This document shows, one piece after another, positions 1 through 64,000 of a stretch of DNA of 64,000 bases. Position 1 is the stretch's first letter. The number at the start of each line of letters is the position of its first letter. The position numbers and the translations under genes were made by a program. The stretch comes from a bacterium OM1 bin76. Its GTDB lineage: Bacteria > Actinomycetota > Acidimicrobiia > Spongiisociales > ZC4RG35. The notes beneath the pieces are model-generated. The model was not told the DNA's origin. It was given only the letters and a program-made list of their open reading frames with translations, and made no database searches. Location: positions 8,189 to 72,188 of the forward strand of contig MPNA01000009.1 in NCBI GenBank assembly GCA_002238785.1, given 5' to 3'.

Positions 1-1221
1 CGTACGTCTTGTTGAAGTGCTCCGAGCAACGGGCCAGGATGTGATGCTCGGCGCGGGCGAACCGGTAGAAGCGGGCGATGTCGGAGGAGTGCGGGTCGAT
101 CTCGGGGTAGCCCTGGGTCATCCACTCGGCGATCATCTTGCCCACCCCCGGGCCTTCCTTGATCCACACCGCCGCCGCCGACCAGAGGTTCTTCACCTCC
201 ACCGTCTCTCCCAGAAGCGGCATGGCGTCGGGGGTAAGGGACAGCAGGCCGTTGATGGCGTACCGGATCTCTGCCTGCGACAGGATCTCGGGCATCAACT
301 CCAGTGCATGCTCCATCTGTAGGTCGAAGTCTTCGTCTGTGAAGGGAAGTTCAGTGGGGGAGAGCAGCGACTCGCCCAGCGAGGGAATCTCATCGGGGTG
401 ATGGAAGATGGGGCGGTGGGCATAGGAACCCACTTCCATCGATCCGGCCGTCTGCCGCTCGTACATGTAGGTGTCCATATCGCGGACGATGGGGTATCCG
501 ATCTCCGAACGCGTCTGTTGCAAGACCGGAATGGGGCCGACGTCGATCATCTGGTGCACCGCGGGCGTTAGCGGGATGGTGGCGCCGGCCATCCGGGCGA
601 TCCGGGGACTCCACACCCCGCAGGCGATCACCAGATAGTCGGTCTCGATGCGTCCCTTGTCGGTCATCACCGCGTGTATCGCGCCGTTTCGGACCTCCAT
701 GCCCAGGATTTCGGTGTTGGGCAGGACGGTGAGTGCGTCCCGGGCCTGGGCTCGCTCCCGCATGATGGTTCCCGCCCGAAGCGAGTCAACCACCGTCACC
801 CCGGGACTGTAGAACCCGCCCACAATGACGTCGCGGTTGATGAAGGGCACCAATTCGAGCACCTCGTCGGGGGAGATCAGATGGGACTCGACTCCCCAGG
901 CGGTGGCGGAGGTCATCCGGCGGCGCAGTTCTTCCATGCGCTCGGAGGTGCGGGCCACCTCGATTCCCCCCGAAACCACCATGACACCCATCTCATCGTA
1001 CTGCCTGGTGGAATCTAGGGTGAGCAGGGTCATTTCCTTGGAGTGATCCACCGGAAAACAGAAATTGGAGGCATGCCCGGTGGAGCCGCCAGGGTTGGGA
1101 AGGGGACCCTTGTCGATTTGAACGATGTTCTTCCAACCCAGTTCGGCAAGGTGTCCTACCACCGAATTCCCTGCAATACCTGCTCCAATCACTATTACAT
1201 GGGCGCTGGTGGGGAAATTCA
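1..1221 (-). CDS. FAD-dependent oxidoreductase, DAO family (dimethylglycine oxidase / sarcosine dehydrogenase-like N-terminal flavin domain). Partial: the 3' end runs off the window start.
   Basis: Reverse-strand translation from ATG at 1221 gives MNFPTSAHVIVIGAGIAGNSVVGHLAELGWKNIVQIDKGPLPNPGGSTGHASNFCFPVDHSKEMT..., the GxGxxG Rossmann dinucleotide motif plus the conserved core typical of DmgO/SarDH-family amine oxidases. The frame stays open to position 1. Confidence 0.8.
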
Positions 1222-1287
1222 TGTCTCTACTCCCTATGCTGAGTAACGGTTATGTTTCTTGTGGCGGACGGTATGGTTGCGCGCATC

Positions 1288-1304
1288 GTTTACAATGTGT
1301 AAAC
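1288..1304. promoter_or_regulatory. Perfect 17-bp palindrome GTTTACAatgTGTAAAC in the divergent promoter region; candidate operator.
   Basis: Read directly in the sequence. The arms are 7 bp with a 3-bp spacer. It is AT-rich in a GC-rich intergenic region between the divergently transcribed DAO oxidoreductase and the corrinoid methyltransferase operon. Confidence 0.45.
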
Positions 1305-1403
1305 TCTACCGGGCGCTGCGGTGAAGGTTTGTCATCAAAGTTCTTTGCCGTAAGGCGCATCAACTCCACCGTCCCTGGCCTTCTCATTCCAACAGGTGAA
1401 ATC

Positions 1404-2090
1404 ATGAGCGAAGATTTTGACCTTGCTTCTCTTGACGACGAGGAGCTCGTCTACCAAATGCATGACGATCTCTACGACGGCTTAGCCGAGGAGATCGCCG
1501 AGGGAACCGAAATTCTACTGGCGCGGTCCTGGGATGCCCAAAAGGTGCTGAACGATGCCCTCGTAGAGGGCATGAGAGTCGTAGGGATCGACTTCCGCGA
1601 CGGGATCCTGTTCGTACCCGAAGTCCTGCTGGCCGCCAAGGCCATGAAGGCCGGGATGGAGATTCTCCGCCCCATACTCTCGGCTTCGGGCGTCGAGTCG
1701 GTCGGCAAGGTGGTGATCGGCACCGTGAAGGGAGACATCCACGACATCGGCAAGAACTTGGTGGGCATGATGCTGGAGGGGGCGGGGTTCGAAGTGTTCG
1801 ACTTGGGGATCAACACCGATGCGCAGGAGTTCTTGGATGCGCTGGAGGAGCACGATCCCGACATCCTGGGCATGTCGGCGCTGTTGACCACCACCATGCC
1901 CTACATGAAAGTGGTCATCGACGCCCTCAAGGAAGAGGGCATCAGGGAGGAGATCGTCGTGATGGTGGGCGGGGCGCCCCTGAACGAGGAATTCGGGGAG
2001 GCGGTGGGGGCCGACGCCTACTGCCGGGACGCAGCCGTGGCGGCCGAGACTGCCAAGACCCTGGTCGAAAAGAAACGCGCCAATGCCTAG
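1404..2090 (+). CDS. Corrinoid (cobalamin-binding) protein of a methyltransferase system (MtgC/MttC-like).
   Basis: B12-binding DxHxxG motif (GDIHDIGKNLV) followed by a Rossmann-like B12 domain. An N-terminal helical cap (EELVYQMHDDLYDGLAEE). RBS aggtga before the ATG at 1404. Confidence 0.8.
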   Translation: MSEDFDLASLDDEELVYQMHDDLYDGLAEEIAEGTEILLARSWDAQKVLNDALVEGMRVVGIDFRDGILFVPEVLLAAKAMKAGMEILRPILSASGVESVGKVVIGTVKGDIHDIGKNLVGMMLEGAGFEVFDLGINTDAQEFLDALEEHDPDILGMSALLTTTMPYMKVVIDALKEEGIREEIVVMVGGAPLNEEFGEAVGADAYCRDAAVAAETAKTLVEKKRANA

Positions 2091-2105
2091 GCGCGGGACG
2101 GGGAG

Positions 2106-3032
2106 ATGACCGAGACCGTCGTCTCCTCCGCCACCCGGGAGTGGGTGATAGGACCGAACCGGCCCTTTACCATTATCGGGGAGCGCATCAACCCCACCGG
2201 CCGCAAGCTCTTGGCGCAGGAGATGAAGAGCGGCGACTTCAGCCGCGTGGAGGCCGATGCCCTGGCTCAGGTGGGGGCCGGGGCTCACATGCTGGATGTC
2301 AATGCCGGAATTCCCCTGGCGGATGAGCCGGCCATCCTGGCTGAAGCCATCAAACTGGTCCAATCTCTCACCGATGTCCCGCTCTCCATCGACTCCTCCA
2401 TCATCGAGGCGCTGGAGGCCGGCTTGGCGGTATATCAGGGAAAGGCTCTGGTCAACTCGGTGACGGGGGAGGACGAAGTGTTGGAGAGGGTGTTGCCGCT
2501 GGTTGCCAAACACGGCGCCGCGGTGGTGGCGATTTCAAATGATGAAACCGGAATCTCCGAGGACCCCGATGTTCGTTTCGAAGTAGCCAAGAAGATCGTC
2601 TCCCGAGCCTCAGACTATGGCATTCCGGCTTCCGATGTGGTGGTCGATCCGTTGGTGATGCCGATCGGTGCGTTGGCGCACGCCGGCCGCCAGGTCTTTC
2701 ACATCCTGGGGCGGTTGAGAGATGAATTGCGGGTCAACTCCACCTGCGGGGCCTCCAACGTCAGCTTCGGCCTCCCCAACCGGGAAACCATAAACTCGGC
2801 CTTTCTCACCATGGCGATCGGCGCCGGGTTGACGTCGGCGATAACCAATCCGCTTCACACCCAAGTGCGTTCGGCCTTGATGGCGGCCGATGTGATGATG
2901 GCCAATGACCCGGAGTGCGCACGCTGGATCAGGGCCAACCGCGCTTCCCCTCCTCCGGGCAGCAGGGGTGCCCGTCGAGGAGGTGGTCGTCGGCGGCGAA
3001 CCGGACGAGGCGCCGATGGCCGAACCCGTTGA
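2106..3032 (+). CDS. Methyltetrahydrofolate:corrinoid methyltransferase (pterin-binding, DHPS-like TIM barrel; MtgA/AcsE/MtrH-like).
   Basis: Pterin-binding signature: IIGERINPTGRK ... MLDVNAG ... ALVNSV ... NVSFGLPNR. It directly follows the corrinoid protein. The C-terminal tail after ARWIRANRA is low-complexity and probably read-through, so the true stop may lie earlier. Confidence 0.75.
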   Translation: MTETVVSSATREWVIGPNRPFTIIGERINPTGRKLLAQEMKSGDFSRVEADALAQVGAGAHMLDVNAGIPLADEPAILAEAIKLVQSLTDVPLSIDSSIIEALEAGLAVYQGKALVNSVTGEDEVLERVLPLVAKHGAAVVAISNDETGISEDPDVRFEVAKKIVSRASDYGIPASDVVVDPLVMPIGALAHAGRQVFHILGRLRDELRVNSTCGASNVSFGLPNRETINSAFLTMAIGAGLTSAITNPLHTQVRSALMAADVMMANDPECARWIRANRASPPPGSRGARRGGGRRRRTGRGADGRTR

Positions 3033-5007
3033 ACTCCGGATAATTTTCACCCCGTCGGGTCGGAGGGGTCGGGTTCCCCGGGGGACGACGGTCCTGGAGG
3101 CGGCCCGGATGGTGGGCGCCGATCTTGCCTCTTTGTGCGGTGGTCGGGGTATCTGCGGGCGTTGCCAGATGACTCCGGTGTTTGGAGAGTTTGCCAAGCA
3201 CGGTATCTCGGTGGGACCGGAGGCGCTGACCGAGTGGTCTGAGACGGAGTCTTCCTATCGCAAGCGGCGGGGACTGGCCGCCGACCGGAGGCTGGGATGC
3301 ATGGCGAAGGTGCTGGAGGACGTGCTGGTCGATGTACCGCCCGAAAGCCAGACCCACCGGCAGGTGGTGAGAAAAGAAGTCGATGTCGGAAAGCTGCGCC
3401 TGGACCCGGTGACCACTCTTCATTATGTGGTGGTCGAGGCGCCGACTCTGGAACATGCTCCCGGAGACGCCCAACGGTTGGTGGCGGCGCTTGCAGAGCA
3501 GTGGGCCCTGACCGGCGTGGCGGTGGGCGCCGAGGTTCTGGGGATGCTGCAGGATGCGGTGCGGGCAGGCGATGGCAAAGTCACGGCCGCGGTGCGGGAT
3601 CGACGAGAGGTGGTGTCGGTGTGGCCCGGTTTTCGCGAGCAGGTGCTGGGGGTGGCGGTGGATGTGGGATCGACCACCATCGCCGGGCATCTGGCCGACC
3701 TGACCACCGGGGAGGTAATTGCCTCCCAGGGTTTGATGAACCCCCAGGTCAGATTGGGAGAGGACCTGATGAGCCGGGTCTCATACGTAGCGTTGAACGA
3801 GGACGGAGCGCAGAGGCTCACTTCCCTGGTCCGATCGGCGGTTTCGGAGTTGTGCTCGGATCTATTGGAGCAGGCCGGCGCTGATCGGGAGTCGGTGCTG
3901 GAGATGGTGGTGGTGGGCAACCCCATCATGCATCATCTGTTCTTGGGCTTGGACGTCCGTCCTTTGGGAGAGGCGCCCTTCACCCTGGCCACCGACGGAC
4001 CGGTCGAGATTCCGGCTTCGCGGGTTGGGATCGAACTGAACGAGGCGACACGCATCTACCTCCTACCGTGCATCGCCGGACATGTGGGCGCCGATGCGGC
4101 GGGGATGATTCTGTCGGAACGGCCCTATGGGGCCGACGAGATCATGTTGTTGTGCGACATCGGCACCAATGCCGAGATAGTGCTGGGGAATGCGGATCGG
4201 CTTCTGGCAGCCTCCAGCCCAACCGGTCCGGCGTTGGAGGGCGCTCAGATTTCCTCGGGGCAGAGAGCGGCGCCGGGGGCCATAGAGCGAGTCCGCATCG
4301 ATCCCCAGACCCTAGAGCCGCGGATCAAGGTGATCGGGGTGGGCCCCTGGTCCGATGAGCCCGGGTTCTCCGAACAGGAAGCAGAGATCGGGGTAACCGG
4401 CATTTGCGGATCGGGAATCATTGAAGTTCTCTCCGAGTTGGCGGCGGCGGGGGTGATTCTGGCCGACGGAAGAATCGACGGCGCCAGCAGCGAACGGTCC
4501 CCCCGGGTGGTGAGGGACGGTCGCACCTATTCCTACATCCTGTGGGACAAGGGTGCGGTCGTGCGAATAACGCAAAACGATGTCCGGGCGGTGCAGTTGG
4601 CCAAGGCGGCCCTGCTGGCCGGCGCCAGGTTGTTGATGGATCATCTGGGATCCGACCAGGTGGATCGCATCCGTCTTGCCGGGGCCTTCGGGTCCCACCT
4701 GAGCGCTTCCCACTCCATGGAACTCGGACTCATCCCCCGGATCGAAACCCACCGTGCTACATCGGCGGGGAACGCGGCGGGGACGGGGGCGTTGATGTGC
4801 CTGTTGAGCGGAGAAAGCCGCCGCGAGATAGAACTAGTCATAAGTGGAGTTGAAAAAATCGAGACTGCCATAGAGTCCCGCTTCCAGGAGCACTTTGTGG
4901 CGTCCATGTCCTTTCCCGGCGCCAGCAAGGGCCGGTCCGACCCGAGACGGAGGTCATCACGCAGAAACCGGCGGAGGACTTCCAGCAGAACAGAAGAGAG
5001 GCCGTGA
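3016..5007 (+). CDS. Corrinoid reductive activase (RACo-like: N-terminal 2Fe-2S ferredoxin domain plus ASKHA-fold ATPase).
   Basis: Plant-type ferredoxin cysteines (CGGRGICGRCQ ... C). DUF4445/ASKHA core (VDVGSTTIAG, LCDIGTNAEIVLG, GICGSGIIE). The ATG at 3016 fits better than the upstream in-frame start at 2905, which would overlap the previous gene by 111 nt. Confidence 0.7.
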   Translation: MAEPVELRIIFTPSGRRGRVPRGTTVLEAARMVGADLASLCGGRGICGRCQMTPVFGEFAKHGISVGPEALTEWSETESSYRKRRGLAADRRLGCMAKVLEDVLVDVPPESQTHRQVVRKEVDVGKLRLDPVTTLHYVVVEAPTLEHAPGDAQRLVAALAEQWALTGVAVGAEVLGMLQDAVRAGDGKVTAAVRDRREVVSVWPGFREQVLGVAVDVGSTTIAGHLADLTTGEVIASQGLMNPQVRLGEDLMSRVSYVALNEDGAQRLTSLVRSAVSELCSDLLEQAGADRESVLEMVVVGNPIMHHLFLGLDVRPLGEAPFTLATDGPVEIPASRVGIELNEATRIYLLPCIAGHVGADAAGMILSERPYGADEIMLLCDIGTNAEIVLGNADRLLAASSPTGPALEGAQISSGQRAAPGAIERVRIDPQTLEPRIKVIGVGPWSDEPGFSEQEAEIGVTGICGSGIIEVLSELAAAGVILADGRIDGASSERSPRVVRDGRTYSYILWDKGAVVRITQNDVRAVQLAKAALLAGARLLMDHLGSDQVDRIRLAGAFGSHLSASHSMELGLIPRIETHRATSAGNAAGTGALMCLLSGESRREIELVISGVEKIETAIESRFQEHFVASMSFPGASKGRSDPRRRSSRRNRRRTSSRTEERP

Positions 5008-5072
5008 TGAGCAGGAGAAGAAGATCAGGAGGACGGCGGGCCCGGGCGGTCGCCAGGGCGGCTGCCCAAGAG

Positions 5073-6539
5073 ATGAGAAGATCCCCCTTCCTCACCAGCA
5101 AACTCGCTCCCTATGAGGTGCTCAGCACCGAGGGTCTGGAGATAATCGAGCACAACGCAGAGACCATTCTGGAGAGGGTGGGTGTGGACATAACCGATGA
5201 GCCGGCCGTCCAGACCTTCCGGGAAGCGGGGGCCGACGTCGATGGACAGCGAGTGCGTTTCCCCCGGGGAATGTGCCGCCAGATAGTGACCGCCACCGCC
5301 CCGTCCATGTTCACCCAGGTGGCTCGCAACCCCGAGAAGTCGGTGGTGATCGGCGGCAATCACCTGGTGCTGGCGCCCGCCTATGGCTCACCTTTCGTCA
5401 GGGATCTCGATAAGGGGCGACGTTACGCCACCATCGAGGACTTCCGGAATTTCGTGAAGCTCGTTTACATGACTCCCTACCTGCACCACTCGGGGGGAAC
5501 GCTGTGCGAGCCGGTGGACGTGGCCATCCCCAAGCGCCATCTCGACATGGTGTATTCCCATTTTCGCTTCTCCGACAAGCCTCTGATGGGCTCGGTGACC
5601 GCTCCCCATCGGGCGGCCGACTCAGTGGAAATGGCAGCCTTGGTGTTCGGGGAGGATTTCTTGGAAGAGAACACGGTGATCATGGGGCTCTGCAACGCCA
5701 ACTCGCCTCTCACCTGGGACAAAGCCATGCTTGGTTCAGCCCGCGAGTACGCCAGCCGGAACCAGGCGGCCATAATCACGCCCTTCATCCTGGCCGGGGC
5801 GATGGCGCCGGTTACGGTGGCGGGAGTGGCGGCCCAGACCCTGGCCGAGGCGCTGGTGGCGCTGTCCTACACCCAGTTGGTCAGACCGGGAGCGCCGGTG
5901 ATCTTCGGGTCCTTCGCCTCCTCGCTCTCCATGCAGTCCGGGGCGCCGACCTTTGGCACCCCCGAACCCTCGCTGACGCTGTTCGTTCTGGCCCAACTCG
6001 GTCGGCGGTTGGGGATTCCATTCCGGTCCGGCGGAAACCTGACAGCTTCGAAAGTTCCCGATGCCCAGGCTGCTTACGAGTCGGCTGCGACTTTCCAGCC
6101 CACCTTGCTGGCGGGAATCAATTTCGTGCTGCATTCGGCAGGCTGGCTCGAGGGTGGATTGACCATGGGATACGAGAAATTCATCCTCGACTCCGACCAG
6201 TGCGGAATGGCCGAGGCTCTGCTGTCGGGGGTGGATCTCTCCGAGAACGGACAAGCGCTGGAGTCGGTGATCGAGACCGGACCGGGCCAGCATCACCTGG
6301 GAACCGCGCACACCCTGGCCAATTTCGAGACTGCCTTCTACCGGTCTTTCACGGCCGACAACAACAGTTACGAGCAGTGGTCGGAGGAAGGGTCGTTGCG
6401 ATCGGTGGAGCGCGCCAACTCCCTTTGGAAGAAGTCACTGGCCGATTATGAGCCTCCGGCCATCGACGAGTCGGTCGACGAGGCTCTGCAGGAATACGTA
6501 GTCCGCAAGAAGCAGACCTACCCGGACTTCGAGGCGTAA
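5073..6539 (+). CDS. MttB-superfamily (trimethylamine methyltransferase family, non-pyrrolysine) quaternary-amine:corrinoid methyltransferase. Glycine betaine or carnitine is the likely substrate.
   Basis: Full-length MttB-family TIM-barrel sequence (RRSPFL...YEVLSTEGLEIIEHNAETILERVGV ... TPFILAGAMAPVT ...) with no in-frame TAG. An alternative start at 5004 overlaps the upstream stop as ATGA, but that Arg-rich leader looks spurious. Confidence 0.85.
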   Translation: MRRSPFLTSKLAPYEVLSTEGLEIIEHNAETILERVGVDITDEPAVQTFREAGADVDGQRVRFPRGMCRQIVTATAPSMFTQVARNPEKSVVIGGNHLVLAPAYGSPFVRDLDKGRRYATIEDFRNFVKLVYMTPYLHHSGGTLCEPVDVAIPKRHLDMVYSHFRFSDKPLMGSVTAPHRAADSVEMAALVFGEDFLEENTVIMGLCNANSPLTWDKAMLGSAREYASRNQAAIITPFILAGAMAPVTVAGVAAQTLAEALVALSYTQLVRPGAPVIFGSFASSLSMQSGAPTFGTPEPSLTLFVLAQLGRRLGIPFRSGGNLTASKVPDAQAAYESAATFQPTLLAGINFVLHSAGWLEGGLTMGYEKFILDSDQCGMAEALLSGVDLSENGQALESVIETGPGQHHLGTAHTLANFETAFYRSFTADNNSYEQWSEEGSLRSVERANSLWKKSLADYEPPAIDESVDEALQEYVVRKKQTYPDFEA

Positions 6540-7414
6540 TGGCCTCCTCCGACTATGCCGGGCGGCTGGAAGGCTTGAGTCAGTCCACCCGTTCGGCGAT
6601 CGCACAGGTCCTGAGCAAGGTCCGCTTCGAGATAATCCCACTCAAGAACGCCGTCGCCCAGGCCGGGCACCTCCCGCGGGGGGCCGTGATCACCGTAACC
6701 GCCTCCCCCAACAAGGGAATGGAGGCCACCATGGACCTGGCTGCAGAACTGGCCGAATCCGGGTTCGACGTCACCCCCCATCTTTCGGCCCGCCTGCATC
6801 GAGACCGGGCTCATCTGGCCGCGACCCTGGACAAGGCCGCCGAGTTGGGCATTCGCCGAGCGTTCGTGGTGGGTGGAGACCACCTCCATCCCGGTGAATT
6901 CTTCGACGGCCTCTCTCTGCTTGAGGCCATGAATGAGATCGGGCACCCCTTCGAGGAAGTGGGCATTCCCGCCTACCCGGAAGGACATCCGGTGATTCCG
7001 GATGCCAAGCTGGAGCAGGCGCTGCTGGACAAGCAGCCCTATGCTCACCATCTCGCCACCCAAATGTGCTTTGATGCCGGCGCCATCCGCTCCTTTCTGT
7101 CTGAGGCCCGACGCCGCCGGATCGGACTCCCGGCCTTCCTCGGCGTGCCGGGAGTGGGCGGACGGATGAAGCTGCTGCAGATCTCGGCGCGGATCGGGGT
7201 GGGCGACTCGGTCAGGTTCCTCTCCAAGAACGCCAAGGTGGTCACCAAACTGCTGGGGCCGGGGGGATACGACCCCGGGGAATTGCTGGAGGGCCTGGGC
7301 GACAGGTTATCCGATCCCGTCATGGCGATTCAGGGGTTGCATGTCTACACCTTCAACCGCTGCGAGGCGACCGAGGCTTGGCGCAGGGAGTACCTCGAAG
7401 CTCTGAGCCAGTGA
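6539..7414 (+). CDS. metF: 5,10-methylenetetrahydrofolate reductase
   Basis: MTHFR family (ELSPPK-like start region, FVVGGD, ATQMCFD). TAATG stop/start overlap with the upstream methyltransferase. Confidence 0.8.
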   Translation: MASSDYAGRLEGLSQSTRSAIAQVLSKVRFEIIPLKNAVAQAGHLPRGAVITVTASPNKGMEATMDLAAELAESGFDVTPHLSARLHRDRAHLAATLDKAAELGIRRAFVVGGDHLHPGEFFDGLSLLEAMNEIGHPFEEVGIPAYPEGHPVIPDAKLEQALLDKQPYAHHLATQMCFDAGAIRSFLSEARRRRIGLPAFLGVPGVGGRMKLLQISARIGVGDSVRFLSKNAKVVTKLLGPGGYDPGELLEGLGDRLSDPVMAIQGLHVYTFNRCEATEAWRREYLEALSQ

Positions 7415-7445
7415 CTTCTTTCACTTAGGAGTAAGGTTTCTTACG

Positions 7446-8570
7446 ATGCTGGTTGACGTGGCCTGGGTGGTGGTGGGCATGGCGGCGCTCATTATCGGGG
7501 CGGAGCGCCTCGTAAGCGCTGCGGAGCGGTTGGCCCACTACTGGGGGATGTCCACTGTCTTGATCGGAGCGGTGGTGGTGGGGCTGGGCACCTCCCTTCC
7601 GGAGATGCTCATCTCCGGTCTGGCGGCCGCCCGCCCGGACGGGCTGGACCTGGCCGCCGGCAACATCGTGGGATCCAATATCGCCAATCTCTCCCTGGTG
7701 CTGGGCGTCTCCATAATCCTCGCTCCGCTCAAAAACGTCACCTCGGATCTGCGGCGCGAGTGGCTGGCCATGCTGGCGGGATCGTTGGTGCTGGTGATTG
7801 CGGCTTGGAACAACGCGTTGTCCCGGCCCAACGGGGTGATTCTGGCGCTTGCGATGGTGGTGGCCCTGATGCTGCTGGTGCGATGGTCCCGGGACATGCA
7901 CTCCATCGAAGGGAAGACGCAAGCCACTGAAGACCCCGGACCTGCCTATTCGGAAGAGGTCGGCGGGTGGTTGGAGAAGGTGAAGGCGAGGAAGGAGTTG
8001 AGTCTTGGGGGCCTGCGCCTTCGCATCAGCCTGGTCCTGTGGAGGGAAATCCTGATGGCCCTGGTGTCGCTGGTCCTGACACTGTGGGGGGCCGACCGGT
8101 TGGTGGACGGCGCCACCGGCATCGCCGAACGGCTGAACATATCCGGAGGACTGGTGGGCCTCACCCTGGTTGCACTGGGCACCTCCCTTCCCGAGTTGGC
8201 CACCGCGGTGGCTGCCGCCCGGCACGGGAACACTGAACTGGTGATAGGGAACGTGCTGGGTTCCAATCTCTTCAATGCCCTGGCAGTGGGTGGCATCGCA
8301 GGACTGGTCGGGGACGGGGCCTTTACCGGCAATTTCCGGGGGAGCCTGTTGTGGATGATGGGCGCCGCGGTGGCGGCCGGGGGGATCGCCAACGGCCTCC
8401 GTGGGTTTGACCAACTGCGACCGTTCCGCAGCAGCAACCGTGTTCTGCAGATGATGGGGGCTGCTCTGGCGACGGGAGACGTTGTCTTTTCCCGATGGTC
8501 CCAAAGCAGGATTGCGGGAGTGGTTCTGGTGGCCTTTTACCCGCTGGCCCTGTTGCTGGCCGGTCTCTAG
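7446..8570 (+). CDS. Ca2+/cation antiporter (CaCA, Na+/Ca2+ exchanger family)
   Basis: Two alpha-repeat signatures, GTSLPEMLIS and GTSLPELATA. About 10 TM helices. Internal duplication. Confidence 0.8.
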   Translation: MLVDVAWVVVGMAALIIGAERLVSAAERLAHYWGMSTVLIGAVVVGLGTSLPEMLISGLAAARPDGLDLAAGNIVGSNIANLSLVLGVSIILAPLKNVTSDLRREWLAMLAGSLVLVIAAWNNALSRPNGVILALAMVVALMLLVRWSRDMHSIEGKTQATEDPGPAYSEEVGGWLEKVKARKELSLGGLRLRISLVLWREILMALVSLVLTLWGADRLVDGATGIAERLNISGGLVGLTLVALGTSLPELATAVAAARHGNTELVIGNVLGSNLFNALAVGGIAGLVGDGAFTGNFRGSLLWMMGAAVAAGGIANGLRGFDQLRPFRSSNRVLQMMGAALATGDVVFSRWSQSRIAGVVLVAFYPLALLLAGL

Positions 8571-8571
8571 T

Positions 8572-9354
8572 TCACAGGCGGGATCGAGACCCGGAGGGAA
8601 AGCTGGCAAGCTCGGCGGTTAATTGGTCGGCCACACTTCGTATCAGCCGCCCTATCTCCATGCCGTCTGTGTTGCCGGGGAATCGATAGCTGGGACCGTG
8701 GAGGCCCAAAGCCGCCACTATCTTCCCATGGGGGCCGTACACCGGGGCCGCCACCCCGGAGATGTCCACCGCGAACTCTTCGTGAGCCCAGACAAACCCA
8801 TCGCGACGAGCGGCTTGAAGTCGGCACTGCAAGATGTGGGGATCGAGGATGGTGCTGGCGGTAACCCGGACCAGGTCCTGTCTGAGATAGTCCCGCAATC
8901 GATCCGGTTCCCATGCCGCCAGGCAGACCTGACCGGTGGCGAGGGTATGGAGTGGGAAGGTGTGGCCTGTCCAATCCTGAACCTGCACGGTTCGATCAGC
9001 CACCACCTGGCTGATGTACAGCACCTTCTTGCCCTCCGGCACCGCCAGGGCGGCGTCCTCCCCCAATCGGGAGACCAGATTCTCCAAGTGGGGCCGACCC
9101 AACTGCTTCAAGACTTGGGGGGAGGTTCCTCTGCCGGCCAGCACCTCCAATCCGGGGCCAACCCGATACCGACCTCGCCGGCCTACCTGCTCCACCATTT
9201 CGAGGTGCTCGAGGGTGACCAGCATGCGAGAGACGGAACTCTTCGGCAAGCGGGTGGCCTTGGTTATCTGGGCCAAGCTGGCACTGCGCGGGGAGGCCAC
9301 CACCACCTGCAATACCGCAAAGGCCCGCTCGACTGCTCTGACAGGGGCGGTCAC
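8572..9354 (-). CDS. IclR-family transcriptional regulator, probable regulator of the divergent carnitine genes.
   Basis: N-terminal wHTH (VERAFAVLQVV...SLAQITKATRLPKSSVSRMLVTLE) plus an IclR effector domain. I take the GTG at 9354 as the start. The longer 436-aa ORF to 9882 has an N-terminal extension with no protein-like character. Confidence 0.7.
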   Translation of the reverse strand: MTAPVRAVERAFAVLQVVVASPRSASLAQITKATRLPKSSVSRMLVTLEHLEMVEQVGRRGRYRVGPGLEVLAGRGTSPQVLKQLGRPHLENLVSRLGEDAALAVPEGKKVLYISQVVADRTVQVQDWTGHTFPLHTLATGQVCLAAWEPDRLRDYLRQDLVRVTASTILDPHILQCRLQAARRDGFVWAHEEFAVDISGVAAPVYGPHGKIVAALGLHGPSYRFPGNTDGMEIGRLIRSVADQLTAELASFPSGSRSRL

Positions 9355-9447
9355 GATGAGAGGTCGGGTCGGTGGGACGCCATAGTCATCAATGTACCAG
9401 TGGCTGGAATATACTACTAAGTGGGAATCGGCTAAGGAGTTTGCGAG

Positions 9448-10386
9448 ATGGCGGTTCACAGCAAGGTGGTTCTCACCTGCGCAGTTACGGGGAGTTCCCA
9501 CACTCCCACCATGAACATAGGTCTGCCGGTCACCCCAGAGGAAATGGTGTCCCAGTCGGTGGAGGCGCATTCGGCCGGAGCGGCGGTGATCCACATCCAC
9601 GCCCGTGATCCTCGCAATGGCAGGCCCAGCGCCGACGTGGGTTTGTTCCGGGAGTATTGCGTGGGCATTAAAGAGCAATGCGATGCGGTGATCAGCATCA
9701 CCACCGGGGGCGCCACCGGCCAGACCATCGAGGAACGCCTGGCAGTGATCAAGGCGTTGCAGCCCGAATTGGCCACGTGCAACCTGGGGACCATGAACTA
9801 CGGGCTTTTTCAGATGATCCCCAGGTACGAAGGTCGATGGAAGCACGACTGGGAGGAGGCCTTCCTGGAGTCCACTCGCCATGAACCTTTCGTGAACCGG
9901 TTTTCGGATATCGAGTACATGCTCACCGAGCTAACTGAGGAGACGGGTTGCCGCTTCGAGTTCGAGGCTTATGACGTGGGGCATCTCTACACGCTGGCCT
10001 ATTACGCCGATCAGGGCCTGGTGAAGCCCCCCATATTCATGCAGTTCGTGGTGGGCACCCTGGGGGGCATAGGGCCTGACATCGAGAACGTGGTGGTGAT
10101 GAAGCAGACTGCCGACCGCCTGTTCGGGACCGACATCGAGTGGTCGGTGCTGGGAGGAGGTCGGTTCCAGTTCGATATCGTCACCGCCGGGGCGGTTCTC
10201 GGAGGCCATGTGAGAGTTGGTCTGGAGGATGGGATATACCTGCGTCGGGGGCGATTGGCCGACAACAATGCCGAGCAGGTGGCCAAGATGGTCCGGATCC
10301 TCAACGAGTTGTCGCGCGAGACGGCGACCTCCGCCGAGGCTCGGGAGATACTGGATCTCAAGGGCCTCCACAATGTGGCGTTCTGA
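9448..10386 (+). CDS. BKACE-family beta-keto acid cleavage enzyme (DUF849, 3-keto-5-aminohexanoate cleavage enzyme-like), probably the dehydrocarnitine cleavage enzyme.
   Basis: DUF849 TIM-barrel signature (LTCAVTGS, AAVIHIHARDP, ITTGGATG, GGHVRVGLED). RBS aaggag 8 nt upstream. Context: a dehydrogenase/thioesterase fusion follows it. Confidence 0.8.
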   Translation: MAVHSKVVLTCAVTGSSHTPTMNIGLPVTPEEMVSQSVEAHSAGAAVIHIHARDPRNGRPSADVGLFREYCVGIKEQCDAVISITTGGATGQTIEERLAVIKALQPELATCNLGTMNYGLFQMIPRYEGRWKHDWEEAFLESTRHEPFVNRFSDIEYMLTELTEETGCRFEFEAYDVGHLYTLAYYADQGLVKPPIFMQFVVGTLGGIGPDIENVVVMKQTADRLFGTDIEWSVLGGGRFQFDIVTAGAVLGGHVRVGLEDGIYLRRGRLADNNAEQVAKMVRILNELSRETATSAEAREILDLKGLHNVAF

Positions 10387-10482
10387 TAGTCAAGCGCCTT
10401 GGATAAAGGGCGCGGTTGACCTGTGGCAGCCGTGAGAGACGAGGCGGGAGGGGCCGAGGATCGATTCCGCTCTCAAGTCGGG

Positions 10483-11949
10483 GTGGTGGGTCTGGTGGGC
10501 ACTGGGGTCATCGGGCGAGGATGGGCGGTGAGGGCGCTGTCCAGGGGGTGGGAAGTGGTGGCCACCGATCCCGCTCCCGGGGCGGGGGAGGAGTTGGTGG
10601 CATTCGTGGAGCGGGTCTGGCCCGCTTCCATGGCGCTGGGCCAGCATCCCGACGCCCGGCCCGACCGGGTCCAGTTCGTCGGAACCGTCGAGGAGGTGGC
10701 GGCCCGGGCGGATCTGGTGGTGGAGTCGGTGCCCGAGAGAGAGCACCTCAAGAGAGAAGTGGCCGCCCAGATCGACGCGGCTACTCCTTCCGACGTCTTG
10801 ATCTGCTCCAGTTCCTCGGGGCTACTCCCCAGCCGCCTGCAGGCCGGCCTGCGTCATCCGGGGCGGTATCTGATAGCCCACCCCTTCAACCCTGTCTACC
10901 TGCTGCCTCTGGTGGAACTGTGCGGCGGACGCCTAACCAACCCGGGCGCGTTAGAGACCGCCGGGTCGATCTACCGGGACCTGGGCATGCATCCCCTGGT
11001 GATTCGCAACGAAGTGGAGGGGTACCTCTCCGATCGGCTCCAGGAGGCTTTGTGGCGGGAAGCGCTGTGGCTGGTCAATGACGGAGTGGCCACCACGGAG
11101 GAACTGGATGAGGCCATCATTTACGGCCCGGGCCTGCGCTGGGCGGCGATGGGGACCATGCTCACCTTTCACCTGGCCGGCGGCGAGGGCGGGATGCGGC
11201 ACATGCTGGAGCAGTTCGGCCCGGCCCTGGAACTTCCCTGGACGGCGCTGGTGGCGCCGCCTCTGACCGATCGGCTGATCGAGGCGGTGGTGGAAGGAGT
11301 CGAGCAGCAGGCGGGGGGAAGAAGCGTCAGGGAATTGGAACGGCTTCGAGACCAGTACCTGATCTCGGTGATGCGGGCGCTGCGGCCGCACAACCTGGGC
11401 GCCGGACGGGTGTTGGCAGACCGGGAGGCGATCCGGTTGGCGGCGGGCGCCAAAACCTGGCATCCGGGTTCCGAGGTGGAGGCGCCCCTGGAGTTGTATC
11501 GCTGCGGGGTGGAACCTGATTGGGTGGATTACAACGGCCACATGACCGAGAGCGCCTACCTGGCGGCCTTCGGCTGGGCTTCGGACGCTCTGTTCCGCTA
11601 TGTGGGGATCGACGAACAGTATCGGGCCGAGGGCCACTCCTTCTATACCGTTGAGACCCATATCCACTATCGGCGGGAAGCTTCCGTTCACCAGGATCTT
11701 TTCTTCACCACCCAACTGTTGGGGGTGGATCAAAAGCGCCTTCACATCTTCCACACCATGTTCGACGCCGACCGCAACCGGCTCTCTTCCACCGAACAGA
11801 TGCTCCTGCATGTCGACACACAGGCCGGATGTGCGGCGCCCATCCGGTCCGAACCGGCCCGGGCCTTGGCTGAGATCGCTCGGGCCCACCAAACGCTTCC
11901 GGTTCCGCCCGAGGTGGGCGCCCGAATGACCCTTGACAGGCAAGGCTGA
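10483..11949 (+). CDS. L-carnitine dehydrogenase-like 3-hydroxyacyl-CoA dehydrogenase fused to a C-terminal hotdog (4HBT) thioesterase
   Basis: N-terminal NAD Rossmann (VGLVGTGVIGRGWA), 3HCDH N and C domains, then a hotdog thioesterase (VDYNGHMTESAYLAAF ... HIFHTMF). The start is uncertain: GTG at 10483 or 10423. Confidence 0.7.
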   Translation: MVGLVGTGVIGRGWAVRALSRGWEVVATDPAPGAGEELVAFVERVWPASMALGQHPDARPDRVQFVGTVEEVAARADLVVESVPEREHLKREVAAQIDAATPSDVLICSSSSGLLPSRLQAGLRHPGRYLIAHPFNPVYLLPLVELCGGRLTNPGALETAGSIYRDLGMHPLVIRNEVEGYLSDRLQEALWREALWLVNDGVATTEELDEAIIYGPGLRWAAMGTMLTFHLAGGEGGMRHMLEQFGPALELPWTALVAPPLTDRLIEAVVEGVEQQAGGRSVRELERLRDQYLISVMRALRPHNLGAGRVLADREAIRLAAGAKTWHPGSEVEAPLELYRCGVEPDWVDYNGHMTESAYLAAFGWASDALFRYVGIDEQYRAEGHSFYTVETHIHYRREASVHQDLFFTTQLLGVDQKRLHIFHTMFDADRNRLSSTEQMLLHVDTQAGCAAPIRSEPARALAEIARAHQTLPVPPEVGARMTLDRQG

Positions 11950-11965
11950 CAGAAAGGGAAATCCG

Positions 11966-13138
11966 ATGCACTTTGCTCTCACCGACGAACAGGAGTTGAT
12001 CGTCGCCACAGTTGCGGAGTTCACCGAAAGGGAGTTGATGCCCCACGAGGAAGAGGTGGAGCGACTGGGCCGCGTCCCCGGCCAACTGGCCGCGGGCATC
12101 AAGAAGAAGGCCATCGAGGCGGGGATCTTCTCGGCCAACATGCCGGTGGAGGTGGGGGGCGCCGGTCTTGACAACCTGACCATGGCGTTGGTGGAGAAGG
12201 AACTCGGCAAGACGGCGTATGCCCTGCATCATCTGGTGGCCCGCCCCTCCAACATCCTGCTGGCCTGCGTCGGAGAGCAAAGGGACCGGTACCTGTACCC
12301 CACGGTGGCCGGCCGGCGGATGGAGGCGTTGGCCATGAGCGAACCTGACGCCGGTTCCGATCTGCGGGGGATGAAGTGCCGGGCGGTCCGGGACGGGGAC
12401 GAATACGTGATCCGGGGGGTCAAGCACTTCATTTCCCACGGGGACATCTGTGACTATGTGATCCTGTTCGCCGCCACCGGCGAGGAGTCACCCCAGGATG
12501 CGGGAGGGGGGAGGGCGCCCCGGAAGATCACGGCCTTCCTGGTGGACGTGGGGACACCGGGCTTCGAGGTGCAAGAGGGCTACCGATGCGTCTCTCACCG
12601 CGGATACAACAATGCCGTTTTCAGCTTTGACGACTGCCGGATTCCGGCCTCCCAGATTCTGGGCGAGGAGCACCAGGGCTTCGAGGTGGCCAACACCTGG
12701 CTGGGAGGTACCCGTCTCGCGGTGGCCGCCAACTGCCTGGGCAGAGCAGAGCGGGCCATGGGACTGGCAACCGAGTGGGCTGCCACTCGCACCCAGTTCG
12801 GACAGACCATCGGTCGCTTTCAGGGGGTCTCGTTCAAGCTGGCGGACATGGCCACGCAGATGGCCGCTGCCGAGCTTCTGACGCTGCGGGCTGCCTGGAA
12901 GGCCGACCGGGGCGAGATGAGTTCCGCCGACGCCGCCATGGCCAAACTGGCTGCCACCGAAATGCTCGCCCATGTGACCGATGAGGCCATCCAGATCTTT
13001 GGCGGGATGGGCCTGATGGGCGAGTTGCCGTTGGAACGCATGTGGCGGGACGCCCGAGTGGAACGCATCTGGGACGGCACCTCCGAGATCCAGCGTCACA
13101 TCATCTCCCGGTCGATTCTCCGTCCCCTGGGAGGCTGA
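11966..13138 (+). CDS. Acyl-CoA dehydrogenase
   Basis: ACAD N, middle and C domains (LAMSEPDAGSDL, catalytic-base region IFGGMG..E). ATG at 11966 with an aagggaa RBS. Confidence 0.8.
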   Translation: MHFALTDEQELIVATVAEFTERELMPHEEEVERLGRVPGQLAAGIKKKAIEAGIFSANMPVEVGGAGLDNLTMALVEKELGKTAYALHHLVARPSNILLACVGEQRDRYLYPTVAGRRMEALAMSEPDAGSDLRGMKCRAVRDGDEYVIRGVKHFISHGDICDYVILFAATGEESPQDAGGGRAPRKITAFLVDVGTPGFEVQEGYRCVSHRGYNNAVFSFDDCRIPASQILGEEHQGFEVANTWLGGTRLAVAANCLGRAERAMGLATEWAATRTQFGQTIGRFQGVSFKLADMATQMAAAELLTLRAAWKADRGEMSSADAAMAKLAATEMLAHVTDEAIQIFGGMGLMGELPLERMWRDARVERIWDGTSEIQRHIISRSILRPLGG

Positions 13139-13143
13139 CGACC

Positions 13144-15234
13144 TTGTCGGCATTGGCCAGGTTGCTGAGGCCGAGGACGGTGGCCCTGGTGGGTGGGGGC
13201 TTGTTGGACCAGTTGGTGGACTCCTGTCGGCAGATCGGATTCGCCGGCGAAGTGTGGCCGGTGAATCCCCATCGTCGCCAGGTGTCGGGTCTTCGGTGCT
13301 TCCCTGCCCTCGAGGACCTTCCAAGTCCTCCCGACGCGGTCTTTCTGGCCGTAAACCGCAGGCGGACCATTGAAGCGGTGGAGACGCTTGCCAGGATGGG
13401 AGCGGGGTCGGCGGTGTGCTATGCGTCCCTCTTCGCGGAGCATGGTGAAGATGGATCCGGTCACCAGCGCCGGTTGGTGGAAGCGGCGGGAGGAATGCCG
13501 ATTCTGGGCCCCAACTGCTACGGGCTGATCAATGCGCTGGACCGGGTGGCGCTGTGGCCGGATCAGTCGGGGTGTCATCCCGTCCCAGAGGGAATGGCGC
13601 TCATCTCCCAAAGCGGCAATGTCGGACTGAACATGACGTTCCAGCGGCGCCGGCTTCCGGTCTCGCACCTGGTGTCGGTGGGAAATCAGGCAGTGGTGGG
13701 GATAGAAGACGTGATGGCGGAACTCCTCGAGGACCCCCGGGTCAAGGGCATCGGGTTGTTCCTGGAGGCGGTCAGGGATCCCGGTCGGTTCCTGGATGTG
13801 ACGCTCCGCGCCCTATCGGCTCGGATTCCGGTGGTGGCCCTCCTGGTGGGCAAGTCGCGCCGGGGGGCGGAGATCGCCCGCAGTCACACCGCTTCGATGA
13901 GCGGAATGGCCGACGCCTACCGGGCGCTGTTCGACCGGGGAGGGGTGATCGGGGTGAGCACCCTGCCGGAATTGCTGGAGACCCTGGCAGTGATGGTCGG
14001 CGCCGGACCTCTGCCCGGCAACCGGATCGTTTCCATGTCCTGTTCGGGAGGGGAGGCGTCATACGTGGCGGACCTGGCCGACGGGCGCCACTTGGACTTT
14101 GCTCCCTTCCCCCAGGGACAGCAGCGGAGCGTGAGCCGGATTCTGGACGGAAGGGTGGCGGTCGGGAATCCGTTGGACTACCACACTTTCATCTGGGACG
14201 ACCGGCGCCGCCTGGAGCAGTTGTTCGGTGAGGTCATGGCCGGTCCACAGGACGCCACCATGCTGGTTTTGGACGTTCCTGAAGCGAAAGGGGACTTCTC
14301 GGCTTTCCGGAAGACCGCCCGGGCCATGATCGCCGCCGGTGCGGCTTGCGGGCAACCCGCCCCGGGGGTGTCCCGCCTGCCCGGAAACCCCGCCCGCCGA
14401 GGGGCCCGGGCGCGGGGGGGCGGGGGGGTCGCCGGCCTGCCGGAAAACCTCTCCGGCGAAGTGGCCCGGGAGTTGGCGGACGGTGGGGTGACTGCGGTGC
14501 GAGGGATCGAGGAAGCGTTGGCCGGGCTGGAGGCGGCCGTGCGGTGGGGCGAGCGGGTGCGTGCCGGCGCACCTCATTACCCGGCGCCGGTCCCTCCCCC
14601 TGGTCACCGGACGATCCACCTCAACGAAGTCCAGGCCAAGGCTCGCCTCGCCTCCTGGGGTGTGCCGGTTCCCCGGGGCGCCGCGGCGCCGGCGGAGAGA
14701 TTGGGCGCGGCGGCCGAGGAGATCGGGTATCCCTTGGTGGTCAAGGTGCTGGGCTTTGATCACAAGACGGAGCGGGGAGGGATCCGGGCGGGCATGGCGA
14801 CACCCCGGGATCTGGATGAGGCTGTCACGAGCATGTCAGAGGGGTACCAGGGACTCTTCCTGGTCGAGGAGATGGTTGGCGAGGTGGTCGCCGAATTGCT
14901 GGTCAGCGTCCGGCGCCAGTGGCCGGTCGGTTGGCTGGTCACCCTGGGCGGGGGAGGGGTGCTGGCCGAGTTGCTGGATGATCTCGCCCACTTCCTGGCG
15001 CCGGTCGGCCGTGGGGAGGTCGTGGAGGCCTTGGAGACACTCAGAGTTGGCCGACTGCTGGCAGGCTATCGAGGTGGGGCTCCCGCCGACCTCGGGGTGT
15101 GCGCAACGGTGATCTGCAACCTGGTAAACGGGGCCCTGGGTGATGGTGATGTGGTGGAGATGGAGGTGAATCCCCTGCTGGTCACGGCTTCGGAAGCGGT
15201 GGCGGTGGACGCACTGTTGAGCGTGACTCATTGA
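13144..15234 (+). CDS. Acyl-CoA synthetase, NDP-forming (acetate--CoA ligase family: CoA-binding plus succinyl-CoA synthetase-like plus ATP-grasp domains)
   Basis: CoA-binding Rossmann (TVALVGGG ... PVNP), ligase-CoA domain (ILGPNCYG), C-terminal ATP-grasp. TTG start at 13144 just after the ACAD stop. It contains a G-rich low-complexity segment at 14395-14420. Confidence 0.65.
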   Translation: MSALARLLRPRTVALVGGGLLDQLVDSCRQIGFAGEVWPVNPHRRQVSGLRCFPALEDLPSPPDAVFLAVNRRRTIEAVETLARMGAGSAVCYASLFAEHGEDGSGHQRRLVEAAGGMPILGPNCYGLINALDRVALWPDQSGCHPVPEGMALISQSGNVGLNMTFQRRRLPVSHLVSVGNQAVVGIEDVMAELLEDPRVKGIGLFLEAVRDPGRFLDVTLRALSARIPVVALLVGKSRRGAEIARSHTASMSGMADAYRALFDRGGVIGVSTLPELLETLAVMVGAGPLPGNRIVSMSCSGGEASYVADLADGRHLDFAPFPQGQQRSVSRILDGRVAVGNPLDYHTFIWDDRRRLEQLFGEVMAGPQDATMLVLDVPEAKGDFSAFRKTARAMIAAGAACGQPAPGVSRLPGNPARRGARARGGGGVAGLPENLSGEVARELADGGVTAVRGIEEALAGLEAAVRWGERVRAGAPHYPAPVPPPGHRTIHLNEVQAKARLASWGVPVPRGAAAPAERLGAAAEEIGYPLVVKVLGFDHKTERGGIRAGMATPRDLDEAVTSMSEGYQGLFLVEEMVGEVVAELLVSVRRQWPVGWLVTLGGGGVLAELLDDLAHFLAPVGRGEVVEALETLRVGRLLAGYRGGAPADLGVCATVICNLVNGALGDGDVVEMEVNPLLVTASEAVAVDALLSVTH

Positions 15235-15472
15235 GGGAGGCCGGCCTGCCGATGATGCCAGCTTCAATGGCTGAAAGGGCCTTTGGAACTTTCGTCCGTC
15301 GGTTATGCACCGGCAACTTGGCGGATGCTGTTGGGTGTTGTGAATGCACTGACCTGGGGCTGTACCCGGTTGAGCCGCCGGAGTCCGATTATCTTTGCCA
15401 GTGGTGGTCAGCACTGCTGATACGACCAGAACCAATGGCACTATGACGAACCAATCAGAGGCGGTGGCGTGA

Positions 15473-16537
15473 ATGGCTGATTCAGGAATTCGACCGGAAC
15501 GCTCTTCGATCCGTCCGATCTCCGCCTCAGGGGTGTGGAAGGTCTTTGGAAGACGCGTGGCGGATGCCATGCAAATGGCCAGGGATAACGTGGACCAATC
15601 GACCATCCTGGCGGAGAGCGGATGCGTGGTGGCCGTGAAGGACGCCAGTTTTGAGGTGAACAGAGGGGAGGTATTCGTGGTGATGGGTCTGTCGGGCAGC
15701 GGAAAGTCCACGCTCATCCGCTGTCTCTCCCGTCTGATAGACGCCACCGCCGGCACGGTTCTGATCGACGGCAGGGACGTGGGGGAGATGTCCGATGACG
15801 AACTGCGTGACCTGCGTCGGCACACCATCAGCATGGTCTTCCAGAACTACGGACTGTTTCCCCACCGAAGAGTTATCGACAACGTCGCCTTCGGGCTGGA
15901 GGTGAGAGGCGAGGAAAAGGAAGAGCGTTACCAGACCGCCACGAAGATGATCGAATTGGTGGGCCTCGATGGTTGGGCTGACAAATACCCGGAGCAGTTG
16001 AGCGGCGGAATGAAGCAACGGGTGGGTCTGGCGCGGGCGTTGGCGGTGGATCCCGAGATACTCCTCTTCGACGAGCCCTTCTCTGCGTTGGATCCCCTGA
16101 TCCGAAGAGACATGCAAGATGAACTCCTGGGCCTTCAAGAGCGACTCCACTGCACCATGGTTTTCATAACCCATGACTTCTCAGAGGCCCTCAAAATCGG
16201 GGATCGGATTGCGATAATGCGCTCCGGCGCCATCGTGCAAGTTGGTACCCCCGAAGAGATCGTGGCGCATCCGGCCGACGACTACGTGAGGGACTTCACC
16301 CTGGATGTCCCCCGCCACAAGGTGTTGTCGGTGGGGGCGGTCATGGCGCCGGCAGAGAGCGTCGACTGGGCGGGCGTCCATCCGGAAGGGGAACCGGTGG
16401 CAGTCTCGGCGTCCTTGGAGGGTGTTCTTCCTCGCCTACTGACCGAGGGAGAACCGGTGGTGGTGGTCGATGACAAGGGCGGCAGATGCGGGGTGTTGGA
16501 GCCCGCCGTGGTCTCTCGGTATCTGTGGCCCGGATGA
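15473..16537 (+). CDS. Glycine betaine/carnitine/proline ABC transporter ATP-binding protein (OpuAA/ProV-like)
   Basis: Walker A GLSGSGKST, signature LSGGMKQRVGLARAL, Walker B LLFDEPFSALD, C-terminal regulatory extension. Confidence 0.85.
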   Translation: MADSGIRPERSSIRPISASGVWKVFGRRVADAMQMARDNVDQSTILAESGCVVAVKDASFEVNRGEVFVVMGLSGSGKSTLIRCLSRLIDATAGTVLIDGRDVGEMSDDELRDLRRHTISMVFQNYGLFPHRRVIDNVAFGLEVRGEEKEERYQTATKMIELVGLDGWADKYPEQLSGGMKQRVGLARALAVDPEILLFDEPFSALDPLIRRDMQDELLGLQERLHCTMVFITHDFSEALKIGDRIAIMRSGAIVQVGTPEEIVAHPADDYVRDFTLDVPRHKVLSVGAVMAPAESVDWAGVHPEGEPVAVSASLEGVLPRLLTEGEPVVVVDDKGGRCGVLEPAVVSRYLWPG

Positions 16538-18480
16538 CCTCTCTGGACCAGCGCCGATTCATCAAAATGCCACGTTCGGTGGGCCTTTTGGGTTTGGCTG
16601 CGCTGGTATTGGGCGGGCTGATAGTCTTCCTTCCCGAAGAAATAACGGCTTTCCCTCCTGAATGGGACATCGGCTTTGGTCCGGCTGTCAACGAGATGCA
16701 GCAGTGGTGGATCAGCAACCGCCGGGATCTGGGGCTTTACCTGTACTTCTTCGATCCGCTCTCCGACGTAATCGAATGGCTGTTGCGGGCTTTTGAGGGT
16801 CTCCTGCTGGGCATTCCGTGGTACGTGCATGTGGTGGGAGTGGGAGTCCTGTTCGGTTCCAGGATGGGTTTGTCCCGGGGACTGGCGGCGGGAGGGGGCA
16901 TGCTCTATTTCGTGGTGCTCGGCTTGTGGGAGTTGAGTGTTCAGACCTTTGCCCTGATGACGGTGGCGGTGGCCGTGTCGGTGGCGGTCGGCATCCCCAT
17001 CGGGATACTGGCTGCCCGCAGTGAATGGGTCAACCGGGTACTGAGGCCGTTGCTCGACTCCATGCAGACCCTTCCTGCTTTCGTTTACCTCATCCCTGTT
17101 CTGCTGTTCTTCGGCGTGGCGCGGGTGCCGTCCCTGATCGCCACCGTCATCTACGCCCTGCCACCCGTCATTCGGCTCACCAACCTGGGAATACGCCAGG
17201 TGCCCACCGAGAGCCTGGAAGCCGGAACGATGTTCGGGACGACATCGGGGCAGTTGCTGCGGAAGGTGCAGTTGCCCCAGGCGGCGCCCTCCATCCTGGC
17301 TGGGATAAACCAGACCATCATGATGGCGCTCAGCATCGTGGTGATCGCAGCCCTGATCGGGGCGGGAGGATTGGGTCAAGAGGTGCTGTTGGCGCTGCGC
17401 CACCAGGAGGTGGGGAGAGCGGTGGAGGCGGGCATGGGCATCGTGCTGATGGCTGTGATGCTGGACCGGTTCTCCCACTCGACGATCGGGCAGGGTCAGG
17501 GCCCACTGGCCTTCTCGGAGTTGTGGTCGCACAGGGGTGTCCGGATCCTGGGGTTCGTCCTGGGCGCCGCGGCTCTGCTTGGCTGGATCATGGGATGGAC
17601 TGATGTGCCATCCGGCCTGCAGGTCAGTTACGCGGCGCCCATCGACTGGGCGGTGGATTGGGCGAGGGACAATCTCTATCAGTTGGGCAACCTTCCCCTT
17701 GGCACCGGTCCCTTCAGTGACTTCCTCACCACCTACGGCACCCGTCCGATGCGGCTCTACCTGAGTGAGGAGGCCTGGCCGGTTATTGTGATCTTCTTCG
17801 GATTCGTGTCTTGGTGGGCTTCCGGCAAGCGGTTGGTGGTCGGTTCGGTTATCGGGACCGTGGTAATCGGCCTGCTGGGCATGTGGACTCTGACCATGGA
17901 CACCCTGTCGCAGACGGTGGTGGCGGTGTTGATGGCCATCGTGATCGGCCTTCCCCTGGGGATAGCGGCATCCCGCCGGGACTGGTTGGAGCGGAGTCTG
18001 CGCCCGGTTCTCGACACCTTGCAGACCATCCCCAGCTTCTGCTTCCTGGTGCCGGTGGTGATCCTTTTCAACGTGGGGCGAATCCCGGGGATAATCGCTT
18101 CGGTCCTCTACGCGGTGGCGCCGGTGGTGCGGCTCACCAACCTGGGGATTCGCAGCGTCGAGAAGGAGATTGTGGAAGCATCCGAGTCCTTTGGGGTTAC
18201 CAAGCGCCAGAAACTGTGGAAGATACAGTTCCCTCTGGCGATGCCCACTGTTTTGGCAGGCATCAACCAAACGGTCATGCTGGTGTTGGCGATGGTGGTG
18301 ATCGCCGGACTGGTGGGAGGGGCCGGGCTGGGTCTCGAGGCGGTCAAGGGCCTCGCCCGAAGCGACACGGGCCTGGGTTTCGAAGCCGGCGCCTCGATCG
18401 TCATTCTGGCCATGATCCTCGACCGGATAACTCAAGGCTGGGCAACCCGCTTCCAACCTCCTTCCTCCGATGGCCATTAG
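16534..18480 (+). CDS. Fused double-domain glycine betaine-type ABC permease (two OpuAB/ProW-like BPD_transp_1 modules)
   Basis: Two copies of the EAA-loop permease core (...ALPPVIRLTNLGIRQV... and ...AVAPVVRLTNLGIRSV...). ATGA overlap with the ATPase stop. Confidence 0.8.
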   Translation: MTSLDQRRFIKMPRSVGLLGLAALVLGGLIVFLPEEITAFPPEWDIGFGPAVNEMQQWWISNRRDLGLYLYFFDPLSDVIEWLLRAFEGLLLGIPWYVHVVGVGVLFGSRMGLSRGLAAGGGMLYFVVLGLWELSVQTFALMTVAVAVSVAVGIPIGILAARSEWVNRVLRPLLDSMQTLPAFVYLIPVLLFFGVARVPSLIATVIYALPPVIRLTNLGIRQVPTESLEAGTMFGTTSGQLLRKVQLPQAAPSILAGINQTIMMALSIVVIAALIGAGGLGQEVLLALRHQEVGRAVEAGMGIVLMAVMLDRFSHSTIGQGQGPLAFSELWSHRGVRILGFVLGAAALLGWIMGWTDVPSGLQVSYAAPIDWAVDWARDNLYQLGNLPLGTGPFSDFLTTYGTRPMRLYLSEEAWPVIVIFFGFVSWWASGKRLVVGSVIGTVVIGLLGMWTLTMDTLSQTVVAVLMAIVIGLPLGIAASRRDWLERSLRPVLDTLQTIPSFCFLVPVVILFNVGRIPGIIASVLYAVAPVVRLTNLGIRSVEKEIVEASESFGVTKRQKLWKIQFPLAMPTVLAGINQTVMLVLAMVVIAGLVGGAGLGLEAVKGLARSDTGLGFEAGASIVILAMILDRITQGWATRFQPPSSDGH

Positions 18481-18592
18481 GTTTGCTACAAGAGTCCCAC
18501 CTGATGGGATTATTGCCCAGATCAAGTAACCGTGGCGTAGAGAATCTGGTTAAATTTTGTTAAGACAAAGACCGACGCGAAAGGAGAATCGC

Positions 18593-19528
18593 ATGAGAGG
18601 AAAACCATTTTTTAGGGCGTCGCTCCTGCTGGCGGCCTTTTCGCTTATGGTCGCAGCCTGCGGCGACGACCTCGGCGATATCGACACCATCAAGCTGGCG
18701 GTCAACCCATGGGACGGTTCGGCGGTGAACGTTGCAGTAGCCGCAGCCGTGTTGGCGGGTGAGGGTTACACCGTGGAAAGAGTCGAGATAGATGAGCAAC
18801 CTCAGTGGGCTGCCATCGCCACCGGCGATCTGCATGCCAGTTTGGAAGTCTGGCCATCGGGGCATGCCGACAACGTTGCCTCCTACATCGACGGGGGCGG
18901 CGGCGTTGTCCACGGTGGTGACCTGGGAGCAATTGGCAAGATCGGCTGGTGGATTCCCACCTATGTGGTGGATCAAAACCCGGCAGCCGCGACATGGCAG
19001 GGTCTGCAGGATCCGGCCGTTGCCGGTTTGTACGCCACTGCCGAGACCGGGGACAAGGGACAGTTCCTGATCGGCGATGCTAGCTGGGTGTCATATGAGC
19101 AGGACATCATCGACAACCTGGGATTGCACCTCGAGGTGGTCTTTGCCGGTTCTGAAGACGCTCTTCTGGCGGCCATGGACTCGGCTACCAGCCGCGGTGA
19201 CCCGTTGCTGTTCTATTGGTGGACTCCCCATTCGGCGTTCAGCAAGTTCGACCTGAGCCCATTCGAGTTGCCTTCCTACTCTGACGAATGCTATGCGTCC
19301 GACGCGGTTGACTGCGACTACCCAGAGGATGTGTTGTTCAAGATCATGTGGGATGGCTTGGAGGAAAGTGCTCCAACCGCGTTCACCATTCTTTCCAACT
19401 TCAACTACACCAATGAAGACCAGATCTTCATGCTGGGCAAGTTGGATGAAGGATTGTCGGTTGACGAAGCGGCCGCCGCATGGATGGACGCCAACGAGTC
19501 CGTCTGGCAGAGTTGGATTCCCGGTTAA
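18593..19528 (+). CDS. Glycine betaine/carnitine-type ABC substrate-binding lipoprotein (OpuAC family)
   Basis: Lipoprotein signal (LLAAFSLMVAAC). OpuAC-like fold motifs (WDGSAVN ... GWWIPTYV). RBS aaaggaga before the ATG at 18593. Confidence 0.75.
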   Translation: MRGKPFFRASLLLAAFSLMVAACGDDLGDIDTIKLAVNPWDGSAVNVAVAAAVLAGEGYTVERVEIDEQPQWAAIATGDLHASLEVWPSGHADNVASYIDGGGGVVHGGDLGAIGKIGWWIPTYVVDQNPAAATWQGLQDPAVAGLYATAETGDKGQFLIGDASWVSYEQDIIDNLGLHLEVVFAGSEDALLAAMDSATSRGDPLLFYWWTPHSAFSKFDLSPFELPSYSDECYASDAVDCDYPEDVLFKIMWDGLEESAPTAFTILSNFNYTNEDQIFMLGKLDEGLSVDEAAAAWMDANESVWQSWIPG

Positions 19529-19557
19529 AGTCCCGATACAAACGTAAACGATGAGAT

Positions 19558-19581
19558 GAGGCCACCCCACCGGGTGGCCTC
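19558..19581 (+). terminator. GC-rich hairpin (gaggccaccc-cacc-gggtggcctc) downstream of the transporter operon
   Basis: Perfect 10-bp inverted repeat with a 4-nt loop, 30 nt after the SBP stop. No U-tract, which is common in high-GC actinobacteria. Confidence 0.5.
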
Positions 19582-19984
19582 ACTCGTTGCCCGGCCAATC
19601 ACGGCAGATGACGTTCCATAGGGTGATGTTTTGCCATCCGGGACGGCGGGGACCTCCCGGTAAACTCGGATAGAGCGAGAGGAGAAGGTTGGCGGGAGTC
19701 AAAAAGCAAAGAAGGCGCTATGCCGTGGGATGGTTGGGGCTTGCGGTGTTCCTCATCGTTGCCGAGGAGGCGGCTGACATCGAATTCCTGGGGGAGGCGC
19801 TGCTCGGTCTGGTGTGCATCGTCCTGATCGCCACCTCGGTTGGTGAGAGTCCCAGGGCCGCAACGGAGGTGCCGGCCGAGGATGCTGACGCCGCGAGGAT
19901 GATGGGTACGCCATCGCTCTGAGTGCTCGCCGGCAGTCACGGTTAGAGGTTGGGAAGGGCCTTTCATGGGCAGGCGGTTGAGTC

Positions 19985-20872
19985 TTGTTTGAGGGTCTAT
20001 CACAGGAGAAGGCTGTCCTCGTAGCGGATGGGGCCATGGGCACGACACTGTTCGAATTGGGGCTGGAGAGGGGAGATTCTCCGGAGAGGTTGAACGTGGA
20101 GAAACCGGAGATGATCGCCCAAGTCCACCGCAACTTTGTGAAGGCGGGAGCGGACCTGATTCTGACCAACACTTTCGGGGGCAACCGCAGGCGCATGTCT
20201 CTTCACCGGATGGAAGATCGGGTGGGGGAGTTCAACCGGGCTGGGGTGAGCATCGCAAAGAGGATTGCTGAAGAGGCGGAGAGGCCGGTGGTCGTCGCTG
20301 CCAGTGTGGGTCCAACGGGGGACCTGTTCGCACCGCTGGGTCTGTTGAGCCATGCCGAAGGTGTGGAGGTCTTCTCCGAACAGATGGAATCCCTGGTTGC
20401 GGCCGGAGCCGACATTCTCTGGATCGAGACGTTGTCCGCGTGGGAGGAGATCGCGGCCGCCACCGAAGCAGCCTCTGATCTCGCCACTCCCCATGCCGTG
20501 ACTCTGAGTTTTGACACCAACGGTCGAACCATGATGGGACTGCGACCCTCCGATTTCGGTAAATGGTGGACCGAACTGCCTCCAGACCGTCGACCGGTCG
20601 CCCTGGGGGCCAACTGCGGAACAGGTTTGCAGGAGGCATTGACCGCGGCGGCCGCCATCAAGGAAGCGGCGGCCGAGGCGACGGTCATCGTCAAATCGAA
20701 CTGCGGGATTCCCGTCTTCAGGGAAGGAGGGCTGAACTACCCGGAGGGTCCCGAGCAAATGGGCGACTACGCCCGCCAGGCACTGGAGGCCGGATGCAGC
20801 ATCATTGGGGCGTGCTGCGGTTCGACCCCACCTCACGTCAAAGCCATCCGAGCAGCATTGGATGGCGCCTGA
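19985..20872 (+). CDS. Homocysteine S-methyltransferase family protein (betaine--homocysteine S-methyltransferase-like)
   Basis: Pfam S-methyl_trans-like features: ADGAMGT, LILTNTFG, zinc-binding GANCG and GACCG cysteines. Putative TTG start at 19985. Confidence 0.75.
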   Translation: MFEGLSQEKAVLVADGAMGTTLFELGLERGDSPERLNVEKPEMIAQVHRNFVKAGADLILTNTFGGNRRRMSLHRMEDRVGEFNRAGVSIAKRIAEEAERPVVVAASVGPTGDLFAPLGLLSHAEGVEVFSEQMESLVAAGADILWIETLSAWEEIAAATEAASDLATPHAVTLSFDTNGRTMMGLRPSDFGKWWTELPPDRRPVALGANCGTGLQEALTAAAAIKEAAAEATVIVKSNCGIPVFREGGLNYPEGPEQMGDYARQALEAGCSIIGACCGSTPPHVKAIRAALDGA

Positions 20873-20876
20873 TCAC

Positions 20877-21926
20877 CTACTCCAGGGGTGTTTCATGGCA
20901 AAGGACGGTGGCCCGTCTGGCGTCAAAGACCCGGGGCTCGGAATGGAAACCGGTTCCTGGCCGGTCGGTCTCCAGGAACGCCACTATTGCGTCGGCGGTT
21001 GCTGCGGCAGCCACATTCAGGTACTCCTCAGTGGCGAACAATCGTGCCTCGGCGGGATTGGCGAGGTAGCCGTACTCCACCAGAACAGTGGTGGTGTCGG
21101 GCAGTCGCAGGATCCGGTAGAGGTCGTATCCCGAAGGATGCAGCACTCTTGACACACCGGTGAACCGGGTGCCGCTCCAGGAGATGTCGAACGCGCTGTC
21201 CAGGGCATGGGAGACCTCCTCGTAGAGCAGACCGCCCAACCGGGTCGAGGATGGGGAGTCCGACTGGACATAGACTTCGGTGCCCGGGGACCTTCGCGAG
21301 TAGTAGAGCGGGGCATTGTGATGCAACGACAGCATGACTTCGGCGCCCAGGATGTCCGCCAAGTCGGCTCGCATCGCGAACGAGGTCCCGTAATCGCCGG
21401 TGCGGGTCAGGACGGTGGAAACCCCCCGGGCCTCGAGTTCGCTTTGGATTGCGAAGCCCAGGGCCAGGTTGAGGTCTCCTTCCACCAGGCCGTTGTAACC
21501 CCAAGCGCCGGTGTTGTGGCGGCCCCCGTGCCCGGGGTCGATCACCACCCGGGCTGACCAGACCGGCTCCCCGTCACTCACCTCCACGATGTTGTCGCAG
21601 GGCGAACGCACCAGATATCCGCTTGACGCTAGTCCCGCCACTATGACCGGGACGCCGGTGGGAGTTATCAGGACCCTCGGCAGAGGGATGGGGGGAGGCA
21701 ACGGGGGAAGCGTCCAGGGTTTGTCACCCAAACCCATTGTGGAGACGTGGAGGGGCGCCGTCAACTCTGCGGCGATGGCGCCCGTTGCCGTTTCCGCTTG
21801 TCCCGGGCGTCCGGGGGGTTCGCGGTCCATCACCACCACAATGGCTGCCATCAGGAGCATCACCGCCAGTGCGGTGGCGGTCCCCAATCTCACAGCCGGA
21901 ATCCTGTTGGGGTCGACGGATTGCAT
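20877..21926 (-). CDS. N-acetylmuramoyl-L-alanine amidase (Amidase_3 family) with an N-terminal membrane anchor
   Basis: Amidase_3 motif VVIDPGHGG, a second motif SLHHNA, N-terminal TM helix. Confidence 0.8.
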   Translation of the reverse strand: MQSVDPNRIPAVRLGTATALAVMLLMAAIVVVMDREPPGRPGQAETATGAIAAELTAPLHVSTMGLGDKPWTLPPLPPPIPLPRVLITPTGVPVIVAGLASSGYLVRSPCDNIVEVSDGEPVWSARVVIDPGHGGRHNTGAWGYNGLVEGDLNLALGFAIQSELEARGVSTVLTRTGDYGTSFAMRADLADILGAEVMLSLHHNAPLYYSRRSPGTEVYVQSDSPSSTRLGGLLYEEVSHALDSAFDISWSGTRFTGVSRVLHPSGYDLYRILRLPDTTTVLVEYGYLANPAEARLFATEEYLNVAAAATADAIVAFLETDRPGTGFHSEPRVFDARRATVLCHETPLE

Positions 21927-22101
21927 CTTGGTTCGCTGTCTAGAGGTGTTTGGGCGAGGATGTTAGGGGTCCATCCTACGGGAGCCGTTCCTTTCCCCTG
22001 CGAGGTGTTGCCCCGCAGTTCTTAGTCGAGTCCCATCGCCGGCAAATCCTCCTTCGACCTCGGCTGGTGTCTCCCAGGAGTCGTAGGACGCAAATGCCCA
22101 C

Positions 22102-22245
22102 GCACTATTCGAGGGGTGTTTCCGGCTGGTCGGTCTCCAGGAACGCCACCATGGCGTCGGCGGTTGCTGCGGCTGCCACCTCCACGTAACCGGATGTGGC
22201 GAACAACCTTGCCTCGGCGGCGCGGGGTCGGAATCGGTGAATTGT
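22102..22245 (-). pseudogene. Remnant C-terminal fragment of a paralogous amidase gene
   Basis: About 100 nt at 22124-22225 is about 80% identical to 20958-21059, the 3' end of the amidase gene. On the minus strand it encodes ...AEARLFATSGYVEVAAAATADAMVAFLETDQPETPLE*, compared with ...AEARLFATEEYLNVAAAATADAIVAFLETDRPG...ETPLE* in the intact gene. Confidence 0.5.
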
Positions 22246-22270
22246 CATACCGGGTTCATACACTGCCCTT

Positions 22271-25264
22271 ATGCGGTTTGTGGTCTTCGACTTGGAAGCG
22301 AACGCCGACCACCCACGCGCCGAGGATCAGGAGGTCATCGAGATCGGCGCCCTCATGGTGGAGGACGGAGCGGTGGTGGACGAATTCACCAGTCTGGTGG
22401 CGCCCACCCCGGGTCGTCCTTTGGCGCCCCTGACGGTTGAATTGACGGGTCTGACCGTCGAATCACTGGAGGGCGCACCCTCCCGGAGGCCCGCCTTGCA
22501 GGGGTTCGCGGAATTCTGTGGTGGCTTGCCTCTGGTGGCCCACAATGGCAGCACCTACGACTTCCCGTTGCTCGACGCCGAATTGGAACGAGCGGGGCTG
22601 CCCGTTCCGTGGGGTGAACGACTGGACACCCTGGAGTTGGCCCATGTGGTGTTCCCCCGGGCAGGGAGGGAGTCCACCTCCGACATGTGGGGCAAGACTC
22701 CACCCCGGTCTCGTCGCCTGACCGATCTGGCCGATCACTACCGAGGCGGTGAGACCGCGGAGCCTGCCCACCGAGCCCTATCCGATGCGCGGAGGGCATG
22801 GGAGGTGATGGAAGGCCTGCTCGAAGACTTGAACCGAGACCAGGCTGCCCGCAGGGCCCAACGGTGGGTTCTGGAGGTCACGGGACATCCTTGGGCGTCG
22901 TTCTGCCGGCCCGATGTGAGCAACCTGGTGGGTTCATACCGGCCTGATCTGGTGGAGATAATCCCATTGCCCGTCCCCGACGGCACGGACGACTCTGAGG
23001 CTGACCCGTGGGACGAGGTGGATTGGGCTGAGGAGACCCAGAGGGAGCAGATCGATCTGGATGAGTTGGTTGACCCGCTCGGTTCGGAGGGGGAGTTGAT
23101 CACCGATGGGATGGAGCACCGGCCCTCGCAGGAGGAGATGGCTCGGCAGGTGGCCGCGGCTCTCGCCGAATCCGGGCGCCTGATGGTGGAGGCGCCGACG
23201 GGAACCGGCAAGACCCTCGCCTATCTGGTCCCAGCCTGCCGGTTGGCCGGCGCCTGGGACTCCCAGGTACTGGTTTCCACCTACACCAAGGCCCTCCAAG
23301 ACCAGGTCTGCAGGACGCTGTCGGACATCTCCGACCGCTTGGGGCCGGTTGAGTGGACTGTGCTGAAGGGCCTGAGCAATTACTTGTCGGTGAACGCCCT
23401 GGCTGAGGAGTTGAACCTGGTCAATCCTCTCGAAGCGGGTCGATTGCGAGATAATCCTCTCTTCGGGGACCGCAGCGATGAGCCGTCCTACGATCATCAT
23501 CTGGGTTTGGCATTGGCCATGGTGCTGGGCTGGGCGGCGGAGACTCCCACCGGAGAGTGGGATGATCTTCGCTACGGGTGGCTTGGGAGATACAACCCCC
23601 AGATGTACCGGCTGAGGTCCCGACTCTCCATGACCGAGACCCCAGGTCGGGCTCGAAGCGACCTGGAGAGGCGGTGCTTCTTCGTCCGTGCCCTGCGGCG
23701 GGTGGCCGAAGCCCAGATCGTGGTGGCCAATCACTCCCTGATGCTGCTTCGGGACCAGATGACGGATCACAGTCCTCATCTGGTAGTCGACGAGGCGCAC
23801 GAGTTGGAAGCGGCGGCACGGTCCGCGTTCACCGGTACGGTCAGCGAACGCGGACTTTGGCGCTTGCTCCATTCGGTGTACAGCTCCAAGACCTCTGGAA
23901 GTCTGCTCCACCGGTATCTGCGTTCCCTGCCGGCCGGCCGAGCCCGGGACCGGGGTCAGGCGGGGGCCGAGCAGGTAATCCGGTCCTGGCGACGCTGCCG
24001 GCCGCACATTGACGAGGTGCGCGCCATCCTGGTGGATTACTTCGAAAGCACTCGCAATTGGTCGGTCAACTGGGATGGGGCGCCGTTTTCTTCGAGAATC
24101 ACCCGGGTCGACCTCAACCGCTTGAGTTGGGGAACAGTCACCCAGGCGCTTCAAGGGCTGGCCGAGGCCGTTTCCCACCTGGGCGGCACTATCGAATCCC
24201 TTCCGGTGCCGGACCGGCTGTCGGGCGATCGGCCTGCCAAGGAGCTCAAGCGTCGTATCACCCAGGCCAGCGGCGACGCCAAGACGATCGCGGAGCTTTC
24301 CTTCCAGTTGGCCAACATCGATCCGGACAAACTGCTGGAAGCGGCTTTCGTCTGCGACCTGGAGTTGCGGGAAGGGGAGTGGAACTGGGGGCTCAGCGCG
24401 GTCCCCTTGGATGTGAATACCCGGTTGGAGGCAATCTGGGAGGAGAAGGAATCGGTGGTGATGACGTCCGCCACGCTCACTGTCTCCGGGTCATTTGACT
24501 ACATCGCCACCGGATTGGGATTCGAGGGCGGTCGAAGGGTGCTGCTGGACAGTCCCTTCTCCGATCTTCCCAGACAGATGCTGGTGGTAATCCCCGGGTA
24601 CCTTCCCAGTCCCAGCGGTTCCAGCCTGGAAGAGTTCGCCCGGTTGGCGCCCGAGGAGATGGCCCGCCTGTTCGAAGTCAGCCGGGGGCGGGCGCTGGTG
24701 CTGTTCACTGCCAACCGGAGGATGGAACAGGCTGCGGCGTACCTCAAGGACCGGCTCTATGGGGAGTACGCCGTGCTCTGCCAGGGAGAGGGGTCGGCGC
24801 CGGAGTTGACCGAGAGTTTCCGCAATCCCTCCCAACCCACCTGCCTGCTGGGGAGCGGCACTTTCTGGCAGGGCATCGACGTGCCCGGCGAGGCGTTGAG
24901 TCTGCTGGTGATGGAGAAACTCCCGTTCAACTCACCGCAGGATCCGGTGGTGGCTGCCCGCCAAGAGGTGATTGCCCGCCGCGGCGGAAACCCTTTCGAC
25001 GACTACCTCCTGCCTGAGGCGGTCCTGGGGTTCCGCCAGGGGGCGGGACGGCTGATCCGCTCCCCCAACGACAAAGGGGTGTTGATAGTTCTGGACAAGC
25101 GGTTGGGGTTCGCCCGCTACGCCTCATCCTTTCTGGACAGTCTCACCGGGTCGCCCCCGGTGTTGAAGGCGGCCAGCCCTGTCCAGTGCTATCGCGCCAT
25201 CGCCCGGCACCTGGGTACCGAATCGGAAGCGATCAGATCGGGCGCCGCCGCCGCGAGGAGATGA
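22271..25264 (+). CDS. dinG: ATP-dependent helicase DinG with an N-terminal DnaQ-like 3'-5' exonuclease domain
   Basis: DEDDh exonuclease motifs (VVFDLEAN..., HRALSDA), then SF2 DinG/Rad3-family helicase motifs (APTGTGKT, DEAHEL, Fe-S-less Gram-positive DinG-type layout). Confidence 0.85.
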   Translation: MRFVVFDLEANADHPRAEDQEVIEIGALMVEDGAVVDEFTSLVAPTPGRPLAPLTVELTGLTVESLEGAPSRRPALQGFAEFCGGLPLVAHNGSTYDFPLLDAELERAGLPVPWGERLDTLELAHVVFPRAGRESTSDMWGKTPPRSRRLTDLADHYRGGETAEPAHRALSDARRAWEVMEGLLEDLNRDQAARRAQRWVLEVTGHPWASFCRPDVSNLVGSYRPDLVEIIPLPVPDGTDDSEADPWDEVDWAEETQREQIDLDELVDPLGSEGELITDGMEHRPSQEEMARQVAAALAESGRLMVEAPTGTGKTLAYLVPACRLAGAWDSQVLVSTYTKALQDQVCRTLSDISDRLGPVEWTVLKGLSNYLSVNALAEELNLVNPLEAGRLRDNPLFGDRSDEPSYDHHLGLALAMVLGWAAETPTGEWDDLRYGWLGRYNPQMYRLRSRLSMTETPGRARSDLERRCFFVRALRRVAEAQIVVANHSLMLLRDQMTDHSPHLVVDEAHELEAAARSAFTGTVSERGLWRLLHSVYSSKTSGSLLHRYLRSLPAGRARDRGQAGAEQVIRSWRRCRPHIDEVRAILVDYFESTRNWSVNWDGAPFSSRITRVDLNRLSWGTVTQALQGLAEAVSHLGGTIESLPVPDRLSGDRPAKELKRRITQASGDAKTIAELSFQLANIDPDKLLEAAFVCDLELREGEWNWGLSAVPLDVNTRLEAIWEEKESVVMTSATLTVSGSFDYIATGLGFEGGRRVLLDSPFSDLPRQMLVVIPGYLPSPSGSSLEEFARLAPEEMARLFEVSRGRALVLFTANRRMEQAAAYLKDRLYGEYAVLCQGEGSAPELTESFRNPSQPTCLLGSGTFWQGIDVPGEALSLLVMEKLPFNSPQDPVVAARQEVIARRGGNPFDDYLLPEAVLGFRQGAGRLIRSPNDKGVLIVLDKRLGFARYASSFLDSLTGSPPVLKAASPVQCYRAIARHLGTESEAIRSGAAAARR

Positions 25265-25715
25265 AGCCGGTATTGAAACCGGCGGCGTGCAGACCGCCGG
25301 CAAAGCGGGCGTGCTCGATTTTCAGGCAACGGTCCTGGACGACTTGCAACCCTGCTTCCCGGGCCCGGGCGGCAGCACCCTCGTGCCGCAGGCCCAGTTG
25401 GAACCACACCACCTTGGCGCCCATTTCGATGGCTTCTTCCACCACTCCGGGGAGATGCTCGGGGCGACGGAACACGTCTACGATGTCGGGAGGCTCGGGG
25501 AGGTCGGCCAGGGTGGGAAAGGTGGGGATCCCCAGTATCTCGGAGTAGACCGGGTTTACCGGGAGGACCTGATAAGGGGTCCGCACCAGGTAGGTGGCCA
25601 CGAAGTTGGAGGACCGCAGCGGGTTGGCGGAGACCCCCACCAAGGCCACAGTGCGTGCTCGCCGCAGTATCCCCAGCCGTTCGGTGGCGGTGGCGTCGTG
25701 GGAACGATCAGACAC
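25233..25715 (-). CDS. CoA-binding domain protein (YccU/CoA_binding_2 family)
   Basis: TVALVGVSANPLRSSN ... VVWFQLG. The 3' end overlaps the dinG 3' end by about 30 nt (convergent). Confidence 0.65.
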   Translation of the reverse strand: MSDRSHDATATERLGILRRARTVALVGVSANPLRSSNFVATYLVRTPYQVLPVNPVYSEILGIPTFPTLADLPEPPDIVDVFRRPEHLPGVVEEAIEMGAKVVWFQLGLRHEGAAARAREAGLQVVQDRCLKIEHARFAGGLHAAGFNTGFISSRRRRPI

Positions 25716-27003
25716 GGGCCGCCTCCGCGAGGGCGCCGTCCAGGTCTGCCAGTATGTCCACGATGTCCTCCAGTCCCACCGAGATGCGAATGGTATCGTC
25801 TCCCACCCCCGCCGCCGCCCGGGCCTCGGGGGAGACCTGCTGGTGGGTGGTGGAGGCGGGGTGGATCACCAAGGTCTTGGCGTCTCCCACATTGGCGAGG
25901 TGACTGGCGAGCCGGATCGATTCGATGAATCTCACTCCCGCTTCGAATCCCTTCTTGAGGCCGAAGGTGAACACCGCACCCGGGCCGGCCGGGGTGTACT
26001 TCTCCACCAGGTCCCTGCCGGGGCTGTCAGGAAAGATCGGGTAGCTCACCCAGGAGACGGCCGGGTGTTCGTACAGGAACACCGCCACCTCCCGGGCGTT
26101 TTGTATGTGACGCTCCATTCGCAGGGGGAGCGTCTCCAGTCCCATCAGCAGGAGAAAGGAGTTGAAGGGGGAGATGGCCGCTCCCACATCGCGCAACAAT
26201 TCGGCCCGGGCCTTGGTGAGATAGGCGTACTCACGAAAGTTCTCCCAGAAACGGAGCCCGTGGTAGGCGGGAGAAGGGTCGGTCATCACCCCGAAACGTC
26301 CGCTGTCCCAGGGAAACAGGCCGGACTCCACGATCGCCCCGGCGATCACCACACCGTGGCCGCCGATGAACTTGGTGGCGGAATGGACTACGATGTCCGC
26401 CCCCCATTCGAAGGGTCGGCACAGCCACGGAGACGCGAAGGTGTTGTCGATCATCAGCGGGATTCCGTGGGAGTGGGCAAGATCGGCGATCGCCTCCAGG
26501 TCGAGTACATCTCCCCGGGGGTTTCCGATCGTCTCTCCGTAAACCAACTTGGTGCGGGGGGTGATGGCCTCCTCGATGTTCTCGAGGCGTGAGGCGTCCA
26601 CGAAGGTGGTGTGGATTCCCATCCGCCGCAGGGTCACGTCGAATTGCGTGATGGTCCCGCCGTACAGGTTGCGGGCAGCCACGATCTCATCCCCTTCCTG
26701 GCAGAGGGTGAGCACCGCCACCAACTGGGCAGCCTGTCCCGAAGCGGTGGCTAAGCCACCCAGGCCCCCTTCCAGGGAAGCCAGGCGCTCCTCGAAGGCG
26801 GCGGTGGTGGGGTTGCTGATCCTGGTGTAGATATCACCGTAGTTCTGGAGCGCGAACAGGTCGGCGGCCGACTGAGCGTCTTCGAAGACAAAGGAACTGG
26901 TGGCGTAGATGGGCATTGCCCGGGCGCCCGTCTCGGGATCGGGCGGTTGTCCGGCGTGGATGGCCCGGGTGGAGAAGCCTGCTGACTCTTCGTTAAAAAC
27001 CAC
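25708..27003 (-). CDS. metY: O-acetylhomoserine aminocarboxypropyltransferase / sulfhydrylase
   Basis: Cys/Met-metabolism PLP enzyme: lysine pocket SATKFIGGHG, NPRGDVLD. GTG start at 27003. Confidence 0.85.
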   Translation of the reverse strand: MVFNEESAGFSTRAIHAGQPPDPETGARAMPIYATSSFVFEDAQSAADLFALQNYGDIYTRISNPTTAAFEERLASLEGGLGGLATASGQAAQLVAVLTLCQEGDEIVAARNLYGGTITQFDVTLRRMGIHTTFVDASRLENIEEAITPRTKLVYGETIGNPRGDVLDLEAIADLAHSHGIPLMIDNTFASPWLCRPFEWGADIVVHSATKFIGGHGVVIAGAIVESGLFPWDSGRFGVMTDPSPAYHGLRFWENFREYAYLTKARAELLRDVGAAISPFNSFLLLMGLETLPLRMERHIQNAREVAVFLYEHPAVSWVSYPIFPDSPGRDLVEKYTPAGPGAVFTFGLKKGFEAGVRFIESIRLASHLANVGDAKTLVIHPASTTHQQVSPEARAAAGVGDDTIRISVGLEDIVDILADLDGALAEAARV

Positions 27004-27206
27004 AGGCCGGAGTCTAGGGATACCCTTGCTCCGGCCTGCAGCGTATCGGAGGGTTGTCCTTACTGTCCGTTCTGACCGGTGGCGATCGGAATCTTGCGGG
27101 GCCGAGATGAGGCCGCCACCGGGATGGTGAGAGTCAGGACTCCATTGGTATAGGAACTGGTCGTCTCGGAGATGTCGAGATCATTGCCGATCACGAACTT
27201 GCGGCG
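26997..27206. repeat. Direct repeat copy 1 (about 210 bp), paired with 29201-29410. Includes a terminator hairpin at 27003-27038.
   Basis: Near-identical to 29201-29410 at an offset of 2204 bp. It is identical over the about 125 nt covering the hsp20 3' coding part, with several mismatches in the last codons and the 3' UTR hairpin (caggccggag...ctccggcctg). Confidence 0.85.
27060..27206 (-). pseudogene. Truncated 3' fragment of a small heat-shock protein (Hsp20) gene inside repeat copy 1
   Basis: Minus-strand translation gives ...FRRKFVIGNDLDISETTSSYTNGVLTLTIPVAASSRPRKIPIATGQNGQ*, the same C-terminus as the intact Hsp20 at 29264-29653. There is no upstream continuation. Confidence 0.7.
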
Positions 27207-27374
27207 AAATCTGACATATCCACCGATATTTGGACGAAAGCCCTGCCGGCTGCACCGACTTCATCCCGGCCTTGTTGCAGCAGACCCCTCCAGCAGAACT
27301 CTGGGCGGCTAAAGGGCTGGGCTTTCGTTACTCTATGGGGGTATTGGCTAGCAAGGCAGGGGAGAGTTTTAGGA

Positions 27375-28505
27375 GTGACTGCCGGAAGAGAACTGCACCT
27401 TCCTGATCTTGCGATCGAGGGTTTCCGCGGTATCGACGAACTCGCGATTCCCCGCCTGGGACGCGTAAACCTGATCACCGGACCGAACGCCGTGGGCAAG
27501 ACCACGGTCTTGGACGCGGTGCGCATTTACGCTTCCCGAAGCGACGATCGGGTGCTGTCCGACCTCCTGACTGTGCGGGAGGAACTATCTGCCGGCACAG
27601 ACGAAGAGGGTGTTCCATGGCGCGAGCCGGATTGGTCCGCCCTCTTCCATGGTCGACAGATTTCAGCAGGTACCCCCATAACGGTTCGATCCGGTGGCGA
27701 CCAACTCATTGTCCAAGAGCACTACGCCAACCGTGAAGAGGCATCACACATCAGTCAACTCTATTTCGAATTCGGTGTGAGTGACCACATTAGGGTGCTG
27801 ACAGTCACATTCCGAGGTCAACAGTGGACGTTGCCATGCTTGATTGAACCCGATGTGGATTTCGCTGGTCGGCGGGACTGGAGAAGACGGCGCAGATTCG
27901 GGTCGGATGACTCACTTCCATCGAAACTCACCTGCGAGTCGCTGGGTCCTGGCGCTTTGACTAATACACAGTTGGCTCGGTTCTGGGACGAAGTTGCATT
28001 GACTGACCACGAAGATCGGGCTACCCGCGCCTTGAGCTTGGTGCTGGGAGATACTGTGGACCGTGTCACTATGGTCGGCGATAATGGCCCGAATCGCAGG
28101 GGCGGTGGACGCCGGGTTGTGGTAAAACTGCGAGGTTTCCGAGGGCGGGTCCCACTCAAGAGTCTCGGTGATGGCGCCTTGCGCATGTTTGGCGTTGCAT
28201 TGGCATTATCCAACAGCAGGAACGGGCTCTTGCTCGTGGACGAGGCAGAGAACGGAATCCATCACTCCGTCCAACCAGACTATTGGCACATGGTCTTCCG
28301 CACTGCTTTTGAGAACAACGTTCAGGTTCTGGCGACTACGCATAGCTGGGACTGCGTCACGGGTTTTGCCAAGGCTGCGGCAGCGAACGAGGATGTTGAA
28401 GGTGTCCTTGTCCGTCTCGATAAGGTCGGCGAGAGTATCCAGGTCGTCCATTACCCGGAGGAAGAGGTTAGGGTCGCCGCCGAGCAGGGCATTGAGGTCA
28501 GGTAG
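27375..28505 (+). CDS. ABC-type AAA ATPase (AAA_21/AAA_15-like; OLD-family/PARIS AriA/AbiLi-like ATPase component)
   Basis: Walker A GPNAVGKTT, ABC signature-like SLGDGALRMF, Walker B LLLVDEAENGIHH, H-loop ATTHS. Lower GC3 than its neighbours. Confidence 0.8.
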   Translation: MTAGRELHLPDLAIEGFRGIDELAIPRLGRVNLITGPNAVGKTTVLDAVRIYASRSDDRVLSDLLTVREELSAGTDEEGVPWREPDWSALFHGRQISAGTPITVRSGGDQLIVQEHYANREEASHISQLYFEFGVSDHIRVLTVTFRGQQWTLPCLIEPDVDFAGRRDWRRRRRFGSDDSLPSKLTCESLGPGALTNTQLARFWDEVALTDHEDRATRALSLVLGDTVDRVTMVGDNGPNRRGGGRRVVVKLRGFRGRVPLKSLGDGALRMFGVALALSNSRNGLLLVDEAENGIHHSVQPDYWHMVFRTAFENNVQVLATTHSWDCVTGFAKAAAANEDVEGVLVRLDKVGESIQVVHYPEEEVRVAAEQGIEVR

Positions 28506-28507
28506 AT

Positions 28508-29146
28508 TTGCCCACTCCTGGTGCGTCGGGGCAAGTTTTGCTGGTCGAGGGCCAAGACGATAAGCACGTCGTCAAGCATCTTTGCCGCGCCACAGGATCA
28601 ATGCCGGATTTCAACATCGAGGTTAAGGGTGGTCTGTACAACCTTCTCAGCGCCATTCCAGTGGAGGTCAAAGCTCCCGGTCGGAAGACTGTTGGAATCA
28701 TGGTTGATGCCAATGATGATCAACAGGCCCGATGGCAAGCGCTAGCGGACCGGTTAGGGAAGGTGGATGTCGCGCTTCCAGGCGATCTCGCTCCCAGTTG
28801 GACAATCATTGAGGGAAGCCACGAAGTCAATCGTCCCCGCATCGGGGTGTGGCTCATGCCTGACAACGTGTCGCCTGGCGAGTTGGAGGACTTCATTGCA
28901 GGCATGATTCCACAGGACGATCCTGTGTGGCCATTGTCTTGTGAATATATTGACGGTATCCCCGAGCCTCGCAAATTCAGCGAGAAAAAGGTCCGGAGGG
29001 CTGAAGTTCACGCCTGGCTGGCCACCCGCAGGGAACCGCGGCGGATGGGGGAGGCGATAAGGACACAAGACTTGGATGTGGGGGAGGACACCTGCAGGAG
29101 GCTTGTGGAATGGCTCCGTCAACTCTTCACGGATCCAGGTTCGTGA
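28508..29146 (+). CDS. Small TOPRIM-like protein (DUF4276/DUF4435-like partner of the ATPase; split OLD-family nuclease component)
   Basis: N-terminal VLLVEGQDDKHVV (TOPRIM catalytic Glu) and IMVDANDD (DxD metal site). TTG start 2 nt after the ATPase stop. 212 aa. Confidence 0.6.
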   Translation: MPTPGASGQVLLVEGQDDKHVVKHLCRATGSMPDFNIEVKGGLYNLLSAIPVEVKAPGRKTVGIMVDANDDQQARWQALADRLGKVDVALPGDLAPSWTIIEGSHEVNRPRIGVWLMPDNVSPGELEDFIAGMIPQDDPVWPLSCEYIDGIPEPRKFSEKKVRRAEVHAWLATRREPRRMGEAIRTQDLDVGEDTCRRLVEWLRQLFTDPGS

Positions 29147-29200
29147 AGAGTCCCGCCGTTCCGCACAACTTGTCCAAGCCACCTGGCCCCGTACTCGGAT

Positions 29201-29410
29201 AAACCACAGGCCGGAGTCTGGGGATACCCTTGCTCCGGCCTGCAGCGTATCGGTTGGCTGTCCTTACTCTCCGTTCTGCGAGGTGGCGATCGGAATCTTG
29301 CGGGGCCGAGATGAGGCCGCCACCGGGATGGTGAGAGTCAGGACTCCATTGGTATAGGAACTGGTCGTCTCGGAGATGTCGAGATCATTGCCGATCACGA
29401 ACTTGCGGCG
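29201..29410. repeat. Direct repeat copy 2 (hsp20 3' end plus terminator hairpin at 29207-29242)
   Basis: See copy 1. This copy is continuous with the intact hsp20 gene. Confidence 0.85.
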
Positions 29411-29653
29411 GAAGGAGCCGCTGGGGCGCTCCACGAAGAACACCCGGGCATCCTCGGGACGCTCCCCGGCAGTGTCCCGCTGGGCAGAGACGGTGAGGGT
29501 GTTCTTCGACACCTCCACATCGATGAACTCGGGGTCCATTCCCGGCATGTCAAGGGTCACCACGAAGTTGTCGTCCACCAGGTAGACCTCGGCGGGCAGG
29601 GTGTTGGAGACCGCCGAAGGGAACTCGAAGAGCGGATTGATCCTGGCCATCAT
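29264..29653 (-). CDS. Hsp20/alpha-crystallin family small heat-shock protein
   Basis: Alpha-crystallin domain (VYLVDDNFVVTLDMPGMDPEFIDVEV ... GVLTLTIP). ATGATG start. Confidence 0.85.
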   Translation of the reverse strand: MMARINPLFEFPSAVSNTLPAEVYLVDDNFVVTLDMPGMDPEFIDVEVSKNTLTVSAQRDTAGERPEDARVFFVERPSGSFRRKFVIGNDLDISETTSSYTNGVLTLTIPVAASSRPRKIPIATSQNGE

Positions 29654-29926
29654 TGGCGCTGTTCCTTTCTGTTGATGATATGAATATCAGATTACGTCCT
29701 ATATAACCCATAGATAATCTGATATATTCCCACTCAGATATAGGGTTACGCCAGTCCCCTGGTTGTCATCAGGTCTTCCCACTCCATCTCTTTTGCTGCA
29801 TCCCGGCTCAGCAAAAATACCTACCTCAAGACCGGATCAGGCCTGGTCACGCCGGTAGGATGCCAAGGAAAGCACAACCATCACAGCAAAACCAAAGGGG
29901 AAAGGTCAGCGGGAAAGGAAGGGGTC
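29654..29926. promoter_or_regulatory. AT-rich divergent promoter/operator region with inverted repeats (gaatatcagatta ... taatctgatatattc)
   Basis: It stands out against the about 67% GC background. It lies between hsp20 (-) and a hypothetical gene (+). The inverted repeat does not match the HAIR or CIRCE consensus. Confidence 0.45.
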
Positions 29927-31129
29927 TTGCCACTCGCCACGCGATTCGAAGAACTGATTGAAGCGGTAGAGGCGGGGGACTCTGGCCGGTGCCGTCTGAT
30001 CGCTGACCTGCTCAAGGCCGAGTATGTCATAGTCCACGACGGACTACGTAATGCCGTGGCTCGTACGCTGGCAGAGGGCATTGAGATCGCCGGCCCTAAA
30101 GAGGGGGAGGCTATCGGGCGACGGGTGGTGCTGGACCTGATGGGCGATGGGGAGATACCCCAGTATTCCCAGGGTCCCATAATGCAACGGCTGAACAACA
30201 TCGCGGCGGGGTGGCATTGGCACGCCACCCAGTTCGAGTTGGTGGAGGAACCGGAGCGGTTTACGTTCATCCTGGGTCCGTGTGGGAGCGGGATGCGTTT
30301 GATCCAGGAAGGCGCCTATAAAGGAGGTAGGGCGCTGCCGCTCTCGGTGCGTCCCACCCTGTCGACCTTCATGTCATCGGACTATCCGAGCTACTGCAAT
30401 CACTGCTCGGAGATGGGCCATGCCGCTCTCCGATTCAACAAAGCCGTTTTCATCGTGGAGGGATGGACGCCTCTTCGGGAGCAGGGCATTTGCCTGCAGC
30501 ACACCTACAAGGACGGTCATCTCCCGCCCGATGAGTTCTATCACCGCGCCGATCTGCCGGCGCCCGATCGGGACCGTCTGGAGTTGAAGGTCGCCGATCC
30601 GAAACGGTGGTTAACGGACGAACAACTGGTGTGGATAGCCACCCATCCTCTCGACCGCTTGATCCAACTAGTGGAAAGTGGGGACCGAGAGCAGGCGAGG
30701 GAATTGGTTGACGAATGCTTGTTCGGATGGAAAGAGGCCATCCATGATGTCTATCGCTTCTGGCTGGCGCTGTTGTGGATCGAGATGCGGGATTCTCTCG
30801 GTCGCCAGGTGATGGAAGACATTGTCAGAAGCTCCGGTTACGAGTTGTTGGCGGTCTTGGATCCCCGCGTGACCCCGGATCCGGGAGCCGCCTGGAAGGA
30901 ATACTGGCGCTGCCATCTACGGCTTAACGACTTTGAAGTCGGTGGGGGGATGGGCGTCTACCGCAACGCGGTTGAGGCTCTGGTGGATCCTTGTTTGGGT
31001 GAGGCGGGTGAGGATGCTGAGGCTCTGGTGGGTCTGATCAGTGAGGGGATCGAGGGTAACGGGCGCGATCTCGGCCGGGTGTTCATCGATAGTGGCGAAC
31101 TCGTACACGAGGTCCGGTTGGCTCTGTGA
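29927..31129 (+). CDS. Hypothetical protein (Cys/His-containing; no family recognised)
   Basis: 400-aa ORF with protein-like composition (CGSGMRL ... YCNHCSEMGH). Putative TTG start preceded by ggaaaggaagggg. Confidence 0.45.
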   Translation: MPLATRFEELIEAVEAGDSGRCRLIADLLKAEYVIVHDGLRNAVARTLAEGIEIAGPKEGEAIGRRVVLDLMGDGEIPQYSQGPIMQRLNNIAAGWHWHATQFELVEEPERFTFILGPCGSGMRLIQEGAYKGGRALPLSVRPTLSTFMSSDYPSYCNHCSEMGHAALRFNKAVFIVEGWTPLREQGICLQHTYKDGHLPPDEFYHRADLPAPDRDRLELKVADPKRWLTDEQLVWIATHPLDRLIQLVESGDREQARELVDECLFGWKEAIHDVYRFWLALLWIEMRDSLGRQVMEDIVRSSGYELLAVLDPRVTPDPGAAWKEYWRCHLRLNDFEVGGGMGVYRNAVEALVDPCLGEAGEDAEALVGLISEGIEGNGRDLGRVFIDSGELVHEVRLAL

Positions 31130-32148
31130 CCTCCCGTCGGCTGGGAATCGGCCTGGTAGGCGCCGGTGAAATCGCCCGGGCAGCGCACCTGCCCGCGTAC
31201 CGCAACAACCCGGATGTCGTGGAACTTCGCGGGGTATTCGATGTTGATACCCGAAAGTGCCGTTCACTGGCACAGGAGGCGGGGGTAGCGGCGACGGAGG
31301 TCATGCAAGGTTTGTTGGAGGACCCTGAAGTAGACCTGATAGACATTGCGGTACCTCCCGGGCGACAGCCTGGTATTGTGATGGCCGCACTGCAGGCGGG
31401 AAAGCATGTTCTTGCCCAGAAGCCACTGGCGACGGACATCGGCGCCGCCGCCCGGTTGGTTGAAATGGCTGATGCCTGTGGAAGGGTGCTGGCGGTCAAC
31501 CAGCAGATGAGATGGGCGCCGGCGATCCTGGACTTTCAGCGGTTTGCCGAAGGCCGGTCGGTGCAGACGGTTGCGTTCGATCTGGTGTGGCCGATCGAAA
31601 GAGGGGACGGGCTGCCGGATTGGCTGACGAACGCGCCGCGTTTTGCCGGTCTGTTCAATACCATCCATTTTCTGGACGCCTGCCGCGCCCTGTTCGGAGA
31701 GCCCGAAGAAGTCCGGGCTTGGGTGGGCCCCAGCGACATTCCGGGGATTGCCGGCGAGTCGGCCCTGTACGCCATTGTGAGGTTTTCCCACCTGTCAGTG
31801 GCGATCCGGGACTCCCGGCGACGGGAGGGTAGGCCCACGGCCTCGCTGCGGGCTGTGGCCGCCGACGGACTCTTCTTCGCCCATCTGGGAATCTGGGACG
31901 CCTACCCGAATCCGAGTCCCGACTTCCTGGTTGAGACAGTGTCGGGTTCGGGACCCACGCTGGTCCGGACCGCGGATTCGTGGGTGCCGGACGCCTTCTC
32001 CAAGGCCTTGCGTCATGTGGCGGAGGCCATCGGCGTCGGCAGGCAACCGCTCATATCAGGGCGGGACAATCTCTTGACGTTGCGTCTGGTGGACGCCTGC
32101 TACGAATCGGCCGAACATCACGGGAGGCCCATCGCCCTTACGGGTTGA
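31126..32148 (+). CDS. Gfo/Idh/MocA-family NAD(P)-dependent oxidoreductase
   Basis: N-terminal Rossmann IGLVGAGEIARAAHLPAY plus a GFO_IDH_MocA C-terminal domain. Confidence 0.8.
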   Translation: MTSRRLGIGLVGAGEIARAAHLPAYRNNPDVVELRGVFDVDTRKCRSLAQEAGVAATEVMQGLLEDPEVDLIDIAVPPGRQPGIVMAALQAGKHVLAQKPLATDIGAAARLVEMADACGRVLAVNQQMRWAPAILDFQRFAEGRSVQTVAFDLVWPIERGDGLPDWLTNAPRFAGLFNTIHFLDACRALFGEPEEVRAWVGPSDIPGIAGESALYAIVRFSHLSVAIRDSRRREGRPTASLRAVAADGLFFAHLGIWDAYPNPSPDFLVETVSGSGPTLVRTADSWVPDAFSKALRHVAEAIGVGRQPLISGRDNLLTLRLVDACYESAEHHGRPIALTG

Positions 32149-32175
32149 CCGCCCACGGCCCACCGGTGTGGCAGA

Positions 32176-33024
32176 TTACAGCATGGAGGGCAAATCTTCT
32201 CCCTTGAGGGATTTGAGGAGTTGTCTCGATTCCTCGGTGACATCGATCTGGTCGCATCCCCACTTCTCCATCCAAACATATTCGGTGCCAAGCCACCCCT
32301 GGTAGGAAGCTTGGTCGAGCGCGGATAGGATCGGCGCGAAATCTATCTGGTTGTGCTTCAGCCGCACCTGGACCTTGTCACGGCTGCCGGGGCGAAACTG
32401 GATGTGTCGGGTGCGGGATGCAAATGAGGCGATCTCTTCGACACTCATCCCGCAGAAGAACATCATCGAGACGTCCAGGGTGAGGCTCAGCCCGTCCACT
32501 GCGTCCAACAGATCGCCCACCCTTTCAGCGGTATCGATCAGTGATCCCCAATGCGGTTCAACTGATAACTCAAGCCCATTGAAGGACGCGATCTCGACGC
32601 GGGCGCGAAGAGCCTTGGAGGTTCTGAGCAGGGCCTGCTGGTGGGTATCCCCTTCGTGTACCACCCCTGGGCAGATAGTCAAACCAGGCGCCTTCAGGCG
32701 GCGGGCAAAGAGAGCCGCTATTTCGAAGATCCTGATTGCTTCAGACTGCATCTGGGGGTCGGGATGAGATGCGGTCAGACAGGATAGATCAACGCTTGGG
32801 ACGAGAAACACGTCGGCGCATTGCAGGCCCATATTGTTGAGATCCCGATTAATCCTGGCGGACTTCTCCCGCCAGTGCTTCAGGTCTGAGACTTTGGTAT
32901 GGGTGACTTCTTCGAAGATCCCAATGTCTATTCCTGAATAACCCAAGTCACTGGCCACCGCCATTACGGTCCGGTGCTGCAGCGACGGCCATCCGTAGTC
33001 AGCGCAGGAATATCTGTTTTTCAT
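32176..33024 (-). CDS. Sugar phosphate isomerase/epimerase (xylose isomerase-like TIM barrel)
   Basis: AP_endonuc_2/xylose-isomerase-like TIM barrel features. ATG at 33024 (MKNRYSCADYGWP...). Confidence 0.7.
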   Translation of the reverse strand: MKNRYSCADYGWPSLQHRTVMAVASDLGYSGIDIGIFEEVTHTKVSDLKHWREKSARINRDLNNMGLQCADVFLVPSVDLSCLTASHPDPQMQSEAIRIFEIAALFARRLKAPGLTICPGVVHEGDTHQQALLRTSKALRARVEIASFNGLELSVEPHWGSLIDTAERVGDLLDAVDGLSLTLDVSMMFFCGMSVEEIASFASRTRHIQFRPGSRDKVQVRLKHNQIDFAPILSALDQASYQGWLGTEYVWMEKWGCDQIDVTEESRQLLKSLKGEDLPSML

Positions 33025-33148
33025 GCCCGAAACCCACGGTAGCAGGGTTTTTTCACTAAGCGGTTGTCCAGAAATTATACGACTTTGCCCCCTGATCGCC
33101 CGAATAGGCAGCAATAATGAACACAAGTCCGTTTAGAAGGGAGAAAAT

Positions 33149-34378
33149 ATGTTACAAGTTACACGCGTCTTTGTCGCAACGGTGTTGGCGTTGGTGATTG
33201 CAGCCTGCGGCGACGGGGACACCGAAGATGCTGCCGAAACCACGGCGGCACCGACCACCACGGCGGCGCCGGCTACCACCGCAGCACCCGAAACGACTGC
33301 CGCACCCGAAACGACTGCCGCTCCGGCGGGAGGGCTGGGAGCAGTGATCATGGAGTTGCCCACCACCATTTCCAACGCCGAGCAGGCGGCGGAGGCCACC
33401 TGGGTCGTCTGGGACGAGGACAGCTGTTCGTTCGTCGAGACCGATGACCACCCTGACTTCTATCAGGCAGTGCTCCGCGAGGCCGGAGATTCCGGCTACC
33501 GGTTCGCCTGGACTCCCGAGGACAACGTCTTCGACACGTTGATCGTGGCGAATGAGAGTTTCCGGGTTGCTGCCGCTGCTTCGGGTGCCGACGTAACGGA
33601 GTTCGACAACCAGTATCCCAGCGAGGAGCAGCCTTTGGTCGTTGCCGACCTGGTCGTCCAGCACGACCCGGATGTGGTCCTGTCGATGAACGTTCTCGCC
33701 AACCTGAACCCAGCAATCATGAGCCAATACAAAGAGGCCTGTATCCCGGCCGTAGCCCACTCTGTCCCGCATGAGGGCCAGCCCTTCTTCGGAGGTGGCG
33801 AGTGGTACGCCGTTGGTCGTGCGCAGGCTGAATACTTGATTGCGGTGGCGGAAGGCCGGGGTTGGACGACAGGTGACGTTGATGTCCTTCTTTGCTCCCA
33901 CTCCGCTTTCGTCCAGGATCGGACCAGTCCCTACGCATCCATCATCGGATTCCGTGAGGTGGTCAAGGAATCGTTCGATGTTGGCGATGACAACATCCAC
34001 GAACTCGAGTGTCCTTCCGATATTGTGACCGACCAGGCCAACGTGGCTGACTGGTTGACAGCTCATCCCGATACCCAGAACATCATGGGCTTTGGCATCA
34101 ACGACCTGAGGACCCTGGGCATGGTGAACGCCCTCCGCGAGTCGGGTCGGGCCGAGACATCGATTGCCGGCGGTGTGGGACTCTCCCAAGAGTCGGTTGG
34201 TCCGTTGTGCGCCAACGACCCCACGTTCCTCACCTCGGTGGACTTCGTTCCCCAACTGTGGGGTGAGTACGGTATCGCCATCGCCCAGGATATTGCAGAA
34301 GGGAATCCGATTCCGTCTGAGATCTACCCTCAAGCCACGGTGGTGGACGCGGAGACCATCGACCAAGCGACGTGCTGA
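33149..34378 (+). CDS. Sugar (ribose/inositol-type) ABC transporter substrate-binding lipoprotein
   Basis: Lipoprotein signal (VIAACGDG). Thr/Ala/Pro linker with a tandem 18-bp repeat (ETTAAP x2). Periplasmic binding protein type-1 fold. Confidence 0.7.
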   Translation: MLQVTRVFVATVLALVIAACGDGDTEDAAETTAAPTTTAAPATTAAPETTAAPETTAAPAGGLGAVIMELPTTISNAEQAAEATWVVWDEDSCSFVETDDHPDFYQAVLREAGDSGYRFAWTPEDNVFDTLIVANESFRVAAAASGADVTEFDNQYPSEEQPLVVADLVVQHDPDVVLSMNVLANLNPAIMSQYKEACIPAVAHSVPHEGQPFFGGGEWYAVGRAQAEYLIAVAEGRGWTTGDVDVLLCSHSAFVQDRTSPYASIIGFREVVKESFDVGDDNIHELECPSDIVTDQANVADWLTAHPDTQNIMGFGINDLRTLGMVNALRESGRAETSIAGGVGLSQESVGPLCANDPTFLTSVDFVPQLWGEYGIAIAQDIAEGNPIPSEIYPQATVVDAETIDQATC

Positions 34379-34403
34379 TAGTGATTAAGGGTCTTATCAA
34401 CCT

Positions 34404-35432
34404 GTGATAGGCAAGAAGCCACATTCAGGTGGCCCTAGCCGTAGGATCCGAGCGAACGTCGGCGGAAGTCGGCGTTCGCTCGGACTCGCCCTGGCGATCG
34501 TGGCCATCAGCATCGTCATGACCATGGTCAGCCCGTACTTCTTCGCGGCAGGCAACTTCCTGAACGTAGCCCGGGCGGTGGCGATCACCGGGATCGTGGC
34601 GGCAGTCTCCACCCCGATGCTGATCTCCGGCAACGTCGATCTGTCGGTGGCAGCCACGATGGGCCTCTCGGGGATGACTGCCGGGGCGCTTTTGGTCCAG
34701 GAACTCCCGGTGCCGGTGGCGATTCTCGGGGCCTTGGTAGTTGGCCTGCTCATGGGGTTTGTCAACGCGGTGATCGTTGTGAAGTTCCAGGTCAACTCGC
34801 TGATTGCAACAATCGGCACGGCCTTTATCGCCAGGGGTGTGGCGTTCCTGGTAAACAGTGGAAGATCGATATTCATCCCTGCCGAGTCCTATGTGAATCT
34901 CGGCCAGGGGTCGGCGCTGGGGATTCCGAAACCTGTTTTCTATACGGTGGTGGTCTTTGTCCTGATCGGCTTCGTGATGCGATATACCAAAGTGGGCGCC
35001 CACATCTATGCGGTGGGCAGCAGTCCCGAAGCGGCGCGTCGGGCCGGGATCAGCGTACCGAAGATCACCTGGGGCGTCTTCCTGGCGTCAGGGTTTTTCT
35101 CGGCGCTGGCCGGGGTGGTTCTCACCAGCCAAGCCGGATCGGCCTTTCCCTACGGGGGCCAGGGTAGGGAACTGGAGATCATCGCGGCGGTGATTGTGGG
35201 CGGAACGGCTCTGACCGGAGGTCGGGGTTCGATCACCGGCACGATTCTGGGGGTGGTGCTGTTGGGTATTATCGCAAACTCCCTCAACCTGGTCGGACTT
35301 CCTGTGCCTTACCAGGACATCTCGAGAGGCTTGCTGCTGGTCGCAGCGGTGGCCACCGATCAACTGTCCGGACGGACGCTGGGAGGAAGGGGCGTCTTCC
35401 GGGGACTTCGTGCGGGAACGGAGGAATCCTGA
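34404..35432 (+). CDS. ABC transporter permease (BPD_transp_2, ribose/xylose type)
   Basis: GTG start. About 9-10 TM helices. Conserved motifs (GNVDLSVAATMGLSGM). Confidence 0.8.
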   Translation: MIGKKPHSGGPSRRIRANVGGSRRSLGLALAIVAISIVMTMVSPYFFAAGNFLNVARAVAITGIVAAVSTPMLISGNVDLSVAATMGLSGMTAGALLVQELPVPVAILGALVVGLLMGFVNAVIVVKFQVNSLIATIGTAFIARGVAFLVNSGRSIFIPAESYVNLGQGSALGIPKPVFYTVVVFVLIGFVMRYTKVGAHIYAVGSSPEAARRAGISVPKITWGVFLASGFFSALAGVVLTSQAGSAFPYGGQGRELEIIAAVIVGGTALTGGRGSITGTILGVVLLGIIANSLNLVGLPVPYQDISRGLLLVAAVATDQLSGRTLGGRGVFRGLRAGTEES

Positions 35433-36205
35433 TGTCGGTGAAAAAGGGCCGAGTGGTAATTGAAGGAATCGGTCTCAGTAAGTCCTACGGGCCGATCATC
35501 GCGCTTGACAACGTGGACATCGAAATCCGCGCGGGGGAGATAACGGCGTTGGTCGGTGACAACGGGGCAGGCAAATCAACACTGATCAAGATCCTGGCCG
35601 GGGCCGTCATCCCCGATGCGGGTGAGGTTCGGGTGAACGGTGAAAGGGTGGTGCTCAGGACCCCGGCCGACGCCCGGGATCTGGGTATCGAAACCATTTT
35701 TCAGGACTTGGCGCTGGCTCCGGATCGCGATGTGGTCACCAATCTGTTCCTGGGGAGGGAGGTGCTGAGGAAGGGGATGGCAGGAAAATTCGGCATGCTT
35801 GACAGAGGGGCGATGGAAGCCCAGGCTCTCACCCAAATAGATGCCCTGGGAGTCAACATTCCCCGATCCACAGGCGTTTCAATCGGGGAGATGTCAGGCG
35901 GACAGCAGCAGTCGGTAGCAGTCGCACGGGGGGCGTTCTGGGCGAAGACGGGCATGTTTATGGACGAGCCGACCGCTGCCCTGGGAGTGCGAGAGTCCTC
36001 ACGGGTGCTTCAGCTTGCCCGTCAAATCGCCCAGGGTGGGGTGGCGGTGGTGCTGATCAGCCACATCCTTCCGCATGTAATGGAATTGGCTGACCGGGTG
36101 GTCGTCCTGCGACACGGTCAGAAGGTGGCTGAACTCACCGAGGACATCTCCATGGACCGGTTGGTCACTCTGATTGTGGGGGTGGACGCAGACGACGCAA
36201 CATAG
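35432..36205 (+). CDS. ABC transporter ATP-binding protein (single NBD)
   Basis: Walker A GDNGAGKST, signature SGGQQQSVAVARG, Walker B MFMDEPTAAL. Confidence 0.85.
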   Translation: MSVKKGRVVIEGIGLSKSYGPIIALDNVDIEIRAGEITALVGDNGAGKSTLIKILAGAVIPDAGEVRVNGERVVLRTPADARDLGIETIFQDLALAPDRDVVTNLFLGREVLRKGMAGKFGMLDRGAMEAQALTQIDALGVNIPRSTGVSIGEMSGGQQQSVAVARGAFWAKTGMFMDEPTAALGVRESSRVLQLARQIAQGGVAVVLISHILPHVMELADRVVVLRHGQKVAELTEDISMDRLVTLIVGVDADDAT

Positions 36206-36300
36206 TGAAGCCGGTCCCTAGGAAGTACACCTACGGACATGGCGGTTGATCCGAGCCCTTTTGGAGGGTTGCATTTGTCAAAGCGTGGATGGAACCAGTT

Positions 36301-36876
36301 TCAGCGCGGGATGGTGGTGTGCTTGTACTCGTTGAGACGGTTCCAGGAGAGTAGTTGCAGAGCGCGGTCCAGGTCGTCCAGTCGGCCTCGCTCCATGAAC
36401 CGGATGAAGACCGCCTGGTCGCCGGTGATGAAGGTGGGCACTCCGAAGGCCATCCATTGGTCGACCGCCATCATGTGTTCTCCGGCGATCTTGCACAGCG
36501 GTTCCCCGGTGGAGACCACTTTGGCCACCTCGTCGGGGTCACACCCGGCGCTGGACACGGCGTCCGCCAGCACCTGGGTGTCCTTCAAATCGAGGCCGTG
36601 TTGATGGCGGGCCGCGAAAAGCGCCGAGTGGGCTTTCCCGAACAGTTCCGGCCAGTGGTCGCGAATCGCCACTCCCCATTGGAGAGCATCCAGGCCAGAC
36701 TGACCGGCGGGGTTGTACCACACCGCCGGATCGTCCTCCGAGGTGTGGGCCTGGGCGAGGGAGAAGGCCAGAAAGTCCACCTTCCAGGGTCGGCCCCCAG
36801 CCAGACCGGCAAGCACAGCCTCGTGGGCGTTCCAGGCGAAGGGACACAGATAGTCGAAAGTGACGCCGAACTTCAT
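36301..36876 (-). CDS. DsbA-like thioredoxin-fold protein (2-hydroxychromene-2-carboxylate isomerase / DSBA family)
   Basis: CPFAW active-site motif. gaggaggag RBS before the second ATG at 36876. Confidence 0.7.
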   Translation of the reverse strand: MKFGVTFDYLCPFAWNAHEAVLAGLAGGRPWKVDFLAFSLAQAHTSEDDPAVWYNPAGQSGLDALQWGVAIRDHWPELFGKAHSALFAARHQHGLDLKDTQVLADAVSSAGCDPDEVAKVVSTGEPLCKIAGEHMMAVDQWMAFGVPTFITGDQAVFIRFMERGRLDDLDRALQLLSWNRLNEYKHTTIPR

Positions 36877-36893
36877 CTGATTCTCCTCCTCAC

Positions 36894-38132
36894 TCAATCC
36901 CATACATAGGGCTCCGGCACGAATCCGGGCTTGAAACGCCCTATCTCGGCTCTCGCCACCGCCCGGCGGTGAACCTCGTCGGGACCGTCAGCCATCTGGA
37001 GCCAGCGGCCCAAGGTGTAGAAGGAGGCCAGTGGGTAGTCGTCCGTGAATCCCGCCGCGCCGAAGACCTGGATCGCCCGATCAGCGACATAGCACAGCAT
37101 CTCCGGTACGACTACTTTGATGGCCGAAATCTCCACCCGCGCCGATCTCACCCCAACCTTGTCGATCATCCAGGCCGTCTTCAGCACCAGCAACCGGGCC
37201 TGTTCAATTTTCATGCGGGCATCGGCGATCCATTCGCGGACCACCCCTTGCTGGGCTACGGTCTTCCGGAAGGCGGTCCGCGCCTTGGCGCGGCTCACCA
37301 TCATGGCAAAGCACCTCTCGGCGGCTCCGATGGCTCGCATGCAGTGGTGGATCCGTCCGGGTCCCAGCCGAGCTTGGGCGATGGCAAAACCGGATCCCTC
37401 GGTGCCCAACAGATTCTCGACCGGCACTCGCACCCGATCGAAGTGGATGGTGGCGTGACCTCCCCGATGCTGGTAGCCGTACACGGTTGGGGTGTGCTCG
37501 ACATGTACTCCGGGGATGTCCAGGGGAACCAGAATCATGCTCTGGCGGCGATAGGAATCGGCGTCGGGGTTAGTCACTCCCATCACGATGGCCACCTTGG
37601 CCCGCGAAGAAGCCCCTCCTGAGGAGAACCACTTCCGCCCTCTGATCACATAATGGTCGCCATCCCTCTCGATACGGGTTCTGATGTTGCGAGGGTCGCT
37701 TGAGGCCACGTCGGGCTCAGTCATGGAGATCACCGAGCGAATCTTGCCTTCCAGGAGGGGATGCAGCCAGCGTTCCTGCTGATAAGGCGTCCCGAACATG
37801 TGCAGTATCTCCATGTTGCCGGTGTCCGGCGCCGAGCAGTTGATGGCTTCAGGGGCGATTTCGGGACTGTGGCCGGTGATCTCTGCCAAGGGTGCGTATT
37901 CGAGGACCGACAAACCTCCACCATGGTCGGGATCGGGCAGGAACAGGTTCCAAAGCCCCTGGGAGCGGGCTTGCTCTTTGAGGTCCTCTATTACTTGCGG
38001 ATGATGATGGGGATCTCCGGAGTCTTTGATTTGTTGTTCATACAGGTGCTCGGAAGGGATGACCCGCTCCTCCACGAAGGTCTGGAGCTTTTGGCGGAGG
38101 GTCTCGACTTTGGGTGTGTAAGAGAAGTCCAT
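36894..38132 (-). CDS. Acyl-CoA dehydrogenase (ACAD10/11-like)
   Basis: ACAD N, middle and C domains (ISMTEPDVASSD, catalytic region QVFGAAGFTDDYPL). Confidence 0.8.
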   Translation of the reverse strand: MDFSYTPKVETLRQKLQTFVEERVIPSEHLYEQQIKDSGDPHHHPQVIEDLKEQARSQGLWNLFLPDPDHGGGLSVLEYAPLAEITGHSPEIAPEAINCSAPDTGNMEILHMFGTPYQQERWLHPLLEGKIRSVISMTEPDVASSDPRNIRTRIERDGDHYVIRGRKWFSSGGASSRAKVAIVMGVTNPDADSYRRQSMILVPLDIPGVHVEHTPTVYGYQHRGGHATIHFDRVRVPVENLLGTEGSGFAIAQARLGPGRIHHCMRAIGAAERCFAMMVSRAKARTAFRKTVAQQGVVREWIADARMKIEQARLLVLKTAWMIDKVGVRSARVEISAIKVVVPEMLCYVADRAIQVFGAAGFTDDYPLASFYTLGRWLQMADGPDEVHRRAVARAEIGRFKPGFVPEPYVWD

Positions 38133-38352
38133 ATCCCTGATACATTATCGGAAGTCCGGCGGGAGTCAACGCCTCTCACAGGCGGTGCTGTCGCCGATGT
38201 CATGGACTTGTGGGTGCGGTCCGGCCTGGCTGTCTCCGTGTGGCACCATGAACCGGAGCGGCCGATCCACTCACAGGCCAGCAAGCCCACCGACAGAACC
38301 TGTCCGAGAACCGGACCGGAAGCGTTCTGCCGGAACGAACCGCGGCCCGAGA

Positions 38353-39009
38353 TCAGTCGCGGTCGGGAAGGATCCTCTCCCACCACTTGCGGGCAACGGG
38401 AATGCCCCCCACGCCGAAGGCGATGGCGATGCTGACTCCGACGGTACTGACCACCGCGATGAACAGTGTGTTCACTATTTCCTCGGCAATGTTCAGGGTG
38501 TTGAGAGCGGCGAGGGCTCCGAATCCGATCACCATCCAGCGCGCCACCTCGGGCAACCACCTGATGCTGTGATCGCGTGACCATGGAGTGGAGACCTCGG
38601 CCAGGAAGGCTCCGATGGCAGATGCCACGATCACGATGATGATCGCCACCACTACGAGAGGCAGGTAGGAAATCAGTGCGCTGAGCAGGCTGCTGAGGTG
38701 GTCCACTTCCAGGGTTTGAGCTGCGAGTAGCAGAACCACTAACAGTAGGAACCAGTATATGGCGCGAGCCACCAAATCAGCGGCCGTGATCTCGGCAGAC
38801 TTGATGCGTTCACCGAGTCCGGCTCGTTCCAAGAGCCTGTCCAGACCCACACCCTGCAGCAAACGGGAAGCACCCCGATACACAATGCGTGCAACTAGCC
38901 ATCCAACGAATAGAATCACCAACGCCCCGATGAACTTGGGCACGAAAGTGATTACGTCCTGCCACGCCTCCTGGATGCCGCTGGACACCCCATCTATAAA
39001 GTCAGGCAT
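38353..39009 (-). CDS. Small mechanosensitive-channel-like / conserved TM-helix membrane protein
   Basis: Several TM helices. The loose MscS-like pattern makes this a weak family call. Confidence 0.45.
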   Translation of the reverse strand: MPDFIDGVSSGIQEAWQDVITFVPKFIGALVILFVGWLVARIVYRGASRLLQGVGLDRLLERAGLGERIKSAEITAADLVARAIYWFLLLVVLLLAAQTLEVDHLSSLLSALISYLPLVVVAIIIVIVASAIGAFLAEVSTPWSRDHSIRWLPEVARWMVIGFGALAALNTLNIAEEIVNTLFIAVVSTVGVSIAIAFGVGGIPVARKWWERILPDRD

Positions 39010-39212
39010 CTGATTAGATCCTCTCATCCGACATGGGGCAAACCCCAAGACAAAAAACCTCTTCGGCGAATTCTAAAGACTCCCCTTGGCGGTTGGCGGC
39101 TTTGACAGAGCCTTGGGAGGGTAATTGGCGGTTTAGAGAAGAGATTCGCCCTTCCTCAGGGGTCCGAATGCTCCCATGTGGCCCTAGAGGCAGTCTTCCC
39201 AGGGTGGGTTGG

Positions 39213-39986
39213 CTACCCGTCAGGTGTGTTCCTCCATGGACTCCTCCGTCGCCGCGGCCGGTCGACGCCCGTCGGCGGAGGTTGGAGTAGGAAGTGCTCG
39301 GAGGGAGGTGGTTGGGCTGGAGGGCGGGGGCTGCGGTTAGGGGCCACCAGGGCTCGTACCTCCATGATGAACATGGCGCCCGCGAACAGGGCGGCGATCG
39401 GCAGGCCGAAGTGAAAGGCAACCAGGGCGGTGGCTGCGGAGGAGCACAGGAAGAAGACCCTTCCGATGGCGCCGGCTCGCTTGGGCCATAGGACCTCGAT
39501 GACTCCTTGGAATATGTGGCCTCCGTCGAGAAGTCGAATGGGCAGCCAATTGATCAACCCCCAGCCCAGGTTGACCCAGACCACCCAGCTTAGGGTGAGG
39601 GAGAGAGTCCCGCTGCCGGGTGGAACCAGCTTCCAAAGCGGGAAGGCTGCTCCGCCCACCACGAAACCGAGTGCTGACCCGGCTGCGGCGATAGCGGCCC
39701 GTCGAGCCGGCGTGATGGGCTTGGGCCCCGGTTGCCATGATGTCATCCCCCCCAAGGCCCACAGTTCCATGCTTACCCTTGCTCCGAACCGGCGTGCCAG
39801 GAGGGCGTGGCCCAATTCGTGGACTATCACCGACACCATGACCACCGCCACCCAGATCCCCAGCCGCCCCGCCAGTGTCAGAGGATCGGTGTTCACATTG
39901 CGGATCAGGGGCATGCCCAACAGGCATATCACTATCAGGAACGAGAGCTTTACCTTGAGGGGTATCCCGAACAGTCTGACTGTCAA
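39213..39986 (-). CDS. M50-family site-2 protease-like membrane metallopeptidase
   Basis: HExxH (VIVHELGHAL) within TM helices, and a second motif LDGG. Confidence 0.7.
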   Translation of the reverse strand: MTVRLFGIPLKVKLSFLIVICLLGMPLIRNVNTDPLTLAGRLGIWVAVVMVSVIVHELGHALLARRFGARVSMELWALGGMTSWQPGPKPITPARRAAIAAAGSALGFVVGGAAFPLWKLVPPGSGTLSLTLSWVVWVNLGWGLINWLPIRLLDGGHIFQGVIEVLWPKRAGAIGRVFFLCSSAATALVAFHFGLPIAALFAGAMFIMEVRALVAPNRSPRPPAQPPPSEHFLLQPPPTGVDRPRRRRSPWRNTPDG

Positions 39987-40188
39987 CTTGATCCAATTCT
40001 GGCGACCCTTTCGAGCCTAACCCGGCCTGCCGCTGTAAACATTGGTAATCTTGCCGCTTGTGACAGAGGTCTCCGCCTCAACTGCGAGCGGTGAGCCCGG
40101 GTCACAGGGGTCCTGTGGTGAACCTGGAAGCACTCCCGTGGTTGCCGGGGGACCCGTTTCGAGATGGGAGCGATCAGGGCCGAGGTCA

Positions 40189-41556
40189 ATGAGTAGACAA
40201 CCCACCCCACACCAAGACATACGTGATGCAGTGGCATCCCACTTCCCCGGGCTGGTGGAGGACCTCGCCGGGCTGGTGGCCATTCCCTCCATCAGTGCGG
40301 CCGGCTTTGACTCGGGCGAGGTGCGGCGATCAGGCGAGGAATGTGCTCGGTTGCTGGAGGAAGCAGGGTACCGTGATGTCCGGTTGTTGGAGATCGAGGG
40401 CGCCCATCCCGCCGTGTACGGCAACATCGGAGGTCCCGAGGGCGCTCCGACAGTCCTGCTCTACGCCCATTACGATGTCCAGCCGGTCGGCGACCTCGAA
40501 GTGTGGGACACCGAGCCCTTCGAGGCCGTGACCAAGGATGGCAGGATGTACGGCCGGGGGACAGCCGACGACAAGTGCGGCGTGATCGTCCATCTGGGGG
40601 CTGCGAAGGCATTCGGAGGGTCGCCTCCGGTGGGTATGAAGGTGTTCCTGGAGGGCGAGGAGGAGGTCGGTTCGCCCAACCTGGCGGCATTCCTGGATCG
40701 CTATGCGGACCTGCTGGCCGCCGACGTGGTGGTGATAGCCGACGCCAAGAACTGGGAGGTTGGAATACCCGCCATCACCACCTCTCTTCGGGGGCTGGTG
40801 GGATGTGTCGTGGAAGTACGGACCGCCGGGCTGGGAGGGCACTCCGGTGCTTTCGGGGGCTTGTTTCCGGACGCCATAACAACGCTGGCCCGCCTCCTCG
40901 CCACACTGCACGACGAGGCAGGCAACGTGGCCGTCGAAGGGCTGGTCAGCAACGACGTATCAGGCTTGGAGGTACCGGTGGACACGATGGCGGAGGATTT
41001 GGGCGCCGTGAGTGGGTTGCAGACCATCGGCACCGGTTCGGCAGCCTCCCGGCTTTGGGCCAAACCGGCGATATCGGTGCTGGCAGTGGACGCCCCTCCG
41101 ATCTCAGAGGCCATCAATCTGCTGGTGCCGGTGGCGCGGGCGAAGGTCAGCATGAGAATCGCCCCGGGTCAGGATCCCGCTGCGGCGCGCCGGGCTTTGG
41201 ACATCCATCTTCGACAGCACCTGCCCTGGGGAGCGGAGTTGAGAGTGGACTTCGGGGAGGAGGCGGAGGGTTTCCTCCAGGCGGGCAGCCATCGGGCCTT
41301 CGATGCCTGGCGCCAGGGCTTGGAGATCGCATGGGGCGTCTCCCCGGTTGAGGCGGGGGAGGGTGGCACCATCCCCTTCCTGGCCTCTTTTCAGAAGGTG
41401 TTTCCCGATGCTCCCCTGCTGCTGGCCGGAATCGGAGACCCGGGATCGGCTATTCACGCTCCAAACGAGAGCCAGGACCTGGGGGAACTGGAGAAGGCGA
41501 TAGTTGCCGAGGCGGTTGCTCTTCGCATTCTGGGGGCAGGTACCGGCCAGCCATGA
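40189..41556 (+). CDS. M20-family peptidase/dipeptidase
   Basis: M20 motifs [27 protein letters not shown] at 40189. Confidence 0.8.
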
Positions 41557-42224
41557 GGCTGGTGATCGCCGAGTGCACGGTCAACTACCAAGGCCGGGTG
41601 GATGCACATCTTCCTCGTTCCCGCCGGCTGATAATGGTCAAGGCGGACGGCTGTGTGGCCGTGCACGCCGATGGCGGCGCCTACAAACCGCTCAACTGGA
41701 TGTCGGCCCCCAACACCTTGGAAGAGGGTGAGGACCTGTGGTTGGTCACCAATCCCAAGGGCGAGAGCCTGGAGATCAACATCCATGAGGTGTTCTCCGA
41801 TGTCTCCCATGAGCTCGGCATTGACCCGGGTCTCTCCAAGGACGGGGTGGAGACTCATCTGCAGGAACTCCTGGCTGACAACCCGGAGGCAATCGGGCCG
41901 GGCTTGAAGCTGATCCGCCGGGAGTATCCCACCGCAATCGGACCCATCGACCTGCTTTGCACCGACCCGGAGGGAGGAACGGTGGCGGTGGAGGTCAAGC
42001 GAAAGGGAGAGATCTCGGGAGTGGAGCAATTGACCCGGTACGTGGCCCAGTTGGAACTGGACCCCAGGCTCACCCCGGTCCGGGGGGTGCTGGTTGCCAC
42101 CTCAGTTGCTCTCCAGGCAAGAGTCCTGGCCGAATCCCGGTCGCTGGGAGTGCGGGAGGTGGATTACCAGTTGCTTCGAGATCCTGATTCGGGGGCCCCT
42201 CGGCTTTTCGACCATTATCATTGA
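41553..42224 (+). CDS. nucS: Endonuclease NucS (EndoMS, mismatch-specific RecB-like nuclease)
   Basis: N-terminal DNA-binding domain plus a C-terminal RecB-like nuclease (IDLLCTD ... VAVEVKR). Overlaps the upstream stop. Confidence 0.85.
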
Positions 42225-42234
42225 GGCCAAGCAA

Positions 42235-42335
42235 ACACGGGAGCTCGGTGAGACCGGGCTGAGAGGGAGGATGGATTCCTCCGACCGTTAGCACCTGATC
42301 CGGGTAATGCCGGCGAAGGAAGCTTTCGTTGGCAA
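42235..42335 (+). promoter_or_regulatory. TPP (THI-box) riboswitch
   Basis: Contains the conserved CUGAGA element and ACCUGAUCCGGGUAAUGCCGGCGAAGG (the pyrimidine-sensor / J3-2 consensus), immediately upstream of the thiamine-type ABC SBP. Confidence 0.8.
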
Positions 42336-42378
42336 GTCCGGGTTTCTGGGGCTCCCTGCACAAGACAAGGAGTCCCAA

Positions 42379-43491
42379 ATGCGTACCAGACTGGCCGTTT
42401 TCACAAGCATCGTTGCACTGCTTCTTGCTGCCTGCGGCGACGGGGACACGGACGACACCGGCGAAGAGGCGACCGCGCCAACTACGACGGCCGCGCCAAC
42501 TACGACGGCTACAACTCAAGCCCCCGCAGTCCCCGAGGAACTGACCATCATCAGTCACGACTCATTTGCAGGTGGCGTCACCGAGGAGACTTTTGCATCT
42601 TTTACCGCCGAGACCGGTGTCAGGGTGAAGGTCCTGCCGGCGGGAGATACCGGATCACTTGTCAACCAGGCCATTCTGACCAAGGACAACCCCTTGGCAG
42701 ATGTCCTGTTCGGCGTGGACGACACCTTCCTGTCACGGGCCTTGGATGGTGGGATCTTCATCTCACACCGTTCCTCTCTGCTGGACCAGACCCCGGAGAA
42801 CATTCGTCTTGATCCCCAAAACCGGGTGACTCCCATCGACTTTGGCGATGTGTGCCTCAACTACGACCGCGACGTCATGTCCGATGCCGATGCCCCCGGC
42901 AGCCTCGCGGACCTCATCACCGAGCAGTACCGGGGCCAATTGGTGGTGGAGAGCCCTGCCACTTCTTCTCCGGGGTTGGCCTTTCTGCTGTCCACGATTG
43001 CAGTATTCGGAGAGGACGGATGGAAGGACTACTGGCAAGCCTTGGTAGACAACGACGTGGAGGTGGTGCCCGACTGGGACACCGCCTACTACGCTTCCTT
43101 CTCCCGATGGGGAGGCGACCGGCCGCTGGTGGTCTCCTACGCATCCTCGCCACCCGCCGAAGTGATCTTTTCCGATCCGCCCACCGATGTGGCGCCCACC
43201 GGGGTGGTGACCGACGGCTGCTACCGGCAGATCGAGTTCGCCGGGATCCTGGAGGGCACCGACTTCCCCGACGCCGCCGGCGACCTGATCGACTACATGC
43301 TGTCCGTGGAATTCCAGGAGCAGATCCCGCTCACCTGGTTCGTGTTCCCGGCCAACACCGCAGCCGCACTGCCTTCCGAATTCGTTGAGCACACCGTTTT
43401 GCCCGACCAACCGGCGAACGTCGATCCGGCCCTCATTGACGCCAATCGAGAACGATGGATACAGGAGTGGACCGAGTTGGTGCTGGGATAG
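42379..43491 (+). CDS. Thiamine ABC transporter substrate-binding lipoprotein (TbpA/ThiB-like, PBP2 Fe3+/thiamine family)
   Basis: Lipoprotein signal (LLLAACGDG), Thr-rich linker, TbpA-like fold. aaggag RBS. The TPP riboswitch lies upstream. Confidence 0.75.
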   Translation: MRTRLAVFTSIVALLLAACGDGDTDDTGEEATAPTTTAAPTTTATTQAPAVPEELTIISHDSFAGGVTEETFASFTAETGVRVKVLPAGDTGSLVNQAILTKDNPLADVLFGVDDTFLSRALDGGIFISHRSSLLDQTPENIRLDPQNRVTPIDFGDVCLNYDRDVMSDADAPGSLADLITEQYRGQLVVESPATSSPGLAFLLSTIAVFGEDGWKDYWQALVDNDVEVVPDWDTAYYASFSRWGGDRPLVVSYASSPPAEVIFSDPPTDVAPTGVVTDGCYRQIEFAGILEGTDFPDAAGDLIDYMLSVEFQEQIPLTWFVFPANTAAALPSEFVEHTVLPDQPANVDPALIDANRERWIQEWTELVLG

Positions 43492-43546
43492 CAGACCTGC
43501 GGGGACAGAGGGTTGAACGGAGACGGGCCGGGTTGATGGAGCGCCG

Positions 43547-45152
43547 GTGACCTACCGTCGGGTGGCTGCGGGGGTGGCGGTGGCTTTCCTGGGATATCTG
43601 TTCCTCTATCCCCTAGCCCGCATCCTGGGACTATCGCTGGGACTCGAGGGCGCGGGGGGCGCCTTCGGGGAAGTCCTTTCCAATCCGGGTCTGCGAAAGG
43701 CGCTGTGGTTCTCGGTCTGGCAGTCTGCGGCGTCGGTGGCTCTGACCCTGGTGGCGGCAGCCCCCATAACCTGGGCTGTGTCGAGGTTCAGGTTTCCCGG
43801 CCGCGCTCTGGCCAAGGCCCTGGTGACGGCGCCCTTCGTGTTGCCCACGGTGGTGGTGGCGTCGGCCTTTCTCTCCTTGGGTATCGGAGGAAGCGTGTGG
43901 GCCATTCTTGCCGCCCATGTCTTCTACAACGTGGCGGTGGTGGTCCGGACCGTGGGGGGTGTGTGGGCTCGGATCGACCGTTCTCTGTTCGACGCCGCCC
44001 GGATCTTGGGCGCCAGTCCCCGGCAGGTCTTCTGGAGCTTGACCCTTCCCCTGCTCCGTCCTGCCTTGGCCGCCTCCTCTGCCATCGTGTTCTTGTTCAC
44101 ATTCACGTCCTTCGGGGTGGTGCTGATCCTGGGAGGACTCCGGTACCGGACGCTGGAAGTTGAGATCTGGCAGCAGACCGTGGTGTTCCTGAATCTTCCG
44201 GCCGCCGCTGCCCTGGCGATCTTGCAATTGGTGGGGGTCACCGCGGTGCTGGCCTGGTACTCCCGATACCAAGAGCGGCAGTCAGTGGGCTTGGAGTTGG
44301 CGGCGGAGGACCGCAACCTGCAGCGTCCCGGCACGCTCGGGCAGCGATTGTCGGTGGGAGTGGCGGTCGGTGGGACGCTTGCCGCACTCTCGGTTCCCCT
44401 GGTGATGCTGGTGGCCAGGTCGCTGCACTCCGGGGGCGCCGGATGGCTTTATCTGATGGATCCGGGACCACTGGCGGTTACACCGGGCCGGGCGATGGTC
44501 AACTCCTTGCTTTACGCCCTGGCCACCGCCTTGGTGGCGGTGACGGTGGGATTGTGCGCCTCCACGGTGATCGTCTCCGGGAAAGGCCGCGCTGCCCGAT
44601 GGTTCGATGTGGTGTTGATGCTCCCACTGGGGGCTTCGGCGGTGACGGTGGGATTCGGAATGCTGGTGGCTCTGGACTGGCCGGTCGACCTGAGGGCCAC
44701 GGTGGTGCTGGTGCCTCTTGCCCACGCCTTGGTGGCCACACCGTTCGTGGTGCGCATTGTGACCCCCATATTGAGGTCGGTGCGCGCCGGTCTGCGGGAG
44801 GCGGCCGCGGTGCTGGGGGCCTCTCCCTGGCGGGTCTTCCGGGAGATCGACCTGCCGATTGCGGCTCCCCCCCCCCCCGCGGGGGGGGGGGGGGCGGGGG
44901 GGGGCGGGCCCGGGGGGGCGGGGGGGGGCGGGATTCGCGGCGGCAGTCTCCCTGGGCGAGTTCGGGGCGACGGCTTTCATCGCCCGTCCCGGCACCATAA
45001 CGGTTCCTGCCCTGATCTTCAGGCTGTTGGGACGGCCCGGAGCGGTGAGCTACACCGGCGCCATGGCCATGGCCGTGGTGCTGGCGCTAATGGTCACGTT
45101 GCTGATCATGCTGATAGACCGCGTCCGACTGGGGGAGTTGGGGAGCTTCTGA
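43547..45152 (+). pseudogene. Thiamine/iron-type ABC permease (two-domain ThiP-like), disrupted by a frameshift in a G/C homopolymer tract
   Basis: Both permease halves are recognisable, but the C-terminal part (AVSLGEFGATAFIARPGTITVPALIF...) is in another frame (ORF 44859-45152). The join is the tract at 44868-44936. The 808-aa single ORF to 45973 is an artefact. Confidence 0.6.
44868..44936. repeat. Anomalous G/C-only homopolymer tract (C12-GC-G13-C-G9-C-GGGCCC-G7-C-G9)
   Basis: Read directly. It is palindromic at its 5' end, and the plus strand has G4-forming potential. It causes the permease frameshift. Confidence 0.9.
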
Positions 45153-45293
45153 ATAACTTTTGGTGGGTGGCAGAAGCGACCAAGATTTCGTTTTTTGGCG
45201 GTTCTCATCCAATCTTCAGGTCAGTCTCAGTGAAACCACAGGTTGGTGTCAGAAGATTGTTAGTGCATGGCCGAACAGTGAAAGGAGAAGGAC

Positions 45294-45746
45294 ATGCGCA
45301 AAGCAATATTTGCGGTGGCGGTGGTGCTGCTGCTGGGAGTTGGATCCGTGGCGGTGGCCCGGGTGGGCGACGGCTGGGGCAAGGTTGGAGACGCAGCCGA
45401 TCGAGTCGCCATTCTGGAAGAGGCTCTGAGCGATCTGGTGACGGATGGCACTATCACACAAGACCAGTCCGACGCTATTGTCTCAGCGCTCGAAGAGAAA
45501 GGGGAAGAGATGGCAGAACAGCGTCAACAGTTGAAGGACCAACTCGAGTCCTTCTGGGAAGACGATGTGTTGACCGCCGAAGAGATCGAGCAACTTCCCT
45601 TTGCAGATCGAATTCTCGAAGCCGAAGAGTTGTCCGACGCGTTGGAGGACGGCCAGATCACCAAGGAAGAGATGGAAGAACTCCGCTCAGCCAAACCCGG
45701 TTTTCACAAGGGCCGCGGGGGACGTCACGGCGGAGGGGGCCGCTAA
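45294..45746 (+). CDS. Secreted acidic hypothetical protein (signal peptide, coiled-coil-like, Gly-rich C-terminus)
   Basis: RBS gaaaggagaagg. Signal peptide MRKAIFAVAVVLLLGVGSVAVA. Followed by a hairpin at 45803-45840. Confidence 0.5.
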   Translation: MRKAIFAVAVVLLLGVGSVAVARVGDGWGKVGDAADRVAILEEALSDLVTDGTITQDQSDAIVSALEEKGEEMAEQRQQLKDQLESFWEDDVLTAEEIEQLPFADRILEAEELSDALEDGQITKEEMEELRSAKPGFHKGRGGRHGGGGR

Positions 45747-45802
45747 CCGTCTCGCTCTCGGAGGGTTGGGCAATCAACTCGACTCCTTCCTTCCCGCCCG
45801 CT

Positions 45803-45840
45803 GGTAGACGGGTCCTGGTTTCCACTGGGACCCGTCTACC
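45803..45840. terminator. Bidirectional terminator hairpin (13-bp perfect stem ggtagacgggtcc / ggacccgtctacc, 12-nt loop)
   Basis: Lies between convergent genes (the secreted protein on + and the histidine kinase on -). Confidence 0.55.
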
Positions 45841-45891
45841 AATTCATATCCCTAACCGGGTGAGAGGCATACAGGTGACGACAGTCAACTC

Positions 45892-47259
45892 TCATTTGTC
45901 TTCCACAGGCAGGATGAAGCCGACTTCCGCTCCGCCATGGGCGCGGTTGCCGGCGAAGACTGTTCCTCCATGAGCTGTGATCAGGTGTTCCACGATCGCC
46001 AATCCCAGACCGGAGCCGGGGGTGGGGTGCGCTTGGCGAGACCGGTAGAAGCGCCGGAAGATGTGGGGAAGGTCATCCTTGGGGATGCCTGGACCATCAT
46101 CTCGGACCGTTACCTTTCCGCCCTCCAGGTTGATCTCCACCGTGGTGGTAGCCCATTTGGCCGCGTTGTCGACCAGGTTCCCCAGGGCCCTCTCCAGTTG
46201 GGATCGCCGTCCCCTCACTGATGTGCCTTCCCCCGTGACCGATAACTCTGTGGGGCCGATCTGACGAAACCGCAGCGCTACATCGGCGGCCAGTTCGCCC
46301 AGGTCTATGTCTGTTGGGTCCTCGTCGTGGTGCTGGACATCGGTGGCGAGATCCACCAGTTCGGTGGCCAGTCCCGCCAACTGGTTGGATTGGGTCACAG
46401 CAGCCTCCAACAGTTCGCGGCGTTGGATGTCGGAAAGCTGCCGGTCCTGGCGGAGCAGAGTTTCCAGATTGGTCTTGAGAGCGGTGATTGGAGTCCTGAA
46501 TTCGTGACCGGCATCGGAGACCAGACGTTGCTGCTCCCGTCGCGAAGCAGACAATGCGGAGAGCATCCTGGAAAAGGCGGCGGCCAGACGTCCGATTTCT
46601 CCTGGTGCAGAGTGGTCGAGTTGTCCGGCGGAATGGAATCGTTCGGTGGCGGCGATCTCTTCCGCCGCCTCAGTGAGGTTTCTGACCGGCCGGACCGCCC
46701 GTGAGGCCAGGAACCAGCCGGTGAGTCCCACCAGGAGGATGCCAATCCCACCGATGGGGACCATCCGGCGGGTCAACCCCACCAGATTGGCGTTGACCCG
46801 GGTCATATCCCTGGCGATCTGAAAGCCGAGACCGGATGAATCCTCGGCCAATAGGTGCGGCAGGCGCGCTGTGATCATACGGAAGGGGACCCCGCGTATC
46901 CGTACATCTCGCAGGACCCACCTGCGGTTTCGGCTTACCACCTCGACATCTACCGTTTCGATCGGGGGTATCAGGTCCCCCCTTCCGATCCGGAGGACCG
47001 TTTCTCCGTTAGGACGAAAGATCTGCAGGATCATGCCCTCTTCCACGATGTCCAGCCCTAGCTTCGCCAAATGCGGTCTGCTTCCCGTGGGCAGCGCGCC
47101 GGCGCTTTTGATGACAACGGCGGCCTTTTCTCGCAAGTCGGCGTTCACGGCGCCGTGAAGTTGTCGTTCTGCCGACAGGATTGCGGCCCAGGCCGTCAAA
47201 CCAATCGCCACGGCAGCCACCAGTCCCAGGCTCAGCGCCCATCTCCAGCGGAGGCTCAT
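45892..47259 (-). CDS. Two-component sensor histidine kinase (TM-HAMP-HisKA-HATPase)
   Basis: H-box [15 protein letters not shown] boxes ([23 protein letters not shown]). Confidence 0.85.
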
Positions 47260-47939
47260 GTTTCCCTCGCCACGTATCCCACTCCACGGACGGTATGAAT
47301 CAGCCGGGGCTCTCCTGCCGCCTCCAGCTTCCGCCGCAGGTACCCGATGTACACCTCCAGGGGATTGGAACTTGTTTCGAAGTCATATCCCCATATCCGA
47401 TCCATGATCAGATCCCGCGGCAACACGATCCTGGCGTTGAACATCAACAACTCCAGCAGGTCAAACTCAGTCTTGGTAAGCCTGACTTCCCGTTTGCTCC
47501 TGAAGACCCGCCGGGCGGCCGGATCGAGCGACAGGTCGGCCAGGCGCAACTGCTCACTCTGTCCGGATAGTCCCCCTCGGCGCAGCAAGGCCCGGATACG
47601 GGCCAGGAGTTCTTCCAAAGCGAAGGGCTTCACCAGGTAGTCATCTGCCCCGGCGTCCAGCCCCGCCACCCGGTGGGCGATTTCGTGGCGGGCGGTGAGC
47701 ATCAGAATCGGGGTGTGGTCCCCACTGGCCCGGACCCTGCGGGCCACGCCCAGGCCGTCCAGATAGGGCATCATCACGTCCAAAATGATGGCGTCGGGAG
47801 GAGAGGAGGCGATCATGTCGAAGGCTGCCATGCCGTCTGGCGCCGTGGACACATCGAACCCTTCCAGGTCAAGCGCCCGGCCCAGCGAGTCTCTGATCCG
47901 ATCGTCATCCTCCACAATCAGCAACTTTCCCGCATTCAT
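47256..47939 (-). CDS. OmpR-family response regulator
   Basis: Receiver domain (LLIVEDDD, D of LDVMMP, KPF) plus a winged-helix Trans_reg_C domain. 4-bp overlap with the kinase. Confidence 0.85.
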
Positions 47940-47954
47940 CTGACTAGTGCCACC

Positions 47955-49133
47955 TCAATGTCGGGGCTCGGAGGGGGGTGTGGCGTCCAGCCTCCAATGG
48001 GCGCCCGAAGGAGTGTCTCGTAGGGTCACCCCAAAAGACTCCAGTCCCGCGCGGATGCGGTCTGCTTCTTCCCAGCGTTTCCCGGCCCGCAGGTCCGACC
48101 GGATCTCCACCAGGAGGTCCACATAGTCCCCCACCCACTCGACCGGCTGGACCAAGCCCGATGCCGCCAGTTGTGCTATCTCCAGGATCACGGAGCGAAG
48201 CGACTCCCGGGCCCTTTCGGAGCCCTGTGCGGCCTGTGATTCCAGTTCTAGGAGAGCGGAGGCGATCTGTGACGCCGAGCGGTTGGCAAGGGCCTGCGGA
48301 AGATCATTCACTGGATCCGGCGGCTGAACCGTCGGCGGTGGGGAGTAGGCGCCCAACAGCTTTGAGGCGGCTTCCAGGCCGATGGACTCGCCATCGCCCA
48401 AGGCCGAGGTGCTCTCCCCGCAAAGAGTTACCTGACCAGCGCCGATGACCTGCAGTTGTGCTGCGCCGAAGTCGATCACGGCCGCGGTGTGCTCGTCCAC
48501 CCCGATGATCCCCATACCGGCTGGGAGCATGGCTTTGAGCAGGTCGAACCTTCGCCGTCCCATGTAGCACCGGCTGGTGTCGAATCCCTGCCCTTCTGTG
48601 TTGTTCCAGTGGGGGATGAACACTGCTTCCAGGCCCAGATGGGAGGTGAGATCCAAACCTTCCGACCACCCCAGCGCGGCGCCCACTTTGTAGATGTCGT
48701 AGACGGGGAGAGTCAGGGTCCCTGCGGTGAGGGCGGCGGCCGATGCCATCGTCACAGTGGCGCCGGAGGAGAGACGGTCTCGCAGCGCCGGGGCAAGCGG
48801 CGTCTCCTTCCACACGCCCAAGGCATAGGTGGGCGATCCCGGTCCTGAGAAGACGTAACGGGCGCCGCGGACCGCGGCCAGCATCGCTTCGCAGGCGACG
48901 GCGCCCTCTTCACCAGAGCGATAGGAGGCCGTGTCCGCCTCGATCGAGAGACTGGTCCTGAAGAAAGCCGCCAGTTTCCGGGAGATGAGGGGGGCGTTCT
49001 CCTGGAAGCCATAGGGAGTATCAAGTACCAGCACATGATCAGCCCCGGCCGCCTCGATTCCCAGCCGGTGGGCGGCCACCAGGTGGGTGGAGGTCTCTCC
49101 CGATCCCATGAGAATGAGACGTCCGGCCATCAA
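47955..49133 (-). CDS. Hypothetical protein, possibly peptidase S51 / class-I glutamine amidotransferase-like
   Basis: ILMGSGETS ... FSGPGSP pattern reminiscent of cyanophycinase/peptidase E. A weak call. Confidence 0.35.
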   Translation of the reverse strand: MMAGRLILMGSGETSTHLVAAHRLGIEAAGADHVLVLDTPYGFQENAPLISRKLAAFFRTSLSIEADTASYRSGEEGAVACEAMLAAVRGARYVFSGPGSPTYALGVWKETPLAPALRDRLSSGATVTMASAAALTAGTLTLPVYDIYKVGAALGWSEGLDLTSHLGLEAVFIPHWNNTEGQGFDTSRCYMGRRRFDLLKAMLPAGMGIIGVDEHTAAVIDFGAAQLQVIGAGQVTLCGESTSALGDGESIGLEAASKLLGAYSPPPTVQPPDPVNDLPQALANRSASQIASALLELESQAAQGSERARESLRSVILEIAQLAASGLVQPVEWVGDYVDLLVEIRSDLRAGKRWEEADRIRAGLESFGVTLRDTPSGAHWRLDATPPSEPRH

Positions 49134-49987
49134 CGGGCTGCCTCCATGGCCAGTCTCTCGAGCCAGCCCGAAGTCAGACTCGGATACTGGGCGTGCAGGT
49201 CATGGTGGGCGTCCAGCCAGATCACCCGGCCGTCGGGGAGGAGATCTGCAAAGCGGGACACGCTTTCTCGCTTGGCGGCTCTCCCTGCCACGGTCTGGGA
49301 AGTGGCAACCACCAGGACCGGGCACCGAATGGAAGGAGCAATCTCGCAAGGTTGATGGTTCCACATCTCACGGAGCAGCAGAAAGTGGTGTTCTCTCTTC
49401 AAATGTGGACGAGCAGTCCCGTCCGGCGCCACTTCGAAATTGGCGAGTTGTCCTCGTACACCGCTCTCAGGCCAACCCGAAAAGTGCTTGCGTAGTCTTT
49501 TCTCCAGATCGGAGTAGAGGACGCCGTCAAAGGAAGGAGGGGCGAGTTGGCGGGCGGCGGTGTCCCAGTCGGGAAGCGTATTGCTCAAGGTTATGAACCC
49601 TCCGTCTATGCAGGCCACCGCGGCGATCCGGGTCGGGTGGCGGTGGGCAAGTTCCAACACCACGTTTCCTCCCAGGGACTGTCCTGCTGCGACGACCGGC
49701 ATATGGGGCGGGAAGACTTCGGTGATTACCTGGGCCAGATCATCGGCCAAGGTGGCGAAGTCGAAGGGCCCGTCTACCTGGTCGGACAGGCCATGGGAGC
49801 GTTGATCAACCGCCACCGAGGAGTAGCCTCTCGATGCCACATGATCGGCAACGCCGTCCCAGAGGTGTGCATTTGATGCCAGGCCATGCACGAAGAGAAA
49901 GGCGACAGGTCGAGGACCCTGCCGGCATACACCGCTGATAGCAACTCCTCGATCGATATGGATTCGTCGCCGTTGCGGTTCTTTCAA
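49130..49987 (-). CDS. Alpha/beta-fold hydrolase
   Basis: Nucleophile elbow GQSLGG, and HGLASN near the N-terminus. Confidence 0.75.
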   Translation of the reverse strand: MKEPQRRRIHIDRGVAISGVCRQGPRPVAFLFVHGLASNAHLWDGVADHVASRGYSSVAVDQRSHGLSDQVDGPFDFATLADDLAQVITEVFPPHMPVVAAGQSLGGNVVLELAHRHPTRIAAVACIDGGFITLSNTLPDWDTAARQLAPPSFDGVLYSDLEKRLRKHFSGWPESGVRGQLANFEVAPDGTARPHLKREHHFLLLREMWNHQPCEIAPSIRCPVLVVATSQTVAGRAAKRESVSRFADLLPDGRVIWLDAHHDLHAQYPSLTSGWLERLAMEAAR

Positions 49988-50088
49988 TGTTGTATCCGCT
50001 CTTTACCTGGTCAGTATCCCCTCAAGTCTGGTGAGGAAACCTGAGAGGAGCATGAGATTTATCGCAACGGTCCGATGGGCTAACATCA

Positions 50089-51366
50089 ATGCCTGTGACA
50101 GCCACCATCGTGTTGGGCGCACAGTGGGGCGACGAGGGGAAGGGCCGGGTAACCGATTTCTTCGCGGAGTCCGCCGATTATGTCGTCCGCTACCAGGGAG
50201 GAAACAACGCGGGACACACCATCACCATCGGTGATGACTCCTATGCTCTTTCGGTGGTCCCCTCGGGAGTGATGTACCCGGACTGCGTTCCCGTGATCGC
50301 TTCCGGTTGCGTACTGGACCCGGCTGTGCTGCTCGAGGAGATAGAGATGCTGAAACGGGAAGGGATCGACCCCAAGCGCCTTCGCATCTCTTCCAATGCT
50401 CACCTGATCATGCCCTATCACCGGGTCCTGGACGGGGTGATGGAACGTTACCTGGGTCGCAACAGGATCGGCACCACCAAGAGAGGAATCGGTCCCGCTT
50501 ACACCGACAAGTACTCCCGGGTGGGCATCCGGGTGCAAGACTTGTTTGACCCCGGGATCTTTCGGAAAAAGGTGGAATCGGCACTGGTGGACAAGAACAA
50601 GATACTCACCAGGGTGTACAACCGCCTTCCCATGGACCCCGGGGAGATAGTCTCCCAGTATCTGGAGATGGCCGATGGTCTCCTTCCCTATGTGACCGAC
50701 ACGTCCCTTCTGCTGTGGGAGGCAATCGCCAATGGGCGGGAAGTGCTGTTCGAAGGCGCTCAGGGGACCCTTCTGGACATCGACCATGGCACTTATCCCT
50801 TCGTCACCTCTTCCAACCCCACGGCTGGTGGAGCACTGATTGGCGCCGGACTGGGCCCCACCGCCATTGACGCCGTGGTGGGAGTGGCCAAGGCCTACAT
50901 CTCCCGGGTTGGGAGCGGGCCGTTCCCTACCGAGTTGTTCGACGGGGTGGGGGATTGGCTGGTGGACCGGGGCCGGGAGTATGGGACGGTCACCGGTCGC
51001 CGGCGTCGCTGCGGGTGGCTCGATCTGGTGGCCCTTCGCTATGCGGCGAGGATCAATGGGTTGACTCATCTGTTCATCACCAAGCTTGACATTCTGTCGG
51101 GCCTGGACACTCTGAGGCTGGCGGTCGGTTATGAAGGCGCCGGGCAGAGCTACGAAGAGTTTCCTCGCCAGCAACGGGTGCTGTACAAGTGCGCTCCCGT
51201 TTACGAGGATTTGGAGGGATGGTCGGAAGACATCACCGGGGCAAGGAGCGTCGAAGACTTCCCGCCTGCCGCGCGCCGCTACATAAGCTTTATCGAGACC
51301 GCGGTGGGAGTTCCGGTGGGATGGGTCTCGGTCGGTCCGGAGCGCAGCCAACTGGTGGTTCGGTAG
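50089..51366 (+). CDS. purA: Adenylosuccinate synthetase
   Basis: GAQWGDEGKGR P-loop, GGNNAGHT, and the rest of the PurA family pattern. Confidence 0.9.
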   Translation: MPVTATIVLGAQWGDEGKGRVTDFFAESADYVVRYQGGNNAGHTITIGDDSYALSVVPSGVMYPDCVPVIASGCVLDPAVLLEEIEMLKREGIDPKRLRISSNAHLIMPYHRVLDGVMERYLGRNRIGTTKRGIGPAYTDKYSRVGIRVQDLFDPGIFRKKVESALVDKNKILTRVYNRLPMDPGEIVSQYLEMADGLLPYVTDTSLLLWEAIANGREVLFEGAQGTLLDIDHGTYPFVTSSNPTAGGALIGAGLGPTAIDAVVGVAKAYISRVGSGPFPTELFDGVGDWLVDRGREYGTVTGRRRRCGWLDLVALRYAARINGLTHLFITKLDILSGLDTLRLAVGYEGAGQSYEEFPRQQRVLYKCAPVYEDLEGWSEDITGARSVEDFPPAARRYISFIETAVGVPVGWVSVGPERSQLVVR

Positions 51367-51383
51367 CTCTGAAAGGGGAACCT

Positions 51384-52562
51384 TCAGATTTGACTGGAGA
51401 GGGGTGAAGCGAGGTCACCCTTTGCAGACACGGTTATCTTGTTTGCGCCGAGCCACTCAGCCATCTCGGAGAGTTCTGCGGCCAGGTTTCGGCACACCCT
51501 GTCCGCATCGATACCGGCCTCGCCGTAACAGCCCAGGACCCGCAGTCGCCGGCCTTTGCGGTCCAACTTGAGGTCCACGCGGGCCACCATCGTGTCTCCG
51601 AGCAGGAAGGGCAGCACGTAGTAGCCGTAAACCCGCTTGGGGCGGGGGACATAGATCTCAATCCGGTAGCGGAAGTCGAACAGTCTCTCCAACCGGGGCC
51701 GGTACCAGACCAGAGGATCGAAAGGGGAGAGGAGCGCCCGTCCCACCACCCGGCGGGGAATGACGGCATCCGGATCCAGGTACGCCGGCTCCGACCAACC
51801 CTCAACTTCCACCTGCAGGATCTCACCGGAAGTGACCAGGTCGGTGAGTGCCGCGCGGGCCGGCCGAATCCGCAAGCGGTAGTAATCGGCCAGAGCGGCT
51901 GCGGTTCCCACCCCCGATTGCGCGATTGCCAGCCGCAGGAGTTGGCGGAGGGCTTCCGGCTCCTCAATCGGCGGTTCGGCCATGGCCGCGCCGGAATGAA
52001 CTCGTTCGGGAAGGTCGTACCATCGGATGAAACGGCGCCGGTCGGAGACGGTTACCGCGCCTGTCCAGAACAGCCACTCCAAGGCCCGTTTACCCATCGA
52101 GTGTCCCCACCAGGACCCTCCGGAGGTGCCCGGTTCGCTCAACTCCGAGGCGCGCAGGGGCCCTTTCTCCGCTACTTCCCGGTGCACCTGCTGCACATAG
52201 CCGGGGTTGTCGTAGTTGACAGACTCGACCCATCTGTGCGGTGTCTGGCGCATGCGGTGGACGAAGAGCGGGCGATGGCTGATCGATATCAGGGACCGTT
52301 CGTGTCCCCAGTACTCGAAAAGTTCCTGAGATGTCCACAGCCATCGGTCGAGGCGGTGGCGGGGATAGGCTCCCAGCCTCGAATAGAACGGGAGGTAGTG
52401 GGCCCTGGCCAGCACATTCACCGAATCCAGTTGGATGAGACCGGTGCTTCGCAGGACCCTTCGATAGTGGCGAACATCCAGCTTTCCGGACGGTCGGGCT
52501 CCTGCCAACCCGGTTGCGGAGATGGCAAGCCGCCGGGCTTGGGAGGTCGAGAGTCGTGTCAT
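51384..52562 (-). CDS. Winged-helix DNA-binding domain protein of the AlkZ/YcaQ family (putative interstrand-crosslink DNA glycosylase)
   Basis: Characteristic YcaQ-family N-terminal region (RLAISATGL ... IQLDSVNVLARAHYLPFYSRLG) and QxQ-region architecture. Confidence 0.65.
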   Translation of the reverse strand: MTRLSTSQARRLAISATGLAGARPSGKLDVRHYRRVLRSTGLIQLDSVNVLARAHYLPFYSRLGAYPRHRLDRWLWTSQELFEYWGHERSLISISHRPLFVHRMRQTPHRWVESVNYDNPGYVQQVHREVAEKGPLRASELSEPGTSGGSWWGHSMGKRALEWLFWTGAVTVSDRRRFIRWYDLPERVHSGAAMAEPPIEEPEALRQLLRLAIAQSGVGTAAALADYYRLRIRPARAALTDLVTSGEILQVEVEGWSEPAYLDPDAVIPRRVVGRALLSPFDPLVWYRPRLERLFDFRYRIEIYVPRPKRVYGYYVLPFLLGDTMVARVDLKLDRKGRRLRVLGCYGEAGIDADRVCRNLAAELSEMAEWLGANKITVSAKGDLASPLSSQI

Positions 52563-52859
52563 GGCGCCAACCGGACTTGACTTGCCACTCGGGAGGCGGG
52601 TCGGGCTGGGGAGTGCATCTGAGGGGAGCCTATATGCCGTGTCACAGGAGGATGAACACCTACCCCGGTTGGGCGCTGTTGTCCCAGGCGTCTGACGCGT
52701 CGTATTCCTACAGGCGGTTTGGCGAGGTTCGCAGAGTGGTGACGAGCCGCAACTCCAGATGGGACAGCCGACCCAGACAGCCCGTTAGTGCTCGGAGTCC
52801 TTCGCTTCGGGTGGGTAGGCTCCAGTAGGCAGTGGGATTGTGGTACCCGGTCGGACGAG

Positions 52860-54167
52860 ATGATTGATCGTTACACACTACCGGAAATGGCCGAATTGTG
52901 GTCTCCGGAACGCCGCTTGGCCACTTGGAAGAGGGTGGAGGAGTTGGCGCTGGAGGCTTGGGCACTGCAGGGAGTGGCCCCGTCGGAAGCGGTCACGGCC
53001 ATTCGAGAAGCGAGGGTCCCCACCCCCGAGCAGGTAGCAGAGCGGGAAGCCGTCATTCACCACGATCTTGCCGCGTTCGTTGATGTCCTGGCCGCCGGAA
53101 TGGAGAGCGGAGGGGAGTGGGCTCACTACGGGCTGACATCTTCGGATGTGATCGACACGGCTTCCGGGGTGATCATGGGCGAGGCGGCCCAGGTGTTGGT
53201 GGCTGGGGTTGAGAATCTGTTCTCGGTGATCAGGCGGGAAGCCTTGGTACACCGAGACACCCTCATTCTGGGTCGTACTCATGGCATGTGGGCCGAGCCG
53301 ACCTCGTGGGGTTTGAAGCTTGCCAACTGGGCCTTCCAACTGGCCAGGGACCACGAGCGGTTGAGTGCTGCCCGCAGAGCGGTGGCGGTGGGAAAGGTGA
53401 GCGGGGCGGTGGGCACCTATTCGCAATGCCCTCCCGCCATAGAGGAGTATGTATGCGGGGGGCTTGGAATCGGGTCCGAACCGGCCTCCACCCAAGTTAC
53501 CGCCCGGGATCGCCATGCGCAACTGCTGGGGGCAATCGCATTGGCGGGGGCCTCGCTGGAGCGTTTCGCCACCGAGATCCGATTACTGCAACGCAACGAG
53601 GTGGCGGAGGTTGCGGAGGGCTTCCGGCCCGGCCAGAAAGGCTCTTCGGCCATGCCCCACAAGCGGAATCCCATCTCGTCGGAGCAGATGGCCGGAATGG
53701 CCCGCCTGCTGCGAGGTTATTCAATGACGGCCTTGGAGAATGTTGCGCTATGGCATGAGCGGGACATAAGCCACTCCTCGGTGGAGAGGATCATCCTCCC
53801 CGATGCATGCACGATCCTCCATTACATGCTGGCGACCTTTACCGGGGTGATGCAACGCCTGGAGGTCAACACCGACCGGATGCGGGCCAACCTGGACGCC
53901 ACCGGTGGACTGGTGATCAGCGGCGCGCTGCTGTCGGAACTGATCAGTGTGCAGGGCCTTAGCCGCAACCGGGCCTACCGGATCGTGCAACGGGCTGCGC
54001 GGGAAGTGATGGACAGAGGGGGAACTCTGGGGGAGAGACTGGCTTCTGACCCCGAAGTCACCGTCCCTGCGGCCAGGTTGGCAGAACTCTCCGACCCCAC
54101 CCGTTTCCTGGCCGGGACCGGGGTGGTCTTTGAGCGACTCCGTGGCCTTGAATTCTGCCGCTCCTGA
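52860..54167 (+). CDS. purB: Adenylosuccinate lyase
   Basis: Lyase_1 family fumarate-lyase signature (GSSAMPHKRNP). PurB N-terminal MIDRYTLPEMAELWS. The start coordinate is within about 1 nt. Confidence 0.9.
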   Translation: MIDRYTLPEMAELWSPERRLATWKRVEELALEAWALQGVAPSEAVTAIREARVPTPEQVAEREAVIHHDLAAFVDVLAAGMESGGEWAHYGLTSSDVIDTASGVIMGEAAQVLVAGVENLFSVIRREALVHRDTLILGRTHGMWAEPTSWGLKLANWAFQLARDHERLSAARRAVAVGKVSGAVGTYSQCPPAIEEYVCGGLGIGSEPASTQVTARDRHAQLLGAIALAGASLERFATEIRLLQRNEVAEVAEGFRPGQKGSSAMPHKRNPISSEQMAGMARLLRGYSMTALENVALWHERDISHSSVERIILPDACTILHYMLATFTGVMQRLEVNTDRMRANLDATGGLVISGALLSELISVQGLSRNRAYRIVQRAAREVMDRGGTLGERLASDPEVTVPAARLAELSDPTRFLAGTGVVFERLRGLEFCRS

Positions 54168-54372
54168 GAATTCATGGAGGTTTGATCCCATACCTGACCC
54201 CGTTACCGACCCGACCGGTGTCCCTTGCCACTGACCCAAGTCAGCGCCCATGAGCCTGTTGACTTGGTTGAGGTGTTACGAAAGGGCTGTGGATTCTGAC
54301 ATGACCATGCGGAGCGCTTATACCGACCCATTAAATCCGGGTCAAGGAATCAAGACAGAATAGCCTTGCGAC

Positions 54373-55611
54373 ATGACCTCCTCCTTGACTTGGCTTGACT
54401 ACTCGGAGAAAGACCGGCGTCGTGCCATTGAAGTCATCGACCTGTTTCGGGAGACCGGTACCCTCGACGAGCTTGGGGTGGCCTCCGTTCGCAACAGCTT
54501 TTCGGACCTGTTCTTCCCCGGGACCAGCACGGTCCAGACTCGGGCGTGCTATCTCCTGCTCGTACCGTGGACATTCCTGCGGCTCGAACGGTTGAAGTTC
54601 TCATCAAGCAAGGTCGAGGCGAGGGCTCGGCAGGCAGAACTAAGACTCAACCGGAGGATGCTGGCAGGGGACGACAGTCGGGGCGTGTTCGGGTCCCAAG
54701 CGGGGGATGCTCTGAAACGGCTCCCGAGCGAGGTCTATTGGGGTGGGCTCCGAAGTTGGGGTATCTTTACGTTCTCAGGTCATAAGTGGGCATACTTCCG
54801 ATCGCTTGACGGTTTCTACCGAAGTCGCGGCCGGTTTCAGAGCATGTCGCCAGATGCGGAGGGCAGGAGCGCTCCCCCAGCGAACTGGCACCCCCACCTC
54901 CCTGTCCCTCCGTCCGGATTCCCCTATAAGAACGTCTCGGTGACACTCCGCCGCCAGGATGCCGAGTATCTCAGGGAACGGATCCAGGCCCGGCATCCCG
55001 AGAGTCTTTTGGCTGTGCTCGCAGGCCGGGCTAAACCGGAGGACCTCCAGGTGAACCGACCGTGGCACCTTTACCACTTGAGGGAGATGACGCCAGCCCT
55101 TGTAGTGCAGTTGCGCGACGCCGAGTTATTCGCGGTCTGCATGCAAGGGGCGGCCCTCCTCTACAACCTCATGCTCTCCGAACTGCAGCAGCATGAGCAG
55201 CGCATCGAGACCTACCGCAGCGAACTAGAGAATTGGGCCGCCGCCGCTAATGGGTTGGCGACGGCTATTGAGGATTGGCGATTGGATGGGGTGTGGCGGG
55301 TAGTTCGAGCACAGGGCAGGTCTCCGGCTTTTCCGATGCAGTCCTTTGTGGAGCGCTGGGTTCGAAACCTCAGGCGGGGTGGGCCTGAGGCTATCGTCCC
55401 GACCAACTCCGCGGCGCGGGGTCTCGTGCGGGAGCGTGAGGCGCAACTCAAGCGGGGTCGTGCGCGGTTATCAAGTTCTCGGCATCTCGAACTGTGGGGC
55501 GGACGGTCCGGCACGGGACGGATGACCTACCGGTGGCGCGTAGCCAAGGGGCTTCTCAAGGACATCTTCGATGGGCTGGCGCGGAGCGAGGGCGATGCTG
55601 GGAACCCGTGA
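54373..55611 (+). CDS. Hypothetical protein, first gene of a putative three-gene helicase/PLD defense-like operon
   Basis: 412-aa ORF, ATG start, no recognisable motif. Lower GC3 than the flanks. Its 3' end overlaps the next gene. Confidence 0.55.
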   Translation: MTSSLTWLDYSEKDRRRAIEVIDLFRETGTLDELGVASVRNSFSDLFFPGTSTVQTRACYLLLVPWTFLRLERLKFSSSKVEARARQAELRLNRRMLAGDDSRGVFGSQAGDALKRLPSEVYWGGLRSWGIFTFSGHKWAYFRSLDGFYRSRGRFQSMSPDAEGRSAPPANWHPHLPVPPSGFPYKNVSVTLRRQDAEYLRERIQARHPESLLAVLAGRAKPEDLQVNRPWHLYHLREMTPALVVQLRDAELFAVCMQGAALLYNLMLSELQQHEQRIETYRSELENWAAAANGLATAIEDWRLDGVWRVVRAQGRSPAFPMQSFVERWVRNLRRGGPEAIVPTNSAARGLVREREAQLKRGRARLSSSRHLELWGGRSGTGRMTYRWRVAKGLLKDIFDGLARSEGDAGNP

Positions 55612-57502
55612 GCGGACCCTCCTTCTTGATAGCCTGCGCCCCCCACCCGGCTATCGGCTGCGGCGCGCGGTAGGGACTAGCTTCACGCTGGACCTAATGG
55701 CACTTCTGACAGCGCCACTTGCCTTTACATTCTTCGATGCCCACGACCAAGATGGCGCGCCCGTGGCCGACCCTGTGGCTTTGCTCGAGGCGCTCCGGCG
55801 GCATGCCGAGAAGATCACGCTCTTTTGTCAGGCTGGTGCGATCGGTGTGCCGGGGCCGGACCAGCCACTCTTGGCTTACCTGGAGGGCTCGGTCATTGAA
55901 GTTCAACCGCGCCAGGAGGGAGGGATCTTCCATCCGAAGCTTTGGGTGCTCAACTTTCAGGCTGAGGAGCGGCCAGCTATCTACCGTGTATTGTGCCTAT
56001 CCCGCAACCTGACTTTCGCCCGGACATGGGATACTTGCCTTCGCCTACAGGGGCGACTTGTAACACGCCAGCGCGGATTCGGGAGGAACAAGCCGTTCGC
56101 GGATCTGCTTTTGGCGCTCCCAAAGCTGGCAACACGATCGGTTACGGCAGAGTCTCGGGAGGACCTCAAGCGAATGGCCTACGAGATTCGGAGGGTGAAA
56201 TTCCAGACGCCCGGATCCTTCCAGGATTTCCGTGTCCACAATTTCGGCCTGGGGCGTAGGCGTGGATGGCCTTTTCCAAAAGGTGGGCGGGGCCTTGTGG
56301 TTTCGCCTTTTATCAGCGGCTCCACTGTTCGAAATCTCGTTCATGATCACGGACTCGATGTTCTTATTTCCCGTCCGGAGGCATTCGAGGATGTAGCCCG
56401 TGGGACGGGACGAGAGGTTCTGCCTACGGAGTGCTACGTCCTCTCCTCCGCTGCGGATCTCAACTCCCGAGACGGGGAGGAAGAAAAACCACAAGACGGA
56501 TCGCCACCTCTTGAAAACGAGGTCGAACTATCGGGCCTCCACGCTAAGTTGTTCCTGTTCGAGAACGGCCGGGAGTCTCATCTGTTCGCAGGTTCGGCGA
56601 ACGCTACTGACGCCGCCTTTCGCTCCAACATGGAGGTGCTGGTTGAACTGGTTGGAAGGACGAAGGATTGCGGCATCGCTTCGTTCCTCGGTCCGGAAGA
56701 CGACCCGAGGCTCGAAACCATCCGATCGCTACTACAAAGCTATCGCCTACCAGATTGTTTGGGACCGGAGCCACCCGAGAGCAAATCGAAAGAGAGGGTC
56801 GACCGGTTGGCGCGGATCCTCGCGGCTGTACCGCTCACCGCGAAAGTCTGCGAGATAGATGAGGGGCACCGGTGGGATATGAGATTGTCTGGAGTCTTTA
56901 CGGGGTTCCCCGCCGGAGTAGAGGTCAAGGTGTGGCCCGCGACACTCTCTGCGGAGGCGGCCCAGCGGATTGCGGATCCGGCCGGGCAGCGAGACGAGAC
57001 AGATGGTTGGACCAACGATCCGATGGACCCGGTGGCCATCTTCAAAGGGCTCTCCTTCGAGGCGCTGACCACCTTCTTCGCCTTCGAGGTTTCGCTGCGG
57101 GAAGAATCGCACAAAGTTCGACGTCGCTTCGTAGCCACCGCTGAGTTGATAGGGGCACCTGAAAACCGGAGGGAGCGCTTGCTGCGATCACTCTTGAAAG
57201 ATCGCCGTCGCGTGATCCAGCTCTTATTCCTCATCCTCATGGGTGAAGGCGCTGACGTGTCAGTGTTTGTGCGGGCCGCTAAGGATGGTGAAGACGCTTT
57301 CCGGGGATCCTTCGGAGGTTGGGACCGGGAGGCCCTGCTTGAGGCTCTTCTCCGGTGCCTGAGTCACAAGCCGACGCGAATCGACGAGGCCGCTGCGTTG
57401 ATTGCCGACTTGACAAGGACGCCGGAAGGAGAGGACCTTCTCCCTGAGGGTCTGAACGAGATATGGGAACCAGTTTGGGCGGCCCGTCAGGAACTGGAGT
57501 GA
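55595..57502 (+). CDS. Phospholipase-D-family (dual HKD) nuclease-like protein
   Basis: Two HKD-type motifs: FHPKLWVLNF and LHAKLFLFENGRESHLFAGSANATDAAF (HxK...GSxN). A good ggagcgaggg RBS before the ATG at 55595, with an alternative ATG at 55571. Confidence 0.7.
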   Translation: MLGTRERTLLLDSLRPPPGYRLRRAVGTSFTLDLMALLTAPLAFTFFDAHDQDGAPVADPVALLEALRRHAEKITLFCQAGAIGVPGPDQPLLAYLEGSVIEVQPRQEGGIFHPKLWVLNFQAEERPAIYRVLCLSRNLTFARTWDTCLRLQGRLVTRQRGFGRNKPFADLLLALPKLATRSVTAESREDLKRMAYEIRRVKFQTPGSFQDFRVHNFGLGRRRGWPFPKGGRGLVVSPFISGSTVRNLVHDHGLDVLISRPEAFEDVARGTGREVLPTECYVLSSAADLNSRDGEEEKPQDGSPPLENEVELSGLHAKLFLFENGRESHLFAGSANATDAAFRSNMEVLVELVGRTKDCGIASFLGPEDDPRLETIRSLLQSYRLPDCLGPEPPESKSKERVDRLARILAAVPLTAKVCEIDEGHRWDMRLSGVFTGFPAGVEVKVWPATLSAEAAQRIADPAGQRDETDGWTNDPMDPVAIFKGLSFEALTTFFAFEVSLREESHKVRRRFVATAELIGAPENRRERLLRSLLKDRRRVIQLLFLILMGEGADVSVFVRAAKDGEDAFRGSFGGWDREALLEALLRCLSHKPTRIDEAAALIADLTRTPEGEDLLPEGLNEIWEPVWAARQELE

Positions 57503-60500
57503 TCACCCCAAGAGTGGGCGAGCGCCCCGACACCAATGCCGTGCTCAACGGTTTGAAGGGGTTCCAGCGAGACACTGTCGAGTACGCATTCGAGCGGCTC
57601 TACCAGGCGCCGGACTCTACGCGCCGCTTCCTGGTTGCCGACGAGGTGGGTCTGGGGAAGACGCTCGTGGCTCGGGGGGTAATCGCCAAAGCTCTCGATC
57701 ACCTTTGGGACGGACCCAGAAGGGTTGAGCAGATCGACATCGTTTACATTTGCTCCAACGCGCAGATTGCCAGACAAAACGTTCGTCGGCTTCAGATCGG
57801 TCGCGGCAAGTTTGTCCGGGCCGCCCGGTTGGGGCTGTTGCCGCAGGAGATCCATGGGTTAAGGGAGAACAGAGTCAACTACCTCGCGCTAACACCCGGA
57901 ACCTCCTTCAACCTGAGGAGCAGTATGGGTACGAAGGAAGAGCGGGTCCTCCTGTATCACCTCTTGCAACGCGTATGGCCGGACTCACGCAAGGGTCCTA
58001 TGAACCTTCTTCAAGGGACGGTGAAGAGGACAGATAACTTCCGCTGGCATCTGAAAGAGTTCAGGCGTTGGAAGAGCGTCGACAACGATCTCGCGAGAGT
58101 CTTCGAGCGGCGACTCATTGAGGAGGGAGAGGGTCTCCGAGGACAGTACGAGGATCTCTGCAAACGATTCTGGCGCAGCCGAAAGCGGGTCCCGTGGCAT
58201 GACCGGCGAAGGCAGATATCCTTCATCGGCCGGCTTCGCACGATGTTGGCCGAGGTCTGTGTCACAGCACTTGAGCCCGACCTCGTGATCCTGGACGAAT
58301 TTCAGCGTTTCAAGCAGTTGCTCGACGGAGGGGATACCACGGCGCTCTTGGCGAAACGGCTCTTCACCTATTCGGACGAGACGACCGACGTTCGTCTCCT
58401 GCTCCTCTCGGCGACCCCCTACAAAATGTACACGTTGCATCACGAAAGCGCCGAGGACGACCATTACGCGGATTTCCTGCGGACCGTAGAATTCCTTGAC
58501 CCGGATCTCAAGAAGAGTGGCACCCTCCGTGGCCTCCTGGATGACTACCGGCAGGCCATGTATCGGATCAAGTCAGGTACAGAGGAACTGCAGCGGATCA
58601 AGGAAGAGATCGAAACCCAGCTCCGCCGCATCATGTCGCGTACAGAGCGGCTTCGAGTCTCCGGGGACGCCCAAGGCATGTTGCGCGAAGTTCCGAATTC
58701 GGGGCTGCAACTCACCCCGGACGATGTAAGGGACTTCTTGGCTCTTCAAGAGATCGGCTACGCAGTGGGACAGCCACGGGTCCTCGAATACTGGAAATCG
58801 GCACCATACCTTCTGAGTTTCATGGACAACTACAAGTTGAAGTCGGAGGTTCTAGCGAGGCTTGACAAGCCAGTGGATGGCGGACTGACCAACCTCTTGT
58901 CCGAAAGCGGACGGGTGTTCCTTTCGTGGGAGGACGTTGAAGCGTACGCTCGACTGGACCCTGCCAACGCTCGTCTGCGGAGCTTGCTCATTTGGCTGGA
59001 GCGCGGCGAGGGATGGAAGCTGCTCTGGCTACCTGCCTCGCTTCCCTATTACCGGGAGTCCGGCGCCTGGAAGGCGGCCCGCGAGCAGCAACTCTCCAAG
59101 CGTTTGATCTTCTCAACCTGGGGCGTGGTTCCCAAAGCCATAGCGAGCATGGTGAGCTACGATGTAGAACGTCGGATCTTCCGGCGCTTCGACAATTCGG
59201 TCCTAAACAGTCCGGAGGAGCGAAAGAAGCGCCGCCCCCTGCTTCGCTTCGCCTATGCGAACGAGCGCCTCACCGGAATGCCGGTCCTAGGCATCCTGTA
59301 CCCCAGTCCCAGCCTCGTCTCACTGGGTGATCCTGTCCCTGTGCCGCAGGACGGGGCTACGTTGGAAGACGCCATTGCCCGTGCCCGGGCGCGGCTCGAA
59401 CCGCCTCTCGGCAGGATTACGGCGCCGTACCTCGACAAACTACGCCAGGACGAGAGTTGGTACTGGGCGGCGCCGATCCTGCTTGATCTCGAGAGACACG
59501 GCGAGTCGACCAGGGAGTGGTTCGCCCGCAGGGATCTTGCACACCGGTGGAGCGGCGCGAAGAAGGAGGACGACGATGAGGGTTCCCGGTGGGTGGAACA
59601 TGTCAGAGAAGCAAGAAGGTTCGTAGACACGGCTTATAGCGGACAGACGGAACTCGGTCGACCGCCCGCGGACCTCTTGGATGTGCTAGCGACGCGATCC
59701 GTGGCTGGCCCTGCGACGACCGCGCTCAGGGCCCTCATACGTGCCTCGGGACCGGAAGCGTCGGTAACCTGCGCGGCCCGGGACGCGGCCGCCTGGATCG
59801 CCTGGAGCTTCCGGGCACTATTCAACCTCCCGGAAGCGACTGCGCTCATCCGAGGAGAGCGGCCCGGGGACGAGACACCCTACTGGCGGCAGGTGGTGGA
59901 TTACTGTGCGGCAGGCAACCTCCAGGCTGTGCTGGACGAGTGGGTTCACACGCTACGGGATCTCGAAGGACTCTTCGCAGCTACGGAAGGGGAAGCCTGG
60001 GAAAGGCTGGCCTTGGTAATGTCAGGAGCGATCTCGCTTCGCACGGGCGCTCCCCGTGTGGACGAAATCCAATCTGGCGATGGTTCCGCGCGGATTGAGA
60101 GCCGCCGTCTACGCAACCACTTTGCCATGCGCTTCGGTGCACAGGAGGGAGACGATGGCAAGGCGGGGGCTCGAGAAGGACAGGTGCGTCAGGCATTCAA
60201 CTCACCCTTCTGGCCTTTTATTCTCGCTTCCACTTCGGTTGGCCAAGAGGGTCTGGATTTCCATGCCTACTGCCATTCCGTCATGCATTGGAACCTGCCA
60301 TCGAATCCGGTCGATCTCGAGCAACGTGAAGGCCGTGTTGATCGCTACAAGGGTCATGCAGTGCGAAAGAACATCGCCGCCAAGTACGGGGGCGACATCC
60401 TCTGCGGCAAGTCGGAGGACGTGTGGTCGGCCCTTTTCGAAGCGGCGCGGGAGCAATCATCCAGCGGACGCGGTCTCGTTCCGTACTGGCTCTTCCCACT

Positions 60501-60732
60501 TTCCGATGGCGCACATATAGAGCGGCATGTCCCGGCCCTGCCCTTGAGCCGAGACGCTTCTCAACTCAAGGCGCTCCAGCGGTCCCTTGCTGTCTACCGA
60601 ATGGTCTTCGGGCAGCCGAGGCAGGACGATCTGACCACGTTTCTGCTTGAGCAGTGCGACCCTGGGACCTTGAGGGACATAGAACCCTTGTTGCGCATCG
60701 ATCTGTGGCCCCGGCCATTGGAACACATGTAG
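57499..60732 (+). CDS. SNF2/RapA-like SF2 helicase with a split ATPase core (about 600-aa insertion between lobes)
   Basis: Motif I LVADEVGLGKT, motif II LILDEFQRF, motif III LLLSATPY near the N-terminus. Motifs V/VI (FILASTSVGQEGLDF, QREGRVDRYKG) near the C-terminus. A GTG at 57499 overlaps the upstream TGA (GTGA) with ggag 5 nt upstream. Alternative ATG at 57463. Confidence 0.7.
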   Translation: MITPRVGERPDTNAVLNGLKGFQRDTVEYAFERLYQAPDSTRRFLVADEVGLGKTLVARGVIAKALDHLWDGPRRVEQIDIVYICSNAQIARQNVRRLQIGRGKFVRAARLGLLPQEIHGLRENRVNYLALTPGTSFNLRSSMGTKEERVLLYHLLQRVWPDSRKGPMNLLQGTVKRTDNFRWHLKEFRRWKSVDNDLARVFERRLIEEGEGLRGQYEDLCKRFWRSRKRVPWHDRRRQISFIGRLRTMLAEVCVTALEPDLVILDEFQRFKQLLDGGDTTALLAKRLFTYSDETTDVRLLLLSATPYKMYTLHHESAEDDHYADFLRTVEFLDPDLKKSGTLRGLLDDYRQAMYRIKSGTEELQRIKEEIETQLRRIMSRTERLRVSGDAQGMLREVPNSGLQLTPDDVRDFLALQEIGYAVGQPRVLEYWKSAPYLLSFMDNYKLKSEVLARLDKPVDGGLTNLLSESGRVFLSWEDVEAYARLDPANARLRSLLIWLERGEGWKLLWLPASLPYYRESGAWKAAREQQLSKRLIFSTWGVVPKAIASMVSYDVERRIFRRFDNSVLNSPEERKKRRPLLRFAYANERLTGMPVLGILYPSPSLVSLGDPVPVPQDGATLEDAIARARARLEPPLGRITAPYLDKLRQDESWYWAAPILLDLERHGESTREWFARRDLAHRWSGAKKEDDDEGSRWVEHVREARRFVDTAYSGQTELGRPPADLLDVLATRSVAGPATTALRALIRASGPEASVTCAARDAAAWIAWSFRALFNLPEATALIRGERPGDETPYWRQVVDYCAAGNLQAVLDEWVHTLRDLEGLFAATEGEAWERLALVMSGAISLRTGAPRVDEIQSGDGSARIESRRLRNHFAMRFGAQEGDDGKAGAREGQVRQAFNSPFWPFILASTSVGQEGLDFHAYCHSVMHWNLPSNPVDLEQREGRVDRYKGHAVRKNIAAKYGGDILCGKSEDVWSALFEAAREQSSSGRGLVPYWLFPLSDGAHIERHVPALPLSRDASQLKALQRSLAVYRMVFGQPRQDDLTTFLLEQCDPGTLRDIEPLLRIDLWPRPLEHM

Positions 60733-60843
60733 GGCTGCGCCTTTGACCCCGGGACGCTATGAGAGTCCGCTTGGAAGATGTTCCTTGTTAGGGAATTCGG
60801 ACCCGCGCCAGCGTAGCGAAAGATCTGAAGGAAGAGGAAAGTG

Positions 60844-60877
60844 GTTGGGTTGGTCGGCTAGCGCCAACCAACCCAAC
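60844..60877. terminator. Bidirectional terminator hairpin (15-bp stem with 1 mismatch, loop tagc) followed by a T-rich run
   Basis: gttgggttggtcggc-tagc-gccaaccaacccaac. Lies between the convergent helicase (+) and SBP (-) genes. Confidence 0.55.
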
Positions 60878-60890
60878 TTAGTTTGAGTAT

Positions 60891-61823
60891 TTAGCCTCGG
60901 GCGGTTGCGAGCCAACTGTCGACTTTGTCGCGGTTGGCCGCTATCCACGCCGCGGCGTCAGCCTTGATGTCGTCCTCGGTGTAGTCCCCGGAGGCCATCT
61001 TGGAGTTTTGAGCCGCGATGTCGCTTAGGGGGATTGCCACCACCTCGAGGAGACGGTGTATGTCGGGATTGTCATCCAGGAAGTCGGTGTTGGCCACCGC
61101 TCGGATGTCGTTCACGGTGGACTGCAGCCATACGGCGTTGTCGCCCGCCACCAGGACGGTGTTCGTCCAGTTGGGCGTCCATGCGTAGAACAGTGCCGAT
61201 TCACCGGCCGCTACTCTCTCCACCACTCCTTGGGCCAACTCGTTGTAGACACCGGAGATCTGTTCGACTCCTGAGCCCCAACTCTCGTCGGCGATCTGGT
61301 CGTTGATGGCGGTTTCGCATCCCCATCCGACGTTGCAGCCGAACAGGTCAGCTTTGCCGTCACCGTCGTGGTCGAAGGCGCCAGCGTTGGCTGCCACCCC
61401 GTCCATGGAGGTGATTCCCAGGCCGTCGGCCGTGGCCTTGTCGATCATCAGGCCGTCGGTGGCCCCATCATCCACCTGCCAGCCGACAGGTTCGATGGGG
61501 AGATCAACCGCTTGGCCGGTGACGTTCTCTCCTTCCAGGTAGATGTCGTGGAGGGGGAACCAGCCGTTTGCCCACAGGTCGTACTGGCGGGCGGCCAGAG
61601 CCGGATAGAACGAATAGGGGCTGAGGGTGGCTGCGGCAGGGTCGGTGACCTCGTGCCCCAACTCCTCGATCAGCGCCGCGTATATGGCGGCCTGCATGTA
61701 GCCAGAGTCCCAGTTGGCCCGAGCGATCTTCACCGGCCCGGCAACCTCTTCGGTGGCGCAAGCCGAAAGCATCAGCACGAAAGCCGCAGCAGCGGCGACC
61801 AATACGTTCAATCTAGTTTTCAC
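60891..61823 (-). CDS. Glycine betaine/choline-type ABC substrate-binding lipoprotein (OpuAC/ProX family)
   Basis: Lipoprotein signal (VLMLSACATE), OpuAC-like motifs (ARANWDSGYMQAAIY). GTG start with a strong ggaagaggagg RBS. Confidence 0.7.
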   Translation of the reverse strand: MKTRLNVLVAAAAAFVLMLSACATEEVAGPVKIARANWDSGYMQAAIYAALIEELGHEVTDPAAATLSPYSFYPALAARQYDLWANGWFPLHDIYLEGENVTGQAVDLPIEPVGWQVDDGATDGLMIDKATADGLGITSMDGVAANAGAFDHDGDGKADLFGCNVGWGCETAINDQIADESWGSGVEQISGVYNELAQGVVERVAAGESALFYAWTPNWTNTVLVAGDNAVWLQSTVNDIRAVANTDFLDDNPDIHRLLEVVAIPLSDIAAQNSKMASGDYTEDDIKADAAAWIAANRDKVDSWLATARG

Positions 61824-63586
61824 TTTCCACCTCCTCTTCCCAGTTTCTCGATCAGACCGGCATGCTGGGATTGGAAGATGGCTTCGTCGTAGTGGGCCTC
61901 CAGGAGGTCGAGTTCCTCATCGAAGGCCTTCTTGAGGCTGTACAACATGATCAGGAGCACGAACAGGAACGGCAGTCCGGTGGCAACTGCGGCCGTTTGG
62001 AGCGCCGACAGGCCACCTCCCAACAGCAGCACGCACGCTACCAGGCCTTCCATCAACGCCCAGAACACCCGCTGGGGCTTGGGCGAGTCGAGTTTTCCTC
62101 CTGAGGTGAGGTGGTCCACCACCAAGGATCCTGAGTCCGACGAGGTTACGAAGAACGAAACCAACAGCAGAATGCCGACTATTGAGACGAAGAAGGTCCA
62201 TGGGAAGGCCTCCAACATCACGAACAGAGCGGTGGCAACGTTTTCGTTGACCGCGGTGGCAACGTCCAGTTCGCCACGCATCTGCAGGTCCATGGCGGCT
62301 CCGCCGAACACTGCGAACCACAGGAAGCAGAGGAGGCAGGGGAGGACGATCACACCGATGATCATTTCCCGCACCGAGCGTCCCTTGGAGATCCGGGCGA
62401 TAAACATGCCCACGAAGGGAGACCAGGATATCCACCATCCCCAATAGAAGATGGTCCACCACTGTTGCCATTGGGTCTCGATCAAAGCGGCGTTCCAGAA
62501 CGAGAACTCCGGCAAGATCTGGATGTACACGCCGATGCTTTCGACGTACAGCGAGAGCACCAACAACGTGGGTCCCACCGCTAGCACAAAGACCAAGAAG
62601 GCCGCGGCCAGCCACACGTTGAGTTGGCTAAGCCGCTTGACGCCGGCGTCGAGTCCTGCCACAACCGAGATGGTTGCCAGCCCGGTGATGAAAGCGATAA
62701 GGACAATCTGAAACCCGGTGCCCGACGGGAGACCGAAGAGTTTGTTCAACCCCGCGGCCGCCTGACCGGCGCCGAATCCCAGCGAGGTGGCAAGACCGAA
62801 GAGGGTAGCCACAACGGTGAGGATGTCGATCGCGTTGCCCCACGCACCGTAGATCCTCGGACCCAAAATCGGGTAGAAGACCGAGCGGAACGTCAGCGGA
62901 AGGCCTCTGTTATAGGCAAAGAACCCTAACGCCAGGGCCACCAGTCCGTATAGCGCCCATCCATGAATCCCCCAATGAAGGTAGGAAGTCGCCAGAGCGC
63001 CTCGGGCCGCGCCCGCTGTCAAGGGTTCTACCTCGAACAAGGGAGGCGGGGCGGTCAGGTGGAAGATTGGCTCTGCCACACCCCAGAACATCAGCCCGAT
63101 ACCGAGACCGGCGGATATCAACATCGCATACCAGGCACCCGTGGAAAACTCCGGAAGGGCCCCTGGGCCGCCTAGTCGAATCTTGCCGTACCTTCCTAAC
63201 GCAAAGTAGAGCGCCGCGCCGATAAAGACGTTGAAGGAGATGATGTACAGCCAGCCCACCTTCTCATTAATGAAGTTGAGAATGGTGCCGAAGACATCGC
63301 TGGCCGACTCCGGAAAGAACAGAGTCCAAACGATGAACAGCAACAGGAAACCGGCGGCGACGAACGTCACCTGTGGATGGATGTCGAATCCCCACTTGAC
63401 AATGTTCTTGTCACCGGGTTCACGGTCGGCCACTTCGGGATAAAAGTCGATCTCAGGATCGATTTGGAGACCTTCGAACTGGGGACGATTACGGATCGCC
63501 TCCTCACGAGCTCGTTCCTCGTGCTCTTCCCAGTCCTCGTAGGCCTCAGAAATCCGAGTGAGATCGAGTTCTTCTTTCTCAGCCAT
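61820..63586 (-). CDS. BCCT-family betaine/carnitine/choline transporter
   Basis: BCCT signature region (WGWWISWSPFVGMFIARISKGRSVREMI), 12 TM helices. aaaggag RBS before the ATG at 63586. Confidence 0.85.
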   Translation of the reverse strand: MAEKEELDLTRISEAYEDWEEHEERAREEAIRNRPQFEGLQIDPEIDFYPEVADREPGDKNIVKWGFDIHPQVTFVAAGFLLLFIVWTLFFPESASDVFGTILNFINEKVGWLYIISFNVFIGAALYFALGRYGKIRLGGPGALPEFSTGAWYAMLISAGLGIGLMFWGVAEPIFHLTAPPPLFEVEPLTAGAARGALATSYLHWGIHGWALYGLVALALGFFAYNRGLPLTFRSVFYPILGPRIYGAWGNAIDILTVVATLFGLATSLGFGAGQAAAGLNKLFGLPSGTGFQIVLIAFITGLATISVVAGLDAGVKRLSQLNVWLAAAFLVFVLAVGPTLLVLSLYVESIGVYIQILPEFSFWNAALIETQWQQWWTIFYWGWWISWSPFVGMFIARISKGRSVREMIIGVIVLPCLLCFLWFAVFGGAAMDLQMRGELDVATAVNENVATALFVMLEAFPWTFFVSIVGILLLVSFFVTSSDSGSLVVDHLTSGGKLDSPKPQRVFWALMEGLVACVLLLGGGLSALQTAAVATGLPFLFVLLIMLYSLKKAFDEELDLLEAHYDEAIFQSQHAGLIEKLGRGGGK

Positions 63587-63817
63587 ACGAACTCCTTTCT
63601 GTACGCAGATCAACCATGTGCATCTCCTTTCGCTTACCTACACTCGTCTCCCGCACCTAGGCGCGGCTCTGTGTAAAGACCCTAGCGCAAGAATGGGGGG
63701 GTGCCGCAAAAACCGTGGAATTATCTCGCCCGGGACACACAGCAGTCACACTTTTCTGCCGGGTCGCTACACTGTTGCCACAGCCACTACCCTGTGGCTC
63801 AACCCACCGGATACCTT

Positions 63818-64000
63818 CCATGCGCAGAACCGCCATCGCTGTCTTGGGAATCCTGGCAGTGCTATTGCTCTCCCCAATAGGTGCTGGGATAGCCGTGGGC
63901 CAGTCTGACGAGGAGGCAGCCGAGAACCCGCCGGTCCGGATGGCCCGCGCAACCTGGGACACCGGTTGGTTCCAAGCCGAGGTCTACAGGTTGCTCGTCC
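63818..64000 (+). CDS. Glycine betaine-type substrate-binding protein, N-terminal part (continues past the window end)
   Basis: Signal peptide MRRTAIAVLGILAVLLLSP, then ARATWDTGWFQAEVY, paralogous to the N-terminus of the SBP at 60891-61823. Confidence 0.6.

Follow-up and report, generated by a model that had tools for sequence, protein, structure and literature searches.

A probable cobalamin-dependent glycine betaine demethylase operon in a carnitine and betaine catabolic island of an Acidimicrobiia lineage

Introduction

Which quaternary amine is demethylated by a cobalamin-dependent, MttB-family operon that lies beside genes for carnitine catabolism, and does this corrinoid route coexist with a separate BHMT route for betaine? 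These questions, posed by an initial annotation, concern a 64-kb stretch of DNA (hereafter the window) from a member of the Acidimicrobiia (Actinomycetota). B12-dependent betaine demethylation in aerobic marine bacteria was already described in 2025, and such an operon is no longer an anomaly. In Ruegeria pomeroyi, an aerobic system consisting of MtgB, MtgC, MtgD, an activase and MetF2, together with MtgE, was shown genetically; betaine, choline and carnitine each induce MtgB1, MtgB2, MetF2 and RamA, aerobic growth on betaine requires the cassette, and Actinomycetota were the assigned source of about 5% of ocean mtgC reads (Mausz et al., PNAS 2025, PMC12478193). Phaeobacter inhibens has the same system, and its mtgB1 gbcAB double mutant does not grow on betaine. 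We consider it probable, from homology and gene context, that the operon described here is an aerobic-type glycine betaine demethylase module, set in a catabolic island that would lead from carnitine through glycine betaine and dimethylglycine to sarcosine.

Results

The operon consists of five tightly packed genes (1404-7414), encoding a corrinoid protein, a methyl-THF:corrinoid methyltransferase, a RACo-type activase, an MttB homolog and an MTHFR. Very strong family matches confirmed both the operon and the divergent flavoenzyme gene at the positions originally assigned to them, and the five-gene corrinoid methyltransferase set is complete, with every gene correctly identified. The methyltransferase and RACo genes overlap by 17 nt. 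The junctions differ a little from the ATGA and TAATG overlaps of the initial annotation: MttB/MetF is TAATG, and RACo/MttB reads GTGATG, in which TGA and ATG share 1 nt, or GTGA if a GTG start is used.

The first gene (1404-2090, + strand) encodes an mtgC-like corrinoid protein of 228 aa, with B12-binding_2 and B12-binding domains and a conserved, acidic N-terminus. The His ligand expected of such a protein (DxHxxG) is present as DIHDIG at aa 111-116, followed by SxL and GG. The best PDB match is 1Y80, and the protein falls below both NCBIfam MtgC cut-offs (216 vs 370 and 173 vs 310). The mtgD-like methyl-THF:corrinoid methyltransferase (2106-3032, +; 308 aa) matches PF00809 and NCBIfam PRK07535 (346 bits, cut-off 259), and scores only 22 bits on the MtrH-family model. 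The next product (3016-5007, +; 663 aa) contains the RACo linker, middle and C-terminal Pfam domains and aligns over its full length with the RACo of C. hydrogenoformans (3ZYY; 287 bits); four Cys residues in its N-terminal LCGGRGICGRC...C stretch (Cys41/47/50/95) fit a 2Fe-2S site, bearing out its description as an ATP-dependent reductive activase with a 2Fe-2S domain and an ASKHA ATPase. The C. hydrogenoformans enzyme (3ZYY/4C1N) has the same order of N-terminal 2Fe-2S domain, linker, middle domain and ASKHA ATPase, but it serves CoFeSP, whereas the protein described here is predicted to serve a small MtgC-type corrinoid protein and carries an additional Arg-rich C-terminal tail of about 29 aa. 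Arg-rich termini are also found at the C-terminus of MtgD and the N-terminus of MttB; they lie outside the regions aligned with homologues from anaerobes, are conserved in the corrinoid partner proteins examined, and constitute a previously unreported feature.

The MttB homolog (5007-6539, +; 510 aa; PF06253 at 724 bits) is of the non-pyrrolysine kind, as annotated: no stop codon interrupts its ORF and the model for the pyrrolysine type, TIGR02369, gives 250 where its cut-off is 525. It is 100% identical to P0121 / MCY4649057.1. Sinorhizobium meliloti MttB (4YYC) matches it at 679 bits and 59-60% identity, and the MtgB of Desulfitobacterium hafniense (DhMtgB) at 398 bits and 41% identity; its nearest characterised relative is a glycine betaine enzyme rather than one of unrelated specificity. 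4YYC is located in a cluster encoding an ASKHA activase, MtgD, an MTHFR, DUF1638, MtgC and MttB, followed further on by bmt and a betaine ABC transporter, and this cluster is the MtgBCDE of Mausz et al. (PMC12478193). By this similarity the MttB described here falls in the clade of the published system; its link by orthology to the genetically tested MtgB1/B2 of R. pomeroyi and MtgB1 of P. inhibens is indirect.

Four betaine-binding residues have been validated experimentally in DhMtgB, where the F356L variant raises Km about 800-fold (PMC13080624). Three of the four are kept, Y97, R312 and H348 corresponding to Y126, R340 and H376. The fourth, F356, is replaced by a glycine, G384, and W380 occupies the position of I352; a Trp four residues upstream of this Gly is invariant, and one idea is that W380 may stand in for the missing F356. 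The resulting GWLEGG motif is shared with a Leisingera paralogue (48% identity) found in a different gene context, and so has limited resolution as a marker of specificity. Nor does identity alone fix the substrate in the MttB family, since MtyB and MtcB are 53% identical yet act on different quaternary amines. Together with the existence of aerobes with up to seven MttB paralogues lacking assigned specificity (PMC12478193) and the proximity of carnitine genes, these observations leave some room for the same chemistry acting on a different quaternary or tertiary methylamine (carnitine itself, proline betaine, choline, gamma-butyrobetaine, trimethylamine) or on a sulfur compound that carries methyl groups. 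We regard this as unlikely, though less so than the other alternatives considered below: besides the conserved Y97, R312 and H348 positions, the gene context described next argues for glycine betaine.

The carnitine catabolic genes reported beside the operon are indeed present (9448-15234, +), as a predicted carnitine-to-glycine-betaine set comprising a BKACE (PF05853, 331 bits), a carnitine dehydrogenase-thioesterase fusion (NF005716, carnitine 3-dehydrogenase, at 537 bits, with a 4HBT_2 domain), an acyl-CoA dehydrogenase (ACAD) and an ADP-forming acyl-CoA synthetase (CoA_binding_2, Succ_CoA_lig and ATP-grasp_5). As these genes would already convert carnitine to betaine, direct demethylation of carnitine would be redundant. 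They are followed by an OpuA/ProU-like ABC transporter (15473-19528, +) made up of an ATPase (ABC_tran), a fused permease (BPD_transp_1 x2) and an OpuAC substrate-binding protein; a 99% relative (L081) does not have it at this position. On the other side, the divergent flavoenzyme gene (1-1222, -) is cut by the start of the window, leaving the N-terminal 407 aa with a Pfam DAO domain (159 bits) and the start of FAO_M. The full protein could be read from contigs L085-L087, which show 100% protein identity across the genes compared. It is 833 aa long, has a DAO + FAO_M + GCV_T architecture, and is followed by ETF beta and alpha genes. This arrangement indicates a dimethylglycine or sarcosine dehydrogenase, so that the divergent orientation given in the initial annotation stands, while the enzyme is of a dehydrogenase rather than an oxidase type.

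Besides the window lineage, seven other fetched loci, most of them from Acidimicrobiia (L001, L008, L014, L022, L027, L030 and L064), have a dimethylglycine-dehydrogenase-like gene next to the operon, and 25 of the 51 long loci of this MttB clade carry a GCV_T-domain gene no more than 10 kb away. This recurrent pairing with a consumer of dimethylglycine speaks against a different substrate, as do the orthologues in Azoarcus and S. meliloti, whose neighbours include betA/betB, bmt and betaine transporter genes; in Azoarcus pAZKH, a 62%-identical MttB lies beside folD, an ETF-QO gene, betA, betB and a gene for a choline-binding protein. Finally, only a single MttB gene is found within the 64-kb window. 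The context of carnitine-to-betaine genes, betaine transporters and dimethylglycine dehydrogenase flanking the operon thus favours betaine, and glycine betaine, with transfer of its methyl group to folate, is the most likely substrate.

The fifth gene (6539-7414, +; 291 aa), annotated as MetF, does encode an MTHFR, but of a particular kind. PF02219 matches it weakly (45 bits); among solved structures it comes closest to 7XG9 (109 bits, residues 18-281), whereas canonical MTHFRs reach about 27 bits. That structure is S6MTHFR from Sphingobium lignivorans SYK-6, an enzyme that oxidises methyl-THF without using NADH (PMC11868366). The metF2-like product resembles this type, and its predicted direction is oxidation of methyl-THF. 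It would likewise be paired with a demethylase generating methyl-THF, although the partners in SYK-6 are the THF-dependent aryl O-demethylases LigM and DesA, and the one predicted here is a corrinoid-dependent N-demethylase.

The gene described as BHMT-like is present at 19982-20872 (+; 296 aa; PF02574), but the kinship with BHMT did not hold. Its product scores above the cut-off of NCBIfam PRK07534, the S. meliloti Bmt type (367 vs 338 bits), and matches the homocysteine domain of T. maritima MetH at 162 bits, against about 60 bits for a true BHMT. It is probably of the MtgE type, which has been reinterpreted as one of the modules that make up a split methionine synthase (PMC12478193), and a separate BHMT route for betaine alongside the corrinoid one is therefore probably not encoded by this gene. 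The presence of this mtgE-like gene 13 kb downstream of the operon, and of a MetY-type homocysteine synthase gene at 25708-27180, could mean that MtgC, MtgD, MtgE and the activase mainly form a split cobalamin-dependent methionine synthase, into which MttB feeds betaine methyls for anabolic rather than catabolic ends. This we find improbable as the principal role: MtgE is encoded outside the operon, the operon is embedded among catabolic genes, and a methyl-THF-oxidising-type MTHFR is translationally coupled to MttB. Moreover, MtgE of this lineage is a tail-less variant, having lost the C-terminal extension of about 40 aa with its Arg tail that is carried by 97.6% of homologues of at least 325 aa, unlike the examined MtgD, RACo and MttB proteins, which do carry Arg-rich tails. 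The anabolic and catabolic roles do not exclude each other.

MtgC, MtgD, RACo and MttB occur together in 52 loci from four phyla, across which MtgC and MtgD are 71-82% identical. This cassette lacks a DUF1638 gene, which 88% of the others have and which in roseobacters has been implicated in reactivating cobalamin. An Aplysina aerophoba metagenome yielded a contig with 100% protein identity across the genes compared; the host is thus an Acidimicrobiia lineage also found in this sponge, from which both carnitine and non-Pyl mttB transcripts have been reported. Sponge tissue becomes anoxic once pumping stops. Since, in addition, the corrinoid Co(I) is oxygen-sensitive and RACo was defined in anaerobes, the operon might work only under anoxia, as in acetogens and Desulfitobacterium, its aerobic context being illusory. 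We consider this highly implausible: R. pomeroyi needs the same cassette for aerobic growth on betaine (PMC12478193), the flanking ETF-linked dehydrogenase and acyl-CoA dehydrogenases require a respiratory chain, no Wood-Ljungdahl or methanogenesis genes were found in the 64-kb window, and the methyl-THF methyltransferase belongs to the pterin-binding MetH/MeTr enzymes, unlike the MtrH-like MtgA of D. hafniense. We infer an aerobic lifestyle from the ETF-linked dehydrogenases and the habitat, and the initial reading, in which the operon demethylates quaternary amines by a corrinoid-dependent route away from the classical setting of anaerobes, is supported.

Discussion

By homology with the characterised systems, MtgB would bind glycine betaine in its TIM-barrel pocket and transfer one N-methyl group to the Co(I) of MtgC, releasing dimethylglycine; tetrahydrofolate would then receive the methyl group of methyl-Co(III)-MtgC through MtgD, and the S6MTHFR-type MetF2 would convert methyl-THF to methylene-THF for C1 oxidation or assimilation. 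MtgC in the Co(II) state would be re-reduced by the RACo-type activase using ATP and its 2Fe-2S cluster, a repair that should matter most in the presence of oxygen. The dimethylglycine produced would be demethylated by the divergent ETF-linked dehydrogenase, while betaine would be supplied from carnitine by the carnitine dehydrogenase/thioesterase and BKACE, with ABC and BCCT transporters providing import. Operating in the opposite direction together with the MtgE-like protein, the MtgC/MtgD pair may also make methionine.

The closest known counterpart is the aerobic MtgBCD(E) system of R. pomeroyi, P. inhibens and S. meliloti (PMC12478193). Shared with it are a non-Pyl MtgB, a stand-alone MtgC, a MetH-like pterin-binding MtgD, an ASKHA-type reductive activase, an adjoining MetF paralogue, a nearby MtgE-type homocysteine methyltransferase and surrounding genes for carnitine and dimethylglycine catabolism; identities to the S. 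meliloti cluster are 75% for MtgC, 62% for MtgD, 51% for the activase and 60% for MttB. Those hosts, however, are proteobacterial, whereas this one is an Acidimicrobiia lineage found in a sponge. The genes, scattered in R. pomeroyi, here form one translationally coupled five-gene operon, which has no DUF1638 gene; a single-subunit S6MTHFR type takes the place of the MTHFR and MTHFR-C-terminal-domain pair of the S. meliloti and gammaproteobacterial loci; and MtgE lacks the C-terminal Arg-rich extension. With the MtgABC system of D. hafniense (Ticak et al. 2014; Picking et al. 2026, PMC13080624) the operon has in common the MttB-family betaine:corrinoid methyltransferase fold, a cognate DxHxxG corrinoid protein, onward transfer of the methyl group to THF (here predicted) and an ATP-dependent activase. 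It differs, beyond the Gly and Trp substitutions in MttB, the Pterin_bind/MeTr-type methyltransferase and the sub-threshold MtgC scores, in a gene context that is respiratory rather than fermentative or acetogenic.

The dehydrogenase gene and the operon share an intergenic region of 181 bp (1223-1403), in which neither a consensus promoter nor a cobalamin riboswitch was found. It contains the palindrome TTTACAATGTGTAAA at 1289-1303, of which only the half-site GTGTAAACT is kept in relatives with an 85% identical MttB. An IclR-family regulator gene (8572-9354, -; HTH_IclR + IclR_C) is divergent from the carnitine genes, and IclR homologues adjoin mtgC in many other cassettes. Between this gene and the operon, starting 32 nt 3' of metF2 and possibly co-transcribed with it, lies a gene for a CaCA-family, Na+/Ca2+ exchanger-like membrane protein (7446-8570, +; PF01699; TIGR00367 at 186 bits); absent from this place in other lineages, it occupies the same position in relatives L082-L084.

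Operon structure and identity of its parts

The beginning of the window was mapped by Pfam and NCBIfam scans together with direct reading of the sequence. Five forward-strand genes were found in close succession: an MtgC-like corrinoid protein (1404-2090; B12-binding_2 and B12-binding domains), an MtgD-like pterin-binding methyltransferase (2106-3032; PF00809, with 346 bits against PRK07535, cut-off 259, and 144 bits against the metH model), a RACo-type activase (3016-5007), an MttB-family protein, here MtgB (5007-6539; PF06253, 724 bits), and an MTHFR-like protein, MetF2 (6539-7414; PF02219, 45 bits). Every gene of the five-gene corrinoid demethylation operon proposed in the initial annotation was thus confirmed. 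The His ligand of the corrinoid protein was likewise found, in the motif DIHDIG (aa 111-116) followed by SxL and GG. The activase contains the three RACo domains in the known architecture (2Fe-2S domain at the N-terminus, then linker, middle and ASKHA ATPase domains), aligns over its full length with the Carboxydothermus hydrogenoformans RACo structure 3ZYY (287 bits) and retains the cysteines LCGGRGICGRC...C.

The mtgC and mtgD genes are spaced by 15 nt (2090-2106), the MtgD and RACo genes overlap by 17 nt, and the remaining junctions read GTGATG and TAATG, the metF2 gene being translationally coupled to mttB. The layout is operon-like, with translational coupling. Of the tight coupling described earlier the TAATG junction stands; in place of the ATGA overlap, GTGATG and the 17-nt overlap were found. 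The mttB reading frame is uninterrupted, with no internal stop, in agreement with the non-pyrrolysine assignment. A pyrrolysine-type trimethylamine methyltransferase was considered and rejected on the same ground and on a TIGR02369 score of 250 bits against a cut-off of 525; the Methanosarcina barkeri MttB aligned with the window protein in its C-terminal half alone (103 bits).

A DAO/FAO_M flavoenzyme gene is transcribed divergently from the operon (1-1222, minus strand), and only its N-terminal 407 aa lie inside the window edge. It could be completed from contigs in GCA_026713945.1, two JGI metagenomes and SRR8092555, a metagenome of the sponge Aplysina aerophoba, which encode 100%-identical proteins over the genes compared. 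The complete protein is 833 aa long, with DAO, FAO_M and GCV_T domains, and its gene is followed by ETF beta, ETF alpha and another ABC transporter. The predicted architecture is that of a dimethylglycine or sarcosine dehydrogenase rather than of an oxidase; the DAO-family assignment held, while the oxidase part of it did not. The window MttB also has a 100%-identical counterpart in MCY4649057.1, an entry labelled 'Acidimicrobiia bacterium', and the host lineage is uncultured and known as a MAG. The gene order is kept in relatives with an 85%-identical MttB, on contigs of 0.5-2.3 Mb.

Relationship to the aerobic MtgBCD(E) system

In the aerobe Ruegeria pomeroyi, neither growth on glycine betaine nor methionine synthesis is possible without MtgC and MtgD, and betaine, choline and carnitine induce MtgB1, MtgB2, MetF2, RamA and a DUF1638 protein (PMC12478193). 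The same work recasts the 'Bmt' of Sinorhizobium meliloti as the homocysteine module, MtgE, of a split methionine synthase (PMC12478193). A double mutant of Phaeobacter inhibens in mtgB1 and gbcAB does not grow on betaine. The window operon shares with the system of Mausz et al. 2025 a non-pyrrolysine PF06253 MtgB, a stand-alone His-on corrinoid protein MtgC, a MetH-like pterin-binding MtgD and a RamA/RACo-like reductive activase.

S. meliloti provides the link to that system. Among solved structures, 4YYC of S. meliloti is the best match of the window MttB (679 bits, 59-60% identity), and in that genome the surrounding genes encode an ASKHA activase, MtgD, an MTHFR, DUF1638 and MtgC, the MttB gene being divergent; bmt and the genes of a betaine ABC transporter are close by. 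Identities between the window and S. meliloti proteins are 75% for MtgC, 62% for MtgD, 51% for the activase, 60% for MttB and 49% for Bmt. The window arrangement matches the aerobic system published in 2025, and the window MtgB is orthologous to the MttB gene of a known proteobacterial MtgBCDE cluster, that of S. meliloti. The operon is real, and the initial annotation interpreted it correctly.

The cassette is widespread. A search of genome contigs with MttB listed relatives at ≤71% identity. Among the loci collected with MttB, at least 52 carry MtgC, MtgD, RACo and MttB together, in Acidimicrobiia, Gaiellales/Thermoleophilia, Chloroflexota (Limnocylindrales), Alphaproteobacteria and Gammaproteobacteria. 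Among loci with this four-gene cassette, MtgC and MtgD are 71-82% identical between phyla. In 38 of the 43 listed cassettes of other lineages, mtgC and mtgD are separated by a DUF1638 gene, which belongs to the Mausz et al. 2025 system but is missing from the window locus: tblastn gave no match in the 64 kb of the window, nor in loci L081-L089, among them the 99%-identical relative L081. The gene might sit elsewhere in the genome.

The locus differs from the MtgABC system of Desulfitobacterium hafniense. The window methyltransferase is of the Pterin_bind MetH/MeTr type and scores just 22 bits against the MtrH-family model, whereas D. hafniense MtgA is an MtrH-like enzyme. The window corrinoid protein also falls under the NCBIfam MtgC cut-offs (216 vs 370 and 173 vs 310). 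The locus is a new actinobacterial, sponge-associated member of the 2025 system, with a predicted substrate. An aerobic lifestyle of the lineage is suggested by the ETF-linked dehydrogenases and by the roseobacter precedent. If so, the recently discovered aerobic route by which glycine betaine is demethylated with B12 would extend to sponge-dwelling Actinomycetota and connect the sponge 'carnitine guild' to B12 demand. Non-pyrrolysine mttB transcripts have been reported from A. aerophoba, for which the operon would provide a concrete explanation. As a compact, self-contained unit of a corrinoid protein, two methyltransferases, an activase and a putative methyl-THF oxidiser, it should also be handy for heterologous reconstitution.

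Substrate of the MttB-family protein

Among characterised enzymes D. hafniense MtgB comes closest (41% identity, 398 bits); in it, mutagenesis and a ligand-bound structure identified Y97, R312, H348 and F356 as betaine contacts (PMC13080624). The first three are matched in the window protein by Y126, R340 and H376, but the full four-residue motif is not present: the F356 position is occupied by G384 and the I352 position by an invariant W380 (HSAGWLEGGL in the window vs HTAGILQYFM in D. hafniense). All 161 aligned clade members, 4YYC among them, keep the Tyr, Arg and His together with the W380/G384 pattern. The pattern also occurs in a Leisingera paralogue of 48% identity in another gene context, so the pattern is not a marker of fine specificity. 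An AlphaFold2 model built from a 24-sequence alignment had a mean pLDDT of 61, falling below 50 at residues 343-409, which include H376, W380 and G384, and was unfit for judging whether W380 takes the place of F356.

Identity alone cannot settle the substrate either, since MtyB and MtcB are 53% identical and yet act on different amines. Together with the loss of F356, this leaves room for the alternative that the window MttB demethylates another methylated amine. The surroundings of the operon speak against that alternative, which we consider unlikely. The dimethylglycine-dehydrogenase-like gene that adjoins the operon divergently would consume the predicted product; the carnitine genes next to the operon are predicted to yield betaine; and the window holds one MttB gene only. 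A comparable setting was found in Azoarcus pAZKH, where a 62%-identical MttB is accompanied by folD, an ETF-QO gene, betA, betB and a choline-binding protein gene. The argument for betaine is carried by this gene context, on account of which we regard glycine betaine as the probable substrate.

The same dehydrogenase-like gene adjoins the cassette in seven further loci outside the window lineage (L001, L008, L014, L022, L027, L030 and L064), mostly of Acidimicrobiia. Among the 51 long loci listed, a GCV_T-domain gene is found within 10 kb in 25; for a full-length dehydrogenase at that distance the number is 16, and for ETF genes 12.

MetF2 and the MtgE-like gene

MetF2 scored 109 bits against 7XG9, the structure of an S6MTHFR, vs about 27 bits against canonical MTHFRs. 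S6MTHFR acts on methyl-THF in the oxidising direction, without NADH, and has as its partners demethylases that produce methyl-THF (PMC11868366). This likeness fits the role of MetF2 in the operon, in which it is predicted to oxidise methyl-THF. A single S6MTHFR-type MetF2 is found in the cassettes of Actinomycetota and Chloroflexota. Proteobacterial cassettes encode an MTHFR and an MTHFR C-terminal-domain protein, like the MetF/MetV of acetogens; two-protein loci are L029, L035, L036, L049, L051, L053, L056, L071, L076 and L090.

The initial annotation had raised the coexistence of a BHMT route with the corrinoid route, on the strength of a BHMT-like gene. This gene, at 19982-20872, belongs to the homocysteine S-methyltransferase family. 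Its 296-aa product reached PRK07534 (367 bits, cut-off 338), scored 162 bits against Thermotoga maritima MetH vs about 59-61 bits against BHMT, and retains the Zn-binding cysteines, for which reasons the gene was classified as MtgE-like. True BHMTs, such as those of human and SAR11, have about 400 aa and a C-terminal oligomerisation region, unlike the window protein. The predicted protein resembles the homocysteine domain of MetH; a separate BHMT route in the window is unlikely, and the name 'betaine--homocysteine S-methyltransferase' for this downstream gene is probably misleading.

MtgE of the window lineage (about 295 aa) is without a C-terminal extension of ~40 aa and the Arg-rich tail that ends it. 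The extension is absent in 24 of 24 close homologues of 290-310 aa, whereas 97.6% of the 82 homologues of at least 325 aa, including S. meliloti Bmt and those of other Acidimicrobiia, have an Arg/Lys-rich motif at their end (ARRTRSRRRG, for example).

Arginine-rich termini

Arg-rich stretches were also found at ~2950-3032 (C-terminus of MtgD), ~4920-5004 (C-terminus of RACo) and 5007-5090 (N-terminus of MttB). When at least four Arg in any eight residues were counted over the last 25 residues, the motif was present at the C-terminus of MtgD in 85% of sequences (n=52), of RACo in 97% (n=59) and of MtgE in four of five. In the controls it was present at the C-terminus of MttB in 0% (n=81), of MetF2 in 11% (n=35) and of MtgC in 10% (n=48). 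MttB carries its Arg-rich stretch at the N-terminus, as RRRxGGRxAR with an invariant GGR. All four kinds of corrinoid partner examined in this aerobic-type system have such a terminus (MtgB at the N-terminus; MtgD, RACo and, in other lineages, MtgE at the C-terminus), and these termini are conserved over four phyla in the window and the comparison loci (L001-L080 and L090). The extensions lie beyond the regions that align with the anaerobe homologues 2QNE, 3ZYY and MeTr. MtgC itself has a conserved acidic N-terminus, DLxxLxDEELVxQMHDDLYDGL.

No description of Arg-rich tails in corrinoid methyltransferase systems was found in the literature searched. The tails may serve to dock these proteins on the corrinoid hub. 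A wider proposal, which we put forward tentatively and regard as rather doubtful, is that they would form a shared electrostatic docking code by which interchangeable modules compete for a single corrinoid hub, and that this sponge-associated lineage, in which the MtgE tail and DUF1638 are lost, would have methionine synthesis uncoupled from the betaine demethylase. The chief interest of the locus lies mainly in these lineage-specific losses and Arg-rich termini rather than in the existence of the operon. The missing DUF1638, the tail-less MtgE, the S6MTHFR-type MetF2, the Trp in place of Phe in the putative betaine pocket and the Arg-rich termini offer handles on assembly and substrate choice.

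Regulation signals and neighbouring genes

In the divergent promoter region a perfect palindrome, TTTACAATGTGTAAA, was found at 1289-1303. It is missing from the relatives with an 85%-identical MttB, which retain the half-site GTGTAAACT alone, and from all other cassettes compared; as the palindrome is not conserved, it was dropped as a candidate operator. A promoter and terminator scan gave scores no better than those of shuffled sequence. An Rfam search across the whole window returned no cobalamin riboswitch; its single match was an unrelated TPP riboswitch (42227-42338, 67 bits, over the gathering score). This riboswitch coincides with the beginning of an ORF for a solute-binding protein (42292-43491) that presumably belongs to an ABC transporter related to thiamine.

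The gene that starts 32 nt downstream of metF2 (7446-8570) encodes a CaCA-family membrane protein resembling Na+/Ca2+ exchangers; it has the same position in the relatives with an 85%-identical MttB, but not in other lineages. It is followed by an IclR regulator (8572-9354, minus strand) and, at 9448-15234, by genes for a BKACE protein, a carnitine dehydrogenase/thioesterase fusion, an acyl-CoA dehydrogenase and an ADP-forming CoA ligase. Pfam and NCBIfam searches thus recovered the carnitine catabolic genes described beside the operon. The BKACE gene scored 438 bits (cut-off 430) against the NCBIfam model '3,5-dioxohexanoate:acetyl-CoA acetone transferase'. That name was set aside because the carnitine dehydrogenase/thioesterase fusion adjoins, and we infer a dehydrocarnitine cleavage enzyme instead.

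An OpuA-like ABC transporter (15473-19528) separates the CoA ligase gene from mtgE in the window and in the contigs with 100%-identical proteins (L085-L087), but not in the 99%-identical L081, where mtgE comes straight after the CoA ligase; its presence or absence is a strain-level indel. A second betaine-uptake set, consisting of a ProX-like OpuAC binding protein and a BCCT transporter, lies at 60891-63637 (minus strand). The latter scored 493 bits against the BCCT subfamily model, over the cut-off, and 547 bits against the betaine BCCT model, under the cut-off. A complete Azaca anti-phage defence system is found at 54373-60732 (ZacA 398, ZacB 542 and ZacC 1129 bits with PADLOC models). A NucS endonuclease gene (41352-42224) and a DinG-like helicase fused to a DEDDh exonuclease (22241-25264) are also present, the former consistent with Actinomycetota.

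What the first reader, a model, noticed from the sequence alone, without database searches (positions are those of the whole stretch)
26997..29410. About 210-bp direct repeats derived from the hsp20 3' end flank the defense cassette (insertion scar with duplicated gene end and terminator)
Positions 26997-27206 and 29201-29410 are direct repeats at an offset of 2204 bp. The distal copy is the true 3' end of an intact hsp20 gene plus its terminator hairpin (caggccggag / ctccggcctg). The proximal copy is an orphan hsp20 C-terminal fragment (...PIATGQNGQ*) abutting the metY start codon. The repeats are identical for about 125 nt of coding sequence but diverge at the final codons and in the hairpin region. 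This suggests either an old duplication followed by drift, or recombination with a paralogous hsp20 copy carried on the incoming DNA. Either way it marks the cassette as a discrete insertion and gives a defined pre-insertion allele to search for.
Basis: seen in the sequence. Interest (0 to 1): 0.55.

Follow-up and report, generated by a model that had tools for sequence, protein, structure and literature searches.

The report
Duplicated gene end brackets defence cassette
A 2-kb two-gene candidate anti-phage cassette in a sponge-associated Acidimicrobiia genome sits between two ~210-bp copies of the hsp20-end/metY-start junction, and otherwise identical genomes lack exactly that 2,204-bp unit, so this is an ordinary but very clean case of a gene cassette gained or lost by recombination between repeats.

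Summary
Windows 26997-27209 and 29201-29413 are direct repeats at offset 2204. Their 8 mismatches in 210 nt all lie in 27016-27077, followed by 129 identical nt. The repeat covers the hsp20 3' end, a strong hairpin and the first 7 nt of metY. It brackets an ABC-type ATPase and a DUF3226 protein (PADLOC PDC-M38A/B), and the DUF3226 model has an OLD-like TOPRIM fold.

Empty sites exist. Three contigs from other samples (20.4, 19.9 and 2.2 kb) are exact substrings of the window with 2,204 bp looped out. They carry the proximal-type tail, so the "orphan" copy is the allele found in empty genomes, as a full-length hsp20 ending TGQNGQ. The distal tail (TSQNGE) is linked to the cassette.

Thirteen related species have hsp20 abutting metY with no cassette. 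At least four other lineages carry the cassette at the same site, with the same right junction but different left junctions. Cassette divergence roughly matches flank divergence.

Best reading: an old locus-bound islet turned over by homologous recombination between the repeats. Whether the isogenic pair reflects loss or gain is unresolved. There is no recombinase and no sign of an artefact. This is a new example of a known kind and of modest interest.

The parts
26997..27209 (-). Proximal direct repeat (P). It holds the first 7 nt of metY, the hairpin, the intergenic spacer and the last 135 nt of an hsp20 coding sequence. It has the same sequence as the hsp20 end in empty-site genomes.
29201..29413 (-). 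Distal direct repeat (D). It holds a 7-nt remnant of the metY start, the hairpin, the spacer and the functional 3' end of the intact hsp20. It carries the 8 cassette-linked variants.
27078..27206 (.). 129-nt stretch identical to 29282-29410. This is the inferred crossover zone, because any crossover here gives the observed empty allele.
   Evidence: two deletion registers give the same product, which contains L091, L092 and L093 exactly
27003..27038 (-). Hairpin, proximal copy (10-bp core stem, extendable to about 14 bp). Its 3' arm ends on the G of the metY GTG. It contains TAGACT (27011-27016) 7 nt upstream of the GTG, a candidate -10 box for a leaderless metY mRNA (inferred).
29207..29242 (-). 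Hairpin, distal copy, the probable terminator of the intact hsp20. The loop base change gives CAGACT (29215-29220), which removes the -10-like TANNNT motif.
27060..27194 (-). hsp20 C-terminal fragment (44 codons, ending PIATGQNGQ*).
29264..29653 (-). Intact hsp20 (129 aa, ending PIATSQNGE*).
25708..27003 (-). metY (O-acetylhomoserine sulfhydrylase family, PLP-dependent). The GTG start is conserved in relatives.
27210..27374 (+). Cassette left non-coding arm, upstream of the ATPase. From about 27240 it is homologous in L095 and L097, and from about 27276 in L096. Its junction with the hsp20 fragment differs between lineages.
27375..28505 (+). ABC/SMC-type ATPase (AAA_21/AAA_15). PADLOC PDC-M38A E = 1.5e-74, AbiLi E = 1e-41.
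28508..29146 (+). DUF3226 protein. PADLOC PDC-M38B E = 2.8e-38. The predicted fold is TOPRIM, OLD-nuclease-like.
29147..29200 (+). Cassette right non-coding tail. Its junction to the distal hairpin is homologous in L096, L098 and L099.

Best explanation
The two repeats are a true duplication of the junction between two conserved, adjacent core genes. The duplicated segment runs from the last ~135 nt of hsp20 through the hsp20 terminator hairpin to the first 7 nt of metY. It brackets a 2-kb recombinase-less cassette of a split OLD-like ATPase and TOPRIM pair (PADLOC candidate PDC-M38, AbiL-like).

The cassette has sat at this one locus for a long time in a small clade of sponge-associated Acidimicrobiia. 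Its presence or absence is governed by ordinary RecA-type homologous recombination between the repeats. A crossover in the 129-nt identical core loops out a 2,204-bp circle holding the cassette and the distal tail. What remains is an intact hsp20 that now ends with the proximal-type tail, followed directly by metY. The same repeat could serve as the homology for Campbell-type reintegration or for transfer between strains.

I take the isogenic empty genomes to be loop-out deletion products. The duplication is tolerated, and probably required, because the hairpin region does double duty. It ends hsp20, and it carries the metY start codon with a conserved -10-like box 7 nt upstream. Only an arrangement that gives each gene its own copy keeps both genes working.

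Shown: the repeats, the exact empty allele, the linkage of the distal tail with the cassette, occupancy of the same site in several lineages, and the variable left junctions. Inferred: the recombination mechanism, the direction of the event, and the promoter and terminator roles.
For: (1) Deleting 27207-29410 from the window gives a sequence that contains L091 (20,390 bp), L092 (19,866 bp) and L093 (2,175 bp) as exact substrings. Both flanks are 100% identical over about 10 kb each.
(2) A full-length hsp20 with the proximal-type tail exists (P0049) and is found only at empty sites.
(3) ENA sample ERZ27241794 yields both alleles. The empty 71.5-kb contig is L091. The cassette appears as a 2,088-nt contig (L010) that starts inside the proximal repeat and stops 45 nt short of the distal one.
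(4) The cassette occupies the same hsp20|metY site in L095+L098, L096, L097 and L099. The right junction is homologous in L096, L098 and L099. The left junction leaves 0 nt of hsp20 coding sequence in L095, about 24 nt in L096, 135 nt in the window and at least 183 nt in L097, as expected if a redundant copy erodes by deletion.
(5) Cassette nucleotide identity to the window (83-89%) is similar to that of flanking core genes (73-91%). NJ trees place the window+L004, L011+L099 and L095/L098 in one clade, each branch of which has an occupied member. That favours long residence with repeated loss.
(6) The two empty alleles of the window species differ in a way that mirrors the two repeats. L091 has the proximal tail throughout. 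L004 has the distal-type coding tail and a mostly proximal-type spacer and loop.
(7) No integrase or transposase gene lies in the unit, no inverted repeats lie at its ends, and its G+C (0.55-0.59) is below that of the metY-side flank (0.63-0.67).
(8) All 17 metY-adjacent copies keep TA[A/G]ACT exactly 7 nt before the GTG, with compensatory changes in the stem. Two of four distal copies have lost the motif.
Against: The direction is not proven, because a single-crossover insertion into an L091-like genome gives the identical structure. If the duplication were as old as the cassette, the proximal hsp20 fragment should have diverged. Instead it is identical to the distal copy for 129 nt and shares species-specific codons (YTNG, where relatives have YENG). 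That requires gene conversion or a recent re-formation of the repeat. L004 is not a clean single-crossover product: across the six variable sites its pattern is D, D, P, D, P, P. In the hairpin region the window's distal copy is closer to its own proximal copy (94%) than to the distal copies of other lineages (57-82%). The repeat has therefore been homogenised or re-created within the species. No circular product was seen. The promoter-scan tool called neither a promoter nor the terminator here, so those roles rest on conservation and on general knowledge of actinobacterial -10 boxes and leaderless mRNAs.
Confidence: 0.55

Rival explanations
1. Recent gain. An L091-like empty genome (resident tail TGQNGQ) acquired the cassette from a conspecific or closely related donor. 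Acquisition was either by single-crossover (Campbell-type) integration of a 2,204-bp circle carrying its own hsp20 3' end, or by double crossover in hsp20 and in the proximal fragment or metY. The distal tail TSQNGE and the loop change were imported with the cassette.
For: The product is structurally identical to what is seen. All 8 differences from the empty allele lie in the distal copy, next to the cassette. TGQNGQ-like tails are the commoner, ancestral-looking state (L098 D copy, L096 P copy, L011 and L099 end in NGQ). This makes the L091 allele look resident and TSQNGE look derived. The 129-nt identity of the two copies follows automatically if the proximal copy is simply the resident gene end. 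The distal spacer GGACAGCCAACCGAT is shared with the distal copy of another occupied lineage, L099.
Against: It needs a donor whose hsp20 3' region is identical over 129 nt, so the donor would be the same population, which must already hold the occupied allele. It does not explain how the cassette came to sit at the same site in at least four other lineages with host-like divergence. No DNA-transfer vehicle is evident: there was no match in viral contigs and there are no mobility genes.
Confidence: 0.3
2. A site-specific recombinase encoded elsewhere recognises the conserved hairpin as an attachment site and moves the cassette. The repeats would then be attL and attR.
For: The hairpin is present at both ends in every occupied lineage for which that end was seen. 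In L095 the proximal repeat is reduced to little more than the hairpin. The same site is used in several lineages. An unrelated ISL3-like element also landed between hsp20 and the hairpin in L020.
Against: There is no recombinase gene in or next to the unit. The repeat length varies from about 45 nt to at least 250 nt between lineages instead of having a fixed core. The empty allele is explained by a crossover anywhere in the 129-nt core. Conservation of the hairpin is explained by its roles for hsp20 and metY, since it is equally conserved in species that never show the cassette.
Confidence: 0.05
3. In-situ duplication followed by neutral drift of the orphan copy.
For: The proximal hsp20 fragment is non-functional, so it is free to drift. 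The hsp20 C-terminal tail is hypervariable among orthologues.
Against: The proximal tail is not a drifted sequence. It is the exact tail of full-length hsp20 genes in four empty-site contigs. The 8 mismatches all lie in 62 nt, next to 129 identical nt, and one codon differs at all three positions (GGT versus TCG). That looks like allele exchange, not point-mutation drift.
Confidence: 0.03
4. Assembly artefact: a collapsed or duplicated repeat created by the assembler.
For: Short contigs break at the repeats in two samples (L006, L010), which shows the repeats do confuse assemblers.
Against: The same structure occurs, base for base, in at least six assemblies from different samples and pipelines. 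The two copies differ at 8 sites. Separate contigs span each junction.
Confidence: 0.01

Closest known systems
Campbell-type (single-crossover) integration and loop-out between direct repeats, as with suicide-plasmid 'pop-in/pop-out' integrants and RecA-dependent deletion between repeats (general knowledge)
   Same: The inserted DNA is bracketed by direct copies of the homologous segment. The two copies are reciprocal chimeras of resident and incoming sequence. Loss by a crossover in the repeat restores a single intact copy. The simulated loop-out reproduces the natural empty allele exactly.
   Different: This is a natural chromosomal islet. No vector, circle or transfer route was observed, and the origin of the first duplication is unknown.
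Integrase-mediated genomic islands and prophages that target the 3' end of a gene (tRNA, tmRNA or protein-coding genes) and carry a replacement gene end in attP
   Same: The gene's 3' end is duplicated, so the target gene stays intact. The cassette-linked copy supplies the functional end and the displaced native end remains as a fragment. The empty site holds a single copy.
   Different: There is no integrase or excisionase. The repeat is about 210 bp, imperfect and of different length in different lineages, rather than a short fixed core. The unit is only 2.2 kb with two cargo genes.
Core-genome defence hotspots: defence systems lodged between conserved core genes without mobility genes (for example Pseudomonas aeruginosa core defence hotspots, PMC10250203, seen by title and abstract only)
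   Same: A defence-type cassette lies between two housekeeping genes with conserved synteny. It is polymorphic for presence or absence among close relatives. No mobile-element marker genes are present.
   Different: Only one cassette type was seen at this site, plus one IS in L020. The flanking duplication gives an explicit recombination substrate.
Split OLD-like ATPase + TOPRIM defence pairs: PARIS (AriA/AriB), AbiL (AbiLi/AbiLii), Gabija GajA, class 2 OLD nucleases
   Different: The best match is the untested candidate family PDC-M38. The second protein is DUF3226, not DUF4435 (AriB), and no AbiLii model matched. No defence phenotype is known.

Membership tests
Insertion/deletion unit bounded by a duplicated target segment | Two copies in direct orientation flank the unit, and there is a single copy at the empty site | tested here: met
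   one copy in L091, L092, L093, L004 and 13 related species; two copies in the window
Insertion/deletion unit bounded by a duplicated target segment | Flanks outside the unit are collinear and near-identical between occupied and empty alleles | tested here: met
   100% identity over 10,147 bp on one side and 10,243 bp on the other
Integrase-mediated genomic island | A tyrosine or serine recombinase gene lies in or next to the island | tested here: not met
   the unit holds only the ATPase and the DUF3226 gene, and the neighbours are metY, a CoA-binding protein, a DinG-like helicase, hsp20 and sugar-metabolism genes
Integrase-mediated genomic island | A short att core of fixed extent is shared by all integrations | tested here: not met
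   the extent of the proximal repeat differs in the window, L095, L096 and L097
Transposon / insertion sequence | Terminal inverted repeats and a short (2-15 bp) target-site duplication | tested here: not met
   no inverted repeats at the ends of the unit, and the duplication is 210 bp. L020 shows by contrast what a real IS looks like at this site (28-nt IRs)
PADLOC candidate system PDC-M38 | Adjacent genes match the PDC-M38A and PDC-M38B models | tested here: met
   A E = 1.5e-74 (full length), B E = 2.8e-38 (full length). The genes are 2 nt apart on the same strand
PADLOC candidate system PDC-M38 | A demonstrated anti-phage phenotype | not testable with these tools
   No paper mentions PDC-M38 or DUF3226 in the searchable library
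TOPRIM / OLD-family nuclease domain (second gene) | TOPRIM fold | tested here: met
   [not shown]
TOPRIM / OLD-family nuclease domain (second gene) | Sequence match to a TOPRIM family and conserved acidic catalytic residues | tested here: inconclusive
   Pfam OLD-like_TOPRIM E = 0.16, below threshold. E14, D67 and E127 are invariant and D17 and D119 nearly invariant in 23 homologues, but they were not mapped onto an active site
PARIS (AriA/AriB) | AriB-type DUF4435 TOPRIM partner | tested here: not met
   the second protein matches only DUF3226 / PDC-M38B, and the AriA match of the ATPase is partial (E = 6e-20)
AbiL (AbiLi/AbiLii) | Both AbiLi and AbiLii models match | tested here: not met
   AbiLi E = 1e-41 for the ATPase, and no AbiLii hit for the second protein at E <= 0.01
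Intrinsic terminator (hairpin after hsp20) | A stable G+C-rich hairpin followed by a U tract | tested here: inconclusive
   The hairpin folds at -36 to -37 kcal/mol, z about -4.5. The U tract is UUUUU in the proximal copy but only UUUAU in the distal copy that follows hsp20. The scan tool did not call it because the loop is longer than 8 nt

The most novel reading that the evidence does not exclude
The cassette is a recombinase-free, homology-addressed mobile unit. It leaves the chromosome as a 2.2-kb circle that carries its own copy of the hsp20 end and hairpin as an address label, and it re-enters related genomes by host RecA at exactly this junction. This would be a way for small defence cassettes to spread between symbiont lineages without any mobility gene. 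The duplicated regulatory hairpin would ensure that both neighbouring genes survive each cycle.
Probability: 0.12. Interest if true: 0.55.

Novelty: new member of a known kind. Interest (0 to 1): 0.3.

Why it matters
This locus gives a base-exact natural example of how a small defence-type cassette is kept polymorphic inside an otherwise clonal symbiont population. The host's own recombination, acting on a 210-bp duplicated gene end, is enough, and no mobile-element machinery is needed. It corrects a tempting annotation error: the intact gene's end is the cassette-linked one, and the "pseudogene fragment" is the resident allele. It also provides matched occupied and empty genomes from the same samples. 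These are the ideal material for testing whether PDC-M38 (ATPase + DUF3226/TOPRIM) has a phage-defence phenotype or a fitness cost. It does not reveal a new mechanism.

Tried and rejected
- A degenerate DNA pattern for the hsp20 tail was scanned against metagenome contigs and found 0 matches. Contigs from JGI samples carrying this sequence exist in the other index, so that collection evidently does not cover these samples. The allele census was done through exact-protein look-ups instead.
- An Rfam scan of 26700-29900 at E <= 10 gave only chance-level hits and no riboswitch upstream of metY.
- A viral-contig scan with the ATPase found no match.
- The consensus promoter and terminator scan called nothing at the hairpins.
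- I tested whether homology between the copies extends beyond the repeat boundaries, which would indicate an older and larger duplication. It is not significant in the window (p about 0.5-0.8). It is marginal in the L098/L095 genome, where 21 nt next to the distal hairpin resemble the metY 5' end (p about 0.01).
- I tested whether distal copies from different lineages group together, which would indicate an ancient distal lineage. Overall they do not. The window's distal copy is 94% identical to its own proximal copy but only 82% and 61% identical to the distal copies of L099 and L098, although a 15-nt spacer is shared with L099.
- Literature searches for DUF3226 and PDC-M38 returned no papers.
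- The idea that the cassette is clearly more similar between lineages than the flanks, which would indicate horizontal transfer, was dropped after per-gene comparison. The first whole-region figures (85% versus 75-78%) were driven by the fast-evolving helicase. metY and hsp20 are as similar as the cassette.


Full report
**Observation**

The region holds one long direct repeat, at 26997-27209 and 29201-29413. It is 96% identical at an offset of 2204, and nothing comparable occurs in 24000-32000.

The mismatches are at 27016, 27050, 27051, 27054, 27065 and 27075-27077, plus 27207 at the edge. Positions 27078-27206 are 129 identical nt.

All features of the repeat lie on the minus strand. Read in the hsp20 direction, it contains:
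- the last 135 nt of an hsp20 coding sequence;
- a 21-nt spacer;
- a strong hairpin, CAGGCCGGAG-N16-CTCCGGCCTG. It occurs exactly twice in 64 kb against 0 expected and folds at -37 and -36 kcal/mol with z about -4.5;
- the first 7 nt of metY, whose GTG (27003-27001) is the last base of the 3' arm of the stem.

The distal copy ends an intact 129-aa HSP20, and the proximal copy is a 44-codon fragment. One refinement: the stems are identical in both copies and only one loop base differs.

**What lies between the repeats**

Two co-directional genes, 2 nt apart, lie between the repeats.
- The first (27375-28505) is an ABC/SMC-type ATPase (AAA_21, AAA_15).
- The second (28508-29146) is a DUF3226 protein.

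They match the PADLOC candidate system PDC-M38 over their full lengths (A E = 1.5e-74, B E = 2.8e-38). The ATPase also matches AbiLi (1e-41) and, more weakly, AriA and GajA.

The unit contains no recombinase gene, and no inverted repeats mark its ends. Its G+C (0.55-0.59) is below that of the metY-side flank (0.63-0.67).

**The empty site exists, and it is exact**

Looking up the exact hsp20 protein found the same occupied locus in assemblies from several samples. It also found one empty site in a 98.4%-identical relative (L004: hsp20, hairpin, metY).

I then built the hypothetical full-length hsp20 carrying the proximal-type C-terminus (TGQNGQ). That exact protein is in the public collection (P0049). 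It is encoded on four contigs, all with hsp20 directly abutting metY (L091-L094).

L091 and L092 are 100% identical to the window for about 10 kb on each side. They differ only at the 8 repeat positions, where they carry the proximal-type base.

Deleting 27207-29410 from the window gives a sequence that contains L091 (20,390 bp), L092 (19,866 bp) and L093 (2,175 bp) as exact substrings. Any other deletion register within the 129-nt core gives the same product.

One ENA sample (ERZ27241794) yields both alleles. The empty 71.5-kb contig is L091. The cassette appears as a 2,088-nt contig that starts inside the proximal repeat and stops 45 nt short of the distal one. Among eight contigs with an identical MetY, six are occupied and two are empty.

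The "orphan" proximal copy matches the allele of the empty genomes. The distal tail (TSQNGE, spacer changes and one loop base) is linked to the cassette. Both tails occur as ends of full-length hsp20 genes at empty sites: TGQNGQ in L091-L094 and TSQNGE in L004. The differences are therefore allelic and are not the drift of a dead copy.

The tail after RPRKIP is hypervariable among orthologues. This explains why the variation concentrates there.

**Wider distribution**

A scan of species-representative genomes with MetY returned 15 close relatives (88-93% aa). All are Acidimicrobiia MAGs, several with sponge- or coral-type isolate names.

hsp20 could be seen upstream in 13 of them. In 12 it ends about 60 nt before metY with no cassette. 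In the thirteenth (L020) an ISL3-like element with 28-nt inverted repeats sits between the hsp20 stop codon and the hairpin.

No relative shows the duplication without the cassette.

Homologue searches with the ATPase and the DUF3226 protein, followed by context look-ups, found the cassette at the same site in at least four other lineages:
- L095+L098, two halves of one locus from one sample;
- L096;
- L097;
- L099.

The right junction (DUF3226 stop, a tail of about 55 nt, hairpin, hsp20 stop) is homologous in L096, L098 and L099. The left junction differs between lineages:
- L095 keeps only the hairpin next to metY.
- L096 keeps about 24 nt of hsp20 coding sequence.
- The window keeps 135 nt.
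- L097 keeps a fragment reaching about codon 68.

**Age of the cassette at this locus**

Per-gene nucleotide identity to the window is 83-89% for the cassette genes and 73-91% for the flanking core genes. NJ trees place the window+L004, L011+L099 and L095/L098 in one clade, and every branch has an occupied member.

L011 (empty) and L099 (occupied) are 97.2% identical, and their differences concentrate in the hairpin region.

In the L095/L098 genome the two hairpin copies are strongly diverged (62% identical). In the window they are 94% identical.

**Mechanism**

The simplest account is an old, locus-bound islet whose presence or absence is set by host homologous recombination between the flanking repeats.

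A crossover in the 129-nt core loops out 2,204 bp and leaves an intact hsp20 with the proximal tail. That is exactly what is observed. Erosion of the redundant proximal fragment explains the variable left junctions. It also explains why the cassette in L095/L098, where the repeat is short and diverged, should now be stable.

I favour loss as the origin of the isogenic empty genomes, for two reasons:
- The cassette is clade-wide with host-like divergence.
- The two different empty alleles in the window species mirror the two repeats.

The reverse event, single-crossover integration of a circle or transfer by recombination from a conspecific donor, gives the same structure. It explains more naturally why the proximal fragment is identical to the resident gene and carries species-specific codons. 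Under the loss model, that identity requires gene conversion. L004 is not a clean single-crossover product either. The direction therefore remains open, at roughly 55:30.

**Why a duplication**

All 17 metY-adjacent copies keep TA[A/G]ACT exactly 7 nt upstream of the GTG, while the stem shows compensatory changes between species.

From general knowledge of actinobacterial promoters (a TANNNT -10 box, and leaderless mRNAs that start at the start codon), this looks like the metY promoter embedded in the hsp20 terminator hairpin. An insertion that split the two genes without duplicating this element would damage one of them.

Consistent with that, the distal copy has lost the motif in the window (CAGACT) and in L099 (CTGACT). 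This step is inference. The consensus scan tool called nothing here, and Rfam found no riboswitch.

**Comparison with known systems**

The architecture matches Campbell-type integration and loop-out. It resembles integrase-borne islands that carry a replacement 3' gene end, but it fails their defining tests: there is no recombinase and no fixed att core. It is not a transposon, since it has no terminal inverted repeats and its duplication is 210 bp. It fits the picture of defence systems lodged in core-genome hotspots without mobility genes (PMC10250203, seen by title and abstract).

The cargo is a member of the untested PADLOC candidate family PDC-M38. It works like split OLD, PARIS and AbiL pairs but fails the membership tests for PARIS (no DUF4435 partner) and AbiL (no AbiLii match).

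**Verdict**

It needs correction on which copy is native and on the assumed direction.
- This is a clean new example of a known kind of event and is of modest interest.
- Its practical value is the matched occupied and empty genomes for testing the cassette's function.

Noticed in passing
window 27001-27016 (minus strand); distal counterpart 29205-29220: The metY GTG start is the last base of the hairpin's 3' arm. A TA[A/G]ACT motif lies exactly 7 nt upstream in all 17 metY-adjacent copies examined across species, while the stem co-varies. It looks like a -10 box for a leaderless metY mRNA embedded in the hsp20 terminator. The distal copy carries CAGACT, and the distal copy in L099 carries CTGACT.
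   Followed up: partly
L020 6508-7946 (CBDFJY010000002.1): In a related species an ISL3-like insertion sequence lies between the hsp20 stop codon and the hairpin. It has 28-nt terminal inverted repeats and its transposase is split into two ORFs. The same intergenic spot has therefore been hit by an unrelated element.
   Followed up: partly
window 29927-32148 versus L004 1-376: The 98.4%-identical relative L004 lacks the two genes on the other side of hsp20, a 400-aa protein with no Pfam family and a GFO_IDH_MocA oxidoreductase. In L004 the AP_endonuc_2 gene abuts the hsp20 promoter. Several related species also lack these genes there, so both flanks of hsp20 are variable.
   Followed up: partly
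window 29264-29290 (hsp20 C-terminus); alignment A2: The last 6-9 residues of this HSP20, after the conserved RPRKIP, differ in nearly every orthologue in both sequence and length. Within the window species two tails (TGQNGQ and TSQNGE) coexist.
   Followed up: partly
L010 and L091 (both ENA ERZ27241794); L006 and L009 (ERZ27241797): Occupied and empty alleles co-occur in one sample, and the assemblers broke contigs at or near the repeats. MAGs of this organism may therefore silently drop or keep the cassette depending on the assembly path.
   Followed up: partly
[not shown]
   Followed up: partly
window 29927-31129: A conserved 400-aa ORF next to hsp20 has no Pfam match. It is syntenic with the GFO_IDH oxidoreductase in several relatives.
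   Followed up: no
L098 about 1235-1256 versus L095 about 7846-7866: In the L095/L098 genome, 21 nt next to the distal hairpin resemble the metY 5' coding end beside the proximal hairpin (local alignment p about 0.01). This hints that the original duplication reached further into metY than the 7 nt seen in the window.
   Followed up: partly

Follow-up and report, generated by a model that had tools for sequence, protein, structure and literature searches.

Several two-gene systems pair an ABC ATPase with a separately encoded TOPRIM protein, and reviews have grouped AbiL, PARIS, RloAB and a pair from Nostoc as 'ABC ATPase + TOPRIM/OLD' two-gene systems that probably follow a similar logic. PARIS is triggered by Ocr-like proteins and its effector cleaves tRNA-Lys, and it provides the precedent that an ABC ATPase + TOPRIM architecture can act as a sensor and a released nuclease (PMC11464382). 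It has also been described as toxin-antitoxin-like (PMC13064643), and PH0156, a DUF3226 structure, is the top HHpred match for its effector AriB (PMC11381338). For BpOLD, the metal ligands have been described, including the extra metal-B residues E404 and E508, and the second Asp of the DxD motif was found to reach the metal only via water, with single substitutions being tolerated (PMC6755086). The sister candidate HEC-01, likewise an ABC ATPase with a TOPRIM protein, provided no protection when it was first studied, and later work found that E. coli B carrying it was defended against at least one phage (PMC12881386). Among 145 candidate systems predicted by 'guilt-by-embedding' is PDC-M38 (Payne et al., bioRxiv 10.1101/2024.01.29.577857); a full-text search of the literature returned no paper with PDC-M38 or DUF3226 in its main text.

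The cassette reported here encodes an ABC ATPase (A) and a DUF3226 protein (B). Its kind is already catalogued computationally, as PDC-M38, and this cassette is a new member. The reading proposed is that A and B make up a conflict system of two genes, complete in itself and of the 'ABC ATPase + separate TOPRIM nuclease' type, in which a sensor ATPase would control a predicted nuclease; by analogy with the systems above, the probability of this reading is put at roughly 0.6.

Layout of the locus

The window, meaning the whole 64,000-nucleotide stretch of DNA that was analysed, contains the following features at and around the cassette.

25708..27003, minus strand: metY-type O-acetylhomoserine sulfhydrylase, a host context gene; directly after hsp20 at empty sites
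26997..27209, no strand: left direct-repeat copy, 213 nt, with a hairpin and an orphan hsp20 3' fragment
27210..27374, plus strand: cassette 5' non-coding region upstream of A, containing a presumed promoter and the ribosome-binding site GGGGAGAG
27375..28505, plus strand: gene A, ABC ATPase, GTG start, 376 aa
28508..29146, plus strand: gene B, DUF3226 protein, TTG start, 212 aa
29147..29200, plus strand: cassette 3' non-coding tail, from the stop of B to the right repeat, 54 nt
29201..29413, no strand: right direct-repeat copy, with a hairpin and the 3' end of the intact hsp20
29264..29653, minus strand: intact hsp20, a host context gene whose 3' end is duplicated, 129 aa

A first-pass annotation of this DNA had called two ORFs of 376 and 212 aa separated by 2 nt, and both were recovered with exactly that spacing on the same strand. 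It had placed the cassette at 27207-29200; the first of these positions is not a gene start, but the interval matches almost to the base the unique DNA that lies between the repeat copies (27210-29200).

The two repeat copies are 96% identical over 213 nt, and their final 129 nt are identical. The left copy contains a hairpin, GGCCGGAG-N16-CTCCGGCC, at 27005-27036, which adjoins the metY start, and the corresponding hairpin of the right copy lies at 29209-29240. This hairpin is not a dispersed REP element, since its only two copies in the 64-kb window are both inside the repeats. The left copy also carries the last 50 codons of hsp20 on the minus strand (tail ..IATGQNGQ*), annotated by NCBI in this MAG as a 55-aa HSP20 ORF, and there is only one intact hsp20 at the locus. 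Because the left copy is an orphan hsp20 fragment, the hsp20 region beside metY is truly interrupted, as the annotation had proposed.

The cassette is not an assembly artefact, given that the 16 kb around it were found at 100% identity in NCBI, ENA and JGI assemblies. Public records assign these exact proteins to the MAG of an Acidimicrobiia bacterium. Scans for sigma-70 promoters and intrinsic terminators gave matches that were no commoner than in shuffled sequence; the 3' two-thirds of the cassette's 5' region is kept in two sister lineages (L104 and L105). The genes within 8 kb encode the metY product, a CoA-binding protein, DinG, Hsp20, an oxidoreductase and transport functions. This setting consists of housekeeping genes with no defence island, which counts against the defence reading. 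No recombinase, integrase or transposase was found within 8 kb of the cassette and no tRNA in the 64-kb window, which rules out a tRNA- or integrase-type island.

The ATPase and its DUF3226 partner

The positions of the motifs discussed below are as follows.

27480-27506, plus strand: Walker A of A, GPNAVGKTT, residues 36-44
28161-28175, plus strand: ABC signature of A, SLGDG, S263-G267
28227-28250, plus strand: Walker B and catalytic Glu of A, LLLVDEAE, residues 285-292, with D289-E290
28332-28346, plus strand: H-loop of A, ATTHS, residues 320-324, with T322-H323
28547-28549, plus strand: Glu14 of B, at the end of strand 9-13
28706-28714, plus strand: Asp67-Ala-Asn69 of B, with Asp67 at the end of strand 61-67

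A belongs to the SMC/Rad50-head type of ABC ATPases and has no coiled coil. The AAA_21-type call made for it earlier agrees with the Pfam matches (AAA_21, 4.9e-16; AAA_15, 5.9e-12), and in homologue alignments all of its catalytic motifs are intact and are invariant or nearly so. The same is true of every motif that the first-pass annotation had quoted, namely Walker A, Walker B and ATTHS in A and VLLVEGQDD and VDANDD in B.

B is a full-length DUF3226 protein (PF11536, 8.3e-50, above the gathering threshold over the whole domain) composed of a TOPRIM domain followed by a helical domain. DUF4276 had been suggested for this second protein and DUF4435 named as a further model to search, but B matched neither family, and a DUF4276 partner is thereby ruled out. 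The two motifs of B (VLLVEGQDD, residues 10-18; VDANDD, residues 66-71) fall within a series of conserved blocks, L11-L-V-E14-G15, D67-A-N69, P118-(D)-N120 and G124-E-L-E127, and further conserved residues include Asp/Glu18, Asp119-Asn120 and Glu125/Glu127. The catalytic-type residues do not vary among 33 close homologues or in 2 distant plasmid homologues; Glu14, which follows beta1, is invariant in the same set. Matched by secondary-structure position without superposition, Glu14 and Asp67 would be the canonical TOPRIM metal-A ligands, and Asp/Glu18 and Glu125/127 would correspond to the metal-B residues E404 and E508 of BpOLD.

The TOPRIM pattern that had been noted in the N-terminus of B stands as far as Glu14, Asp67 and a TOPRIM-like fold are concerned, but the second position of its DxD motif is Asn. 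This Asn69 (D-A-N) is invariant in the clade, whereas the distant plasmid DUF3226 proteins have D-A-D. With D-A-N in place of DxD the catalysis of B could be altered. B is nevertheless treated as a predicted nuclease that is probably active, because in BpOLD the equivalent Asp contacts the metal through water.

Structure prediction supports the TOPRIM fold that the annotation had assigned to B. The predicted fold is nearest to PH0156 and to the TOPRIM + helical catalytic region of OLD nucleases, and its parallel beta-sheet is similar to that of solved TOPRIM domains; RecR was not among the top structural matches. Only this fold comparison was informative about structural relatives, as searches of the PDB by sequence, using phmmer and a family profile, returned nothing meaningful. 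A search of the Pfam TOPRIM clan with B gave OLD-like_TOPRIM (PF20469) only, at E 0.16 and 12.9 bits against a cutoff of 23.2.

A PADLOC search placed the pair in the candidate system PDC-M38, with both proteins matching at full length. A matched the PDC-M38A model PDLC04611 (1.5e-74, residues 10-376, model positions 3-383 of 383) and B matched the PDC-M38B model PDLC04624 (2.8e-38, residues 9-207). A also matched AbiLi (PDLC02336, 9.6e-42, model positions 4-340 of 340) and, partially, AriA (6e-20). The PADLOC matches of B were limited to PDC-M38B (two models) and HEC-01B (0.044); the AbiLii models gave no match at E<=0.1 and the AriB models gave none. Membership of PARIS is ruled out, since B matches neither AriB nor DUF4435 and A is only a partial match to AriA. 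By profile matching, the precise label is the PADLOC candidate PDC-M38, in which an AbiLi-like ATPase is paired with a TOPRIM protein of the DUF3226 family. Of the earlier description as a split OLD, PARIS- or AbiL-like cassette, the ABC ATPase + TOPRIM architecture and the AbiLi match were retained, but PARIS and an AbiLii partner were not; the cassette is neither PARIS nor demonstrably AbiL.

History, distribution and movement of the pair

Cassette-free hsp20-metY sites were found on six related contigs (L004, L098, L113-115 and L108), and comparison with these relatives indicates that the pair is not ancestral core content, a point on which the first-pass annotation had left its reading to depend. 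L004 represents a conspecific strain; its Hsp20 protein is 100% identical to that of the window, and its empty site has a single copy of the 213-nt segment, with 98.3% identity to the window on the metY side. The empty site of L098 is ~83% identical to the window, those of L113-115, found on contigs of up to 1.85 Mb, are 76-81% identical, and in L108 only a 111-aa ORF lies between hsp20 and metY. When JGI metagenomes were scanned for filled and empty sites by exact pattern there was no match, and L098 was the one useful locus from a protein-based rescan of the same metagenomes. Because empty sites have hsp20 directly followed by metY, hsp20|metY is the ancestral state.

The cassette occupies this site in three or four sister lineages as well (L103, L102 with L104, and L105), whose sequences align collinearly with the window at 81-87% nucleotide identity. 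Across these lineages A is 88-89% and B 79-80% identical, the flanking proteins are 72-96% identical and dS is similar. Cassettes at the same site with divergence like that of the flanks suggest that this is an old, patchy accessory insertion, and they rule out a recent insertion in this strain. In the sisters, decay has reduced the orphan hsp20 fragment to ~20 nt (L105) or removed it entirely (L104), and the window's orphan tail (..GQNGQ*) is of the ancestral type, retained in the functional hsp20 of L102. The idea that one copy is a foreign attP copy of hsp20 was not supported, as both copies are host-like and the orphan tail is the ancestral hsp20 tail. We infer that the cassette entered an ancestor of this sub-clade of Acidimicrobiia at hsp20|metY with a target duplication of at least 213 nt and then co-diverged with its flanks. 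That the two repeat copies of the window are nearly identical would then be due to gene conversion or to re-duplication at a later time. For the empty conspecific allele the simplest explanation is a deletion by recombination between the repeats; possibly it is instead a never-filled allele acquired by recombination.

The composition of the pair is foreign. The lower GC3 that had been noted for both genes relative to their neighbours was confirmed: GC3 is 0.62 in A and 0.62 in B compared to 0.78-0.84 for DinG, the CoA-binding protein, metY and hsp20, and these are the lowest values among the 51 predicted genes of the window. The GC content of the cassette is likewise the second lowest of 311 2-kb windows. 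In comparisons between cassette-bearing lineages A has a dN/dS of 0.16-0.23 and B one of 0.22-0.39, against 0.05-0.16 for hsp20 and metY. A and B are under purifying selection, which is looser than that on hsp20 or metY.

These values bear on a very unlikely alternative, in which the pair is a decaying or altered remnant, with B being a non-catalytic nucleic-acid binder because of its D-A-N and the cassette being neutral baggage. Every clade member has DxN for DxD, and B evolves faster than its neighbours (79-80% versus 86-94% amino acid identity), as this alternative would predict. However, both ORFs are intact in all lineages with dN/dS at 0.16-0.39, all other acidic ligands of B are conserved, and BpOLD tolerates single substitutions at its water-bridged Asp (PMC6755086). 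Asn69 is itself invariant, which suggests that it is under selection.

The pairing of A with B is strict. Scanning a single genome for each species gave 410 relatives of B, of which the best 80 (50-65% identity to B) were used for the pairing analysis. At all 80 loci, which span at least 10 phyla, the gene directly before B on its strand is an A homologue. These best 80 of 410 come from Acidimicrobiia, Latescibacterota, Gemmatimonadota, Chloroflexota, Spirochaetia, Nitrospirales, Entotheonella, Rhodothermales, Pseudomonadales, Acidobacteriota orders and Binatia, and the names of the MAGs suggest that many are sponge or coral bins. An exhaustive profile search gave ~3,800 clusters of DUF3226 partners at 50% identity; among the top 150 representatives of the family none is fused, each being a separate protein of 145-274 aa. 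Distant members of the B family (23-30% identity) are carried by small plasmids, where an ATPase gene once more precedes them. On a 6.4-kb mobilizable Citrobacter plasmid the A-B pair is the sole cargo, and in Acinetobacter the pair adjoins BrnTA. A phage origin is ruled out, as B has no PHROG family and tblastn of B against 50,697 phage records gave no match. Among 149 immediate neighbours in other genomes, with genes called using a codon-position GC filter, about one fifth are defence genes (DrmMI/type IIG, HmaB/C, pAgo, PbeA, SoFic, BrxH and others) and the remainder are mostly metabolic.

This distribution could also be produced by a selfish, toxin-antitoxin-like addiction module with no dedicated anti-phage role, in which B would be a toxic nuclease and A its neutraliser. 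The plasmid on which the pair is the sole cargo, its position beside BrnTA, its horizontal spread across phyla and the toxin-antitoxin-like description of PARIS (PMC13064643) are all consistent with this. However, the clean loss of the pair from a strain that is 98% identical argues against strong addiction, and the neighbours are enriched in defence genes. Addiction as the sole role is considered unlikely, though it should be noted that addiction and defence are compatible with each other. More doubtful again is a housekeeping or accessory role in DNA maintenance, either on the model of a RecF/RecR-like ABC ATPase with a TOPRIM mediator or resembling the Cran1-like OLD ATPases of the archaeal cell cycle. 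Against such a role, the pair is patchily distributed and absent from conspecific and sister genomes, its composition is foreign, it occurs on plasmids, its dN/dS is more relaxed than that of core genes, and RecR is missing from the top structural matches of B. This role is given a probability below one in ten.

Long direct repeats are not confined to this locus. Scanning 1.22 Mb of related loci for repeats of at least 40 nt and at least 80% identity, spaced 1.5-3.5 kb apart, identified 37 repeat pairs, 7 of which tightly bracket A-B compared to ~1.3 expected under uniform placement (Poisson estimate roughly 4e-4). The bracketing repeats are 40-470 nt long and occur at 7 of 74 related loci, the other 67 being without them. 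At one of these loci (L043) the repeat likewise consists of the final 114 nt of a host gene with high GC3, and just 16-20 nt of other non-coding DNA separates the A-B genes from the repeats. Lengths as variable as these speak against both a transposase and a fixed att core. The favoured explanation is illegitimate insertion with variable target duplication, with selection keeping those events that spare the host gene.

A highly improbable extension is that the pair is, or rides on, an integrase-less minimal mobile unit that inserts at the 3' ends of host genes with long variable target duplications (40-470 nt), possibly via its own TOPRIM nuclease and SMC-like ATPase, and later exits by recombination between the repeats. 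If true, this would be a previously undescribed route for small defence cassettes between phyla. Hardly any weight is given to the stricter form, in which A and B themselves mediate or assist their movement and so account for the long target duplications. The excess of bracketing repeats, the short spacing at L043 and the lack of an integrase or transposase within 8 kb of the present cassette speak for it. On the other hand, the repeats differ widely in length where a dedicated enzyme would produce a fixed stagger, 67 of 74 loci have no such repeats, and the cassette here was vertically inherited and co-diverged with its flanks. We know of no transposition system of the TOPRIM/ABC type.

Proposed mechanism and comparison with known systems

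In the conflict-system reading preferred here, A and B would be co-translated from one operon, and the SMC/Rad50-like A would oligomerise and keep the small TOPRIM protein B inactive. An infection cue sensed by A would, in an ATP-dependent step, free or activate B, which would then nick or cleave nucleic acid via an OLD-type two-metal site and halt phage replication or cell growth. In that site metal A would be held by Glu14, Asp67 and Asn69, and metal B by Asp/Glu18 and Glu125/127. The physical interaction of A and B, the trigger and the substrate are all proposed by analogy. DNA is considered about twice as likely as tRNA to be the substrate, because B is nearer to the OLD catalytic region than to AriB.

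If this function were confirmed, it would for the first time put on an experimental basis a fairly large family of ~3,800 DUF3226 clusters (50% identity) that is always paired with an ABC ATPase. It would also add a third, sequence-unrelated TOPRIM partner family for 'split OLD', beside AriB/DUF4435 and AbiLii, and would bear on whether all ABC-ATPase + TOPRIM pairs work, as PARIS does, through a sensor and a released nuclease. The invariant DxN form of the motif also amounts to a natural experiment on the TOPRIM metal-A site. The locus itself offers a natural series (a filled site, decayed repeats, a precise conspecific empty site and empty outgroups) that is useful for following the gain, retention and loss of small defence cassettes without their own recombinase. 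Current ideas are not overturned by the cassette.

The described system that the cassette resembles in every respect of architecture is PDC-M38, as both models match at full length with the same gene order and adjacency; the copy here differs in being solitary, and not within RM, BREX or DISARM. HEC-01 has the same ABC ATPase + TOPRIM two-gene logic and is Hma-embedded, and the ATPase family FAM_00005 is common to HEC-01 and one PDC-M38 cassette. However, B matched HEC-01B only at E 0.044, so that the TOPRIM partners are from different families.

The comparison with OLD nucleases (class 1, P2 Old/TsOLD; class 2, GajA/BpOLD; class 3, retron Eco8/Ec67) rests on the fold and acidic residues of B, which match the TOPRIM + helical catalytic region, and on A, which is of the same broad ABC ATPase class. 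In classes 1-3, however, the ATPase and TOPRIM are in one polypeptide, whereas here they are two ORFs, and the second Asp of DxD is Asn in B. Classes 2 and 3 also have an adjacent GajB UvrD-like helicase or retron RT/ncRNA, neither of which lies within 8 kb of this cassette.

In its logic the A-B pair is closest to AbiL and PARIS. With AbiL it shares an AbiLi-type ATPase, but the partner in AbiL is AbiLii, to which B has no match. With PARIS (AriA + AriB, proposed as class 4 OLD) it shares the split between an ABC ATPase sensor and a separate TOPRIM effector. The effector in PARIS is the DUF4435 protein AriB, which B is not, and AriA has coiled-coil/helical-bundle inserts that A lacks.

Variable segments on both sides of hsp20

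The gap between hsp20 and metY, which holds the cassette in this genome, is occupied by a different ORF of 111 aa (L108 5477-5812) in L108, a cassette-free relative (GCA_965243575.1). This suggests that insertion at this spot was repeated and took place more than once. The opposite side of hsp20, window 29740-36300, is a second variable side. It carries a block of about 6.5 kb with the following genes:

29740-36300: 400-aa protein, GFO/IDH/MocA oxidoreductase, AP_endonuc_2, solute-binding protein, permease and ABC ATPase

Since DSBA and Acyl-CoA dehydrogenase directly adjoin hsp20 in the cassette-free outgroups L113-115, the block is, judged from gene order, an insertion. The conspecific strain L004 is without the first two genes, those of the 400-aa protein and the GFO/IDH/MocA oxidoreductase, and its AP_endonuc_2 is just 78% identical to that of the window. 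Two flexible segments flank hsp20, one on each side.

Within the AT-rich stretch immediately upstream of hsp20 is a perfect 11-nt inverted repeat, ATATCAGATTA-N20-TAATCTGATAT, with arms at window 29684-29694 and 29715-29725. This repeat (29684-29725) is a possible heat-shock operator. Relatives give BLAST matches that extend past it, as far as about 29739-29741, and the region upstream of hsp20 is therefore conserved.

Other matches to defence models in the window

A DinG-like helicase is also encoded in the window:

22271-25264, + strand: DinG-like helicase, 997 aa, RNase T-type exonuclease domain at the N-terminus

It matches the PADLOC typeIV_DinG and DEDDh models (2.2e-107). Its synteny is kept in most relatives that reach that far, including cassette-free ones, which points to a core gene rather than a defence gene. 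In L108 a different gene is found at this position. A complete Azaca defence system, unrelated to the cassette and about 25 kb away from it, is located at 54373-60732 (+), and all three of its genes gave full-length PADLOC matches:

54373-55611, + strand: ZacA, E 1.3e-119
55571-57502, + strand: ZacB, 5.1e-163
57463-60732, + strand: ZacC, E 0

Gene B and relatives of the A-B pair

In the NCBI annotation of this MAG, B is a 181-aa protein with a later start (L003 8508-9053, affecting window 28508-28600), a version in which strand beta1 and the conserved Glu14 are lost. Alignment with homologues supports the 212-aa protein with a TTG start.

Among 74 related loci in other phyla, 7 have A-B flanked by long direct repeats (40-470 nt), where about 1.3 would be expected (L043, with copies at 6639-6753 and 8633-8747, L022, L072, L073, L013, L047 and L062). 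Repeats also delimit several 2-3 kb segments neighbouring A-B (L048, L045, L071, L055, L064 and L082).

Distant pairs of an ATPase and a DUF3226 protein are carried by small mobilizable plasmids:

L106 (NZ_CP055541.1), 2326-4172
L107 (NZ_CP038011.1), 2014-3858

An Acinetobacter plasmid carries the pair next to BrnTA and with a split ATPase, and a 6.4-kb Citrobacter ColE10-type plasmid has no cargo other than the pair.

Follow-up and report, generated by a model that had tools for sequence, protein, structure and literature searches.

The closest described counterpart of the operon studied here is the ThiBPQ importer of E. coli and Salmonella, with which the 64-kb stretch of DNA that was analysed (hereafter referred to as the window) shares a TPP riboswitch, a ThiB-type binding protein, and a permease that is fused from two domains and resembles ThiP in length and architecture (Table 1). 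Unlike that importer, the operon of the window and those of its 17 closest species lack thiQ, and the permease does not reach the ThiP equivalog cutoffs. In the window, the permease gene is moreover split by a tract that consists of nothing but G and C.

Two kinds of described sequence resemble this tract. Like phase-variable tracts, it is made of long C/G homopolymers that lie inside a coding sequence and shift its frame, but it is compound, forms no length ladder, and is not conserved in relatives. Like the poly-G/poly-C junk of contig ends, it is a compound of some tens of nucleotides with a Cn-GC-Gn core, has C-runs beside the left and G-runs beside the right unique sequence, fails to recur from one assembly to the next, and coincides with a contig breakpoint. 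It differs from such junk in being internal, 44.9 kb into 64 kb, with two contig ends joined across it. From a comparison of assembled contigs, we conclude that the tract at 44867-44932 is almost certainly a mis-assembly and not part of the organism's DNA.

Table 1. Features of the window discussed in the text, with their coordinates (position 1 is the first letter of the window)
Feature	Position	Strand	Evidence
Second apparent artefact, corrupted native copy and restart	14358..14431	.	Comparison with other assemblies
TPP riboswitch aptamer (RF00059)	42227..42338	+	67.1 bits vs gathering score 54.3; full model 1-105
ThiB-like thiamine-type ABC substrate-binding lipoprotein	42379..43491	+	TIGR01254, 229.2 bits vs cutoff 93.4; SBP_bac_6
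ThiP-like fused two-domain ABC permease, 5' part, codons 1-440	43547..44866	+	Equal to the intact 520-aa gene elsewhere
G/C-only tract, 66 nt, almost certainly artefactual	44867..44932	.	Sequence and run statistics
Putative re-entry point into the true sequence	44921..44932	.	11/12 match to native GGTGGGGGCGGG
Permease, 3' part	44933..45152	+	A at 44933 completes native codon GGA; stop 45150-45152

A G/C-only tract splits the permease gene

The tract reads C12 G C G14 C G9 C G3 C3 G7 C G9 C G3 and contains a perfect C12-GC-G12 palindrome together with at least four long G runs. It is the longest G/C-only run in the 64-kb window, the runners-up being 28 and 25 nt long, and lies far above chance (expected number of runs of ≥66 nt at 62% GC, ~5e-10). 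The initial annotation, made from the letters of the window, had recognized this run but placed it at 44868-44936 with a length of 69 nt and a second homopolymer of G13; the run itself stood, while its span and length had to be corrected (Table 1), positions 44933-44935 being ATT and hence outside it, and the second homopolymer is G14.

That the tract frameshifts the permease, as had been proposed, was confirmed. The frame that opens at 43547 holds to 44866, and the tract exceeds the native sequence described below by 43 nt (66 vs 23 nt), which is 1 mod 3 and thus shifts the permease by +1. The C-terminus (…FAAAVSLGEFGATAFIARP…) was likewise recovered where it had been expected, in the different frame of the ORF at 44859-45152, with F-A-A-A-V-S-L-G-E-F-G… encoded from 44934 onward. 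Neither the read-through product (808 aa) nor the C-terminal ORF (97 aa) had an exact match on record, and a search with 30 nt of the left flank was negative in genome contigs and in metagenome contigs.

Other assemblies carry a native 23-nt allele and an intact permease

Exact-protein look-ups with the ThiB-like protein and with the 150-aa protein encoded downstream of the permease returned ~20 contigs each from ENA MEGAHIT (k141), JGI, and Logan assemblies, and the exact ThiB-like protein was present in 19 contigs. SRR8092555 and kindred runs are metagenomes of the sponge Aplysina aerophoba, comprising several libraries from one specimen (preprint), and the original study of these libraries is that of Slaby et al. 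2017 (PMC5649159). On both sides of the tract, the contigs from other assemblies agree with the window in every base (100% identity), for >8 kb to the left and for >6.8 kb to the right.

At the tract site itself, ten loci whose flanks equal those of the window (L001-3, L010-14, L018, L019) carry a native sequence of 23 nt, CGCGCCACCGCGGTGGGGGCGGG. These loci stem from the same Acidimicrobiia population, sampled by no fewer than six sequencing libraries or assemblies (ENA MEGAHIT ERZ27241788; JGI 3300027328/27327/2150/2151; Logan SRR8092555/8092709/8092710). Among the contigs that cover the site, whether MEGAHIT, JGI, Logan, or NCBI, none has the 66-nt tract, and the window alone has it. The native 23-mer, whose longest homopolymer is G5 and whose GC content falls within the top 0.2% of 23-mers, restores an uninterrupted permease of 520 aa (…REIDLPIAA-RATAVGAG-FAAAVSLGEFGATAFIARP…), in which the junction reads …DLPIAA-RATAVGAG-FAAAVSLGEFG…; the 520-aa gene is also found in the NCBI MAG GCA_026713945.1 (protein MCY4649021.1). 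As judged from these contigs, the true sequence of the site is CGCGCCACCGCGGTGGGGGCGGG, predicted to encode R-A-T-A-V-G-A-G within an intact permease of 520 aa. The eight residues lie in a transmembrane segment just past the EAA loop in the second permease domain.

We further scanned species-representative genomes and retrieved 79 loci encoding relatives of the permease. The close set comprised 17 Acidimicrobiia species at 83-95% identity (L140-L154, L157, L192), complete long-read chromosomes and MAGs (several of each) being among them, and several of these MAGs carry names suggesting sponge or coral hosts. Exactly 8 codons, R-A-[T/V/A]-A-V-G-[A/G]-G, occupy the site in all 17 species, with synonymous variation, and an insertion at the site was found in none of them (0/17). 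The spacing is the same in more distant relatives of the permease. The initial annotation had expected orthologues to supply 20-25 missing codons; both the native sequence and the 17 relatives have 8.

A second corrupted site in the window

To compare the whole window with another assembly, we used 69 kb of the independent 121-kb MEGAHIT contig ERZ27241788 k141_191403, rebuilt from four loci. The 64-kb window and this contig differ in two places only, the tract at 44867-44932 and a segment at 14358-14431. In the latter, an ungapped copy of the native sequence carries 19 substitutions in its first aligned piece (12 AT>GC and 7 G<->C) and two further T>G changes just past that piece. Of these 21 changes, none is toward A or T, every one being to G or C. 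The corrupted copy ends in GGGCGCGGGGGGGCGGGGGGG, after which the correct sequence restarts 60 nt back, leaving a surplus of 60 nt that lies in frame inside an ADP-forming acyl-CoA synthetase-like gene (CoA_binding_2 / Succ_CoA_lig / ATP-grasp_5). This surplus was absent from the six other assemblies examined there, including NCBI GCA_026713945.1.

On this comparison of sequences, the segment at 14358-14431 appears to be a second assembly error, similar in kind to the tract. We know of no biological process by which a segment that is otherwise base-for-base identical would acquire two lesions like these. The occurrence of both lesions in an otherwise identical 64 kb points to a read tail or graph path whose base calls collapsed to G/C and which was re-joined to the true sequence. 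The 25-nt G/C run at 14671-14695 was also considered as an artefact but is genuine sequence, since all other assemblies carry it.

Contigs of other assemblies break at the tract site

Several contigs from other assemblies end or begin at the position of the tract. The left-hand contigs L004, L006, and L007 stop at 44866, 44867, and 44869, respectively (0, 1, and 3 nt into the site), while on the right-hand side L015 starts at native position 11 (CGGTGGGGGCGGG) and L017 at position 12 (GGTGGGGGCGGG); four others (L014, L016, L018, L019) start 16-52 nt upstream of the site. We infer that this very GC-rich spot is where short-read assembly of the population tends to be interrupted. The last 12 nt of the tract, GGGGGGGGCGGG, equal native GGTGGGGGCGGG except for one T>G change, at 44923. 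The tract therefore ends where a right-hand contig starts, as is expected if the G-rich tail of the left contig overlapped the right contig. After the left flank, the terminal bases of L007 are CCC where the native sequence has CGC, a weak difference of one base at a contig end; reads with a poly-C continuation could have been present in at least one library, which would fit either a systematic read error or a real variant.

The 12-nt palindrome CCACCGCGGTGG, which forms the core of the native sequence, recurs at position 8200 of the window, where no assembly breaks, and so the palindrome alone does not account for the break at the thiP site. Restriction at the SacII-like CCGCGG core was rejected as a cause of the break, given that the window contains 37 CCGCGG sites and the palindrome at 8200 is unbroken. 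As for a hairpin as a cause of dropout, the folding energy of the native site is unremarkable (-24.9 kcal/mol over 103 nt with DNA parameters, a value computed without a shuffle control).

Similar tracts lie at contig ends in unrelated assemblies

When public metagenome contigs were scanned for C10-GC-G10, the motif was found in at least 120 of them, from many unrelated projects. Among the matches listed, the G/C tract lies ≤150 nt from the sequence end in 99 of 120, compared with 13.5 expected under uniform placement, and is flush with the contig end in 30 of 120. The median G/C-only length among the matches listed is ~50 nt, with interrupted C and G runs as in the window. In the remaining 21 of the 120 matches listed, the tract is >150 nt from the end, indicating that such tracts are occasionally internalised and that the window is not unique in this respect.

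The initial annotation had left two readings of the tract side by side. The first, a sequencing or assembly artefact, is strongly supported by the 23-nt allele that other contigs carry between identical flanks and by the same type of tract at unrelated contig ends. The second, a G-quadruplex-prone insertion that inactivates the importer, is not supported, the tract being restricted to the window and absent from all 17 related species.

Proposed origin of the tract and alternative explanations

For the mis-assembly, we propose that the end of the left-hand contig would have been extended by erroneous sequence whose bases had collapsed to C and G, and that this junk tip, a degraded read tail of low complexity, would then have been joined to the start of the right-hand contig via the short G-rich overlap GG(T>G)GGGGGCGGG, bridging a break in coverage. 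The outcome would be a degenerate pseudo-duplication, 43 nt over the true length. We infer both the join step, which may have been gap-closing or tip-joining by the assembler or a long-read bridge, and a physical cause of the G/C-biased miscalls. With the tract placed collinear to the left flank, its match to the native sequence that follows exceeds the match at ~99.94% of offsets on both strands of the 69-kb reference. This result is no more than supportive and moderately significant, since any GC-rich target gives a high score to a query made of G and C. The hybrid assembly of Slaby et al. was produced with SPAdes 3.5.0 (single-cell mode, no read error correction) and also used PacBio reads (PMC5649159). 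Such a pipeline would tolerate junk of this sort, if the window stems from that assembly.

The usual two-colour dark-cycle explanation of poly-G (mentioned in 10.1101/2025.07.18.665570) was considered and rejected as the direct cause, because the A. aerophoba libraries are reported as HiSeq2000, a four-colour instrument (PMC5649159). Simple 3' poly-G read tails would also have the opposite orientation, since in the window the left flank leads into a C-run and a G-run leads into the right flank.

The artefact might also have a different source, namely a poorly corrected PacBio long read that bridged an Illumina coverage gap, in place of Illumina tails. This version accords with the published assembly, an Illumina and PacBio RS II hybrid corrected with proovread in which SPAdes merged contigs with long reads (PMC5649159), and with the breaks of Illumina-only assemblies at the very site where long-read bridging would act. 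We nevertheless consider it unlikely. Errors in raw PacBio reads are for the most part indels at random and do not substitute bases directionally toward G/C, whereas the copy at 14358-14431 is ungapped and carries substitutions only, which favours Illumina tails over a long-read bridge. Tracts of the poly-C-GC-poly-G type also occur commonly in assemblies built from Illumina reads alone.

Far less probable is a genuine insertion allele carried by a sub-population of the symbiont, with a net gain of 43 nt, G/C-only, prone to G-quadruplex or hairpin formation, and knocking out the permease. If real, the at least four long G runs and the C12-GC-G12 palindrome would indeed be structure-prone, one left-hand contig (L007) does end in CCC past the left flank, and strain-level variation exists in the specimen, where the PDC-M38 cassette described below is present or absent depending on the assembly. 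However, no assembly except the window carries the insertion, and the 64 kb are identical apart from a second site with G/C-ward corruption and duplication. Moreover, the junction coincides with contig ends elsewhere, the motif is enriched at unrelated contig ends, and no relative shows any change in length at the site. We know of no mutational process that has G/C-ward corruption combined with duplication as its product. That a real minority allele arose at the GC-rich palindromic hotspot (CCACCGCGGTGG) and inactivated the riboswitch-controlled thiamine-type importer is accordingly hard to credit; were it true, the recurrent contig breaks at the site would reflect real heterogeneity and not sequencing dropout.

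A phase-variable homopolymer (a contingency locus that turns the permease on and off by slipped-strand mispairing) has a negligible chance of being correct. C12 and G14 do have lengths that occur in known phase-variable tracts. However, the native allele is free of homopolymers (longest run G5), intermediate lengths number 0 in ~20 contigs and 17 related species, the tract is compound and falls within the final fifth of the gene, in a membrane segment that is conserved, and an in-frame version would still add ~14 Gly/Pro residues to that segment.

Consequences for annotation

Taken as a mis-assembly, the tract has no importance as biology: there is no G-quadruplex insertion and no pseudogenisation, and the permease is intact. 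From this record, an annotator would report the thiamine importer as frameshifted or pseudogenised and could wrongly conclude that a sponge symbiont has lost thiamine uptake. The error at 14358-14431 adds 20 bogus codons in frame, and errors of this in-frame type are much harder to notice. G/C-only runs longer than ~25 nt may serve as a cheap error flag in this assembly and, as indicated by the scan, in many public metagenome assemblies. The record would be corrected by replacing 44867-44932 with the 23-mer and by deleting the 60-nt pseudo-duplication at ~14364-14429.

A riboswitch-controlled thiB-thiP operon without an adjoining ATPase gene

The TPP riboswitch that had been noticed before the operon was verified, with RF00059 scoring above its gathering score directly upstream of the thiB-like gene (Table 1). 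Against the ThiB equivalog model TIGR01276, the ThiB-like protein scores 110 (cutoff 317). The permease has two BPD_transp_1 matches (Pfam) and aligns full-length to ThiP models, all with scores far below the equivalog cutoffs (TIGR01253, 85.6 vs 395), and the NCBI label of its protein MCY4649021.1 is 'iron ABC transporter permease'.

The absence of ThiQ downstream also proved correct, as no ORF with a Walker A motif plus LSGGQ adjoins the operon. The two ABC ATPases of the window are encoded at 15473-16537, in a glycine-betaine-type operon, and at 35432-36205, in a BPD_transp_2-type operon. Within 5 kb of thiB-thiP, an ATPase gene was found neither in the window nor in any of the 17 close species (0/17). 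Nearly all relatives at ≤66% identity (among L155-L218) have an ATPase gene directly after the permease. Within the close clade, the order nucS-thiB-thiP is conserved, and thiB (83-95% amino-acid identity) and thiP (80-89%) are both intact. The initial annotation had hinted that the lack of thiQ reflects decay of the transporter; this hint was not upheld, the absence being clade-wide and thiB and thiP being intact. Gene order and conservation suggest that the ATPase may have been lost or relocated across the clade while the transporter genes were kept intact. The transporter would then probably be in use, with its ATPase encoded elsewhere.

Directly downstream of thiP, positions 45294-45746 encode a protein of 150 aa that begins with a hydrophobic N-terminal segment and whose middle part is acidic and repeat-like. 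It has no match in Pfam or NCBIfam and is patchily conserved, being found in 5 of the 17 close relatives at 50-68% identity.

Candidate defence genes in the window

Two adjacent genes at 27375-28505 (A) and 28508-29146 (B) match the PADLOC candidate defence system PDC-M38 (A, 1.5e-74, also AbiLi-like; B, 2.8e-38). Direct repeats of 210 nt (26997-27206 and 29201-29410; 96% identical), in which a portion of an HSP20 gene is duplicated, bracket this cassette. The assembly ERZ27241794, from the same sponge specimen, is without the cassette and one copy of the repeat, which indicates a presence/absence polymorphism in the population. Further along the window, three consecutive genes at 54373-60732 match PADLOC ZacA (1.3e-119), ZacB (5.1e-163), and ZacC (E = 0, 1129 bits), which we take to be the three genes of the Azaca anti-phage system. 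The segment thus looks like a complete copy of Azaca in a sponge symbiont.
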